From the NCBI GenBank assembly GCA_050084985.1, contig JBITNC010000001.1, positions 63,550,001 through 63,614,000 on the forward strand: a stretch of 64,000 nt of DNA. The letters run 5' to 3'. A program made the position numbers and the translations under genes. The notes under the pieces are model-generated. The model ran no database searches, was not told the DNA's origin, and worked only from the letters and a program-made list of their open reading frames with translations. This stretch comes from Nageia nagi (Eukaryota > Plantae > Pinophyta). Positions 1 to 64,000 of this stretch are shown one piece after another. Each line of letters begins with the position of its first letter. Position 1 is the stretch's first letter.

Positions 1-3000
1 GGTTCAATTGCTAGTTATGTAGAAGATTTCCAACAAATTTCAGTCATGGTCATTGATATAGCTGGAAATAGAATTATTCACTTCTTTGTGAAGGGTTTGA
101 ATGAACCTTTAAGATGTTGGTTAAAGGCTTTCAAGCCTAAGAATCTAGATGAATCTGTTTCAACAGTGTTTGACCTTGAAAATTCCACACACAACAGTAA
201 ACCCAAGTGGGGACAACCCTCTAAACTTGGACAACAATCCAAATTTGGGACTTCTAGGCCATCTTATACTGTTGGACAGCAAACAAATAAAGTGAACCAC
301 CCAAAAACACAAATCAGCAAAGACCAAGGTTGGATGAAGCAACTAGGAAGGAGTTACAACAAAAAGGACTATGTTATTTTTGCAAAAACCAATGGAGGCC
401 TGGTCATCAATGTTAGGGTAAAGGGCGAAATTATTTAGTGGAGTTTTATGTGCCAGATGATGATGAAAAGGAATGAAAAATAGAAAAATCGGATTCCGAA
501 ATTGAATACGAAGATGCAGATTTTGCTGAATTGGAACATGGGAAACCCACTCCTAAAATAGATGAAGAAGAGGGAACCTTGGCATCTTAATTGGTGAGTC
601 AAAATTTTTAACCATTAAGGTGCTAGGAAAATTAAATAATTATCTGCTGTAGTATTAATTGATGGAGGAGCCACTCATAATTTTATTGATGAGGGTTTTG
701 TGTTTGAAAAAAATATTAAAACTGAAAAATTTTCTGGGTTTGGTGTCAAGAATGGAAATGGAAAGATTACTAGGTGTGATCAAATGGTTAGGCAGATAAA
801 AGTCAGCTTTGGTGAATATTTGTTACTGGAAGATTTTTGTGTATCCTATGGGAGGTGCCCCTCAAGCCATCATGGGGGTGCAATGGTCGTACTCATTAGG
901 AGGAATCTACACCAACTATCAAAAGTTGGAGATGCAATTTAGACATAATTGTAAGGTGGTCACCTTGAAAGGGTTGAAGGACCAACACTAAGCAAATTTC
1001 AGCCAATAGGTTGGAAAAGATACTCAAGAAGAGGGACATTGAATGGGGGGCCACATTGCACCTGCTTAAAGGTATGCCTACATCATCAAAAATTGAGGTA
1101 AAATTCCACCCTGATATACAATGCATTGTAGATAAACATAGGAAGGTTTTTGGTTAATTACCTTGGGGTCTTCCACCTGATAGAGGTTTTGAGCATGCTA
1201 TAGAATTGGAACCTGATGCTAAACTTGTTATAATCACACCATATAGGTACCCTAGAGCTTACAAAGATTAAATTGAAAAGAGTATTAAGGAGTTACTTGC
1301 CATGCGTCATATTAGGCCTAGCTCTAGCCCTTTTGCCTCTTCAGTTGTACTTGTTAAAAAAAAAGATGGGACATTACGTATGTGTATATATTATAGGGCC
1401 TTGAACAAAAAGACCATAAAAACATGTATCCAATTCCTAGAGTTGATGAGTTAATAGATGAGTTGCATGGGGCTACTTCTTTTCCAAGGTGGACTTAAGA
1501 TAAGGCTACCATCAGATTAAAGTAAGGAATGAAGATGTGCATAAGATTGCTTTTAGGTGTCATTTTGGGCACTTTGAATTTTTAGTCATGCCTTTTAGCC
1601 TTACTAATGCACATGCCACTTTTCAATCAGCTATGAACCATATTTTTAGAGATCACCTTAGAAAATTTATTTTAGTTTTCTTTAATGACATCTTGATTTA
1701 CAACAGAAATTGGAAAAATCATTTACAACATTGGGACACAGTTTTGACTGTTTTGGAGCAGCATAAATTCTTTGGAAAAATGTTTAAGTGTGAATTTGGA
1801 CTTACATAAATTTTGTATCTTGGGCACATAATTAGTGCGAATGGTGTGCATGTAAATGAGCAGAAAATTTCTGCTATGAAAAGTTGGCCTACACTCACCT
1901 CTTTGATTGAATTAAGAGGTTTTTTGGGCTTATGTAGTTATTATAGAATATTTATTAAAGAGTTTTCACAATTAGCAGTCCCGTTGATTGATTTGACAAA
2001 GAAAGGGGCATTTCAGTGGGATAGGACAGCGGAAAATGCATTTCAGAAATTAAAATCAGTTATGATGACATGTCCTATTTTGGCTATTCCTGATTTCTCC
2101 CAGCCCTTTGTAGTTGAATGTGATGCTTCAGGTATTGGGATTGGTGCAATGTGGATGCCAAAAGGGAGGCCCATTGCGTTTGAAAGTAGGAAACTCAGCC
2201 TAGTTGAGAAAACATTTAATATTTATGAGCAGGAAATGCTTGTAGTAATGCATGCATTGTCCAAATTCCGACAATACTTGGTATGCAGCAAATTCATAGT
2301 CAAGACTGATCATAACAGTCTTAGACACTTCTTGGGGCAGCGTGACCTTAGTGATAGGCAACAAAAATGGGTGGCAAAATTGCAAGCATATGATTTTGAG
2401 ATTTAATATGTGAAAGGAAAAATGAATACAGTAGCTGATACACTTTCAAGAAACCCTTCTTTTCATGCTATTACTTCTGTACAAGCTGATTGGAAGGCCA
2501 AAATCATGACAAAATACACCAAGGAAATATTTGCTTCCAATGTCATTGATTGAGAAGTTGTGGATGACAAATACAAAATCAGAGATGTGCTTATTTTGTA
2601 CAAAACAAAGTTTATTTGGTGTCGGATTTGAAAATGAAGGAGAAATTATTGGAAGCTTTACATGATGCACCTTTAGCAGGCCATCTAGGATTCTACAAGT
2701 CATACAGAGTAGTGAAAGAGAGGTTTTACTGGAATGGATTAAAAGAAAATGTTTTGAGACATGTTAGGGAGTGTGCTACATGTCAACAAAACAAGCATGA
2801 AAACACACATCTTGCTGGACTACTTCAGCCCTTGCCTATTCCACACCAAAAATGGAAAGACACCTCCATGGATTTCATCACAAGTTTGCCCAAGACTCAA
2901 GGTAAAGATAACATCTTTGTGGTAGTTGATAGATTGACAAAATATGCTCATTTCTTTGCCATTATAGTAACCATTACAACAACACAACTTGCTGATCTAT

Positions 3001-3930
3001 TTTTTAAGGAAGTTTCTAGGTTGCATGGTTTGCCAAAAACCATAGTTCATGATAGGAAGAACAAATTCATGAGTAATTTCTGGCAGGAATTCTTCAAATT
3101 GTGTGGTACACAACTCACTCTTAGCACCAGCTACCACCCACAAACTAATGGCCAAACATACATACTCAATAAGTGGGTTAGGACATTTAAGGAACTATGT
3201 TATAGGGCAACAACAATCATGGGTAAAATGGCTGTATCTTGGAGAGTTTTGCTATAATAGTTCCTATCACATGTCCATAAAAGTGTCACCTTTCATGGCA
3301 TTGTATTGATATGAGCCTCCTATGTTTTCTGATTTGCTTTTGAAGGATAGTAGGGTGTCCACAATGGCTGATTTTGTACAACAACATCTAGACATCTTAA
3401 AATCAATGAGAGAGAACTTACAACAAGCTCAAAATCAGCAGAAAAAGTATGTTGATCAGAATAGAATAGAACGTAGGTTTGATGCGGACAACATGGTTTA
3501 CTTGAGATTACAACCCTACCAACAAACAACATTGAAGAAAAGTGGTGCGAAAAAGTTGCAACCACATTTTTATGGACCTTACAAGGTGGTGACGAGAGTT
3601 GGTGAAGTTGCATATGAATTAGAATTGCCTCCAAGTAGTAGGATACATAATGTATTTCATGTTTCTTACTTGAAGAAAGTCTTGGAACAACATGTTACAC
3701 ATTCACAAGCTTTGCCTCCTATTCATGAAGAAGGTAAGTTAAAATTGATTCCTGAAAGATTACTGAATATGAGGGAGAAAAGATTGAGTAATAAGGTTCT
3801 TACTGAATATTTGGTTAAATGGAAGGATTTGCTAGAAGATAATGCCACTTGGGAAGGACCAAAAATTTTAAAGTACCCTGCTTTAATGAATTGCTTGGGG
3901 ATAAGCAATTTTGGAGGGGTGGACTTGTAA
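1..3930 (+). pseudogene. gag-pol polyprotein remnant of the chromovirus
   Basis: Zn knuckle GLCYFCKNQWRPGHQC (~367-415); protease LIDGGATHNF (~655-685); RT FEFLVMPFSLTNA/FFNDILIY; RNase H VVECDASGIGIGA; integrase H..GH/C..C and SMDFI...FVVVDRLTKYAHF; chromodomain EYLVKWKDLLEDNATWE. Confidence 0.93.
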
Positions 3931-5352
3931 TGTCCTATTTTAATTTAGTTTTATAAATATTAGTTAGGAGTGTTTTATTTTATTTGTAAGGTGTGTTATG
4001 TCTTATTTTGACAAAGTGAATAAAGAATTATAAAATAAAGTCACTTAAGTAATAGAATTTAGCATGTGCTCAAATGTCTTTTTAAGTTATGATCTTATGG
4101 TGGGGATTTAATCTCAAAATCTAAGTGTGGAGAATTATTAATTCTAAGATCAGATCTATAGCCTTCATCATTTTAGATCAAATCTAATGGCTGGGATATG
4201 TTGGCCATTAGGGTTACAAAAATAGATAAGAAGAGAGTTAGCTATTTGCAAGGGGGGGTTTTTGGAGAATTTTGGGAGAACATCGTTATGGCTAGCAAGT
4301 TCTTTGGCCTTTGCATTTTGCAAGAGATTATTGGGGTTTCCATTGGAGGCTAGAGGGATAAAACTCTAGAGCTATCTACCCAATTTTACTAACAAATCCA
4401 GTCAAGGTTTGTGTTTGGGCTGATTTGTTGAAGAAGTGGACTACATCTCTTAGATTCGCCATTAGTGGAGTTGGAGCAGCATTGCGAAGGGATTTTGCCC
4501 TAGTTTCAGGGTTTATCATTGGAGCTTAATTGCAGTTTTCAGTTAGGGTTTGTGTTACAGTTTTCGGAATTCAGAATACAGGGTTTGTGTAGAGTTTATT
4601 TTTAGATTTCAGTGGGTTTTCGGTTCAGAAAGGTTTTGGAGATGTTCGGCAATTTTGGGAATTTGTTTGTAGAGTTTTCAGAGCCAGTTGTACCCTAGAG
4701 AAGGACATGTAGCATGGGAAAGCTTCTTTTGCAGATTTGAGCACCTTTTTGAGTACCCTTTTGGCTGAACTTTGTATTCACTATTTTAGGAAATATAATA
4801 AAATTTATGTGTTATGTTGTGGCTATCTTAGGGTTTTACAGTATTTTCTTAAAAATTATTTTCAGATTTGATTTTGTTAGCAAATAATTACGTTAGGGTT
4901 ATTTCACCCCCATAAAACATACTAAATCTATTTTTAATTATCAAGCTCATACCTAAATATAATCCTATAATTAATTCATATCCCAAGGAGTGGGAGGTCA
5001 CATTTCAAGGGGTCAATATGGAGATGTTTCTGGATTTCTGTGAGCGACCACAATATGAAAGATTGGTCCAACTGGTGAACTTCAAGAGGCCATAACTCTT
5101 TCGTTTCCTAATGAAACCATGTCATGTAACCTGTAAAAACGTTTCCCACGAGATGCCCTACCAAAGAACAAATCAAATCGACTCTCCAAGACTTGTGGCA
5201 AACTCTATCCTCAAATAATTCATCCTAAGCTTGGGAGGAAGTTGTCCCACTTTGGGGCTCACAATGTGAGTCCATAGGACCATTATATTCTATCCCAAGA
5301 TACTAGCAACAAATAGATACATAAATAGAATATTTACAAAAGGGATGTTACA
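3926..5352 (+). repeat. 3' LTR of the chromovirus
   Basis: Starts TGTAATGTCC right after the PPT; ends GGGATGTTACA (imperfect terminal inverted repeat). Confidence 0.7.
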
Positions 5353-5559
5353 GTTTAGCAACTGGACTATCAAGGCATGGGTTTTTTATATTTTTTCTTT
5401 CATTTAGTAGGCTTTGCAATTGTGATTTCCTTTTTATGTTAATTTGTTTACAAATTTATGTCATTTTGATCGTTACACTGTTAATCTATTCTCTTATGTA
5501 GTTTCCCCTTATTTGATGCTTTAATTTAAATAGAACTTATTTCGCTCTCTTAACTGCAG

Positions 5560-5628
5560 ATTAATGAGCTGCAGATCAGTAAGGATTTGGAACAAGCATG
5601 GGAGGTTCTGGCAGAGCCTATTCAAACA
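5560..5628 (+). CDS. ADSL: Adenylosuccinate lyase, penultimate coding exon (INELQISKDLEQAWEVLAEPIQT)
   Basis: Pyrimidine-rich acceptor ...ctctcttaactgcAG at 5558-5559 and donor GTAAGT at 5629. WEVLAEPIQT is the conserved PurB/ADSL C-terminal motif. Phase 0, joins in frame to the 60840 exon. Confidence 0.93.
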
Positions 5629-7651
5629 GTAAGTTTGTTTACATCATGTTGTATTTGTGATGTCTTGATTCTGAGCAACCTTTATTTTGTTTATAAATAG
5701 TAGAGACTGCAATAAGTTTTTAATTCTCGGAAAACAATCTATTGGACATTGCTCCTAAAAGTCAAGCATCAGAACTATTTGTTGTATTAGATGAGGTATA
5801 GGTGAAACTGGCCATTGTTATCCCTTATCTGTGACTTCTTTTTGTCCGGTTAGTTAGGCAAAATGGCATCAGAAATTTGTTTTGAAAGCCCATTTGGGCG
5901 TCTTCTTCACCAACCTATGGTATTGGCAGCTCCTTGTGATCAAAATATCGAATCCCATCAATATTACTACTCTGTTGAGCATCTTCTACTTCTTTAGGCA
6001 AAGTACTTTACTGTGAAAATTACTGATTCAGCTACATACCTTGTGTTATGGTAGACTCAAGAAGCTCAATGGAAACAATCTCAGATTGTGCTCCTTCATC
6101 AAAAGTAATGTCCCCAGTAAGTTAAGTCACTTCATTGTACTGGAGAAGGATGCACATAGTGCTCTTGTTATCCATTTTTTTTTCTTTTTTCATTGGCATG
6201 TGCTTATTGGTTGTGCATCCAGCAATCCATAGATGATTGGTTATAGTTGGCTAGACTACTCTCCAAGCCCAGTTAGGAGTCATTTTCAAGTTACCTTGAT
6301 TAAGCTCCAGTTATTCAAATATGTTTCAGTTGGAATAGTTTCACTCAAATAGAGGGGTTGAACCTCAAGCTTTGAACATGCCTTTGGCCAATCTCCCAAG
6401 GTTTGATTTATCAGTTTAGAAAGTCCATTTTGTTGCGGGGTATGGAGTTGTGATGAAATATGAAGCACCTCTAGTGTGTTGAGTATTTATCAGTCTGATT
6501 ACATTGATCTGTATTGGCTCAAACATCATGTTGGTATGTTTTTTCTTTCCTAGTCGAAAACATGCACAAGACTTAGAGGAAACAACATTACTTGTTTCCA
6601 CCTGAAAGGATTGGTTACCCTAAGCGCTCACATGGAATATGGTCTTGAAGGCACAATAGTCAGAGATGCATGTTGTTAACTATATACAAGGGAAATACAA
6701 CGTCGGAGTTCCTTTCCACAGTAAGGAAAGACTACAAATGTGGACGAAAGTGAAGAAAGATCACAAATGCAGGGACAAAACATAGGGATAAATGCAAAGG
6801 AATACAAGGAAGGATGAACTTATGAAGGTATGACCAGTAATGCAGTGTCTCGGTAGGTCATTTTCAGATTCATTAAGATCAATTTACTCACTATCAAGCC
6901 GGGAAGCAAATGGCAAAATATGCTCAAATCACTACTAGACGAGAGCAAAAAGCTGTAGGGTCTTGATGAAAGACTTGGCAGGGAAACAAATGAAGTGAGG
7001 GCGTGAGTGCAAGAACCTAACTGAATGATATAAAGATAAGCTATGAGCCTCAGAATACATCCACTTACGTGCAAACCATGCAAAGAAAAACTCAAACCAC
7101 TTCAATGAATATTCAATATACAACTCCAAGGGGAAAGTTACTCATATATACATGATCCCACAAATGACATCCTTCATAGTATTAACTTTAAAATCTCGTT
7201 CCTCAAAAGAAATACATTCATAATGATATTCAATGATAAACATGCATAGAACCCCTTATGCAGCGAACCTCTATGCAATAGAATGTAAATATTTAAGGAT
7301 GCAACCACCCAAACATATGTAGAAAAACCTTATTGCATTGATATGAAATACAGTAAACCCCAGTTATAACAAATAAAACAACTTAGAAATTCTTACACAC
7401 ATAAAAGCTTATAGCCAACATCCCAAAAATGCAGGATCCTCAATATGCCATATTTCCATTAAGTGTAGAGTCTCACGTATGCAACAATGCGTAATATCAT
7501 GCACTATTCCAAGTGCAAAAGTCCCAAATGCAAAATCCCCTTCTAAATGGCCAGGATGGGGGTATAAATAGGTCACTATAGCAACCACCATAAAATATGC
7601 ATTTAATCAAAAGAAAAGGTACCACAAACAGAATCTGCGGATGGATCAGAC

Positions 7652-10600
7652 CTAGGCCAGATCTGATCCGATACTGGCAGAGTTCCACTCCTCGTTGGTG
7701 AGACCGTATGACTCAATAGTCTCCTCCAAGAACGCCACAGTCTTCTGTACACCCTTGGACATCATGCCAACAGTGCTACCATTATGTCGAAAATAATCCT
7801 CTATCTTCTTCGATGTAGCCTGCATCTGGTGTCTCCAGATGACCATCCGCCTTTCATGGACGATAGGATGCCATGCCTTTAGTAAGTTGAGATCATTGAT
7901 GTCAAGATGCTCTTGTATCAGATTCCGAGCCTCAACCAATACCGCCTCCTTTCTCACATTATTGTCCTCCCCTTGGAACTTGAGTTGATAAACATATTCA
8001 CTCATCTGTTCCTCAACCTCCTTTCTCAAGGGGATTCTAATCTTCAGGACTGCGTTGCATTTTTCAAATGCATGGTTCAACCAATCATGATGGTATGTGA
8101 ATTCATGGCAATAGACTAATTTATCAGGATTGTCAGCTTAAATATGCTACAGATGGGAGACGTTGGGAAGATGGCTATCCAACATGCTAAGGTGTGTTGA
8201 GATTTGTGCCTTAAGGTCCCTGATTTCCACACCTTCAACAAGGAGCTTGTAGATTCAAGAAGACAACCTCTCGATAGCCTCTATCATTTCCTTCTTTAGT
8301 TGCTCCTTCATCACTTCCCATCCCTTAAGGAAGGAAGTTTGCTTCTGCAGATCTAAAGGGGTGGTACTGATTTTTTGAAACTCCTTGATGACCTTCCTGC
8401 TAGCTGTGAGTTCTTTTTTCAACCTCTTCACCTACTTATTGGCTTCATACCCCTCCTGATCCATGACTACAACATTCTGAGTGACAATATGTTTACGAGC
8501 TGTCAATCCTAGCTTCATGGGCATCTTGAATGTCTTGCTGACACAGTCTTTTGCCTTTGAGGATGTTTCTCCTTCGAATAGCAATGCTTGATGGAGATTT
8601 CCTTTTGGGAGGTGGAAACAAATGTATCAACCATTTGAATCTTTTCACGATCCGAAAGCTCCTCTTCCTCATCTTCGGAGCGTAGATCTTGGTCTATATC
8701 TTCATCATGAGCTATACTCATGTTCAGGGCTCTAAGGTAGGCATCTAGGTCAAGATTTGGATGGTCGGTTGTTGGCAGGGGAGGAAACCTCTGTATCAAC
8801 AATCATCCTTTGTCGGTCTTCTTGACCTCTTTCATTGGAGTGGTTTGAACTACGACAATGTCCTTGCCTTGGTGCTCTTCCTGCCTTCTCTTCTTCTTCT
8901 GTTCCTCAGTCTCTCCTTCATCCTCTTCATCTCCTCCATTACCACCTATAGATATGCCTTTGTTCCGTGGCTGGGGAGATCTCTCATGGCTCATCCTCTT
9001 TTTGGAGGATTTATGTGAAGAGGAAGGGGACTTCTTCCTATGCTCGACAGGAGAAGGCTTGGAGGCACCCACCTCTCTAACACATTTTTCTCCAATGATT
9101 GGACATCATCATCATATGTTCCAACGTCCAATACCTCATTGTCATCTGGGAGAGTTTCAATGTTTGTCTCATCGGGTGCAGAGGCACCTATAGCTACATC
9201 TTCTTGCTTGGGGACAATGGTAGCATCATCATCATCATCTTCTTCCTCTTCTTCTTCTCTTCCACTATGGCTTTCCAATTTTTCTCCGACATCTTCTGCT
9301 GTATGGCTAGGCTCTTCATCAGTCTCTTCATTGGAAGAGGAAGTGGAACGTTCATAACTAGAACTCGAACTTGGTTGCAAGGGGGGAAATTTCTCTTTGC
9401 ATCTAGGAGAATGAGTGAGCCTTGAAGGGACTGCTTCCGTGGGTGAATCACTAGCACAAGCCTCATCCAGTACATCATGTAGCACGTTCGAGGGGAGAGC
9501 AAGATAGCTAGTGTCCTTAAGATCAGTCATTACTACGCTACGCTTGCTAGGGCTCAGAATGTGTTCCCTTAGAGCCTCTTGCCCCTTTCCAATCGGAAGC
9601 AAGGACGTCTTGATTGATAGAGATGCAATACGAGCAGGAGAAGGAGATGACCTGATCTTGAGAGAGAGCTCCTTAGATCTAGGCTTTGTAGTTCGAGGTC
9701 TCTGAGGTGGTTCGGGGTCTCTAAGGTGGTTTGTCTGCTTGGAGGGTAGCCTTTTTCTTGCTCAGAAGAGCATCTATCCTTACGATCTCCTCCTCATCCT
9801 GCAGATTTCGGTACTTCTCCACATTCCCCAAAAACTTATGCGGAAACGCAATAGGTTTGTGGAATACAATGTTGTAGAAATGTGCGATTATGCTCCTAGG
9901 ATCATAGTTTTTTGTAGCTGCCTCATTTGAAAAGGCATACTGCTCTAGCTCCTTCTTCATATTGGTTGCTTCAACCCACGTATGACACACATATTTTGCT
10001 ATTGAAATAGGCAAGTTGATGGTCACATTCTTCTTCTTCTAGACTTTCTCTTTCAGGAACAAGAGTTGCCTAGCAAACTCCATGAGGATAAGCCTATCAC
10101 TGGCGTATCTTGGCAAGAGTAGGGGTCCCTCCTCTGAGCCATAGACTTTGATGAAAGTATGGTTAGCATTCTATAGGAAGAAATTTGCATGTACACTGAT
10201 AGCTTGGAAAGCTGCATCAGAAATCCCCTTTACCATGGACTTCCCTTTGATATCTTTGTAGATATCATACTCCCATTGGTCAGTTCTCTCACAAAAATAC
10301 TAGAACTTGTTCTGGTACCACCACTTTGGATAAGCTCGCCACACGAGGGTGCTCTTTTGTCCTAAATATCTTTCATCAGCTAGCTCCTTGGATCTGACCT
10401 TGCCATGCAATAATAGGTATACAAGATAGGAGTTCATGTAAAACCTCTTCGAGGAGCCAAAATAAGCTAACTAATGGCGTAGGGCATCACTAATCACCCC
10501 AACCCACCAGATAGCTCTCCCTGAGTTCATAATTGCAATGAAGCCTGTGAACACCCTCTTGTACTTAGTATCATTCTCTTGACCAGTAACCCTAGACAAA

Positions 10601-11206
10601 AGAGTGATCAGTTTGGCCACAACAGGCAAGAACTCCTCTCTGTGAGCGCTGATCAACCTTTGACCTTGAAGATTTTGGTACTCTTCCAGCAACCAAGGCC
10701 GAATGTAGTCCTCAGGTTGGGCTGTGGAATTATGGAATTCTTCAGAGTATGCCAACATGTAATCGCCCCTATACCTTCTCCAGCCAAAGGCTGCTTCAAT
10801 CCTAGCAGGGGAGAAGTCCATGATTACATTTCCCTTTGTGTCCCTTAGGAATCTCTTGTTGTATTCACATTTCTTGGTTACCTCGTAGCACAAGTCAGGA
10901 AAAGGTACTGCAAAAGGCATCATAGTGGCCACATGTGTGGATGAGCTCTTCTGACAATTCCTTATTGATGGAGGTTGTGGAGGCTAAATTCTAGATGGGG
11001 TCCAAGTTTCTCCAGTCTGTATAACCAATAAAGGTGTATCTCCCCTTAAATTTGGCTTTAGGGAGTTCTGGTCTCTCTCTCTCTTGAAACTCAATTAGGC
11101 TCTCTTTCGAAAGCCGAGCCATCTGGTTTTTGGTTACTTGCCTCTCAAATAGCTGCCCTTGAATTTTCTTGGCCCTTGATGGAGGTGGTATGATACTGGA
11201 AGCCAT
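7652..11206 (-). pseudogene. Long uncharacterised ORF of unit A (disrupted)
   Basis: Collinear fragments: TDWRNLDP, PFAVPFPDLCYEV, GNVIMDF, FYMNSYLVYLLLHGK, LPRYASDRL, an acidic linker and a coiled-coil-like C-terminus. Homologous to the ORFs of B-E. Confidence 0.8.
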
Positions 11207-11449
11207 GCAAAAATGTCTGGAATGCCCAAAGAGAACCTAAGGACAAGTCTGGATGTTGTAAAAGATGTAACAATGCAGAACCAAACATGTAGACTTGGGC
11301 TGTAGGACGTCCAACACTCTAAATGAAAGTTGCTTCCTTTCAAATGAGACACATGGAGTATTAATGCATGGCAGGGTGCATGCTCGCCACTTGTCCTTTT
11401 CTCCTCTCAACTTCTGGCGTCTCACACTTGACCAATTTCACCTTGCAAT

Positions 11450-12870
11450 TCTGGGTGCATAGTTTTCAATGAGTGCTTGAGCACTCCTTGAAAAACATGC
11501 GACTGGGGCTTGGGTCACTTAGTCAAATTTCAGAACATAATTCTTCACCACACACCTGGGTGCATGGATCTAGATGAGTTAAAAAGCATGTTTCAAAAAG
11601 CATGCACCTTGAGCTCGGGGCTTTATTGAAATGCCTTAGCCAAAAACAAGCTATTTGGATGAACAACACCCCTCTAGACTCCTTATTTTTCCCCGGCACA
11701 CTGTTTTAGGTGAGTGCAAAAGCATGAGCTAGAAATGGTGCGACTGGGGAAGGATGAAAAATTTGAGATGAAGTGGTAAAATTGACTAAGGGGTGGCGTG
11801 ATATTTATAACTATCTATGTTGCCACATGTCACTTTCGGGTGGTCAATCTATGGGTCAAATGGCAGAGCCAAAACAAGGGTGCATGGTTTTAAAGGGGTG
11901 TAAAAGCATGTGTCAAGAAGCATGCGACTAGGGTCTTAGATACTTAGCCAAATTTCAAGTCAACATTGAAGCTCAATTCCTGGTCGCATCGTTTTGAAAG
12001 GGTGCAAAAGCATGCATCTTAATCCTTGTGCCTAAGGTCTGACACACCTCCCGAGACCAAAAATTCCAAAAATAATTAAAAAAATGTAGGTTTGACACAG
12101 GTCGCACGTTTCAGAGGACATGCTCTTTCTCCCTTGGCTCCACGCAATGTTCCATACAATTTTGCAAACAGAATGACTGATGCTGACTTTCCTCTTATAG
12201 CCATCCGGGTAGGATAGTTGTCATCACATGATAGGTGCAAGAGGGGGTCGAATGCATGCGTTTCCAATTGGCAACAATCTGAACCCAACACTTAGCCAAT
12301 TTTCACCTCATGAATTTGGTCGCATGGTTTGAGTTGGGTGCAAAAGCACTCACTTGAAAGATGCGACTAGCCTTGATTGCTTCAAAAATGGCTAATTCCT
12401 CTTGTCTCCTGGTCGCATGGATTTGGATGGGTGCAAAGCACTCACTTGAAAGCATGTGACAGGACCTATAGGTTCTGAAAACGGCTAAGTATAAATCACT
12501 TCCTCCTTCTTCGCATGAATTTGGACGGGTGCAAAAGCACTCACTTGAAAACAAGCAACAGGCTTTTCTAGAAAAAAATGCTAAGTATGAGAGGCTCCAA
12601 CCTGGTTGCACCGTTTTGGGTGGGTACAAAAGCATTCACTCGAAAACATGCAACTGACTGAAAACACTCTATTTTTGCCTTGAATTTCGACCAAAATGAC
12701 TGTAAACATGAAATGCAATGAGGGAGAGATGAAGTTTCGCAGCATGAGGGACCCTAAAGGTGCAATTTTAAGAGTGAAAATGCATGTGATGATTGTGAAA
12801 ATGCAGCATGAGGCTGGTTGACCGTTTGGGAGGTGTGCAAAAGCACATCCCTCAAAACATGCGACTGAGG
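11450..12870. repeat. Array of ~50-bp imperfect palindromes (A-type)
   Basis: Repeated gtcgcatg...gggtgc-aaaa-gcactc...catgcgac, e.g. ~12319-12367, ~12412-12460, ~11983-12016, ~11879-11928. Confidence 0.8.
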
Positions 12871-13508
12871 AAAAATGCATATTTTTGACTTGACTTGACC
12901 ATGAATGTGCAGGTTCAACATGTTTTCTAAAGGTAAGACCAAAATGCATACATTCCCTTAGACAAATGTTACTTCCATGCATTTTCTATCATTTCGAGGG
13001 TCCTCAAAATGCAAAAAATTTGAGGGGTGTTGTGCAGGCACAACATATCCCTTTTACACACCAAGACTTTTATTTCACACCAAGACTTTTATTTCACAAA
13101 AGAATATCTATGGTGCTTTCAAATAATCTAACCTTCACATAGGTAGTTCTTTGTTTTAAGTTTTTAGCTTTTGCCACTGCATAGGAGGGTAAGTGAAATG
13201 GCCTTACTTTCTGTACTTTAATTGATTTTTTGAATATGCAGAATAATCCAAAGCATTAAGTTTTTTGGTATTCTCAAAATCTTTTGTAACTCAAAGGAAG
13301 CTATACAAGAGTCTTAACCTCATTACATTTAATTTTGACTATATCCTCAACCCATTTAAATAGAACACTAATATTAATGTTTACATTGACGCACAACATG
13401 TTCTTCATGCCTGGTGACCGGTTTTGGATGTCATTTAAATGTCATAGGTCGCTTGGCTTTGCAAGGTGTCTTCCACAGTATGTGCAGATTGGTGGTGACT
13501 AATCCTAG

Positions 13509-14895
13509 TGTTGTAGTAAGATTTTATGAATAAAAGGCTGAACTTATCAACTCCTACCTTGGAAATGGAAAAGGCAATAAGAAATGTAAATTTGGATGGA
13601 AAGGAGGAAATTGTTGTAAGGAAATTTTATCTAAAAAGCTAGGAAAATACCATCAAATGAAATCTGTTCTATAAAACAGTAAATCTTAGTAATTGAAATT
13701 GTAAACACAAATTTGAATAAATAGGGAAAGGGTGACTGCAGTTTGACACAAACACACTCTGAATAAAATACAACATGAAGAAAAAAATGATTGATACACT
13801 AAACACAAACAACTAGCAAAAAGGTAAATTCTACCTATGAAGGAGAGGATTCAGCCTCAATTACAGATGTGGGTGGATCCATACCCTAGCCAGTCAATAG
13901 GTCTGATTCCTCGAAAAGATAACTCAGAACTGAACTGTAGAAGATATCTTTCTTTTCATTAACTGAAAGAATAGTGCATGCTTTGTTCTGAAGATATTTA
14001 GCTTATTCGAGCAATAACTTCCTCATTTTTCTATATTTCTTCTGCATAACATATATTGCAGACTACAGGGGCTACACATTTTATACTAAATGGGGAGAAT
14101 ATACAAATAGTTTCCCACTATTATTCTTCTTCTAATCTTGGCAGAATTCTAAGGATTAAGTCCATGAGGAGAATGTGAACTTGAATACATCTAAACAGCT
14201 AGGAGGTGATTCCAAGGTGCTCAAATTACTGCTGTAACTAACTCTGTCATTTTGTGCCACATGGAAGTTTAAAACTGTTGGAACTTTAGTAACGTTGACG
14301 TTCTAATGGTGATGAATTTGTGTTATTGTTGTTTCATCTTCTGACTAACTAATCTCTATGCTATTCTTGCTTCATCTAAACCATCCACAGCTGTCACCAG
14401 AGTATCTATGTTATTCTGGTAGGTTTATCACATGGAGAGCGCCAATCTGCAAGCTGTTGCAGACATGCCCTTTGTAGACTGGTTGGTCAGCTTGACGGGC
14501 GAACATGTGTTTGTCTGCGGGCCACTGTGAACACCTAGCAGACCCATTAGAATAAAGTAGGCTGGGTCCTTTCGTGCACGCTAGTAGTGAGAGCAATCAG
14601 GTTCTGCAGATCACTGCATACACCATTTTTCTTTTCCCTCCATGTACTTCTCCTAACCCTTCCAGAACAAAAATAGAAACATCCAAGAAAGGAAACTGCA
14701 GAAGAACACAAAATTCTCATTTTTATACCAGAAATGCATCAAATAACTAAATCACAAATCAGTATTTATCATTGTCATATTAAGGCTACAATACACATAT
14801 TTCATAAAAAAAGGGAAGAATGGTTAAGGATTAATCAAGTAAAAACAGTCCACAAAATGGTTAATTTGACAGCTCATCACCTGGCACCACCAACA
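13509..14895. repeat. Probable solo LTR inserted in the copia remnant
   Basis: TGTTG...CAACA bounded, non-coding, separates two copia segments. No clean TSD; left end uncertain. Confidence 0.35.
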
Positions 14896-16185
14896 TTGGT
14901 TATGTTGGCGTTTTACCCATTCAGCATTTGAATGGGTGTCTCACCAAATGAAAAGCGATAGGATCACCTTTGTTTGACTTTGGGGAAATATTTAACTATT
15001 CTTCTTTCCCCATCATTTGGCATGTGGCACCAGAATCAAAGCACCACACATCATCTTTTTGGTTGACATGGATTTGAAATCCACAATTAAGAATATTTTC
15101 TATTGATATGTGCATGCCTTTTAACAGGAAAAGAACATGGTTGAAGCACATGGTGAAAATACTTTACATGGCTACTATGCCAACTAGATACAATAAATTC
15201 TCAACAAATTTAGAGACCAACAATAATTTTAACAAACTTTCTAACTATGACCTTAATGACTATAGCATGTGGGTTTAAACTACCATGGCTACCTAACTGT
15301 CCACTTTTGACTTGGATGTTGAGTTTTTAAGTAATTTCTGATCTGATACTTACCCTTCTGAGTCCTAGATCCCTATCCTTGGTCATGCTCAAATTCGAGA
15401 GCAACAATGAAGATCAATCGCCATCCTTATATTCTGTGACACTGTTATTATGCATCATTGGTTGTTCTATCTTCCATTTGTTGTACTTTATGTGCCTCTT
15501 TTTTTATAATGATAGTATTAGGTGGTGGTTTTCCCTTAATTTCATTCTATTCAGCATTCTTTTTGGTCAAAAGAGCTCAAACCACCTTTCTTCTTGGACT
15601 TTTTTCCCCTATGTTTTGGAGCATGGCGCCTCCAAACTTATCTTCTTCATATACCTTCAACATTTGCTGCATGTGAAAAAATATGCCTCCCATTAGATTG
15701 AACTTGAGCTCTTACATGCAATTTTTAAGCTAGTAATCAGGCTCTCATATTGGTGGGGAAACTTTTCAATGTAGCAAACACTAATGACTTTTCCATGTTC
15801 ACCAACTAATTTTTAATCCCCTTCTACATATGCTCAAGCATACTATCACCCAACTTCAAACTATACAACTTTTTCTTCGTCATCAAGTTATGAGGATCAT
15901 TCTTTTTCTTGTATAAACTATGTAATTACATTCCAAGCTTCTTCAGGACTATTATTGTTACTGTTGTGTCTCCATAACATGCCCCAAAATCTCCAATTTT
16001 GGGGACCCAAATTTTTGCTAAGTCAAGATCATTGAAACTAGAGTCTCATTAATCCTGTCATGGTCACTGGAATCCCATCAAAGAATCCAGTGTTTCTCAC
16101 CTTTCTTAGTCGTAGTCATGTGAATCCAAATTCGAAGAAGATAAAATTTGACTATGTTTGGAATTAGGAGGGTCTAGGGGTCAGG

Positions 16186-17212
16186 CGTAGGTTTCAAAAA
16201 GACCAAATCATGACTTTTCAAAACATGAGCCCAAGTTTAGGAGGTGAGTCAAGATATAAGTCACAAGCACAAGTGCCCGAAAAAGTGTCTAAGTGTTAGA
16301 GTTAAGTCTTTTACCTATACGTGCATTCCAAATAATGTAAGATGAAGATGGTGCACGTTTCAAAAAACAAAACCTTGACTTTTGAAAACGTGCACTCAGG
16401 AGAGGGGCATCTAGGAAGTAGGTGCAAGCTTTCAAAATACAAGAATATGACTTTCCAAAATATGTGCCTAGCTTGAGAAACCTTCCAAGAGAGTTTGAGG
16501 AGCAAATTTAGCTAAGGCATGAATCCAGGGCGTCTGAAAGTGGTTCAAAATTGTACAAGAATACTAGTGCATGTTTCAAAAGACAAAAATATGACTTCTT
16601 AAAACATGCGCCTAGCCAAGAGAGGCTCCTGGTTCAAGCACACACTTTCAAAAGACAAATACATGACTTCCTAAAACTTGCACTAGGTTCAAGATGGTTT
16701 CCAGAGGAGTTGGGGAGGGGGACAAAATGATTAAGGCATGGCTTTGAGACTTTTAGAGGTGACATGAAAATACTCAAAAGGGTTAGCACATGAGTTAAAA
16801 AGACAAAATTGTGTCTTTCTAAAACATGCGCTCAACTTAGAAGCCCCTCAAATCCAAGCGCATTTTTTCAAAAGACAAAAATATCACTTTCTAAAACTTG
16901 TGCTAAGTTCAAGGTGGTTTCTAAAGGGGTACAGGATGCGAAAATGGCTAAGTGTTGATCCTTGAGACTTCCAAATAAACTCAAAATCACCCAAGGAGGA
17001 GATTGCATGTCTTGAAAAGACACAATTATGTCTTTTTGAAACATGTGCCCAAGGAAGAATGACATTTAGTTCAAGTGCATGATTTCAAAAGACACCATCA
17101 TGACATTTTGAAACTTGCGCTCAAGGAGAAAAGTTGTCCAAGTGAGACGCAAGGATGAAAAATACAAAAGTATGTCTTTTAAAAATGTGCGCTAAAGGTA
17201 GAGAGATGTCAA
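16186..17212. repeat. Array of about 10-11 ~46-bp palindromes with alternating short and long spacers
   Basis: Units such as gtgcacgtttcaaaaaacaaaaccttgacttttgaaaacgtgcac (16351-16395) and gtgcatgtttcaaaagacaaaaatatgacttcttaaaacatgcgc (16567-16611). Confidence 0.85.
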
Positions 17213-17451
17213 GACCAGGCACATGAATTTTAACATGCACATGAATTTTAATAGCTCAAGTTGCACATATCCCTAGGTCAACCACCACATTTAATGCACC
17301 ATTTTCTAAACCAATCTTGACCGAGTGGGATGAAATGGAGCCCTAAGTTTGCTATAAAAGGGGAATAGAAACTTCATTTTGCAAACATAAAATCTGTCTC
17401 CTCCCATAGCGTGTGCACATTCCTAGAACAAGAGCGAATAAAACCTAGGGC

Positions 17452-20400
17452 ATGAGTTCAGAGCTAGAAAAAACATTGGTGCAAGGTGTGGGAGATTGTC
17501 CATTTGTTCGAATTCGTGAGCACTCTAAGATGGACGCCTTTGAGAGTAAGTATTCTAGGGAGCTAAGGAGGTTGATGAGGGATAGCATAGTCAAGATGGA
17601 TGAAAGAACAAAAACCCTCTGGTCAGGAGCACATTTCTCCAAGTGCGGTCTCATTGACATTGAAGACACAAATTGGCAATGTGTTGATCCAATGAAGGTA
17701 TTCAAGAGGGTCTTCGAGTTGGATAAGCAGGAGTTGAGGTGTGATCTTCTGTTCTACTCAAGGTTGGTTAGTACCATTGCCATACCTTTCACCGTCCCAT
17801 ACCTAGAGTTGTCCGTGGAAGTAATCAAGAACTTATATCAAAGAGGGAAGGGTGCTTCATGATGCCATAGGACAAGTGATCACGGACTTCAACACAGAAG
17901 GGAATAAGGAAGGTTTTTCGATGGACCGAGGAAGGTGAACATGAGTACATTGAAGAAGAGTCTCTCCTCCTCTACAAGAAGACCTCTAGGTCAAGCAACT
18001 AAATCAAAGAGTGCATGTTTTCTGACTATCAAGAGCCAAGTGAAAATACTTCATCCCTATGGTTGCTAAGATCATCACCATGTTGTCTTGAGTGTTAGGC
18101 AAGGAAGATGACTCCAAGTTTCGGAAGAAGTTCTTCGGGTTCATCATCATGATAAGTAAAGGGAAGAGTATCAAGTGGAGTAAGGTGATCAATGACACAA
18201 TGGCCAGCCAATTGTCCTCCATGGATTCCACAAAAAGATTTTACATGAATTCGTATTTGGTATACTTGCTTTTGAAACTTCTCCCATTGTGAAGTCTAAG
18301 GTGTTAGATAAATCAAAGCCATCTTCAAGCAAGGATCAAATCCAATTAGGGCAATATGCATCCATGTGCCCAAAGCAAACGATAGCTAAGATCGCAAGGC
18401 GAGTTCAGTTGGAGGTGAATGACTTGAGAGAGGTAGGGGATGACTACCCTCTGGACGAGCTAGAAGATGTTGCCATGGGAAGAAAAGTTGGACCCAGTTT
18501 GGATTGAATGAGGCAGTCATTTCTCCCTAATTAGCTTGTAGAGAAGCCATGAAAAAATCAAAGATCAGAAGCCCCACCTTCGTGTTTAGTGCTTGAAGGG
18601 TCAAATCTATCCTCCAGTTCGAAATATGGACCAGATGCATCTATGGAAGGAGAGGTCAGTACACATGCTACCAACACAGTCAATGCTGATGAAGGAGCAA
18701 ATGTCGGGCACACCGAGAAGAGAGATAGGTTAGTTACGATACTCAACGAGGAGCAAAGACCTCCATCATTGAAATGACAAAACTGTCTTCATCAACATGG
18801 AGAAGAATCCAACTCCACGGTTGGTAGTCAAGATGTCACATCATGAGATTTTCTCCATTCATGAACCATCTACACATGCTTTGGAGGGAGGACTTGGCGT
18901 GGAGGGTCCAAGTGAGATTAGTGAACAAGCTGAGAAGAGGAGGCTAGACGTCCCACCAACACAAGGGGCTTCACCAAGGCAAGAAGTAGTCGTTGCTCAA
19001 GGGCAATATATAGAAGCACATCACTTGGGGGCAGATAAAGATTGAGATTTTGATGTAGGCGAATGCCTTGATGTCTTGCGAATGAAATTGGATGATGAAT
19101 TGAAGATGGTGATGAGAAGCAAAAGCAACATGCTAGCGTGACATATGTCAAGATGAAAGATAGATCCGTCCACATCAACACAATGGTCGCAAAGAAGAAT
19201 GACTTCCAAGGTGCATAAGATTTGAGGATACACACACAGGTAATAGAGACAACTCCTATTGGGATAGCAGGAAGGAAGTTCACCGTCATTACTAATACTA
19301 AGGCCAATGCAAAAGATAGATTCAAGAAGGAGAAAGAGATTGTGACGTCCGCTTTGTACTTTTAGTGGGTACAGTCTGGTCACCTTGTACTATATCTATT
19401 TGATGTAGTTGTAGTTGCATTGTTGTAACTTAGGATAGGAGTTTAATGGGTCATTTGGACCCCATTGTGAGCCCCAATTGGGACATCTCTCTTCTAAGTG
19501 GTAGATTAGGCATGTGTTGCATTGGAGATCCCGGATTGTGGGAATCCCAAGGTATGTTTATGCATTTGTGAGTTGGATGTCTACCAACATGCCAACACCA
19601 TATTGGGGAGGGTATCGCCACGTTGGCTCTTGAGGACTTCTGGACCCCCATGTTGGCACTTTAAGTGCTAAGCATACCATGTTGGCATATTATATGATTA
19701 TGACCCCCACGTTGGCACTTTAAGTGATTGGGCCTCTTAAATACCCAATATTGGATTAGATGGGTCTGGGATGACTTCTAGGTGAGTTTGGGACACAGGC
19801 AATGTATAAATAGACATTGGAGCTACAACATTGTGCAACTATTATTGATCATTACACTTATTACAGACCTTTGGGCACAAGTCTTAGCGGCGCTAAGCAT
19901 TTCATTCCTAGGTGGAGCATCTAGAGGGTAGTTAGGCAGTGGTATCCTGATTATCTACGACATAGGTGGAGCACCTTGTCCATTCGATGGCATTTCGAGG
20001 GTTTACTTCTACCTTCAATGGTTATACAAATTTCAAGGAGGACTCCTTTAGTGGAGGGGATTCGGGATCTGAGGGAGTGAATCTATCTCATGGTCCAACA
20101 ACTGTTCAGTGTTGAGGATTTCAAAGCATTGTGCCCTAGTTGGCTCCCTTGAGACCAACAACGACATTGGTATTATTGTTTATCATTCGTATAGCCAGAG
20201 GGCACTTGGATCTCATTATTGTGTTGTGTGTTTCATACTTGTGCATGTGTTGGATCTTGTTGTTTGTATGTACCTATATTCATCATTCGGTGGCACATTA
20301 ATGTAATAGGGTTTGGATTATGCATGTATGAGCTAGATGTTGGGAATTTGACATTGTATCCATTGATTTATGCTTGTATATGCTTGACATTGGCATTCTG

Positions 20401-21283
20401 CGTATCTGAATGTTGAATATGAATGCCCTAACCCTAATGTTGCATGCATGAGGGTTTGATTGTGTATTGTGGATGCCCTAGACCTAGCGTCAGGGCTTGA
20501 TGATCCTGTATTGCTAGTTAAAAGGGAAAATTGATTTTTGGATCATCACATAGATCAAGAGTTTGAAGAAAGAGTTAGCTGCCCAAAGAAAGTTAACCAA
20601 AGAAATTGAGATGGCAAATATGCAACTTGAAGACATCAAGAAGCAGATTACCTTGAACGAGGGGTTGGTGGTCACGAAAGAGGACTTGAGCAAGGAAGTT
20701 GTAGATGCAGTGAAATGATTGATATCCAATCTTTGGAGGTTAGCAAGGGCAAGGGAACGTATGGATGACATCATAGCCAAGGTGACTCGTATGTTTGAAG
20801 AGTTGGACCAAAACTATCCAAACATAGTGGACCCTCGTAGAAAATTGGCTATAGACCTGGGGATTTGCTGTTTTGTAGAGAATATTGGTATCATCATGGT
20901 TGGTTGCGCAACACGAAGATTCAATGTCAAGAGTGGACCAAGGCCATCGCATTCGCATACACGAGGGACAATGCTCACTTGCAGGTGATGAGGTTTAGTA
21001 CGATATCAAATTCCTTTATGATGATGATGTGATTAGAGAGCTTGAGGTGGCTTCTACTGAGACATAGCATATGGTGAAGGACCTGATTTGCACTAATGAT
21101 GTCAATGTCTTCCAGACAGGGAGTCACATTTGCCATGTGATGGAGATACATGCATGGAGGTCCCAGATGGAGTGCATTGTTGAGGAAATTGCAAGGTTCA
21201 TTGATGAGAAAATCCAGATTTATGAGGAGTTCAACTTGGGAGAGGAGTTGGTTGATGAATTCATGGACAACCACTTTGAGTAG
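17452..21283 (+). pseudogene. Long uncharacterised ORF of unit B (deleted and interrupted)
   Basis: DTNWQCVDP, LGKEDDSKFRKKFFGFI, KRFYMNSYLVYLLL, KELAAQRKLTKEIE, DVNVFQTGSH; homologous to C/D/E. Confidence 0.8.
19341..20550 (+). repeat. Solo LTR inserted in the unit B ORF
   Basis: TGTGA...TCACA ends; TSD gagat/tagat; host reading frame KEKEI|KSLKKEL rejoins after removal; TATA-like tataaata at ~19805. Confidence 0.82.
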
Positions 21284-21313
21284 AGTGTTGCAACTTTGAT
21301 GCAACATGCTTAG

Positions 21314-23925
21314 TGTTGGAAACCTAATCCTTAGGGATCAAGGTTCATTGTAATATTAGTAGTTATAGTTGTCATTAGCATGTGGGTGAGAGAAAAGCAT
21401 ATTTATATTTTATATTTACAAGTTTGTAAGTGGAAGAAATTCCACATGTCTTTAGGTGTCATATGAGTATAGGAATATTGACATGTGTCATAGAGTAGTT
21501 AACATCTTGAGCTTATTTAGCATCATGGTTGTTAGTTAGTTAGTTAGTTGCTAGATTTATGGAGTCAGTTAGATAACCATCTTTGTGGTTCTTTAATATT
21601 CCTTTTCAAGATTGTAATTCGAGCTTTTGGAGTTCAATACAATCTTAGATTTGCATCCCATTGCTAGGCCTTACTGTGGTATCAAAGCATTGGCTCTTTC
21701 CTCATGCAAATCTGGTGTTCTCCATAGCCCCATTTTTATCCATTGTTTTTCATCCTTCGTTTTTCTTTGTATCCCTTCATTAAAATCCTTTTTTGATCTC
21801 ACTTCTAGATACCCATTTTCATTCTCATCAGTTTCATATATTTAGTTGATTGGTTTGGAGCTAGGTAATAGTAGAAATGAGAGTTAGAAGTTTTCAATAG
21901 GGTTTCATGTGTTTGGTTGTGCGTAGACTGTGTTGGGAATCTTGTGTTGGAGGTTCCTAACTGTTTGTGCTTTGTGGAACCTATTTGTGGTGCTCCTGCA
22001 CATTTCATCTGTGGCCTTTGAGATTCCTACATCCACTTTGTTGCCTGCTCGTTGCCCTTCCTTGGCATTTCCTTCTTGCTGACTATTCGTGCCAATGGAG
22101 ATAGCCAACGTGGATGCCTTCAGCATTTCTACCGTCCATTTCACCCTCCAAAGTCTGTTGTGTATTTGACCCGCATGTTGCTCCATGTCGTGCACACCTA
22201 TTTGACTGCATGGAACCCATTCATTCATGTCCAAATCGACTTGCACAGGTGCGCTGTTGTAGTGCTTGTCATCGGGTGTAGTAGAGAAAATTTGTCGAGT
22301 GAGATGGAGGAGGTGGGGTTATTCCAAATACAAAATCATGTGTTGCATGATGTAGAGGTGGATGATAAAGAATTGTTTTTCAGCTACGTCACCAGCCTTG
22401 TATGTCCACCCAATGCCATCTCAGTGCCCTTTCTGCCCAGCCTACGCTCGTGTAAATATTGAATACCAATGATCCCCATTTTCTCCTGCCATCCTTTACC
22501 TACATAGACTCCTCCCATGGTGGTGCTTGTCCTCAGTTGACCCACCTTGCCGTGCACCAACTAGTTTATCTATTGACTGCTGAATTGGATGGTGTTTTGG
22601 TACTTTTTAAAATTTAGTTTGGAGGCATTTATTTTTGATTTTATGGGTATCTCAATTTTGAAAGGAGTTTTATTATGTAGACCTTCAATTTTTTAAGATA
22701 AAATTAAAGGAATTTTTATGGTGTTTTGAAGACCATTATTGAAGATATTTATGTGTTGTTGATAAAACATGTTTTGGAGGACATTACATTACCTTACATG
22801 ATTTCCAATTTTTTTGGAAACTTCATATTTTCATTGTAAGGCAATATTCTTGGAGGATATCATGATTTTGAAAGCTAGTTATGGTTTCTTTGGTGCCCTT
22901 TGGAGATGAAACCATATATTTGTTATTGTGATTTGTGTGGTGTCTTGTTGGAGAGGTTCCTTATCTTGTTGCAAAGGTGATGGAAATGACATTTTTGTGA
23001 TAGTCACCCTTGAAGATGAAGATGATTGCCTCCATTATTTTGAAGACTTGATATCATATTGTAGCCATTTTTGAAAATGGTTATGTTCTTCTTATTTCAC
23101 AATTTTTACTAGTTTCTTTTGTGCTTGCCTTATGATTGGCTAGTGTTCTGATAGCAATGCCAACCTAGCACCATGGAAGTGTAGCACATGTTGAGGGGGT
23201 TCTTTATTTGATGATACCAAGATGATTGAGTTTTGTTGGAGCTTGTTCATGTGTGGAGAAACTTGGTTGTTGCAGTAACTTTTCTTCATGGTTCTTGTTG
23301 TGCGGTAACTTTGATGAGCTTTAAAGTAAGTGTATGAGAAATATTGCATTGTGTGAATGTGGCAAATCACATCTTGTATGAACATGTTATATGTCGGAGA
23401 TTTAGTATGTGTTTCTTTATGTACATCTTTTTGGTAATTGTGGTGGAGAATATTATTCTTCACAACTTGTTTCTCTTCATTCATAAGAGATTTGTTTCTG
23501 ATTGGTTTGTGTTCTTTATTTGTGCATCTTCCTTGGAATGACCTATGTTGAAGAAAATTCATTTCTTCATGGTTTCTTGGAGGAGACTTGGTTGCACTTC
23601 ATTATTTTCAGATTTCATCTACTACTCTTCTTGTTTGGATGCCGATGCTCTTTTGAAGAAGACTTATGTTGCGGCATTTTCACCCCTTTGGATTAAAGGG
23701 GGGAGACATTGGGCTTATTCCTTGAGGTCGATCTTTTGAGGAGATTATCTTTTGTTGGTGAAGAATGTTCTACGCACCTTAAGGCACATCATTTTTGTTT
23801 TTCATTTCCTTCTTAATCCTTTTCAGATTAAAGTGGAGAATGTTGGAAACCTAATCCTTAGGGATCAAGGTTCATTGTAATATCATTAGTTATAGGTGTC
23901 ATTAGCATGTAGGTGAGAGAAAAAC
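21314..23925 (+). mobile_element. Non-autonomous LTR element with non-coding interior; 3' LTR truncated
   Basis: LTR start TGTTGGAAACCTAATCCTTAGGGATCAAGG at 21314 and again at 23841; tRNA-iMet PBS TGGTATCAAAGC at 21677-21688; purine tract aaagtggagaa before 23841. Confidence 0.8.
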
Positions 23926-25682
23926 TTCCCCACCTCTTGGACCTTTAACATCATCCACCTCATCTACAAATTTGGTGACCCCAAGTAACTGAGCAATGAT
24001 CGCACCATCATATTATTCACAACATGGCCAAACTCTATGCCACCATCCTAGAGGGCAACATTTCTCACATTGCAGGTGAAAAAGGTTTTATAGAAGTGGC
24101 TATGTTGGTTTCCATAGAGACTATTACAACACTAACCATATCTTCACACTCTTTGGGTGGTCATCGAGGAGGCCAAATTTTGAAAGGTTCTAGTCTTCTA
24201 GTACTTTGTGTACTTTTAATGACCATAATGACTCTCTATAAGACCATGTTAGGTTGGATTCAAACTTTGAAGGGCCTCTTTGAAAGAATTTTCAGTACCT
24301 AGGTCTCCATCCTTCTCTTTGTTAACAATTGTCTTACTCTCACATAATGCGGAGGGGCTGCAATGATTAGTGAATACCTTAGACTCCTTTAGTGATAAGT
24401 AAGAGCTAGAGGTCAACCTTGGCAAAACTAGTGTTTTGGCCTTAAATGTTTTCAGGGATACGATCAACCAATCTTAAAACACTTATCTGGATAGAGTTAT
24501 TGAGACTTTCACCTCCTACACCTACATGGGAGTGCTCTTCCCTAGACCCAAATTCCCGATGAGGTATGCAACCTTGTCTAAAGATCGCATGGGGTACACA
24601 ACAACTTCCACCCTTGAGTGATAATGTGTCTAGCTCCATTTCCATGACATTCCATCCGAACTTTAGTTATTACATACTCGTGACTCCAACAATTCTCTAT
24701 GGTATTGAAGTGTGTGGTCCTAGCCTGAGGGATGTTGATTGGTCCACAACTGAGAGGATTCTCATTAGCATGCTGTCTTGCTCCATTCGGAGTAAAAGGA
24801 CCATTCCCCACCATATCATGCTCGCAAAGTTCGATTGTTAGTCCTTATAGCTGATAGCTATTTGAAGATTGGTTCTCTTTCTACATTGTCTTCGTGATCT
24901 ATTAGTATCTAGTGACAAATGTGGTTGACTTCCTACTAGGGCCTTGGCTTCCTCTATGGATCTAACCTCACAAGGATTTTTATGGTATTGGTTCTTTGAG
25001 GTCACTGATGCACTCCAACACCTAGGCCTCTCATAGGACCTGTTACCTATTCTTAATGGCAATTCACATAGGATTAGTTGAGTCATAGCCATTGATTTAG
25101 GAGTCAATTTATAGGGCCTACATCCAAACCACTTGGTTTACACCTTGGCAACACCTCATGCCCAAGTTGTTGCACTATCAATTTGTTCTCCATATTGATA
25201 GCGAATTGATCCTTCCCAAGGTTACATTAGCTTTCACCTTCCACTTGGTTTGAGGATGGTTCCTAACGAGTTTTTGGTTTCCTTACACCAATTGCGAATT
25301 GATTTAGATAATTATCTAGCTTGAGATCTTCGGGTTTGTCAATGTTGCTCCCTAGAGACCTTGCCTCTTTCGATAATCACACTTTGATTTGTATCTTCTT
25401 CTAGTACCCAAATCACAATGTGTGGCATTCTTCTTCCATGGGGCCTTCCTTCTCCATAATTGTCAACTTTCACATACCCCCTAGTCTACAGGGACTTGCT
25501 GTATCACATCTTTTGGCCTTCCTTAGAGGAAGGAGACCGTAAGTGGCCTCGTGATGACTTGTCACACCCTACTTGACACATCAGATTGTGCTTACATGAC
25601 CTCCACACTCTCCAATATTCGAGTACTCCTTCGATCATGTCCTTCTTCAACACCATCAAGACATGCATAAGACTTTGAAGCC
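23926..25682 (+). mobile_element. Degenerate LINE (non-LTR retrotransposon) RT region; probably continues ~35480-35800
   Basis: MAKLYATILE, LLFVxxIVLLSHNAEGLQ*LVNTL...LEVNLGKT, YMGVLF and LVTPTILYGIEV resemble LINE RT and post-RT motifs. Confidence 0.65.
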
Positions 25683-27199
25683 TGTTGGGAAGGAAACCTT
25701 TCCTCTTACTCGGCGATCGTCCATACGGTCAAGATGGGAAAGCGACCCAGCATGTAGGTGAGAACGTGTTACTGAACTCCTCTTGTAAGGACTGATACCC
25801 CAAGGTTTCTATCGGAAAGCTTGTGTCGTTAGTACAAGCTTTAAATAGTGTAGGTCTTGTTTGGGAATCAACTGAGTAGTGTAGTAGAGGTAATAATTGT
25901 TAACTCACCTTTTTTGTATGGAATGAGGTGTTTTATCTTGCAATAGTTCGAAAGTTGCTATAAGTTTAAAGAAAGTGTAAAATAAAGAAATGAAAAGGGG
26001 AAGAGAATGTTTCGATATTGGTGAGATGACAAAGAAAAGGTCATAGTGAAGCAGTGTCTAAGGTTTCTCACTTCTGGATCATTCACGAAATCTCATTCAA
26101 AGTCCTCCAACTTAAAAATAGAATAACCTAAGTTCAATCTATTCTTAAGAGGAGTGGGGAGGATAATTGATTGTTGGTACGTTGCAAGCAGGATCGATGC
26201 AATCAAAAGAAAGACACGACACAAGTGCGCACAAACTTCATTTCAAATGAGGAAATCTAATTTGATGTCATAGAGAGAAGAAAAGCATAGAATACGTTCA
26301 CTTACTATGCAAATTATGGATAGGCAACGATTTGGGAGTGATTCAAGAACTTTTACAAATTTTCAGAAATTTTTCCTAAAATTCAAAAATTTTCAAGGAA
26401 AAGTGTGAAAGATCCTTAATCATCTCAAAAAGCCCCAAAATGGTCAAATCCACAGTCTTACAAATAACAAAACTCTTTGTTTAAGTATTCCACCACTTTG
26501 TATTAAATTCTTGTGAAAATTACAAAGATACATCAATTTGCCAATTTTCCACAAATTTGCACTAAAAACATTCTGCCTCAAAAGTGACCCCCTATGGTCT
26601 ATTTATAGACTTTTTAGGTCAAATTTGAGGGTGTTGCCCTAATTTTTAAAAAAGCTTTAAAGTGCTAATTTGAATGCTAAATTGGATTACAATATTGTTT
26701 TATTGGGAGAACAGTCTCATCCCACTCGAATATGCTAAAAATAAAATATTTACAAAAATTGATGCCCTCTGGCATGCATTTTGAAGCTTTTTGCATCAAT
26801 TTGGCAAAAATTGGAGCTTCAAATCCTCATTCTGGATCCTTCTGACAATCTTTTGAGCTTCTTCCTTCTTGAATCTGGATTTGCCCGTGATGTGATCATT
26901 GTGGCAAATTTTCAAGGGATTCTGAGAGGAGTTTTCAAAAAAGTGGAATTTTTGGTCTATTTTTCAAAAAAATGGAATTTTTGGTCTATTTTTCGAAAAA
27001 GATGGGGTGGTTCCAAAATTTGGAAAAATTTTAAAAAGTGGATTTGAGCTCATGGATGGATGGAGGATGGGATTATATGATACTTGGCAAGTTTTTAGAG
27101 GTTTTGAAGCTTTTTAAGAGGTTTTGTGAAGGATTTGGGATTTTGGCAAATTTTTCCATTTTCATGTCTATGGATTTCATTTGGTAGAAAAAAGTGAAA

Positions 27200-28368
27200 T
27201 TTCCATAAGAATGAAAAATGCCTCCTAGATTTTTGAGCCCTTTAACTTGCTCAAATCCAAAAATTTCAGAGTTTGAAGGTGCTTAGAATGTCATCTTCTA
27301 TGCAATGAAGGCAAAATTTTCGAATTTTGAGCAAAATTTGTCAACCCTCCTCAAGTTAGGCGCTAGTTTTCATCTCATTGGAATTCCACACATTTGAAAA
27401 ACTGCCCGTTGCTCAAAATTGAAAATTTGAAGTATTAAATGTGCTTAAAATGCCATTTTCCTTGCAATGAAGTGCTTAAACATGAATTGTAATCAAAATT
27501 TGTCAAATTTCCTCAACTTAGGCACTAGTTTTCAGCCCTATGGATCTTCAATGACATGAAAACTTGTGCCTAGATACTTGAACCCCCAAACTTGCTCAAA
27601 AATGAAAATTTGCAAGTTTAAATGTGCTTAGAATGGGGTCTTCTATCCATTTATGCCTTCAAATCTGGTTTTTGATCAAAAATCTATTTTACTTCTTGAC
27701 TTAGTTGCCAAAATTCATCCCATTGGATTTCAATAGCCATGAAAACATGCGCCTACCCTTTTGGTGCATTTCCCTTGCTCAAAAGTGAAATTTTGTAGAC
27801 TTAAACCTTCTTGAAATGCCCTTTTCCTTGTTCCCAAGCCCTCAAACTTGTGTTTTGAACCAAATTTATCTTTTCTCCTCATGCTAGGTGCCATTTTTCA
27901 GCCTTATGGATTGTGAAAAATATGGAAAACTGCACCTAGCCTTTAGGTGCCCAAAACTTGCTCAAATTTGTGTTTTCCAAGACCAAAATGTGCTCAAAAT
28001 CACATTTTCTATGCATTTGACCCCTCAAACTTGTGTTTTGACCAAAATTTGTCATTTTTTTTCATTCTAGTCGCCATTTTTCACTCCATTGGAATTCCAT
28101 AGCCTTGAAAACCTGCGCATAGCCTTTATGATGCTCAAAAGTGTTCAAAATTGAAAATTTTGAGTATTAAAATATGCTTAGAATTGTGTTTTCTTGTTTC
28201 CAAGCATCTAAACTTGATTTTTGGTCAAAAAAATACTTCATCTTGTCAATCTAGGTGCCATTTTTCATGCCAATGGATTTGGAAAAATTAGGAAACTTGC
28301 GCCTAGCTTTCTAGGGGTCTAAACTTGCTCAAAACTAGAAATTTCGAGACCTAAAGTGCCTTAGAACG
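27200..28368. repeat. ~183-bp tandem repeats, each with a ~55-bp inverted repeat (ctaggtgc...gcacctag)
   Basis: Units near 27356, 27518, 27700, 27884, 28067 and 28251; a further unit at ~34391 after unit C. Confidence 0.75.
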
Positions 28369-29489
28369 TGTTGGGGGATTTTTCTTTCCTACCTTGTTGA
28401 TGGTCAAATGAACTTGCAAGGCTTGTGGGAAGATTCCGACACCTAAGTGGTAGGGCGTTATCCCTACCCGCTATGAGGACTTTACCTCAAAGGTTTGGAA
28501 ATGAAGGTTGCAAGGGTTCACTCAGGCGAAAGGGTGGAGATGTTTAAAGCTGTAGCCAACTCAAAATATAATTTTGTTAATCAAGGACTCAAAGGTTTTC
28601 CAATCCAAGTACAATTGTTTCTCAAAAGAAAAAAAAAGGGAAAATAAAACAAAGTCTGTTGCGAAAGCCGCACAAAGAAAATGAAAAAGAAAGAAAAGAT
28701 GTGAAAAGACAATGATATATGAATTGGGCTCTCAAGCTAAGTTTTCACTGATTAATATGATTTTCTGAAATTGAACTTGTGCGAGTTTGATATAAGTTCC
28801 ATGCACCCCGATTCCGGCTTGAAAGGCGATGACACGAAAATTAATGATGAGAGGAGCTTGGTGCTAAGGCAATGAAAGAAAGGTGAGGCGTGGGTAAGAC
28901 TCAATTTTGGGGGTGAAGTTCTTATGCTAAACAGCATACACAAGTCATCTTAGAAACACATTAATCTTGAGTGCAAACTATGAAACATCACAATGAAACA
29001 CTTCTTGAACTATTTCCAAAAGATATGCAAGCATTCTTTTATCCACCCATTAGGTTTATAAAATGATCCAAATATTCAAGATAACATTCACATGTAATAC
29101 TCATTCACATTCATAGTCTCAAATGAAAACCAGCTCACTTCACTTACTTGAGATCATATCACAATTGCGAAAAGGGAAAACTCGTAAGTTTTAGAGTATT
29201 AATTTAGGTAGTTCCAGTTGCAAGAAATGTCTTATCCTTTCAAATGAGCCCAAATGGGCTATATATAGTTTTTCAGCAACCCAAAGTGTTGCCCTAACCC
29301 TGATTATGATTTCCAAGAAAATCAAATATGGTCCAATAAAAACATGCCACATGGCATCATAAGTTATCTTCCAAGTTTGTGGGAGCAAATCCTCATCCAT
29401 CACAAACTTGGGAATTTATTAACAATAAATTAAAGTCTCCAAATATAAACATGAAATAAATAGTAAATAAAAGACAACAAATGTTATGA

Positions 29490-32400
29490 CTAGGCGGTTG
29501 GTGGGCCCAACGCCTCCACACGTCCATCAAAGTCATCGTCCAAGAATGTGGTCGTGAGCTCCAATCCATGCAACATTCTGATAGCTTCGGCCCATTCTTC
29601 ATCACATTGCGCTCTACCTTGTTGACGATCCTCATCATGTCCTTCTCCCATGTGTGGGCTTTGAGTAAATGCTCCAAGTGACTACCTGTTTGGAAAGTAT
29701 TAATATCCTTGATCATGATGAGACTGTGAAGGAAATGTCTCACTTTTACCACTATAAGGTCTTTGTCACGGATGCCTGCATCGTCATCAAGGAACTTCAC
29801 CTGAAACTCCATCTGCTCAAGACAAGTGTTTGCCTTGTCATTGAGCTTTTGAACCTCCTTTTGCATCTCCTGGAATCGGGTGGTTATCTAGTTAACTACC
29901 CCTAAGTAAAACCAATATTCCTCACAAAACTTTATATCTTCCGGTCTCCGATTCTGTATTATCTCGAACTGCATGATCATGGGCCGCCTAGAATCCAGGA
30001 TCCGAAGGAAACTGGTTCTCTCCATGATGATGTCCTTGAGCTTTTGTTCTTCGAATGCCATCCTCTCTAGTGCTTCAACGAATTGCTGCATTGCCACCAA
30101 GACCTCATCTATATGCTTCTGCTTTGCTGCAATCATACCCTCCTTTAGCGGTTTGATCTTTCGAAGCTCTTCAATGGGTACGTTAGCTGATTCCAATTCC
30201 TTGGTCAATTTCCTTTGTGCGGTTAGCTCCTTCTTGAGGCCTTTGATCTCCTTATCTTTCATCATACCATCTTTGGTGATGGCCTCAGTGTTGGAAATAA
30301 TTGCATGTTTTCGACCAGCCAGACCAATTGGACCTGTATTGATGATCTGGTTAATTTGTCGGAGGTCTTCGGGACATTGTGGATTCTCCTTATCAACTAT
30401 AATGGTCTTGATGTGTATAGCATTCTTAGCTAAGTGCACATATTTTTGTGTTTTTCCTGGAAGGGTGGAGCTTTCTCCAACTTGGTCGTTTTTCTCTTCC
30501 GCCCCAAATTCTCCTCCGACATCCATATTAAACACATCTAAACATTCCTCCATATTGACACCCCACTCCTTCGTGGGTCATGGCTGATAAGTCTCCACAA
30601 CTGCCTCTCGAATAGTAACAACATTCATCTTTACTCTTTTTGAGGGTCTCTCTTCTCCTTGCTCAGCATGCTCACTTGAGACTCCTGTAGCTCGTGACTG
30701 TGGGGTTCTCTTTAATCAGGCCCTCTTTTGCACTATCTTGGATATTGGCTCCTCGTGCTTCTCAGTAGATGGCTCTATTGCTGCTGCCTTATGGGTTTTT
30801 GCCAATATCTCTATAGATTCATCTTGTTGCTGTGCATTTGACATTTCCTTATTCTGGATTGAATTCTCTTCTTGTTCTTCTTCTGATGCTCCAATCTCCA
30901 CTTCCTCTTGATTTTCATCAGGCTTATATGAGGGGCTGGAGGGTGATGATTCGGATGGTGCAACAACTGGTGACCTCTCGATTGTCGTGTTCCTAGCTCG
31001 GAGATGGAGAAGGATCTTTGTGTTTGATTCTCACACATCTCACCACCTTGTTTGTAGCTACTCGCTCTAGTTCCCTTGCGTCATGCTCATCCATGGTGGC
31101 CTGCACTTGTTGTACAACTTGTTTGACTGGCCTTTTGCCCCCCATGGACGTATACTGTCCAACTAGTGTCTCAACGACTGGAGGGAATTGTGTGACTCTG
31201 GAAGTAGACTCCTGAGGTTTTCTTCGCTTGTGCTGTGAGAGTCTTTTATTGATAGTAGCTTCAACACGATGTTGCTGGTCATTTGCATACTTGTGTACCC
31301 TTTCCCTTATTTTCTTCATCTCTATTTCATTGCTGATATTCCGGAAAGGCTCCTCGTCTACAAGTGACTTATGCTCATAAGGTTTCTTCCTTTCCTTGAT
31401 GAAGAATGAGTGCATTCTATGATCTAGATCATAATGGTCGGCAATAGGCATCTTCTTGAAATTGAATTTGGCCAACTCTTCTTTCATGGTTTCCACATCC
31501 GTCCAAAACTTGCACTGATATTCTCCTACAACTATTGGCAAATTGGAGGTAGTCGATTTCTTCTTCCATACTTGCTCGTGTAGAAAGGCCAACTGCCTCA
31601 TCATCTCCATTAATAGCATCTTGTTACTCATGAACCTTGGCAATTGATAGGGTTGGATGGCTGATCCATGTATACGAATATAGGAATAGTGTTGGTGATG
31701 GAGTAAGAAGTCCCCATTCTTCTTCGAAGCATCTTGGGTTGAATTGGAGATCCTAGCAATCTTGATCTCTCCCTTAAGTTCTTTGTATATTCCATACTCC
31801 CATCCATCGTCTTTCATTACAAAACTATCCCATCTCCTTTCCAACTTCCATTTGGGGTAGCATTTCCAAATGGAATGTCTATTTTTCTATCCAAGCTGTT
31901 TCACCCTGAGCTGTATCTCTATACTTGCCGTGAAGCAACATGTACACGAGGTATGAATTGAGGTAGAATTTGCGATTGGTACCTAAGGATGACAACTGAT
32001 CAGCTATGGCGTCGCTTAACACCTTGCTCCATTTAATTCTCCTCCCTCTGGCGATCTATAGGATTAACCCAAAGAAGTCTTTCCTAAACATTGAGGCGTC
32101 TTCCTTCTGAAGGATTCTAGATGACAAGAGAATCATCAACTCCACTGCAGGATAGAAATTGGAGCAAGGAGCATTGATAAGTGCATTTCCCTTCAATCTG
32201 TGATGATCCTCCAACATCTAGCTCTTGATAGTGGTGGCTGCTTTGGGGGTCTCCTGGTAACAAGCTAATGATCTAGCCTCGCTATACTCGACTTCTCCTT
32301 CAGCGATCCACTGAAATGCTGCTTTGATAGCATCCGGGTTGAAATCCATTATGATGTCTCCTTTGATACCTCAAAGGACTCTCTCCCCATTTTGCCAATG

Positions 32401-32713
32401 GTGGCCAACCTCCATGCATAATTCAGGAAATGGAGCTATGAATGGGACTAATGTGCAAGTGGAGAGTTCGGAGAAGAAGACGATATCCTGCTTCAAGTCA
32501 ATGATAGGAAGACCATGAGTGCCTTTCCTCATATGTTTAGGATCAATGTTTTGCCAATCTGTATCTCCGATGGTTGCAAAACCGTTTCTCGAGAATTTAG
32601 CCTCTTGGGGAAGGGCTTGTTGTCTCTCACGAATGGAGATGACACAATCCTATTTCAACCGCTCGAGATCCCTAGCAAAGTTTGAAAGCCGAATTACCCT
32701 TAGAAGAAGTCAT
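29490..32713 (-). pseudogene. Long uncharacterised ORF of unit C (~1,070 codons, several stops/frameshifts)
   Basis: ORF-track pieces 30993-31844, 30716-30901, 29888-30553 and 29393-29866 are collinear with the D and E pieces. Confidence 0.85.
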
Positions 32714-33096
32714 GATGTTCTTACTAGCAGCAGGGCTCCTCAAGAGTGCTATGTGGGTTTCCAGGTAAATTGACACCCATGTTGGATGTTCTTGCCTCCC
32801 AAATGCTTGCGCAAGCCCTAAGGTGGATAAATGATGATGTTTGAGCACAAAAATCTGCAATTTGCCGCTATCCTGGCACAAAAGTAGAAGAGGAGCAAGT
32901 TTTGAGTTTGAGAAAATGAGGTCCTCAAGCTTGTATTTATAGCCCATTTGGCTTCCAGCTTGCCCTAGTTGGCTAGGGTTACTGACAAAACTCATTATAA
33001 CCCTCCACCTAGTCGACCTCAAGATGTGTGCTAGCTCGGAAACTCATACCAAGCTGCTTGTGCTCGAATGTTTGGGTTTTAATACTCAACCTGGCT

Positions 33097-34058
33097 TGGT
33101 GCATGGGAAAATAAGACAAAAAGGTGACTTTTTGAACCATGCGCCAGCCCTGGGAGCTTGTATGCTTCCAACGTTGGGTATCTTGCCTTCATGTTTGCTT
33201 GCCTTGATCGCCTAACTCACCCAGTAACCTGATTTTTCCTGATTCTTGGTCTTTTAGTTGGTTGGACTTGTCAATTTTGGCATTTCATCTCAACTTGGGC
33301 AACCTGTAGACTTGGTGCATGGTTCAAAAAGCCAAGTTTGTGACTTTTTGAGGCATGCGCCAGTCTTGCCTATCCATCTAGCCTGGTCGCATGGTTCAAA
33401 AAGACAAGTTTTTGTCATTTTGAAGCATGCGCAAGCCTCCAGTTGGCCTATTTTTCGAAATTTGATTTTCAAGTGCTCATGCCTTAGCCAAATTTTGATG
33501 TTTCTCGAATCTTGGAGGCTCCATGGGCTTGGTGCATGTCTCAAAAAGTCAAAATTTTGTCTTTTGAGACCATGTGCCAACCCCTCTGGGTATACTTGAG
33601 TTGGTTTTGAGTTTCAACGTCCGGGACTTGTCAAATTTTCACCTTTGCTCAAATTGGCAGCCTTCCTAGGCTTGGTGCATGGTCCAAAAAAGCAAGATTT
33701 TGTCTTTTTGAAGCACGTGCCAGCCTCCTAGGAGGCTCATGGTCATTTTCCAACCCCTGAACTTGCTCAAGTTGCTTTCTTGACCAAATCCCATGGTTCA
33801 AAAAGATAAGATTTTGTCTTTTCAGACCATGTGCCAGCCCTGTAGTGCCTTTGACTTAGATTTTTCATGTTCAGTTTTGCTCCACTCTGCTCCTTGTGTT
33901 TGGCGCATGCCCAAGAAAGACAAGATTTTGTCTCTTGGAGGCATGCGCTGGGCTTGCAAGTGCCCAGATTCCGTCCTTGAGTCTTTCCTTCTATTTGGAT
34001 GACCCCCAAGCCCAATTGCATGGTTCAAAAAGACAAGTTTTTGTCTTTTCAAACCATG
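33097..34058. repeat. Palindrome array of unit C
   Basis: About 8 units, e.g. gcatggttcaaaaagacaagtttttgtcattttgaagcatgc (33389-33430). Confidence 0.82.
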
Positions 34059-37000
34059 GTTGGAGAGGCCTAGTTCGCTTTGATTGAGCTCTGACTCTTC
34101 CTAGACTCCCTAGTTCACCTAAGATCGACTTTTACACTTCCTAGATTTAGCCGTTTTTAAAGATTTTGGAAATCCTATCTTGATGTGACTAACCCTAGAC
34201 AAAGGGAGAGGCTTGAACTATAAGGAGTTGTCCATGAATTTGGGTCTTTGAGACACAGCTTGGGTGGGATTGATGATGACAAAACGAAGTATATACATTG
34301 ATGCATTGAGGGTCCCCAAAATCGCAGAATTTTGGGGAATTTTGTGTTTTACATTTGAATTTCGATGCATTTCCACCTTTTCTCCACAATTTAGACGCCA
34401 AAATTCATCTCTATGGATTTCCCATAGGCTCGAAAAACTGCGCCTAGGATTTGAGTGCCTTAGATTTCGTCAAAATTGTCCTAATTATGATAGAATTCAC
34501 CTTATCTCTCCAATAACATTCTTAGACTTGAATTCCGACACCATTTGCATTTATCTTTGAAAAACATGCACCATATTTCTCTCATTTGGGTCTTCAATAC
34601 TTTAGAAAAAGTGCCTTAGGCTAAGGGTACTAAAACTTGCATTTTCGGTCCATTTTCCAGACTCAATATGTGCATTTCCGGCCACTCCCGATGTTTCCGA
34701 GCTCAAGCTTGACCAAAACGCCTCTTTTCGGTACCATCGATATCAAACTTTGCATTTTTGATGATTTCCGAGATTAAATGGTGCTAAAACGACCACTTCC
34801 GCCTTTCCGAGCTCAGACTTGTCATTTTTCCATCATTTTTGGAACTTCCGGGCTCAAAGTATTCATTTTCGCCCATTTTTGGCATTTCTGGGCCTTAAGT
34901 GTGAAAAAGATCATTTCTGGCATTTTTGGCCATGTTGAGCTCAACTTTGCATTTTTGACCATTTTCAAGCTTTTCAGGTTCAAATGGTGCAAAAACGCAC
35001 ATCTTTACTTTACTGACCACTTCCGAGCTCAAAATTGATCAAAACTCGCCTTTTCGTGATAATGACCATTTTTGACCTTTCTGGGCTGATACTTGACACC
35101 TTAGCTACATCCACTGCTCCCGGACTTAAACTTGAGAAAAACGCTCATTTTCGTCACACTTGGCACTTGTGAGCTTAAAACTCTGAAAAACAACCCTATT
35201 TTTACTGACTGCACTCTAGACTAAAAATCTGTGCTCTGATACTCTATCTCAGATTCTGGCTCCTTGGCTCCAAAATTGGTGACTGGATACTTTGATACTC
35301 TTCAAGGTCTTTGTTGCAAGATCTCCTTGAATCGCTCCCTGATATCACGTTTGCACTCTTCAGAATGAACTATCCGTCGCCAAAAGCCAATCTCAAGGCA
35401 ATGCACCTGATTGCCTTTGCAAAAATAGGGTCCCCAAAATCTTCTATTTTGGGGTGTGTTGTGTGGGCACAACAAGGCCTAGTGAGCTTCCATGCTGACA
35501 ACATGGTTGAGCATGTCTTTCCTAGCTTCTACTCTTCTTCTTCTCCTTCCTCTTCTTCTCTCTCTCTTTGTAATTCAGCGTGGCCCCTCCTTGACCACCC
35601 CATCCTACATTGTATCTCGTTTGGTTGGGTGCACATGATTTAGGGCTTTGACCTCCACTTATACTTTTGTTTGGCTGGTATAGGCTTTATGTTGGGCTAC
35701 TTTGAGCCTTTTTTGGTAATTTTAGCATTCATGTACTCTCCAGACCAATTGACTGCTTTTAGTCACCTGTGGACATTAATATATTTTCTTTCTTTCTCAG
35801 TCCTGTTGTCTCTCATAGCAAGACAAAGAATAAACAAGAAGAAAAAAGCAACATATGCAAGAACTAGAAAAAGCACAGAAAACTTGGTGGAGGAGAATTA
35901 ATCTCTCACCACCCAATTTTTGATAGCTTTTCAATTTTCCCACATATACAATACAGTGGACTGGTACATTTTTAGATTAAAAGAGGGAGATGCATAGTGC
36001 ACAAAATGTCCAACATGCACTACACACTACACAAGTACTCTCATGCGAAACCCGTAACTTTTAATTGAAACAATATGTTATATCCCTACATACATTAAGC
36101 ATTAGGACTCAAGGAGGCAGTATTGATAAGTACTAGTATACACTATACATTACATTTCATTGATTTCAACAATCTATAGTTTATTCATTGGTCATACTAG
36201 CTTGGTTTTAGATCGATGTTTCATTTCTGATTGTAAGACCAGGTGGAGTAAATTTTTATATTTACATTTTTATTGATTTGCATCAGTCAGAATAAGAAGC
36301 AACACATCAATTCCAAATTATTATCTTTTTTGTTTCAGCAAAATGATCTAAGTATTTGAAACTAAAGTACATTTCTATTAGCCTGCCATACCATGGCTGC
36401 AATAAAAAACCAAAAAATTAACATAAGCCACGTAGGCCAAAAGACTATTCTTCCCCCCCTCCCTTATTGATGGGGACTATAGATGCCTAAACATAGACTG
36501 AAGCCTGCACATGGACAAGGATGCTATAGGTGCTTCACAAATATTCAGCCACATGGCGGATAAATATGAACTAGGACACCCATTCATCTTCCCTTGGCTG
36601 GCTGAAGTGCTTGAGCCACGTTTGACGTCACTCCCCATTCATTGCCAACAGCATTGTTATGTTAAACTTTGCAGTGAACTGCTCAATCTCCTTAGTTTGC
36701 TTGTGAATGTGTTTTGCAGTATCAAGGAGGCTGGAACTGCATGTTGGCTTATGTTTTAATTTGCAGGTAGTATCACCAAGTTTGCAATCGGGATCTTGTC
36801 CTTTATTGCCGTTTCTAGGTGCTTGCCCAGCTCCTTGAACCGCTTCTAATATTGTTCATATTTATTCCCCAGTTTCACGAAGTTTGAGTAGCCTGTTTTG
36901 CTTCCACCTCTTGCACTTTCAAATCCTCAAGCTCTACCAAATTCAACTTCTGTTGCATTCTATCTAGATCTTCCTCATGCTTGGATCCCATTTCTGCTTG

Positions 37001-40000
37001 CCTTCGAAAATTTTACATAAAAGCTGGTGCATCTTTACTGCTTCAACCCTTGCACCCTTGGCATCATCAGGAGCCTCATCTGTTTCTTGTGCCACATTGT
37101 CAATCTTTTTGCCCAAGCAGCAACTTAGTCCTAGGACTGTATGATAGACTGCCTCTGTGACCCCCATAGCCTTAATAAATAGAATGTTTTGGGTGGGAGT
37201 CAAGACAAGGTTGGACAAACGGACTCTTGAAATCTCCTTCTGAATAACTCCCTCTAGGATGCTGATTTGTCTGCTGACTGCTTCAAGCTTGTTCATGGCA
37301 TCCTTGAAGGACCTAGTCCCATAGGGAGCACTGAGAAGACACCCAGTTATCTTCCTTGATTAGACTTTTGGGTTGGCATGGATTTTTATTTTCGCCAGTC
37401 ATAAAATTAACAAACAAAAGGTCATTTTGCCATCACGTCTATTTTTTCCCTTTGGGGCATCTGATTATGATGTATGGAAGCCCTAGTCCCAGCAGAGTGG
37501 TGGGTTCACATACGACCTTTGATTATCGATGTTAAGGGTGCTATTAGATCCTGAAAATTTCAATTATGCGCCTGATTTTTCTGACATCTCAAGAAGGATT
37601 CCTGTCAGTCACCGTTTAACATCAATACCTCCAGCTATATTAGCAAAAAAAACATGTGATTCTAAAATGTGTGAACAGGCTTGCTTTCAAGTATATGCAT
37701 TGGCTTCAGATGAGTTACCAAATGCATTGATTGGGAAAGAAAAGGAAGAGCTTCTTGGGTCATTAATTCAAGATGCAGATAAGGAGGAGATGGTAAGGTG
37801 GAAAGGTTTGCTAGCAGAAGATGCCACTTGGTAAGGACCTGAAATCCTTATACATCCTGCCTTGAATTGCTTATGGGCAAGCAATTTGGGAGGGGCACAC
37901 TTGTAATGTCCCCATTTTAGATAGCCTTTTAATTATCATTAATGATTATATATATTAACTGAAGTGGGATCCCCTTTTTATTAAAAAATAAATAAGTGTT
38001 ATAGAAATAATAAAGTGATAGCTAATGTCATTATAAAAATAAATGGTCTTTTAATAGAAGTTATGAAGACCCAAGAAAGGGGCACCTAGTGGGAGAAGAG
38101 TGGTTGGATTAGCAAGTTATTTTTCTCTTATATAACTTGTGGAGAGAGTGTTTGGATTAGCACATTTCCTCCATCTTCTGTGGATGAAAACCTGCAAAAG
38201 AAAGAATTAGAGGATGAAACCCCTTTGGTTCTCCATTGTTGGATCCATCCGGAGTTCACATTGAGTTTATTGATTGATGGTTTGAAGATAAAAATCAGAA
38301 ATTGAGGGTTTTGGATCAGATTTGTAGATTGTAACCAAATCTGAAGTTTTTAATCAGATTTGAAGGTTTTGAGGACAAATTTATCAGATTTGAAGGTTTG
38401 ATGAATAGATCTATGGTCAGGGTTTGCTTGTGAAGATTTCTGCAATCAACTTTGAAGAGTTTCGACCGGATTTAAGGGTTGAGATCAGATTTGAGTTTAG
38501 GACCAGATCTACAGAGTTTGAAGATCAAATCTGAAATTGGTGTTCCAATCAAGCATTTGGCATCGTAATTTGGGCGTCCATCATCAAGGGTTGGATCTAA
38601 GGTTTGAGAGGCATATTTCAGGCAGGATCGCTCTTCGTAGTGAGACGTCCAGCCTTCGGGCTGGTATATGTTGTTTTTGAGGAAATTCAATTTGTATTTC
38701 AGGTGCATAATTTGTGATTTGCCCTGATCTGGATTGTACTGGAATTTCTACATAAATAAAGTAGGTTTTGTTATTGATATGCATTTTTATTTGCAAAAGT
38801 ACCTAGGGTTTGTTTGGATCTGCATATGCTTTCAATGTTATTTCAGATTTGCAATTTAAGGGTTGAATTTGAGTAGATTTGTATGCCTAGGGTTTGTATT
38901 TTTGAAGAATCTAAGTATATTCAATAATCCAAATTTACATACATTCAGTAATATTCAACAATGGAGGAAATATAAACTCATTAATCTGAATCAATAATAG
39001 AACAATAAATCACTGATGCAAATAATCTGGAACTGAATATATAAGTAGTAGAATCAAATATGTACAATCTTGAATGGAGGTCAGCTAGAACGCTTACCCA
39101 ACACACCATACTTCACTTGGTCTCTCACACCAAGCTACACATCAATATGTAACTATCCAACCAACCTAATCGCTTAAGCAAGCAGACAACTAAATACATA
39201 ACATCTTGAAGAGAACACAACAACCGGATTGTGAAGAAAATGAACAAAATATGAAAAGACTCAAAATTGGGTGAAGTGTTATGCCAATGTGGTGGTGACT
39301 GCGTTTCTGGGAAAATAGTGTAAAAAGTCAGTTTTGAGGTTGGATCTTGAAGTCAAGTTCAAGTTTGATCAAGCCCAATTTCCAACATTCTCCCCTTTGA
39401 TGCTGAAGGGACTCAGAAATGATTTCTGAAGCATCACACATGGACTGAAACAGCTTTTTTATGCCTCTTCCAATTTTGTAACAAAAAATGTAAAAGTTGA
39501 AAAGTCTTTGGTTGGCACCCACCATGTTGTTGCTTTTCAAACGGGCTGTCCATCATGCTTGCTGTCTCCTGCAAATAAAATCTCACAAATCCGGGTGGCT
39601 TTTGATGACAAACTCCCCTTTGATTAAAAAACTTTTCATCAATTTTGCGAATGGTTCTCAACAACCATATCATCACTTGATCATCAATGTCATTACCAAC
39701 GTTTATTCATGCTCTAATTGAGCAATTTCTGAACTGAACCATCTCATCATACCACCCTACAATTTCACAAATCTTCACACAAATTATACAAAACATGTTG
39801 GCCATGAAATGACTCACTACAGACGCAACTAGCGAAAATGCTTCCTACAACAAAAAGATGCTCTTCAACAAAAAATGTACTGCCAATAAATGACTGTCCG
39901 TAACTCACATCTCAGCCATGATATGACTGCCCTCTATTGCAAGAAATGGATGGTTCTTCAAAAAAATACTGTTCTCAACAAGAACTTTGCATTCCTCCTT

Positions 40001-40013
40001 CCATTGAAGGTCT

Positions 40014-41063
40014 TCAAGCACATACTGCTGTACACAACAACTTTGCACACAAAAATTCTTGCAATGTTTGCTCACAAGCACAAACTCCCAATATTGTCTT
40101 TGTAAGACAAACAACATTTTGCATAAACTCATTCAACATAACAGTATCAAAACTTTCCAACAAATGCAAACTCCTTCGAGAAATCAAGTCATCAACAAAT
40201 GAACAAATTTTCAAAAAGTCTTCACCTTCTTTCTTGAGGTATTGATTAGAGTTCCTTGTGCTTTCAATAAAGTCATACTGCTGCAAATATTTACTGTTCT
40301 CTTCCATTGTTGTTTCAAAAACAACATTCTCCTTCATAGTAAGCGTGTTGCTTGCAGCTTCTTCACACAAACAAGCTTCTTCTTTTTCATTTACTGCTGT
40401 GTTTTTCTTATTTGGACAGTCCAAAGTTGCCCCTACAACACAAAAATCACTCACAAATGCTCCATACATCGCCTTTACAAAACAAATTTCATCCTCTATT
40501 GTTTTTGGAAAGTGAAAGTCTTCAATGACTACCTCTCCAATGAGATAGTCTTTACTATTTTCTTCTTTCAACATAACATTTTTCACTTTTGAAGAGTGAT
40601 CTTCATCAAGCGAAAAATCAAGAATAGTGCTAATAGCTTTTACCTCATTTTCATCAACAAAATCTAAGCATTGATTCCACAATGGACCAGTCATAGTCTT
40701 CTCAACCAAATCAGCCTTTTCTTTAACATAGTCTTCAAGCAAATCTTCCATTTCATCTTCAACACAACAATCTTTCATGAACATTGCTTCCTCAACATTT
40801 AAATCAGCCTTTTCAAAACAGTCATCATGCATTCTTGAAGAATGGTCTTCACTCCATTTTTCCTCCATGTGCACTTCTTTGTCATTAATAACAAAATCTG
40901 GTTTGCTTTCTAAATCTAGGCATGCCTTTTCAAGGCAACAATTTACTTCTTTTGAGCAATTTTCAAGCCAGTATACTGCTAAAACTTCGTTTTCAAATTC
41001 CGGAACAGTCTTTTTAAGACATTTCTCCACTCTTTGTGAGTGGTCTTCAAGCCGGCACTTCAT
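40014..41063 (-). CDS. 349-aa acidic, Cys-rich ORF of unknown function inside the copia-type element
   Basis: Uninterrupted ORF in the track, downstream of the gag N-terminus; no PR/INT/RT motifs seen. Confidence 0.35.
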   Translation of the reverse strand: MKCRLEDHSQRVEKCLKKTVPEFENEVLAVYWLENCSKEVNCCLEKACLDLESKPDFVINDKEVHMEEKWSEDHSSRMHDDCFEKADLNVEEAMFMKDCCVEDEMEDLLEDYVKEKADLVEKTMTGPLWNQCLDFVDENEVKAISTILDFSLDEDHSSKVKNVMLKEENSKDYLIGEVVIEDFHFPKTIEDEICFVKAMYGAFVSDFCVVGATLDCPNKKNTAVNEKEEACLCEEAASNTLTMKENVVFETTMEENSKYLQQYDFIESTRNSNQYLKKEGEDFLKICSFVDDLISRRSLHLLESFDTVMLNEFMQNVVCLTKTILGVCACEQTLQEFLCAKLLCTAVCA

Positions 41064-42041
41064 TACACAACTTTCTTCTTCATTTTTCTCTCCCTTCGGA
41101 GGAAGTCCAATATGAGCATTCTCTCTTTGTAGAGAATCTTCAACAAGTGCATCCTCATTACAAACATTATTAGTCTTGTTAAGACAGTCTTCAACAATGC
41201 ACTCTTCAAATGCTCCAACAACAAAATCTAGAACAACAATGGCTTCTTCTTTTTCATTTGCATAACCTCTATCAACAGCAAATCCTCTTCTTTGTCCTCT
41301 TTCTTGAGAAGAATATAAACCTCTTCTTGGAGCAACAATGGCCCCTTCTTCTTCAACATTTTTTTTTCAAATCTGGAACAACAATGTTCCCCCTTGCTCA
41401 CAAAACAAATATTTTCTTGAGCGATTTGATCACCACCAAAACAAACTTGCAACTTTTTCCATGCTGTAAGAAGTGGAAAAAATATTTTTTTTTTCATGCT
41501 TTTTCTAATATCTAGAAGAGCCAAACAATTTTGGTGTTCCACTTTTTTTAATCTTCTTTTCTCTCCTTCAAGAGAGCTCCAATCTTCTAGTTCAGCATAC
41601 CCATCTTCAACAATTGCCCATAGGCCTTTACCCATCAACAATGTCTTCATTTTTATGCTTCAAAAATGAAAATGCTCTCCATCAAATTTTGGTAGTTGTA
41701 AAAAATTAGTGTTGATAGCCATTACACTAGAACACCAAGAAACCCCATGGGAAATCAACGAGAAAATAATTTTGTAAAATTATTTCCAAGATCCCTAGAG
41801 GTTTACTCTAACTCTCCAATCTACCATTCTTTTTCAAACCCATCAAATCAAATCAAACCAAGCTTTGATACCAGATGAAGAATCTAAGTAGATTCAATAA
41901 TCCAAATTTACTGACATTCAACAATGGAGGAAATACAAACTCATAAATATGAATCAACAATGGAGCAATACATCATTGATGCAAATAATCTAGAACTGAA
42001 TATATAAATAGTAGAATCAGATATGTACAATCCTTAATAGA

Positions 42042-42821
42042 TTTAATGTACCTTTCTGGGTTTTATCTGAATTAGCATTCAATTCCACACTTACCCAGAA
42101 ATTAGGGCATCAATGAACATGCTCAATAATCATTCAAAACATGTGCTCAAACTAGAATATAACAGCGATAGCTAAAGCTCATAGAATATACGATTATGAC
42201 CAAAACTGGGCACAAATCAGATCTGTAACATAACAAAAATATAGCTCCAAAAGTACTCAATTGGCCCAAGTCCCAAGGCAGCTCCCTAGCTTGGTGCAAG
42301 TCTCAAGATGACTACCAATGGCTTGCGCAAGCTCCCAAATGGCAAGAATGATAGGAGCAAGCTCTCCAAGAGGTGTAGAAGTGGAGATCAACCACTTCTA
42401 GGCTAGGGAATAGCCCTAAGCCCTAGAAGTAAGAGAAGGGAAGCATCCCTAAGCTCCGAATGATAAGATCGAATGCACAAGATGATGTCTTCAAATGACC
42501 AAATGCCTTCACTTTATAGCATTCCAAACTTGTCAATATGTCTTCCTAAGATGGCCGGCCAAGGAGGGAGTAATAATAAAATATTAAATGATCTAAAAGC
42601 CTCCTCATCATGGCTGATTAAGTGAGGGGAGATTAATCATATTAAATAATCCTTTTTCTTCACCAAATAAACACTAAGTATGCCCTTAGCTTAGGCGCAT
42701 GTCTCTCAGGCAAAAGTATGAATAAAATAATAATAAAATATTCCTAGTCTAAGTGCTAATGATCACAATGAATATGTAAGAGGTGTAGATGTTTAGATGT
42801 CCCAAATTTGGGGACATTACA
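42042..42821 (-). repeat. Chromovirus-type solo LTR nested in the copia LTR
   Basis: Ends t(t)taatgt...GGGGACATTACA; host LTR sequence resumes on both sides (compare 39061-39090); minus-strand TATA at ~42513-42519. Confidence 0.7.
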
Positions 42822-43928
42822 TTGGAGTTCAGCTAGGACCTGTTGGGTGGTTTTTCTTTCCTACCCTAAAGTAGTGAGAAAAGCTCCAACACTTCAAGTG
42901 AAAGGATGTTACTCCTTCCCGCTATGGGGAGTGGTCACCCCAAAGGTTAGCTCCATGTCTTGGCAGAGATAACACAGGGACTGGCTGAGATGTTTAAAGT
43001 TGCCACCAACATGAATATCATATATGGATTTAAGGGACTTTGAGTTTTGCACTTTGTTGTTTCAGGAAATTGCTAAGGGAAATAATGGGTGCGAAAGCTG
43101 AAAAAAAAAGTTTAAAATAAAATAAATTGGTAGAAAGACCGTGGGCAGTAAAATGCAACTACAGGCATGCGGATTCACGGGCTTGGGATAATATCCTCAA
43201 AAGTCAACTTGCTAGGTCTCGACGTAGGTTTCAAGCATCCTCAATCCATCCCACTAGCCAACTACACAAATTGTCTAGTGGAAGGAGCGTGAAGTTGTGG
43301 CAAGGATGGAATAGGACGGGATGGAGGTAACATTCAATGATCCAGGTGAAGTTCCTATTGTGAGCGACATCAACAAGACATTTTTAGGTATCCAAGCCTA
43401 AAATTGCAAATGACGAAATACCACAAACAAGATGCTAATCAACCACTTCATAAGATTTCCAAGCATTCTCTTATCCACTCCATACAATTTACAAGATGCA
43501 CCAAGTGATTAAAATCAACACAAAGTAGTGATAGAACAAACTAGATAGCATTGTCATTCATTCATTCGAATTCGGCATTACAACATGAGAGCATATAAAC
43601 ATAATTACATTCACATACACCACATTTAACAAATTTAGAGAATTTTTGTGTTGCAAGCAAAAGTTCCTTCAAATTGTTAAAATGTCAATTCCCCTTTACA
43701 ACTTAATCAAAATGGGGTATAAATAGTTTTTGAGCAACTAACAGTGTGTCCCTAACCCTAATTGCGAATTACGAGAAAAACAATATAGTCCAATAAAAAG
43801 TTGCCACAGGGCATCACAAGATCCCTTCTATACTTGTGGGAGCAAATCCTCATCCGTCACAAGTTTGGGAATAAAATAATATTTTATAAAGTATTTTTCT
43901 GAAAATAAAATAAAACTGAAAATAATAA

Positions 43929-46900
43929 CTAAGACGATGGTGGGCCCAAGGCCACAACTCACTCCTTGAATTCCTCATCCAGGAACTTCACTATAAGCTC
44001 CAACTCGCGCAACATCTTTGGAAATTTGGGCTTGTTCTCAACAACACAACATCCAACCTCATCAATCAGTCTCTGCATCTCGCTCTTCCATGCATGGGCT
44101 CTCATCATGTGTTGGAGGTGACTTCCAGACTGGTAGGTGTTCACATCCTTAGTCATGATCAAGCTTTGAAGAAGATGCTTGACCTTTGTCACTACCAAGT
44201 TCGCCTCCCTGATGGTGGTGTCGTCTTCTAGAAACTTAACCTGGAAGTCCATCTGTTTAATGCTTGTGTTAGCCTTGTCATTGATCATATTCACCTCTTT
44301 CTTGACCTCTTGGAAGTGGGTGACTACCTGATTGATCACACCCAAGTAGAACCAATAGTCTTCACAGAATTTGACATCTTCGGGCCTTTGACTCTGTTTC
44401 ATCTCAAATCTCACTATCCTTGGCTTCCGAGACTCCAAGATCTTGAGGAGGCTAACCCTTTCAGTCACAATGTCTTTTAGTTTTTGCTCCTCGAATGAGA
44501 CTCTTTGTAAGGCACCAATGAATTGCTCTAGCATTGTCAAAACCTCGATCACTTCTTGTTTTACCGCAATCATGCCCTCCTTGAGAGGCTTTATCCTTTG
44601 GAGCTTGTCTTGCGGTACTTTGGCAGACTCAATCTCTCGAGTCAATCTCCTCTGGGCGGCCAACTCCTTCATGAGGTTTTTTATTTCTTTCTCCTCTAGT
44701 AGCCAGTACTTGGCGATTGCCTTTGTGTTGGAAATGATTGTGTGCTTCCTTCCAACCATGCTAATGGGACCTATGTTAATGATCTGGTTTATTTGCTTGA
44801 TGTCTCCAAGGCGTTAAGGGTTGTTCTTGTCAGCAATTATGGTCTTGATGTGGACTGCACTGTCATTCATATGCACATAAGACTGACTCTTACCCGGACG
44901 AGTGGAGCTCTCTCCAAATCAGTCATTAACTTCTCTTTCTCCAAACTCCTCTCCGACGTCTATGTTAAAAACATTGAGGCACTTATCCATGTCAACACCC
45001 CACTCATGATTTGGTGATGGCTGGTGGGTCTCAATAATTGGTTCTTCAGTGTGGGTTACTTTTCTCTTAGTCCTCTTTAAAGGTCTATCTTCTTCCTCTA
45101 TTGCCCCTAACAATTGAGACCAAGATGTTCTCTTCAACTGCATCCCCCTCGATATTGACTTAGAAGCTAGCCTTTACCTTTCCTTTGGCACGTTGAAGGC
45201 TTCGATGAAGCAGGCTTATGGACTACCTTCAAAATCTCCATGGATGGAGCATCCAGGATATCATCGTGGGGACCCGTACTTGCTTCTTGTTCATTTTTTG
45301 GCTCTCTTTCACATTCATTCTCCAACTCTTCATGCTCATTCTCTTGCTCTCCTTCTGGATTGTCATCAAGTTCATACAAGGGACTAGAGGATGTAGATCC
45401 GGATGGTAGAACGACTGGGGATGGGTGTGAAGTCAATCCTCTAGGTGGTCTCTGTGGTGGTGATGAATATTTCTTTATGTTCCTGACATATCTAACCATC
45501 TTGTCAGTGGCCACATGGTCCAACTCTCTTATGTCGTGCTCATCTATGGTGTTTCTAACTTGCTGCACAATCTGCTCAAATGGATTCTTGCCATGCATGG
45601 AAGCATACTAGCCAACAGGCTCCTAAATCGTTGGGGTAATTTGGGTGACTCTGGACGTGGATTCTTGTGGTCTTCTCCCTCTTGATTGTGACCTCTTGTT
45701 AATGATAGCCTCCACGGTATGTTGTTGCTTTTGAGCATCCTCGTGCATTTTGGTACTGATTTTCTTCATCTCTACCTTGTTGCTTAAGTTCCTGAAAGGC
45801 TCCTCTTCTCTAAGTGGCTTATGTTCATAAGCTCTCTTTCTCTCCTTCATGTAGAAGCCGTGGATTCTATGCTCAAGATCATAGTGGCTTGTTGCAGGCA
45901 TTTTCTTGAAGTTGAATTTCCAAACTCCTCTCTCATGGAATCAACATCCGCCCAAGCTCTAAATTGGTATTCCCCAACTATGATCAGTAGATTCGAGGTG
46001 GTTGATTTCTTCTACCAGTCATGCTCGTGCAAGTGGGTCAACTGCCTTATCATCTCCATCAAAAGCAATTTGTTGCTCACATACATGGGTAGTTGATACG
46101 GTTCTACGGTTGATCCATAAATTCGAATGTAGGAATAGTGTTGGTGATGGATGAAGAAGTTCTCATGCTTCCTCAATGCATCTTGGGCTGAATTTGAGAT
46201 CCTAGCAATCGTGATTTCTCCTTTAAGCTCTTTATAGATCTCATACTCGCATCCATCATTCTTCATGATGAAACTATCCGATCTTCTTTCAACTTTCCAC
46301 TTAGGCTAGCACTTCTAGACAACATATGTTCTCTTTTGAATCTAGGCTGCTTCCCCTAGATTCGTAGGCTTGTACTTGCCATGAAGCAACAAGTACACCA
46401 AGTAAGAGTTGAGGTAGAACTTTCGTGTGGTCCCCATAGATGACAACTGGTCTGCAAAGGTGTTGCTCAACACCTTGCTCCACTTGATCTTCTTTCCCCT
46501 TGCAATCTCCACGATGAAGCCAAAGAACTGCTTCTTGAATTTGGATGCATTTTCTTTACCCAAGACTCTTGACAACATCATAATCATTAACTCCATGGAG
46601 GGGTAGAAGTTAGAGCGAGCGGCTTTGATGAGAGCATTCCCCTTTAGGCGATGATGTTCATCCAGCATCCAATTCCTGATGGCCACAACAGCCCTATTTG
46701 TGTCTTGATAGCACACAAGTGACTCCGCTTTAATATATTCAAAGTTTCCTTCCAAAGCCCATTGGAATGTTGTTTTGATAGCTTCGGAATTGAAGTCCAT
46801 GATGACATTCCCTTTGATGTCTTGAAGCACCCTTTCTCCCTTTTGCCAATGCTGGTTGACTTCTAGGCACAATTCTGGAAAAGTGGCTATGAATGGGACG

Positions 46901-47163
46901 AAGGCACAATTAGAGATATCGGGGAAGAACACAATGTTTTGTTTCAGCTCATTGATTTGCATACCCCATATCTTATCCCTCCTCTACATGGGGTCTACCT
47001 TTTTCCAGTCTGTATCTCTAATTGTGGCAAACCCATTCTTAGAGAACTTAGCCCCTTGGTGTAGGGTTTCTTTGCTCTCACGAATGGTAATGATGCAATC
47101 ATGCCTTAATGTTTCTAGGTCTCTTGGAAAGTCCTTGGCCGAATTGCTCTTTGAGGTAGTCAT
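43929..47163 (-). pseudogene. Long uncharacterised ORF of unit D (~1,075 codons, few stops/frameshifts)
   Basis: ORF-track pieces 46984-47172, 46342-46962, 46012-46266, 45623-45901, 45167-45598, 44919-45143 and 43959-44759 are consecutive parts of one protein. Confidence 0.87.
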
Positions 47164-47550
47164 GATGCTCAAGTGGGTGACGAAGGCCTCCAGGGGTGAT
47201 GCATTGGTTCCCCAAGCATGCTATGACTCCCACGTTGCCTTGCTTGGCCTCCCAACTCCTTGCGCAAGCCTTGCCAAGTGGTGTGGCAGATTTGGAACTC
47301 AACTTTTGTCTTCTACTTTGAAATTTGGCACAAAAGATGAAGAGGAGATGGATTTGAATTTGAGAAAAATGAGCCTTTGGGCTTATATTTATAGGCAATT
47401 TTAGGTCTCCAAGAAACCCTAGTCGGTCATGCATGAGGAGGAATTGATCTTGGTTGTCCAAATGGCCAACCTTGAGATGCATGCATGCTCAAAGTTCCAT
47501 GCTTGGCCATCGGAAATTGGATGTGGGGGGTTTAGGGCTCTTCCAAGGTT

Positions 47551-48235
47551 GGCGCATGCCCAGAAAAGACAAGGTTTTGTCTTTCTGGAGCATGTGCTCA
47601 ACTTGAGGAGGCATGCTCTTTGCTTGTCAGTTCTCCTTGCTCCCCACTTGTCCGTCTCGACCCTTCATGCTCATGATGAGACCTGAACTTATCTGATTTT
47701 GCCCTTCCTAGTGTTCTAGCTTGTCAAATTTTCACAACACACTCAACCAAAACACCCTCCAGGATGAGCGCATGTTTCATAAAGACAAGATTTTGTCTTT
47801 CTGAGGCATGCACTAGGTTGCAGATGCCCATATTGATTGAGTTTTGGCTTTCTGCTCTTACGAATTAGCCAAATTTTCACATTCTTCTCATCCTGATGTC
47901 TCCTTGGATGGTCATGCTTCACTTTATCGAACTTCAAACTTGTCTAGACGGCCTTCCAGTTTGAGTGCATGCCCCCAAAAGGCAAGATTTTGTCTTTTTG
48001 AGGCATGCACCAAGCTTAGAATACCTCTTGCTTGCCTTCTCCAACTTCAATTCCGATTCGGGCGTCCCCTAGCCCGAGCACGTCCCAGAAAGACAAGATT
48101 TTGTCTTTTTGAGGCATGCGTTGGGCTTGGAAGTGGCCCAGTTTGCTTTTCCAAACTTAGATTCCGACTTGGATGACTCCTTGGCCCGAGCACACGTCCC
48201 ATAAAGACAAGATTTTATCTTTTTGAGGCATGCAT
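47551..48235. repeat. Palindrome array of unit D
   Basis: Five clear units, e.g. gcatgcccagaaaagacaaggttttgtctttctggagcatgt (47554-47595). Confidence 0.82.
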
Positions 48236-49048
48236 TGGACCTACAAGTGGCCCAGACTCACTTGACTCAATTTCGGCTCGATGTGGGTTTGCCTATTTCA
48301 TCTAGACTCGACTTGAATTTCCATACGTAGCCATTTTTTGGAGGATTTTAGCTTTTATTCTATCATGACTAAGACCGGTCGATTTAGCACACTTAGGCGA
48401 TGGAATGATAAATGCGATTCCCAATCAAAATGAAGTCAGGAATACACAAGACAAAACATGGTGTTGCATGGACATGAGTTGCAGTGGGTCCCCAAAGTCA
48501 CGAGATTTTGGGGCGAGTTGTGTAGGGCACAACAGAACCCTCACCCAACACACCACACTTCACTTGGTCTCTCACACCAAGCTACACACCAAGATGTAAC
48601 AATCCAACCAACCCAACTGCCTAAGCAAGCTAACAACTAAATACATAACATCCCAAAGAGAACACAACAGCCGGAATGTGAAGAAAATGAACAAAGTATG
48701 AAAAGACTCAAAATTGGGTGATGTATAATGTCCACAAAATATGACTGCAGAAATGCGGTCACGTTTGGTGAAACGTGGTCACGTTTGGTACTGATGAAAC
48801 ACAGTGGCTACTGCATTTGGTACTGATGAAACACGGTGGTGAATGTGTTTTTGGGCAATGAGTGTGAAAAATCAACTTTGAGGTTGGATCTTCAAGTCAA
48901 GTTCAAGTCTGATCAAGCCCAATTTCCAACAATTTCAATTTGGGATTATTACATGTTTAAAGGAAATTTGGTGTCACAAATCTACACCTGCATCTTCCAG
49001 TATTTGTAAGTTTGTGCCCTCTCTTTCCTCTCTTCTTTCTTCCTACTC

Positions 49049-49334
49049 TTTTTGGTCTGCCTCTTGGGTTGTAGCACTGTATTTAACTTTGTTTCTTTTC
49101 CTTTGTTGGGCATGGACATTAATAATATTTCATTTCATTTGTGGGCCTGTGAAGAGAAAGTTATGACCTAAAGGGACAATAGTTGCAACATTTTTGGTCT
49201 GCCTCTTGGGTTTTTGCACTGTATTTAACTTTGTTTCCTTTCCTTTGTTGGGCATGGACATTAATAATATTTCATTTCATTTGTGGGCCTGTAAAGAGAA
49301 AGTTATGACCTAAAGGGACAATAGTTGCAACATT
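49049..49334 (+). repeat. 142-bp tandem duplication
   Basis: ttttggtctgcctcttggg...atagttgcaacatt occurs twice, nearly identical. Confidence 0.9.
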
Positions 49335-50899
49335 CAAGTCAAGGAAGGGCTGTATTGCTGATTTTTATTTTTTATTTTGAGCTTAGTTCTACATTTAGCA
49401 AAGAGATTTGCAGCAGAAAATGAATTCATCCGGTTTGTTTTTGGGGTAAGTTTGTGTGTATGCATGCACGCATGTGCTCATACAAAACTTTATATTATTT
49501 ATTCCATGTTACTAAAAAAAGCTTATTTATGATATTAACACTTTATATCTGAAAGCTTAACACTTTAAAGACCTCATGTAATCCATTTCTCCCTCACTCA
49601 ACAAAGAAATTTGCATGTTGGAGAAAAGTCATAACATACCAGCAAAATACAATCATCCAGCAGAGCAAAATTTAAAAAACTATGCAGGTTTGGTCAGCAT
49701 AGTTTTGCAATGAAGAATCTTACTTAGCATAGGGAAGCTGAGCAATCTAGTTTACAATTATGATTTAATGTTTATCAACATTTTTGGATTAAACGAATTG
49801 AAAATTACATTTGGAACACATACCATTGTACGCTAAGTCTAAAAGTTGTTCCCCTTTATTTATACCAATCTCTGTTGGTAATTATGCTTTAAACTAATTG
49901 AATACTATGGGTTTATGTTTTGTATAATGAATGACAAAAATTATAAGAAGTTACAGAAAGCACTGTAAATATCACAGCAACTAACAAAACCTACATATGT
50001 TTACAGCACGACACAATGGAGCAGCTGTTTGTCTCATCAAAATCATGACTACGTCAAATGCATTCCAGACCTGGGATGTCATTGTAACACTAGAGAGTCT
50101 CATGTCAATAAGCCATCAATCCAAACTACACTACATTCTCTATATTTATCATGGAATATATCTTCAGGCATCTGTTCATGAAAAACTCATGTAACTGAAA
50201 ATTAAATGATGCTCCCTAAACTGCTTATCAATTAATGTTTCTCATGATTACATTATTTGCTGTATGTATGATTCATCATTACATGAAACACAATGTGACG
50301 AACAGGATAACAATGCACATAGTGATCTCAATGTTGTGCATGCAATAGCGACCGACAAGGCCTTGCCTTGCAACTCATATATGCTTTGGTCTCCTAGAAC
50401 CATAGTTGAGAAAGCAGACTCGGCTCAAATTCAGCAAGGTCCACCTGAGACTCGGACTCAAGAGTTGGCAAAAAATCGGCAAAAAAATTGCAATCATTGA
50501 TTTTTTTTCATGCATATTCATATCCTTTCCTACAATTACTCAACATTCAACATCGTATACATACAAAATCATGAAGAGGAAAGGGCAAATCCTTGTATAG
50601 CAAGATACATGTTTATAACATAACAAATGCACATATTACCAAATGTCTCAATGCTCTTGAACTAATGAAAAATGTCAAATACAATGTTGATGAACACTCA
50701 TTGAGTCAATCTATGGAAGGTCCCTTGCTCGTCCTTGCCCTAGAATATATGCTCTAAGAATCCTCTCTTTTTGACTTTGTGACGAGGATCCATGTGCCTT
50801 TGCTTGTTCTAATGCCTTTTCATGTGTGTTTGTTGCTAACTCCTTTGCCATATTTTCAAATTCATCCATGGGAAAGCAAGGCTTCTTGTTTCTACTCCG

Positions 50900-53245
50900 A
50901 CACCTAATCTATGATCCATTCAGATGACGAATCAATTTATCTAGATCACTGGCCTCATAACTTGATCTTGCTATCTATCTATGGTGAAGGCAAATGTTGT
51001 AATGAACAAATGCAAGATCATTCAACTTCTTTTATATTAGTCTATTCCTCTTCTTAGAGTGTATGTGCTAAAAAACACTCCAATTGTTCTTGCAATTTGA
51101 AGTGCTACATGGCTGGCGTAAAATTCAAATGGCAAGGTGTTGTAGGTTGGTTGTGCATGCACCGAAGTCCTCCCACCATAAATCTAGAAAAAAAAAAGAA
51201 GTCAATACTTCAAGTTTAACTTCACGTGTAAAATTTTAAATTGAGGTTACTTTTTGAAACAAAATCAAAATACAAAATAAATTATAATACTAATTTAGAA
51301 TAGAGTTAACTATCCTCAAAGTTGTTAGTGCTTTAGCACACTCTGGGGATATAAGGACACCCTAGCGGCTCTTGTATCCTTTTAGTTTTGATTGTATTTT
51401 TGAAACTTGAACGGATATCTGGATCACACACTAAACGATCAATGCTTGACCAAAGGCCCACCATCTCCAAATAATCAGGATCAAAGGAAACCACGTAAAA
51501 GAATGTGGGGTAGTACCAATTGTATGAAAAGGGCTATGGAGTTGAGAAGTCCATCGCCGATCAATCATATGCCGAATGGGTTTGTATTTGACCTTGAAAT
51601 AGTTATAAAAAGAGGCAATCACCTGTTTTTCCGTACCCGTTGCCTCGTATACATAACCCATGGGTGAGTTTTCTCCATCAAGAAGGCGGAGAATTGTCAC
51701 CGAAAGCTCAGGTATCTAGAAAAAATTTCAATATTAGCAAATAGAAAATAATTTCAATAAAAAATAATTTAATAAGAAAACAAATAAAATAAAAACGTTA
51801 GTGTTGTACCTTGATGGCCTCATCCATGGCACACCACAACAACACCTCAAAAATTATGTCATAGAGATTCTTCCACTCATTGTAAGTTTTGTATTTGACA
51901 CCATTATCTAAGTTCGAATCATTGCCCACAAACATCTTCAGTGCCCCTATTCACAACAGAGGCTCTACAACGTAATGAAGGTTTGGCGAAGCGTGTCACT
52001 CTAGGCAACACTATCTCCCTCCCACTGGTATACTGCCTCATCAACTATAAGACCCATGAGTGATTATATATGTATTTTTGTGATGATCCTAGCCTTTTGT
52101 GCCTGTGCCCCACAAGCATCTTTAGTGCCCCTATGCACCAAAGAGGCTCTACAATGTAATGGAGGTTGTGGCGAAGCGTGTCACTCTAGGCTGCACTATC
52201 TCCCTCCCACTAGTTTACTACCTCATCAACTGTAAAACCCATGTGTGATTATATATGTATTTTGTGATGATCCTAGCCTTCTATATAATCTCTACCATCC
52301 AAGATAATTTCCCAATGTCCTCGAGAAGCAAATCGAGACAATGGTGTCCATATCGAGGTGGGAAATCTCTTCATCAAAATCATCCTTGCTACTAAATACG
52401 CTGATGCATTGTTCGTGATGATTTGGACAACATCCTTAGCTCGCACCTCCTTAACCACATCTCCCAGCAAACGTGAAAGCAACCCAACATTCTTAACTCC
52501 TGTGGATGCATCTCTAGTAACTTTAGGAATAAAATTCCTCTTCAAAAAGCAACAGGGAAATTAGGCAATGTCTTGCCCTTGCCATCAGTCCATCCATCGA
52601 ACATAACAGTGCATCCCATGTTCTTCCACACAAGGCAGTGATCATCAAGCAAAATATGAATAGTTTGCACATACTCATGAAGGAGAGGGAACCTAAGATC
52701 CCTGGGCAGCCTAAAACCTGTTCTGCAAGCTGGAAAGGCATCTAAAATGCCTCACCAGTATGCAGACCGTACCACATGAAATCATAGATCTGGAAAAGTA
52801 CCAAAAAGATGCCATGGCCTTCCTTGTTGCCCTGTGTCTGTCCTCATTCCACTCATCCATACCATCTAGTGTGTGCTGTTAACCTGGCATGAAACGCTCT
52901 TCAAAATAGAATGACTGTGTGCACTCCCCGTGTCTGCAATGGATGGATTGGAGCCACCGCGGTGTAGAGACCGGCTCAACTAGCTACCGTACCTTACAGA
53001 AAACGCATAGAAGGGGAGGTTGACATAGCCTCACCTTGTTTGCATTTGAGATCCCTCTTCCTCTGATAATCTGCAAGAAGTGCAATGCATTCTCTTTTGA
53101 CATCTACTGGCACATTGCTACAAACTCTCATGGCCCTTTTGTTTGGCCAATGGTATTTGAGGCGATTGATGCCTCCATGAAGTTTGTGATTACAAAATAT
53201 GCAAGTTAGTTCCCTCTTCTCACCCCTTCCTTTCCATATTTTCAC
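50900..53245 (-). pseudogene. hAT transposase remnant (BED finger, DUF659-like core, C-terminal dimerisation region)
   Basis: CIFCNHKLHGGINRLKYH; VVQIITNNAS; RRWTSQLHSPFH; QPCSTSNCKNNWSVF..IHSKKRNRL; small GT-AG intron at 51716-51809. Confidence 0.85.
51933..52280. repeat. ~185-bp tandem duplication inside the hAT transposase
   Basis: Two diverged copies of ...gaggctctaca...gcgaagcgtgtcactctagg...gatgatcctagcctt. Confidence 0.85.
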
Positions 53246-54020
53246 ATTGGATTGTTTTTACAATGTTTGCTTGTACCATTGTCCTGTAGCTGTGGATGCA
53301 AACGATCAACAAAGTATTTGAGTTAGATAAAAAAACACTATAACTAAATTTTTTTTTTATACTTATGACTCTTATTTGTTGACTGTTATAATGTTATTTG
53401 ACTGTTGACTGTTAAGAAAATAGTATAGACTGAAAATTTTTGATGACAGGCAATTAAGTGCAGTGAAGTACCTCTATGTAATTCTCTTGTGTATTTAATA
53501 TTTCTGCAAAGAGATTAGTTCATTGTTATCCAAAATTGCTAACAGAGATGATAATCAGATTGTTGTGTAGATGGTCAAGGAGAAGAATAAAATAAGGTTT
53601 GTCCACCATCCAGAAGTTGTGTGGTGTTGTGATTAAAATACAACATGCCCCAAAATCCTGCGATTTTGGTGACCCACAAACACACTATTGTATATACTTC
53701 GTTTTATCGTCATCTCGGTCTACCCAAGTTGCATCGCGAGACCCAGATTCATGGATTACTCATATTTCATAGCCTCTCCCTTGGTTAGAGTTAGTCATGA
53801 TAAAATAGAAATTGCAAAATCTTTAAAATGGCTTGAGTCTGGAAAGGGTAAAAGTCGAACCTAGGTGAATTAGGAAGTCTAAGTCAAGCCGGAAGTTGGT
53901 CAAGTCAAATTGGGCATTCCCAAGGGCTGGCACATGCTTTTTGAACCATGCAATTGGGCTAAGGGGTCGTCCAGGCAAGAGGGAAGGTTCAAAGATGAAG
54001 TCTGGGCACTTACAAGCCCA

Positions 54021-54811
54021 GCGCATGCCTCCGGGAGACAAAACTTTGACTTTCCTAGGCATGCGCCAGATACAAGAAGCATTTTGGACTAGAAGAAGGT
54101 GAAAAATCCTAAGGCAAAGACACTAGGAGGTTGGTGCATGCTTCAAAAGGACAAAATCATGTCTTTTTGAACCATGCGATTTGGCTAGGAGGACAAGTTG
54201 AGCAAGCTTGAATTTTGAAAAAAGAACCTAAGTTACCCAGGAGGGCTCCCAGTCGGAGCGGAAGTGAAAATTTGGACAAGTCATGGGCCCGGGGAACTCA
54301 AAATCAACTCAAGCATACCTAGGGGGGTTGGCGCATGATCTCAAAAGACAAATTCTTGACTTTTTGAGGCATGCGCCAAGCCTAGGAAGCTTCCAGGATT
54401 CGAGAAACATGAAAATTTGGCTAAAGCATCAACACTTGAAGACCAAATTCGGGAAAATAGGCCAACTGGAGGCTAGCGCATGTTTCAAAAAGACAAAATC
54501 TTGTCTTTTTGAACCATGCGACCAAGCTAGAGGGACAGGCAAGGCTGGCGCATGCCTCAAAAGGTCACAATCTTGAATTTTGAAAGCATGTGCCAAGCCC
54601 ACAGGTTGCCCAGATTGAAACGAAGCATCAAAATTGAAAAATTTGGCCGGTTGGAAGACCAAAAATCAAGAAAAATCAGGTTAATGGGTGAGTTGGAAGA
54701 TCAAGGCAAGCAAGCACATGACCAGGAGACCCAACGTTGGGAGCATACTCCCTCCTAGGGTTGGCGCATGGTTTAAAAAGTCACTTTTTTGCCTTTTTTT
54801 TTGTATGCGCC
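54021..54811. repeat. Palindrome array of unit E
   Basis: Units at ~54021, 54134, 54330, 54476, 54548 and 54764. GCATGTTTCAAAAAGACAA-aatc-TTGTCTTTTTGAACCATGC has 19-bp arms with one mismatch. Confidence 0.85.
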
Positions 54812-54966
54812 AAGCCTAGATGACCTTCTAGACCCTAACGTCTGGGCACAAGAGGCTTTGCATGAGCTTTCGAACCAGCACATATCTAAAGGTCGGCCAG
54901 ATGAAGGGCTATGATGAGGTTTGATAGAAACCCTAGCCGACTAGGGCAAGGTGGGAGACGAATTGA

Positions 54967-54976
54967 CTATAAATAC
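54967..54976 (+). promoter_or_regulatory. TATA box upstream of the unit E ORF
   Basis: CTATAAATAC ~220 bp before ATG 55194; equivalent boxes in C (32933-32942, -), D (47385-47394, -) and B (17352-17360, +). Confidence 0.6.
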
Positions 54977-55193
54977 AAGCTTTGGGACCTCATTTTCCCA
55001 AATTCAAAACTTGCTCTTCTACCCTTGCACCAAAATAGCAGGAAATTGCAGATTTTTGTGTCCAAACATCTTAATTTATGCATCCTAGGGCTTGCGCAAG
55101 CATTTAGGAGGCTAGCTACCATCACGTGGAGGTTATTTTCACTTGGAAACACATGTAGTATCCTTGGAGAGCCACGTTGCAATTGAAAACACC

Positions 55194-57707
55194 ATGACTC
55201 CCTCTAAGCGCAATTCGGCTCTTGACTTTGCTAGGGACATCGAGCGGTTGAAACAAGATTGCATCATCTCCATTCATGAGAGACAACAAGCCCTTCCCCA
55301 AGGGGCAAGATTCTCGAGTAACGATTTTGCAACCATCAGAGATACAGATTGGCAAAACGTTGACCCCTTGCAGATGAGGGAGAGCATTCGTGGGCTTCCT
55401 TCCACTGACCTAAAGCAGGACATTGTCTTCTTCATCGGGCTCTCCACTTGCGCATTCATCCCGTTCACAGTCCCATTCCCTGAGTTGTGCATGGAAATCG
55501 GTCACCACTAGCAGAAGGGAGAGAGGATCCTTCAAGAAATCAAAGGAGACATCATTATGGACTTTCACTCCGAAGCCTTTAACGCAACATTTTAACGGAC
55601 TTCCAAGGGTGACTATGAATATAGTGAGCCTAGGTCACTCGCATGCTACCAAGAGACTCCCAGGACATCCATCGCTATTAAGAGTTTGATTTTGGAAGAA
55701 CATCACGGGTTGAAGGGAAATGCACTCATCAATGCTTCTCGCTCTAACTTCTACCCAGCAGTTGAGTTAATAATTCTCCTGTTATCCAGAGTTCTTGGGA
55801 AGGAAGACGCTTCAAAATTTAGGAAGGAGTTCTTTAGGTTCATTCTTGAGATTGCTAGAGGGAGAAGGATTAGATAGAGCAAGGTGTTGAGCGATTCGAT
55901 AGCTGATCAATTGTCATCCATTGATACAACCCATAAATTCTACCTCAATTCATACCTGGTATACATGTTGCTCCACGGCAGGTACAGGACTACAGCGCAG
56001 GGTGAGACGACTTGGATAGAAAGAGGAAGTTACTCCATTTGGAAGTGCTATCCCAAATGGAAGTTAGAGAGAAGGTGGGACAATTTCACAATGAAAAACG
56101 ATATGGATGGGATTATGAGATATATAAAAAGCTTAAGGGAGAGATCATAGTTGCACGGATCTCTAATTCCGCCCAAGATGCTTTGAAGAAGCATGGTGAC
56201 TTCTTCCTCCATCACCAACATTTATCTTATATTCGTATACATGGATCAGCTGTACAACCCTATCAATTGCCAAGGTTCGTGAATATTAGAGTATGAACAG
56301 GAGAGATTGGAGTATCAGAGGATGAACAGGAGCAGAATATGATTCAGGATGAGGAGATCCCTAATGCGCAACGATAGGATGTGTCTATGGAGATTTTAGA
56401 GGAGATCCGTAGGCAAACAACTTCAGGGCCATCTACAGAGAGAAGTAGAGAGCTAGTATCAGAGACAGTATAGAGGAGGGCTCAATTGAAGAGGAATCCA
56501 TATTCACGAGCCACGAGACCTTCAAGTGAACAACATGATGAATAGGAAGAGGAGAGACCTTCAAAGAGAACAAAGAGGAACACTGTTACCAATCAAGAGG
56601 CCATGGTGAACACTTATCAGCCATCACCCATAAATGAATGGGGTGTCAACATGGAGGAGTGCCTTGATGTGTTCAATATGAATGTCAGAGAAGAATTTGG
56701 AGCAGGAGAAAAGGATGACCAAGTAGGGGAAAGCTCCACTCGTCTAGGAAAATCCTAGACATATGTCTATTTGGCTAATAATGCAATACACATTAAGACT
56801 ATTATAGTTGGCAAGGAGAACCCATAGCACCCTGAAGACCTTAGGCAGATTAACCAGATCATTAACACAGGTTCTATCGGTTTGGTTGGTCGGAAACATG
56901 CAATCATCTTCAATGCTGAGGCCATCACCAAAGAGGGTATGATGAAAGATAAGGAGATTAAGGGCCTCAAGAAGGAGTTAGCTGCACAAAAGAAGTTGAC
57001 AAAAGAATTGGAGTTGGCTAAGGTACCTACCGAAGAACTTCGGAAGATCAAGCCACTTAAGGAAGGTATGATTGCGGTAAAACAAAAGCACATAAATGAG
57101 GTCATATTAGTAGTTCAACGATTTATTGGAGCACTAGAGAGGGTAGCATTCGAGGAGCAGAAGCTCAAAGATATCATTGTGGAGAGAACTAGTTTTCTCA
57201 GAGTCTTGGATTCTAGGCGGCATATGATCATGCAGTTTGAGATGACACAGAACTAGAAGACGTGAAGTTCTGCGAAGAATATTGGTTCTATTTGGGTGTG
57301 GTCAATTAGATAGCCACTCGATTCCAAGATGTGCAAAAGGATGTGCAGAAGCTCAATGACAAAGCAAACACTTGTCTTGAGGAAATGGAGTTCTAGGTAA
57401 AGTTCCTTGATGATGATGCGGGCATCTGAGACAAAGACCTGGTGGTGGCAGAAGTGAGGCACTTCCTTCACAGTTTGATTATGATTGAAGATATCAACAC
57501 GTTCCAATTGGCAGTCACTTGGAGCATTTGCTCAAAGCTCATGCATGGGAGAAGGATATGTTGAGGATCGTGGACAAGGTGGAGCGCTACATGGTCGAGA
57601 ACAAGCCCAGGTTATCAGAGATGTTGCATGGATTGGAGCTTACAGCCAAATTCCTAGACGACAACTATGAGGGGTGTGTAGAGGTGTTGGGCCCACCAAA
57701 CGCCTAG
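55194..57707 (+). pseudogene. Long uncharacterised ORF of unit E (internal deletion at ~56290)
   Basis: MTPSKRNSALDFARD...KFYLNSYLVYMLLHG...PYQLPRFV | acidic linker...KELAAQKKLTKELE...EVLGPPNA*. Confidence 0.85.
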
Positions 57708-57829
57708 TCACAATATCTATTATATTTTATTTCATAGTTATGTTGTAAACTTTAATTTATTCTTTAATAATTCCCAAGTTTGTGATGGATGAGGATTTGC
57801 TCCCACAAACTTGGAAGATATCTTGTAAC

Positions 57830-57930
57830 GCCATGTGGCGTATTTTGATTGGACCATATTTTATTTTCTCGTAAGTTGCAATTAGGGTTAGGGTGACACT
57901 TAGGGTTGCTCTAAAACTATATATAGCCCA
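57830..57930 (+). promoter_or_regulatory. Second (LTR-type) promoter downstream of the ORF
   Basis: G-box-like gccatgtggc, reverse CCAAT (attgg), telo-box-like tagggtt repeats and CTATATATAG at 57917-57926; equivalent TATA in C (29259), D (43718) and A (7563). Confidence 0.55.
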
Positions 57931-60839
57931 TTTCGGGTCATTTGTAGAGGATTAGACATTTTTGTGCAAAATTGGACAACTTACACTATTTTTCCAAACT
58001 TGCAAGTTTCCCTTTTTTTTTTTCACAATGGTGATATAAATCTCAAGTAATTGAAGTGAGCATGTTCTTATTTGAGACTATGGATGTCATTGTATGTTAT
58101 TTTCCCATGCTATCTTAAGTGTTTGGATCATTTTGTAAATCTTCAATAAGGTGGACAAAAGAATGCGTGTAGATCTTTTGAAACATTTTAAGTGGTGTGC
58201 ATGGTTGTAACATTCTATAGTTTGCACATTGGATTAGTGTCTTCCAAGAGAACTTGCATATGTCGTTTAACTTAGGAACTTCATTCCATGTTTGAGTCTT
58301 ACCCCATCCTATCTTACCTTTCCACCGCTTCAACTTCAAGCTCCCCTTGTTGAGGTATTCGTGTTGTTGCCTCACAAGTCGGATCGGGAATGCGTGGAAC
58401 CTAGATCAAACCCGTGCAAGTCCAGTCTCTGAAATTCACACTAGTCGGTGAGAACATTGCCTTAGAGCCCCATTCACATATCACCTCTCTTCACAAACCT
58501 TTTCTTTATTTTTCTATTTTTTGCACGGCTTTTGCAACAAACTCCTTTTATTTTCTATTTTCTTTGAGAAACAACCTCACTGGATTAGAGAGACCCTTTG
58601 AGTCCTTGAGTAATAAATCTATTTTGAGTTGGTAATAGCTTAGAACATCTCTACCAAACCACCTGAGTGAGCCCATGCACCCTTCACTTTCTAACCTTTG
58701 AGTTAAACAGTCCTCATAGCAGGTAGGGGTAACGCCCTACCACTCAGGTGTTGGAGTCTTTCCACAAAGCCCTGCGATACCACTTGTCAACCTGCAAGGA
58801 TAGCAAAGAAAAGGCCCCCAACATGTGGGATGGATGATAATAATTGAAGAGAGCATTTACCTATTTGTTTTTATGTTTCAGTTCCCCCATATAGGACACT
58901 GGACTATCTACAACATTACAGCATAAGTATACACAACACACTTCTAACTCCTGTGATGGTAGGAGCTTAGTTTCTGGGTAGACAGTTAGACTTTTTACTT
59001 CTAGTCTCTAATTTGAAAAATAGTTAATGAAAATAGTATATCAAAGACTGAATGGCAAGACAGTAACAGAAGCTAATAACAATTTTAGGATGAAGTTTAC
59101 AAAATATAATGAAAACATGAAGATTCATGGAAACCCAAGCATATTAGAGGTGGAAAATGTAAGTCTCAAGTTGATAAAGAATTAGAGAATGTTAACACAG
59201 CAATTCATTTAAGAAATGGTGAGCTAAAAAGAAGATATTTGAGGTGAAAAATGAAATAGAAGGCCATGGATTCTGCAGGACATAATCTGTATTTCATAGA
59301 GTCTAGACCAAGGAGACTTCAAAGACTTGAAGAAAGGACGTAGTCACTGTATTTCAAAATGAGTGTTTACACCATAACATACTGGCTTAGCTTAGGGTTG
59401 CAAAGCACGTAGTAAAGGTAAAACACAATCATTTCAAAATTCTGCTTCATGGGAAGGTGAAGCCATGTGGTTGTGCAACCACATGCAAATTTTGGAAGCA
59501 TTTCCAAGTGAGTTTAGGGAGAAATTGGAAGAAATTTGCATGCCTGGGGCTCCTGCTGTGGAACTGTGAAATAAATTCCTTTAAGATGAAATGAATTCGA
59601 CCCCTCTTGTCAAATCCAATCAACACACTGAACTCGCTCAGCAACAGCAGTTATTCCTCCTCTCTCAGCGCACTTACTCTCAGCAAATGTAGAGAAACAA
59701 AAAAGAAAAGTGTTTTTGAGTTAAATAATGCCCAATTTACTTTTACTGGGCCTAGCGAGTCCCGAAATCAGGACTCGCAAGTCTCAACCGAGACTTGATC
59801 GAGTCTGGAAAAGACTGAGTCCCAGGTCTGAGTAACTCGGTAAGGCTGACTCGGATTCCCCAAGTTACTTGGACTGGGGCTGTTTCTCATAACTATGCCT
59901 AGAGCAACTACCAACAGTGAATGTTTAAGCAATCATTTTTATCCTGAACGGCAGGTGTGCCTGTAGTTTGGGCTAGCATTTATAAGTCATAGAGTTTTTT
60001 GTATCAGTGTGGGTCATGATCCTGCTGTTTAAAAACATTATTTAGTACAGAGGCTTTATGTCTCTGTACTTTCCATGATGGTAGAGTTCAGTAAATAAAT
60101 TATAGGAATTTGCATTGTTGGACATTGTTTGCATGTATTGCTTGTGTATTTTTGTTGCATTGTAAAGAACTGATAAAACTTGTTTTCTTGCTTCACAAAA
60201 GCAAAATTGAGTCTGTGACTTGTGATTGCAATTTATCTCTTCCTTGTTTATAGAGTGGTCCTACGAACACCATTAATGACTGGTAACAGTGGAGTTTAGA
60301 TTGCATGGATGCATGTTTTGGTATCTATTTTATTATTCAGGGTGGGTAATAATAGAGTTTAGATATACTGGTTCTTGTTTTGAAATTACTTTTGGACTGA
60401 AAAATTCCAGCAGACAAACAGCATTAGTTTCTTTTGTTTCTCTTTGTGCATTCGATTTACACAAAATTCGTTCTTTTAAGTTGGAGGACAAATTTCATTA
60501 GTAGGTTCTCATTTCAATCAGTAGTTTCTGTATGCAGTAGCTAATTTCTTGAGGGGATGATTGATGAAGATGATAGACATGTAAGTCGAGCTTAAGGAAA
60601 CTGGAAAATACTATCTTTGCAATATCTGAAAGGGTACTTCATATTCACTTGATTTTTATTTCATGATGGATAAATATCGATCCTTTAACTTGACAATCTT
60701 TATTCTCTTTGTGAGCGCTATATGTTGAGGTAATCATCATATTTTGACTTTTGTATGTTGTGAAATCGATTGCCTAAATACTGTAGTGAACATAATCATT
60801 GACTATAGTCGTAAATGATAAATACTCAAAACTTTTCAG

Positions 60840-61034
60840 GTTATGCGCAAGCATGGAATTCCAGAGCCTTATGAAAAGTTGAAGGAGTTCACTCGTGGTC
60901 GTGCAGTAACAAAGGAGAGCATTCAGGAGTTCGTTCAAGGACTAGAACTGCCAAATGAAGTCAAGGAAAGACTCCTAAAGTTGACTCCACATAGCTACAT
61001 TGGAGCTGCAGAGTCATTAGCAAAAAGTGTTTGA
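60840..61034 (+). CDS. ADSL: Adenylosuccinate lyase, last coding exon (VMRKHGIPEPYEKLKEFTRG...SLAKSV*)
   Basis: Acceptor AG at 60838-60839; PYEKLKxxTRG and LTPxxYIGxA motifs of the PurB C-terminal domain; TGA at 61032-61034. Confidence 0.95.
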   Translation, partial: VMRKHGIPEPYEKLKEFTRGRAVTKESIQEFVQGLELPNEVKERLLKLTPHSYIGAAESLAKSV

Positions 61035-64000
61035 GAGTTACTTTCATATGACACCTCTATGTTTGAGGAAGTTGCCTATCTTATTACAAGGATAATGTAG
61101 ACAAGATGATATGACACTGAAATCAACCATAGAAATTGTAAATTTTCTTTTTGTTACCCCAAAGTTTGCAACTGTTGGCGAATATGATGGACTGAAATAC
61201 GGTGTACAGGCCAAAGCATAACCATGTAACATGTTTCAGTTTATACTAGCAATAGCATAAAATAGTGTTGAGCAAAGCCAACAGGATGGTGCACAAGAAA
61301 TTAATTTGAGCCTGCGGTTACTTTGTGTATTCACAATTTATTTAAAATTATTAATTATTTATTTGAGTTACATTAACTTCAAATGACGTTTGTAAACAGT
61401 TGATCGCTCTAAAGGGCTTTTCAGGTCACTTTGTCCTTTTGTATCGTTTCAGCAGTTCATTTTTCAAATGTAGTTGACTATTTTTGGGCACTTCCATGTT
61501 TCTTTACAGGGTATACTCCAATCAGAATTTTTCTTATTTCCTTTTGGTGAACTTTCTGAATCTAAGCAAATAATCCCGTAGCTTTTGTATTGCTATCAAG
61601 GGCGTATCTTTAACAAAGCCATAGAAGTATTGAAACCATACAAAGTTATGTTTCAATATATTTTTGGAAAATACGTAGTTCTTGTGAAAAATAATGTGAA
61701 TAATGTGTCAGACTATTCGTGAGATAATGTACATCATATGGAATAAAATCATCAAATATGGAAAAGAACATATATACACAATATAATGCAGCAATTGTTT
61801 GATGGTTTCATTAGATACAACTCAAACATCCACATCAGCTACCTTCTTGGTTTATGCATCTTTAGTGGAGCATCTGCTTAGACATTTGTTTTAGAATATC
61901 TAATCACTTTTCATCGTAAACAGAATGCAATAAATCATTCTAATGTATGATGAAACATCTCCAACTACAAAACAAAATTCCTTGCAGCTGCCATTAACTA
62001 GAAGAAGGCTTATGATGTGGACTACATGCAAATAAAGACGTGCTGCTGATGATGTGCATGGCATGCATAACTTGCATACACATGCAACAATTAATTTTAT
62101 TAACCTCCTCTAAAATTCCCATGGTCCTTGTTGATTATAGGTAGTTGCAAAGTTGTATATTGTATTGCAATCTCATACATGTGTAAATGATATAATAAAC
62201 TTTATCTTGAAAATAATTGACAATTGTGAGGGAGCTAAAATGTTTAGAAAATTTATTGATGTTAAAAAATTTGTATTCTTTAATTCATTAGGAGAATAAT
62301 GGATTCTTATGACATTATTTTAATTTTCAATAGAGAAGTATTAGAACAAACTTGGTTGTGAAGCAACTAGCAATGATAATGATATTGTATTGAAGGTTGA
62401 AAACTATAGAGACTATGGAAATTATATGGATGATGCACATGATGGATCATTATTTGTCTATTGTTAGTTATTAGATATAGTTAAGTTCTATGAATGTATT
62501 TAATTTATAATGTTCATTGTATACATATTTTTTTTGGTATTCTTGATAATTATTTTTTGGAGTTTCAAATGTATTTATGTTCTATTTTCTTCCTAGTTTA
62601 TCTTCGATTTCTTGTTCATTTGACTACTTTTGATTTCATACTTTTATAGTACTAGTAGGTTGCTTGATATTCAAGCTAGGTGTGAAGTGATCCAAATTGG
62701 ATATATTAATCTAAAATATTAGAAATCATAAAGTGTTAAAACATTTAATGCATCAATCCAAATTTAATGTTTATATTTGTATAACCTATCTTCAAATGCA
62801 AATCAAATAGATTTGAAATTAATACATTTTGAAGTAACAAATGGTTGAACAAAAGATATTTTTAGTTGTACACAATAATTAAGTTATACTAACAAATTAA
62901 TAAAATGTTAGAAAATGACTAAATATTAAATGGGTTGGTGATAGTAAACCACATCAATCATAAACATGAATGAATGAATGATGTCTTTTAGCATCTTTTA
63001 AGAACTAGGAGAACAATGTTGCAAGTTATTGATGTGGAATCGTAAAAGATCCTATCCAATTTGTGGATATTATACAATTCAAAGAGGTGATAGATAAACA
63101 ATTCTCTAATGCATGATATTTCAATTGTTATATTTTAATCAAACATTGAATATATGAAATGTCTTTTAATGTCCTTTAAACCTAATGATTTGTAGGACCT
63201 ATCAAACTTTGTCCAAAGACTAATATATATCATTTACATACTTAAATAATTGTTTCTAGCAAGCTTAAGATTCATAATAAAAATGCCATGTTTGTATTCA
63301 TTATATTGGTTTAAGAGTTCATGGATCATATTGTAATTACAAATATAATTATAGATTTGTCTAATATCTTTGTAAAATGGGCATGAAATGAGAAAATCAA
63401 TCTCATTTTTTATGGTATTTTAAGTTGCAAAACTTTTAAATTTGTTTATCCCATGGTGTTTTAGGTATTGTCTATCTACCTGTTTCACTATGCGATTCAT
63501 GTGAATTTGTTCTTAATTTTATGATCATAAGTTTTCTTTTAGACATCATCTTATATCTAGATCGGATGGGTGTTCAACCTTTGGGTTGATGATGTTTCTA
63601 TAGTAGACTAGTTTTCTTTTATTTGTATTTTGAAATTACAATATCAATATCCGCAAGTGACTAAAAACGATCAATGAGACTAAAATAAGACATATAAGAG
63701 GAGGGGGGCATCTAAAGAGGCTCCAATGTGTAAGACTAAAAAGTAAGCAAAGAAAAAAAGTAGTAACTGTCTTCATAGTTTCATATCCAACAAGTCAAAT
63801 TGAAGTAGTAAGAATCAATATATGAAGACCCAGGAGGATCCTTTAACATTTAAGTTTGAGGTTCGTAATGTTGCAATAAGAGGGGATAACCATATTGGGT
63901 TTAGTAGCAACACCACAAGTTGTCCTTCTAGAGTCATTAGGAGTCATAGTGCACTTCCAGTTCATAACTTCCTCTGATTGAAAAAATGATGTGATGAGTA

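Follow-up and report, generated by a model that had tools for sequence, protein, structure and literature searches.

A palindrome array of subfamily-specific type upstream of a gene with a predicted VANC-like fold in a decayed, high-copy repeat of Nageia nagi

The window analyzed here is a stretch of 64,000 nucleotides of Nageia nagi DNA, in which one family of open reading frames (ORFs) recurs in five units, named A to E. We read unit A as one of five decayed copies of a high-copy repeat of about 6 kb, whose ten upstream palindromes would be docking sites for the VANC21-like protein of its own subfamily, and give this reading a probability of about 45%. In Arabidopsis, VANC21 serves the transposon VANDAL21 as its accessory protein and is described as binding YAGTATTAY words (PMC5735166). 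The step from gene to palindromes draws on structure models: since the predicted fold is like that of a DNA-binding plant transposon protein, the palindromes are likely that protein's own docking sites.

Five units with a common layout

The ORF family was found at exactly five places of the window, each adjoining a palindrome array. The search combined tblastx, tblastn (13 proteins of the family as queries), and an HMM of the family, which was run on all stop-free window pieces of at least 25 aa. Stops and frameshifts break the ORF in all five copies. Units, ORFs and arrays have the following positions; where no strand is given, none was assigned.

7655..11236, minus strand: ORF remnant of unit A, with its start near 11206 and the N-terminal domain at 9949-10983, interrupted by stops and frameshifts
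11453..12868: array of unit A, ten full copies and one half copy of an imperfect palindrome of about 50 bp
16176..17201: array of unit B, nine palindromes of the B variant, core AAAGACAAAAnTATGACTTT
17449..21300, plus strand: ORF remnant of unit B, found by tblastx, tblastn and the family HMM
28366..34351, minus strand: unit C, both ends set by comparison with E; ORF at about 29400-32720
33090-34070: array of unit C, eight palindromes
43679..48255, minus strand: unit D, both ends shortened relative to C; ORF from about 47172 down
46345-46983, minus strand: stop-free ORF piece of unit D, used for a structure model
47543-48244: array of unit D, five palindromes
53634..58826, plus strand: unit E; ORF from about 55190
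54012-54818: array of unit E, five palindromes

One layout is common to all five units: a palindrome array, then 250-400 bp, then the start of a single long ORF. The array of unit A begins at 11453, about 250 bp upstream of the ATG near 11206, and in each unit the palindromes are confined to the 5' side.

At the DNA level, C, D and E are 66-79% identical in the self-comparison of the window. The alignment of C with E extends over about 6 kb (76-79% identity), while their flanks are unrelated; from these common ends within unrelated flanks, the length of the unit is set at about 6 kb. The remaining two units are related to the others through protein alone, as seen in tblastx and in the alignment. 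Unit A gives no blastn match to B-E at E 1e-5, although the proteins align, and blastn of B against C-E yields a single match of 60 nt, to C, although here, too, the proteins align.

The ends of the unit were studied in C and E. No terminal inverted repeats were seen in their end alignments, self-blastn found no direct repeats between the ends of either unit, and no target-site duplications were recognized at these ends. Pfam, applied to window ORFs of at least 95 aa and to ORFs of 55-94 aa between units, detected no transposase, MULE, integrase or RT domains in or between the units, nor gag, RT and IN domains in the units. With no transposase domain in or between the units, the element is not a VANDAL. 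Two further classifications were rejected: an LTR retrotransposon, as there are no long direct repeats at the C and E ends and no gag, RT or IN domains, and subterminal repeats of the CACTA/hAT type, as the arrays lie at one end and terminal inverted repeats were not seen.

At an identity of at least 80%, the Logan contigs that cover unit A and its array number 8294, 3897, 3202, and 1508 in four runs from three samples; with a length of about 200 nt, the contigs are too short to connect an array with an ORF. In the run search, four runs with a small share of the window sequence were listed, and no RNA run was among them. Their differences from unit A are mostly transitions, which is expected of a methylated dead repeat.

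Judged by its sequence, the window contains many decayed mobile elements. At 640-3930 (plus strand), several broken ORFs make up a fragment of a Ty3/gypsy chromovirus, with protease, RT, RNase H, integrase, SH3_Tf2-1 and chromodomain. Just upstream of unit E, at 52276-52751 (minus strand), two adjacent ORF pieces match DUF659, a hAT-type transposase domain (E 1.6e-10 and 9.5e-9). Downstream of the shortened end of unit D, at 40014-41366 (minus strand), an open frame of 450 aa gives a sub-threshold match to the copia-type RVT_2 (E 0.0057). A match to the C-terminal domain of adenylosuccinate lyase (E 5.9e-18) comes from an ORF of 70 aa at 60822-61031 (plus strand), which is probably a host-gene exon, the sole one seen in the window. 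Two young tandem duplications, both unrelated to the palindrome arrays, were found at 49049-49334 (142 bp in two copies, 97% identity) and at 51925-52280 (185 bp in 1.9 copies, 90% identity). Just past the 5' end of unit C, the region 34500-35300 is rich in repeats with recurring TTCCGAGCTCA words; it includes a 52-bp palindrome at 34948-34999, in which 17 of 24 arm positions pair.

Palindromes: scaffold, cores and constraint

According to the original prediction, the A repeat at 11450..12870 keeps the palindrome geometry of the other units, with the outer arms and the 4-nt centre, while its inner arms differ from those of B-E and yet remain self-complementary. Both statements hold. Ten full copies and one half copy could be aligned, starting near 11453, 11558, 11694, 11878, 11982, 12100 (the half copy), 12319, 12412, 12509, 12604, and 12815. 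Their spacing is 93-336 bp, with a tandem period of 93 in 12316-12550. The majority sequence from the alignment of the region is CTGGTyGCATGGTTTTGGATGGGTGC-AAAA-GCACTCACTTGAAAACATGCGACTGG, with the core arms GGGTGC/GCACyC. In this consensus, 18 of 27 positions form Watson-Crick pairs and six more form G.T pairs; for scale, the binomial chance of at least 18 pairs in 26 is 2.6e-6. The inner eight positions of the consensus account for six Watson-Crick pairs and one G.T pair, and the A and B-E types are mutually exclusive.

The single copies are less regular than their consensus. None of them matches exactly the idealized string of the original prediction. From a reading of the alignment, at least five of the six inner pairs are present in just five of the ten full copies, namely those at 11453, 12319, 12412, 12509, and 12815. 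Four copies at 11558-12033 have GCATGn as the right inner arm and retain one to four of the six inner pairs. The best-kept copy is the following.

12319..12367: GTCGCATG-n9-GGGTGC-AAAA-GCACTC-n9-ATGCGAC

This copy is without the C of the right CATGC; as single-stranded DNA, its folding energy is -12.6 kcal/mol (z -4.7). The missing C, at 12360, is present in part of the Logan contigs (14, 10, 6, and 2 in the four runs). Part of the contigs also have an extra A after 12434, which restores the AAAA centre of the next copy. At 12509, 12510, and 12518, positions at which the window copy differs from the consensus of the palindromes, nearly all contigs carry the consensus letter, and at 12452 it is found in all contigs listed for run X1.

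The two core types occupy separate parts of the window. The A core GGGTGCAAAAGCACTC, with up to three mismatches, has seven matches in the window against 0.58 expected, six of them within 11471-12848; none of 100 shuffles reached seven or more. The B-E core AAAGACAANNNNTTGTCTTT, likewise with up to three mismatches, has 28 matches against 1.46 expected, which are distributed over B (9), C (8), D (5), E (5), and a stray site at 29818, and it has no match within 11450-12870. In C, D and E the core reads AAAGACAA/TTGTCTTT, of which B carries a variant. Common to the palindromes of A and of B-E are the GCATG/CATGC outer arms, a T-rich shoulder, and the 4-nt centre. From the consensus strings of A and C/D/E, each arm can be read as sharing GCATG and a TTCAA/TTTTCAA shoulder, whereas the inner eight positions per arm are identical at just 0-2 of 8.

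A third kind of core occurs in an array that we call type F and that surrounds unit C.

27197..28366: type-F array without a family ORF beside it, tandem units of 183 bp, palindrome CTAGGyGCCAtTTTTCA..ATGGAwTTCCA..TGAAAACnTGCGCCTAG
34388-34453: further type-F copy, on the opposite side of unit C

Seven copies and one partial copy of type F were aligned. The core is centred on GGAATTCC in the best copies, while the outer scaffold is close to that of A. Neither the family HMM nor tblastn on the window revealed a family ORF beside the array. Because F copies are present on both sides of unit C, this unit appears to have been inserted into the type-F array. By its consensus, type F supports the pattern of a constant scaffold with a variable core, and it shows that arrays can exist without the family gene.

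The palindrome is under constraint. This follows from three observations: palindromes are conserved relative to their spacers, their pairing is specific to one register, and the Logan contigs carry the consensus letters. Among the tandem units of A (four units of 93-98 bp), the identity is 80.3% (241/300) in the palindrome columns versus 39.9% (101/253) in the spacers. For C and D together (seven units of 111-114 bp), the values are 75.5% (716/948) versus 41.8% (575/1374). When the pairing partner is slid by one to three columns, A retains 32-45% pairing instead of 76.7%, and B-E retain 29-48% instead of 70.6%.

This contrast between palindromes and spacers also bears on the possibility that a chance palindrome expanded neutrally into satellite-like arrays, which would be alike through recent duplication or gene conversion and would have no function. 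Tandem arrays do expand readily, and type F is an array that no family ORF adjoins. However, spacers that are near random (40-42%) next to palindromes at 75-80% in the same tandem units are not what such an expansion would leave behind, nor are one geometry with three different cores and an array upstream of the ORF in five of five copies. We consider a neutral origin very improbable.

Covariation between the arms gave a different picture. In B-E (27 copies), 70.6% of arm positions are paired versus 70.4% in shuffles, a value reached by 243 of 500 shuffles, so that covariation is not significant. In A (11 copies), it is marginal with 76.7% versus 73.8%, reached by 17 of 500 shuffles, a level that related sequences can attain without any structure. 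Arms that are altered together were seen just between the types, i.e., between A and B-E and also in the orphan type F. Of the earlier proposal that dyad symmetry is selected, the register-specific pairing and the better preservation of palindromes than of spacers therefore speak in favor, while the predicted arm covariation was not borne out. The symmetry looks like two conserved half-sites rather than a hairpin: symmetry without compensation in the single copies fits arms that are each held to one half-site, as for a symmetric dimer.

Hairpins are nonetheless part of two competing explanations. The best-kept single copies fold into hairpins at z -4.7 to -7.5, as is the case for any palindrome. 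According to the first explanation, the palindromes act as RNA hairpins in a 5' leader or upstream transcript, e.g., as small-RNA precursors or in translation control. Besides the hairpin potential of single copies, several G.T positions of the A consensus would pair in plus-strand RNA. On the other hand, covariation does not exceed column composition in B-E and is marginal in A, and the plus strand of A is antisense to the A ORF. Rfam 15 gave no match in the whole window at the gathering score, on which grounds a known RNA family was rejected. In sum, a role as RNA hairpins is improbable.

The second explanation, which we regard as unlikely, takes the arrays as cis sites for transposition, be it as subterminal repeats or as a hairpin origin or recombination site. 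They would be used by the enzyme of an autonomous partner, and the units of the window would be its non-autonomous passengers. Such a partner would account for units that contain no transposase, integrase or RT domain although the A family is covered by thousands of contigs, and the stable DNA hairpins of the best-kept copies would suit this role. The arrays, however, lie at one end alone, no terminal repeats, inverted or direct, were observed in C and E, and the B-E palindromes are without compensation between the arms of single copies.

Relatives and predicted fold of the protein

In a shared block of 75 aa, the protein of unit A is 42-46% identical to those of C, D, and E and 55% identical to that of B. 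B in turn is 56-65% identical to C/D/E, which are mutually 72-81% identical. As had been predicted, A has the most divergent ORF. In the protein tree, which has 39 rows over 111 columns and is limited to rows with at least 60 residues in the block, A forms a clade with P0005, P0009, P0037, P0008, P0006, and P0020 (support 100/99). A second clade joins D and E to P0004, P0011, P0013, P0026, and P0032 (97/97), and B is placed next to this D/E clade (90/85).

Throughout the window, the array type follows the ORF clade, with A first, then B, then C/D/E. The stronger claim that array and protein have co-diverged as a recognition pair was upheld in part. Type follows clade, and the protein is predicted to fold like a DNA binder; on the other side stand the type-F array, which has no ORF, and the linkage of array and ORF on one element, due to which co-divergence needs no functional coupling. 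The match in rank, with A farthest, B intermediate and C/D/E alike, comprises the three array types for which an ORF is available in the window, and is only consistent with a recognition pair.

A profile of the window copies, searched against 1.84 billion protein representatives, retrieved 279 relatives at E<=1e-3, 96 at E<=1e-10, and 22 at E<=1e-30. The sources of 20 relatives were looked up: 16 come from Logan only, three from JGI/IMG only, and one from both. Two of these 20 are named 'hypothetical protein', and the rest are nameless. Most relatives are fragments. The longest, P0115 with 1010 aa, has conserved N-terminal 400 residues followed by a long Glu/Lys-rich tail, and by its composition this C-terminal half looks coiled-coil-like. 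In unit A, the middle of the ORF (8994-9761, minus strand) is of low complexity, rich in Ser, Pro, Glu, and Asp, and includes a run of acidic residues; it has the look of a disordered linker that joins the N-terminal domain to the C-terminal part.

Sequence comparison connects the family to no described protein in the collections searched. Pfam gave no family for nine window pieces (hmmscan, E<=1), only unrelated weak matches. Among 14 relatives, it returned nothing for 13 and a sub-threshold HlyD_2 match for one. DUF1985, DUF287 and PMD were absent from both sets of matches. The profile search of PDB sequences did not find VANC21 and returned chance matches to radial-spoke and DotZ proteins alone. 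A word-indexed protein search gave no match with the D piece, and with the profile it gave P0019 itself and two fragments alone. The best score of the D piece in the ESM Atlas was 0.80, which is below the useful level. Metagenome contigs, queried with the alignment of P0102 and P0115 and with P0019, yielded pattern matches, none of which was confirmed by tblastn.

Structure models were obtained for the intact relative P0019 (pLDDT 80.6, pTM 0.79; alignment of 41 rows) and for the D piece 46345-46983 (pLDDT 87.5, pTM 0.83; 49 rows). Compared with 48,161 PDB chains by VIA-align, the one aligner on which the fold match to VANC21 rests, both models have 9lnk_A in first rank, a chain of the crystal structure of VANC21 with its target DNA. 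Foldseek gives no support to this likeness: neither model has a match at E<=1e-3, 9lnj_A appears at rank 7 for P0019 (E 3.4, TM 0.24/0.31), and for the D model it is absent among the best 50 rows. No solved PMD structures were among the fold-search matches. Going by the models, the ORF protein likely has a VANC-like fold.

The predicted fold also has to be weighed in the main rival explanation. Here, host transcription factors would read the palindromes as promoter or enhancer repeats, and the subfamilies would have recruited different factors. Words of the CATGC and GACA/TGTC types may resemble targets recognized by plant B3-domain factors. In each of the five units, the array ends 250-400 bp before the ATG, the place expected of a promoter, and the conservation of palindromes relative to spacers is likewise in line with this explanation. 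Yet, for a host factor, a 50-bp site composed of a subfamily core and a common scaffold is long, and the GACA/TGTC word is absent from the A core. Moreover, the only gene that the element carries is predicted to be similar to a transposon protein that binds DNA sequence-specifically. On balance, reading by host factors is rather unlikely, and docking of the element's own protein remains the preferred reading.

Known systems and a possible mode of action

In Arabidopsis, the words bound by VANC21 are described as dense and often tandem in the non-coding parts of its own element, and VANC21 as removing the silencing marks at these target words (PMC5735166). Related VANDAL families are reported to have different VANC proteins and different words (PMC5735166; PMC10398659). 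As far as modeling can tell, the Nageia units show the same elements as this VANC pattern: the predicted fold, a coiled-coil-like tail, an upstream array of words, and a word specific to the clade. The likenesses concern a transposon accessory protein, whose predicted fold is closest to the DNA-bound part of VANC21, words repeated in tandem in the non-coding DNA of the own element, which here are putative targets, and a word and a protein that both differ between related subfamilies of one genome. With regard to the tail, VANC21 is predicted to self-associate via a coiled coil (PMC13547354).

There are clear differences as well. Unlike VANC, the ORF has no sequence match to DUF1985 or DUF287 in Pfam, and unlike VANDAL elements, the units are without the Mutator transposase (VANA) or other VAN genes. 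Their arrays are found solely upstream of the single ORF, which again is unlike VANDAL. While the VANC21 motif is given as 9 bp, arrayed in one orientation (PMC5735166), the site found here is a palindrome of about 50 bp. VANC has been called dicot-specific (PMC13547354).

A second comparison leads to the plant mobile domain (PMD). DUF1985 of VANC is reported to be similar to the PMD of MAIN, MAIL1 and MAIL2 (bioRxiv 10.1101/2024.09.27.615353; PMC13547354), and PMDs are described also in Gypsy and MULE elements (PMC5418596). The PMD-C protein MAIL2 has been linked to a palindromic promoter motif, and direct DNA binding by MAIN, MAIL1 and MAIL2 is given there as not yet demonstrated (bioRxiv 10.1101/2024.09.27.615353). 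The Nageia sites are like MAIL2 in their palindromic motif, and PMD-C itself is described as structurally similar to DUF1985 of VANC (bioRxiv 10.1101/2024.09.27.615353). Unlike PMD-C proteins, the window ORFs have no match to the Pfam PMD model (PF10536). In addition, MAIN, MAIL1 and MAIL2 belong to the host's own genes and act at host promoters that have single short motifs, unlike the arrays found here.

Short binding words near the ends of an element, read by a protein that the element encodes, are also found in the TNPA sites of CACTA transposons and the subterminal hexamers of hAT transposons. These arrays are located at both ends beside terminal inverted repeats and serve transposition. 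The arrays of the window resemble them in having many copies of a short word near an element end, and differ from them in being present at one end alone and in having no terminal repeats that we could find.

If the palindromes are docking sites of the subfamily's own protein, the following mechanism would be the most likely. Each palindrome would be bound by a dimer of the protein, whose two subunits would occupy one half-site each. Subfamily specificity would come from the variable core, while the shared outer arm and T-rich shoulder would be a common contact. A row of such sites would lead to dense loading of protein on the element's own promoter region, and by analogy with VANC this loading may keep or restore promoter activity against silencing. 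Activation would be limited to copies of the same subfamily and would thereby allow subfamilies to coexist in one genome.

Taken further, and only tentatively, the units may represent an undescribed, very abundant family with a self-recognition module that consists of a VANC/PMD-like binder and 50-bp palindromes in its own promoter. Specificity would be rewritten via the core alone, with at least three cores (A, B-E, and the orphan F) in one genome. This broader interpretation is somewhat doubtful; if true, it would extend anti-silencing of the VANC type beyond Mutator elements, by means of dimeric palindrome recognition. Should the palindromes not be bound by the protein, the array would be an ordinary, neatly organized promoter repeat of an unclassified family.

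To our knowledge, sequence-specific self-activation by a transposon protein has been documented in detail solely for the Arabidopsis VANDAL elements. Finding the same logic in a second family that looks unrelated would suggest that a protein paired with its own landing pad is a general route of escape from silencing, and that this pairing also splits transposons into non-interfering subfamilies. Distinctive of the family presented here are the thousands of covering contigs, the long palindromic sites, and the swappable core. The series of cores on a constant scaffold, from A through B and C/D/E to F, would constitute a natural experiment on the joint change of a DNA-binding specificity and its site.

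Follow-up and report, generated by a model that had tools for sequence, protein, structure and literature searches.

Probable solo LTRs with a long internal gene of predicted PMD/VANC-like fold in a single intron of the conifer Nageia nagi

The large units clustered in one intron of the adenylosuccinate lyase gene of Nageia nagi are, in what we consider a reasonably probable reading, solo LTRs of a non-chromovirus Ty3/gypsy family of conifers, with an LTR-borne predicted PMD/VANC-like gene and its likely target array. The window analysed here is the whole stretch of 64,000 nt at positions 63,550,001-63,614,000 (forward strand) of contig JBITNC010000001.1 (assembly GCA_050084985.1). The exons flanking the intron (5560-5628 and 60840-61031) match successive stretches (39-61 and 62-115) of the Pfam family ASL_C, confirming that all units sit in a single intron, as claimed in a preliminary description of this DNA. 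That description had listed five units, A to E, with a common ORF and layout and with TGTTG..CAACA ends. All five are real and share the ORF and layout by tblastx (5/5), but both ends are present in A, D and E (3/5) and not in B and C, and a sixth unit, F, enclosing C, had been overlooked (table 1). F, into which C has been inserted, belongs to a family that has diverged from the A-E type but keeps its termini. The units are old and divergent, DNA identity being 67-79% among C, D and E, and A and B align mostly as protein only.

In LTR sense, unit D runs along the minus strand from its 5' TGTTGTG at 48534 to its 3' ..CCCAACA at 42841. The ORF of A is 36% identical to that of D in the N-domain, and the U3 motif of A differs. 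Within the ORF of B, some sequence has been deleted and ~1.2 kb inserted, and no 3' end of this unit was found past the LTR element inserted at 21314. The right end of C is eroded (..GTGTTTTACA at 34353), and the ORF of E has a ~0.7-kb deletion relative to C. Every ORF copy within the window is broken, which speaks against our favoured explanation.

Table 1. Features of the intron and its units (window positions; strand "." where none is assigned).
Feature	Position	Strand	Remarks
Host intron, adenylosuccinate lyase gene	5629..60839	+	55.2 kb
Unit A, probable solo LTR	6529..13045	-	6,517 bp; most divergent ORF; flanks alike 3/5
Unit B	15962..21313	+	LTR 5' end, array, TATA, ORF
Unit F, ORF-less LTR-like unit	25683..35474	-	TSD aagcc/aggcc; ~3.8 kb without C
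Unit C, ORF-bearing probable LTR nested in F	28369..34353	-	LTR 5' end eroded; flanks 0/5 alike
Unit D, probable solo LTR	42841..48534	-	5,694 bp; TSD ggacc/gaacc; sits in copia LTR
Unit D, conserved TATAAATA and CCCTAACCCTAA, antisense to ORF	43718..43762	+	possible antisense promoter
Unit D, conserved hairpin-like motif (GATGAGGATTTGCTCCCA core)	43825..43866	.	~1.03 kb from LTR 3' end
Unit D, decayed ORF	43957..47163	-	~1,069 codons; ~nine in-frame stops, two frameshifts
Unit D, sense TATA box (CCTATAAATA), then conserved CTCATTTT	47386..47395	-	putative LTR promoter
Unit D, putative U3 array	47550..48235	.	five copies of ~42-bp palindrome, partly at ~112-bp spacing
Unit E, probable solo LTR	53625..58823	+	5,199 bp; perfect tgtgg TSD (tgtgg/tgtgg)

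That the units are LTRs is, in our judgement, highly probable. Inspection of the ends bore out the TSDs previously described for D and E; the letters match at 5/5 positions in E, 4/5 in D and F, 3/5 in A and 0/5 in C with its eroded end, and 7 of the 11 end pairs examined agree at four or five of five letters. The empty site of D, reported from the sister copia LTR, is indeed there, occurring once at ~39083-39092, and the absence of internal terminal repeats was upheld, similarity between the first and last 400 nt being no higher than in shuffles in all four units compared (A, C, D and E). L001, a related contig, has a unit with these ends and, after it, a PBS, a 3.2-kb interior holding a long sense ORF, and a second copy in the same orientation. 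The junction reads ..CCCCAACA-TAAAT-TGGCGCTAGAAGGAGGG (LTR end, spacer and PBS), the two copies (1-1293 and 7174-8467) are 90.7% identical over 1,297 nt, and the LTR end shows 79% identity to that of D over 193 nt; this pairing is a single case, in which the contig end cuts the second copy and the LTR lacks the long ORF. The PBS, putatively of the tRNA-Asn type although searches of the literature and of viral contigs yielded nothing to confirm this, differs from the tRNA-Met type present elsewhere in the window. Contigs from four public runs (26, 34, 5 and 2) match the end and the PBS and then diverge at 4494, and at least 31 letters on each side bridge the junction in 3 of 32 pieces, among the pieces listed. 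The PBS and second copy in L001, together with these junction-crossing contigs, support the solo-LTR reading put forward in the preliminary description.

As to paired units around gag-pol with a PBS, a check that had also been suggested, L001 supplies the PBS and the pair, but no ORF-bearing copy was seen to flank gag-pol and no PPT was recognized. The sequence before the second copy in L001, the only PPT candidate, is T-rich with no purine-rich tract, and neither gag nor RT nor integrase was found linked to the unit family; both results count against our explanation. No viral contig matched the terminal motif, the end-PBS motif, the tRNA motif or protein P0157, and a word-index search, of little power, found no long relatives. 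Several candidates were set aside. The joint 43763 -> 42841 resembles a PPT-LTR junction, but we read it as an insertion of one member of the family into another. Neither the integrase beside the unit of contig L011 (copia-type by eye and interrupted by the unit) nor the RT of contig L006 (chromovirus-like by eye and adjoining an LTR fragment) was accepted as linked pol. A protease-like motif of L001 was dismissed as not significant, since shuffles scored higher than it did.

Because the PBS fixes direction, the LTRs can be oriented, and our initial guess of an ORF antisense within the LTR was then dropped. Read in the direction set by the PBS, the ORF is sense, and ~230 nt separate its start from the conserved TATA box upstream; a strict pattern places a sense TATA between +1127 and +1411 in 9 of the 16 units or segments. 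Being sense and downstream of this TATA, the ORF therefore probably lies in R/U5 and not, as first proposed by analogy with MMTV sag, inside U3. The slot between the TATA and the hairpin-like motif is exchangeable among relatives, being occupied by the long ORF, by a ~190-aa ORF unrelated to it or by 293 nt. Comparison of the ~190-aa ORF with the C-half of the long ORF revealed no detectable kinship (hhalign probability 0.2, with 1 of 5 alignment rows in the wrong frame). The hairpin-like motif is present also in ORF-less relatives and matched no Rfam family. We are fairly confident that the long ORF is a true part of functional LTRs.

Silent changes far exceed amino-acid changes in this ORF (pS 0.47-0.87 versus pN 0.15-0.54 in 20 pairs), with an omega of 0.12 between D and E (714 codons). 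The earlier view of an ORF with no known family holds at the level of Pfam, no family reaching the curated cut-off in any of 12 ORF pieces, but for the "unknown gene" a VANC/PMD-like fold can now be predicted. PMD (PF10536), DUF1985 and Transposase_28 are absent from the 12 window pieces and 38 homologues; they are likewise missing from the 103 alignment members among the families listed (25 of 40 weak families), a point against our explanation. In D, an N-terminal domain of ~420 aa with the predicted VANC/PMD-like fold is followed by an acidic low-complexity middle and a C-part that is helical by eye. Named homologues all come from Taxus chinensis (22-26% identity). Several gene models for unrelated enzymes in the same species also include the domain as a fusion; these fusions are likely intronic copies taken for exons.

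With both fold models, VANC21 (PDB 9lnk) was the sole VIA match with a Z of at least 5 among 48,161 chains (model 1: Z 6.4, rmsd 4.9, 227 aligned residues; model 2: Z 6.7, rmsd 4.8, 222 aligned residues), the next matches having Z 3.5 and 2.4. The two models are not independent, because they were built on a shared alignment. The alignment to VANC21 covers most of the domain, but at a Z below 8, which by VIA's own note may mean only a common arrangement, and with 7-8% identity and an rmsd of ~4.8 Å. Foldseek returned no match at E 0.001 against PDB and BFVD with either model, a PDB sequence search with the profile gave none, and the ESM Atlas gave no usable match for protein P0154. According to the available part of PMC13547354, VANC and MAIN, a PMD protein, are structural homologues. 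Judging from the models, the protein is likely to belong to the PMD/VANC-superfamily fold.

The palindrome upstream of the TATA has the form GCATG..AAAGACAA..TTGTCTTT..CATGC and occurs there three to eight times in 11 of 12 units, against a mean of no more than 0.12 in shuffles. Contrary to what we would favour, no match to the pattern exists in unit A despite its ORF, and units lacking the ORF retain the array; the contrast between the ~42-bp palindrome and the 8-9-nt VANC motifs (PMC5735166, in part) also counts against our explanation. Considering the predicted fold, the N-domain protein may bind the array of its own LTR, a proposal to which we give nearly even chances, and an action in anti-silencing is suggested more tentatively. 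In the mechanism that we propose, full elements would have been inserted by integrase, and LTR-LTR recombination would then have left solo LTRs. Transcription from the TATA would run through the ORF, placing it in R or U5, from where it would be copied into both LTRs during reverse transcription. The predicted PMD/VANC-like protein would attach to the palindrome array located farther upstream within that LTR and shield the element from silencing. In a wider and rather doubtful form of this idea, the clade might pack a VANC-like anti-silencing gene, promoter and target array in its LTR, with solo LTRs as self-activating cassettes unsilencing the family in trans; the host's main route for removing elements would then turn into one of gene spread, including within introns.

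The ORF-bearing units might instead be self-standing, as LTR-derived elements mobilised in trans or as a DNA transposon with deletion derivatives. The distribution of the PBS favours such a view over ours, since the PBS follows the LTR 3' end at 1 of 15 ends with visible flank, in an LTR without the long ORF, and is missing at the other 14, including all seven ORF-bearing ends (left out before counting were L012, which shows no similarity to the units; L007, contained in L009; six matches that fit the end pattern loosely; and the eroded end L010 7464). The short ORF-less forms also resemble non-autonomous derivatives, and VANC itself derives from a Mutator-type DNA transposon. However, a PBS adjoins these ends both in L001 and in the public contigs, the exact terminal inverted repeat measures 5 bp only, neither Pfam families nor VIA revealed a domain or fold of a transposase or integrase, and a lone LTR has no PBS for priming reverse transcription. 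Self-standing units appear very improbable to us. Hardly more credible is a gene located in U3 as in MMTV sag, with the upstream TATA serving the ORF only and genomic RNA starting within ~1 kb of the LTR's 3' end. This would suit the PBS-linked LTR of L001, which has no strict sense-TATA match, and would avoid the very long first strand transfer product demanded by an R/U5 of 3.5-4.5 kb; yet within the last 1.1 kb the sole TATA that is conserved faces antisense, units without the long ORF retain the upstream TATA, 0.3-0.9 kb ahead of the hairpin, and a 2-kb R has been proposed for rice Retrosat2 (PMC3485330, as far as available).

Keeping the same LTR anatomy, one can also envisage another job for the protein, as an integration-targeting, particle or chromatin factor or a host-gene regulator, with the array acting as an enhancer for host transcription factors. 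Arrays are indeed retained by units whose slot holds another ORF or none, the VANC21 match is middling, and the functions of Tat eORFs are given as unknown in the accessible part of PMC7264820. Nevertheless, the one protein matched in fold acts against silencing and binds DNA sequence-specifically, and the most divergent protein, that of A, accompanies the most divergent upstream motif, though this is a single instance and relatives have both in common. We regard these other roles as unlikely, if far from negligible.

If our favoured reading is true, sequence-specific anti-silencing, known from DNA transposons of eudicots, would be extended to retrotransposons of gymnosperms. The role of extra ORFs in plant retrotransposons is an open question, and a VANC-like fold beside a discrete motif array makes a direct test of binding and methylation feasible. 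With a gene of 3.2 kb inside the LTR, R/U5 would be unusually long, and the consequence of solo-LTR formation in giant conifer genomes would be altered; length-capped LTR finders may well overlook such LTRs.

In MMTV, the sag gene lies in U3 and is duplicated in both LTRs. The duplication proposed here is similar, but the ORF comes after the promoter, is ~3 times longer and is predicted to resemble a nuclear DNA-binding protein. No description of an ORF inside a conifer LTR was found in the literature searched, which largely comprised sources other than subscription journals. The family is probably of the TatII or Athila type, a tentative placement since no RT or aRH was seen: the TSD, non-Met PBS and gymnosperm host would fit TatII, but also Athila. 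In the available parts of Neumann 2019 (PMC6317226), the PBS is of the Asp type in 37% and Asn type in 15% of TatII, and of the Asn type in 12% of Athila. TatII/OTA-clade elements share with our units the 5-bp TSD, non-Met PBS, gymnosperm host (TatII) and extra ORFs, as well as very long LTRs (up to ~5 kb in the OTA clade, up to 6.5 kb here) with tandem arrays. Sense eORFs, for which these parts list no CDD match, occur 5' in 23% and 3' in 26% of TatII (Additional file 5), the pattern that an LTR-borne ORF would give; unlike here, OTA eORFs are not placed inside the LTR in that text.

Tat eORFs of lineages III-V/Ogre encode a PMD and a coiled coil, whereas Ustyantsev et al. give no eORF for their lineage II, which goes against our explanation (PMC4408406, section 6). 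Like these ORFs and the TRP28 ORFs of Retand (PMC11963269, in part), the ORF described here is a large accessory one with a predicted PMD-like N-domain and a helical C-part, and family-specific tandem arrays lie nearby. Those ORFs, in the same excerpts, are found at the 5' terminus or in the stretch separating pol from the 3' LTR and are mostly antisense; ours lies between both LTR termini, is kept in solo LTRs and has no Pfam PMD/Tr28 match. Rice Retrosat2 likewise combines an LTR of >3.2 kb, the proposed 2-kb R and an extra ORF0, and its solo LTRs outnumber full copies by 2.6:1, but it represents a different family with LTRs about half as long, and ORF0 is not placed in the LTR in the part of PMC3485330 at hand. 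With VANC21 of VANDAL (PMC5735166, in part; PDB 9lnk), the protein shares its TE-encoded nature and predicted fold (Z 6.4-6.7 over 222-227 residues), and in both systems a motif that differs among families is tandemly amplified in non-coding TE DNA. The two differ in that ours resides in the LTR of a gymnosperm retrotransposon and VANDAL is a eudicot Mutator-like DNA transposon, protein identity is 7-8%, and the VANC motifs measure 8-9 nt, compared with the ~42-bp palindrome seen here.

The five repeat units of the window (A–E) are very probably LTRs, and the proposal of the preliminary description that they are solo LTRs was supported by relatives drawn from public collections. In the metagenomic locus L001, a unit end 79% identical to that of D leads into TAAAT-TGGCGCTAGAAGGAGGG, which resembles a PBS, putatively of the tRNA-Asn type. 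Beyond it lie 3.2 kb containing a long sense ORF and then a second unit copy, 90.7% identical and oriented alike, for which no match of at least 300 nt exists in any other locus. Contigs that share the end plus PBS with the L001 junction and then diverge numbered 26, 34, 5 and 2 in four public runs from four studies; the junction itself is bridged by three of 32 pieces among those listed (31-letter rule), read depth there not being equivalent to copy number. Other observations speak against so simple a scheme: a PBS is present at only one of 15 unit ends and at none of the seven ORF-bearing ends, a PPT is missing ahead of the second L001 copy, and no pol linked to the family was seen in L001 or the other loci. 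The paired L001 element looks non-autonomous; its interior lacks RT, integrase and PPT, and the protein collection contains one close relative. When metagenomes were scanned for the terminal hairpin motif, 12 loci emerged; 11 of these, on nine records once overlaps are merged and possibly from one campaign, belong to the family and include TSD-flanked versions of 2.6–3.2 kb without the long ORF.

Pieces of a single ~1,070-codon ORF occur in all of A–E, as first described, and the ORF is disrupted in every copy. The TGTTG and CAACA ends attributed to the whole set are both present in A, D and E, one end of C being truncated by a few bases and one end of B missing altogether; the 5-bp TSDs are perfect in E and alike at four of five letters in D (whose empty site was indeed found in the sister copia LTR), with just three of five in A. 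The additional unit F, with the same termini and a TSD alike at four of five positions, is devoid of the long ORF and contains C. Nesting of family members in one another is recurrent (25683–35474 in the window; L001/L010; L005 3559–9435; L009 2097), often hits the upstream array or promoter region, and may reflect an insertion preference.

As the PBS fixes orientation, LTR sense corresponds to the minus strand of D. The order from the 5' end is terminal hairpin, palindrome array, TATA, variable slot, conserved hairpin motif and antisense-pointing TATA. The ~42-bp palindrome, a pattern derived by eye from D, occurs in 3–8 copies in 11 of 12 units, compared with a mean of at most 0.12 (maximum 2) in mononucleotide shuffles and seven matches in 31 kb outside units; unit A has a different motif. 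A sense TATA box lies at +1127 to +1411 in nine of 16 units or segments. Since the long ORF is downstream of this putative promoter, it most simply belongs to R or U5, and not to U3 as had been supposed. The strongly conserved hairpin motif, ~1.03 kb from the LTR 3' end (43825–43866 in the window), has the top summed bin depth in two of four runs compared with D and may serve as a cis signal in packaging, in strand transfer or in 3'-end formation, and the antisense-pointing TATA plus CCCTAACCCTAA could drive antisense RNA across the ORF.

The variable slot is occupied by the long ORF in A–E, by 293 nt in L010, and in four other loci (L003, L005, L006, L009) by an unrelated ~190-aa ORF that has no Pfam match and belongs to a younger-looking LTR subfamily. 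The two LTR termini enclose the long ORF in five lineages whose silent sites are near saturation, so that this ORF is an old, stable component of the unit. In all 20 scored pairs silent change is greater than amino-acid change; tblastx set the reading frames, which favours a silent excess, and a few aligned blocks fall outside the ORF. The host gene has a 55.2-kb intron here (5629–60839), flanked by consecutive adenylosuccinate-lyase exons.

Features of the window and of related metagenomic loci
Feature	Location	Strand	Remarks
Conserved TATA plus CCCTAACCCTAA	43718–43762		antisense to ORF; ~0.9 kb from LTR 3' end; also at homologous positions in A, C and E and in loci
~190-aa ORF	L003 8040–8558	-	largely open
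~190-aa ORF	L005 5472–5852	+	
~190-aa ORF	L006 7688–8206	-	
~190-aa ORF	L009 43–609	-	largely open
Interior of paired element	L001 1294–4515		~600-aa ORF; doubled protease-like stretch by eye
Chromovirus pol	640–3930	+	protease, RT, RNase H, integrase, chromodomain; 5' of host exon
hAT transposase, decayed	50400–53300	-	DUF659, Dimer_Tnp_hAT; 184-bp internal duplication
Copia-like element, decayed	21314–23923		tRNA-Met-type PBS; degenerate interior
Copia-like element, decayed	38903–48931		tRNA-Met-type PBS; degenerate interior; 5' LTR houses unit D and another LTR

No Pfam family reached the cut-off for the window ORF pieces, their homologues or the alignment members. A profile search retrieved 254 relatives at E 0.001; those with a species name are all Taxus chinensis hypothetical proteins (22–26% identity), and those without one reach 57–84%, which makes a conifer host likely. 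Several Taxus proteins are fused into models of unrelated enzymes (P0155, P0158, P0159, P0162, P0164, P0189, P0191), likely intronic copies annotated as exons; some may represent exonisation of the domain. AlphaFold2 models of the N-terminal ~420 aa of D, with X at stops (pLDDT 77.7), and of an intact relative 70% identical to it (pLDDT 75.1) had no Foldseek match in PDB or BFVD at E 0.001. VIA-align ranked the DNA-bound VANDAL anti-silencing protein VANC21 (PDB 9lnk) first for both models, which derive from a common alignment (Z 6.4 over 227 aligned residues at rmsd 4.9; Z 6.7 over 222 at rmsd 4.8), with runners-up at 3.5 and 2.4; the predicted fold match is of middling score with a clear gap to the next.

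The units most likely derive from full elements in which both LTRs carried the gene: integration produced a 5-bp duplication, and LTR–LTR recombination, which we infer to be favoured because the LTRs are long and the interiors short, then left solo LTRs. TATA-driven transcription would yield accessory mRNA from any LTR, and read-through would yield genomic RNA. The accessory protein would have the upstream palindrome array as its binding site and would maintain promoter activity; ORF-less LTRs in which the array is retained would make use of the protein in trans. The first half of this scheme has good support; binding and anti-silencing are suggested by the predicted fold and by analogy.

Extra ORFs, giant LTRs and arrays are individually known already. 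A combination of the three in which the gene lies within the LTR and has a predicted VANC-like fold was not found in the literature searched, and two large supplements of PMC6317226 may already contain such elements; the portions consulted of PMC11539532, PMC12859917, PMC12844716 and PMC5704215 have little bearing on the units. An assignment of the family to TatII, made without RT, is a guess. TatII and TatIII are described as exclusive to gymnosperms, and solo ratios as low in conifers overall, in PMC13477047, which likewise has little bearing on the units, and another study (PMC4408406) recorded no eORF for the TatII lineage (its lineage II). According to Neumann 2019 (PMC6317226), LTRs reach ~5 kb, and TatII elements have Asp/Asn PBSs and sense eORFs at either end at near-equal rates (23% and 26%), which is what an LTR-borne ORF would give.
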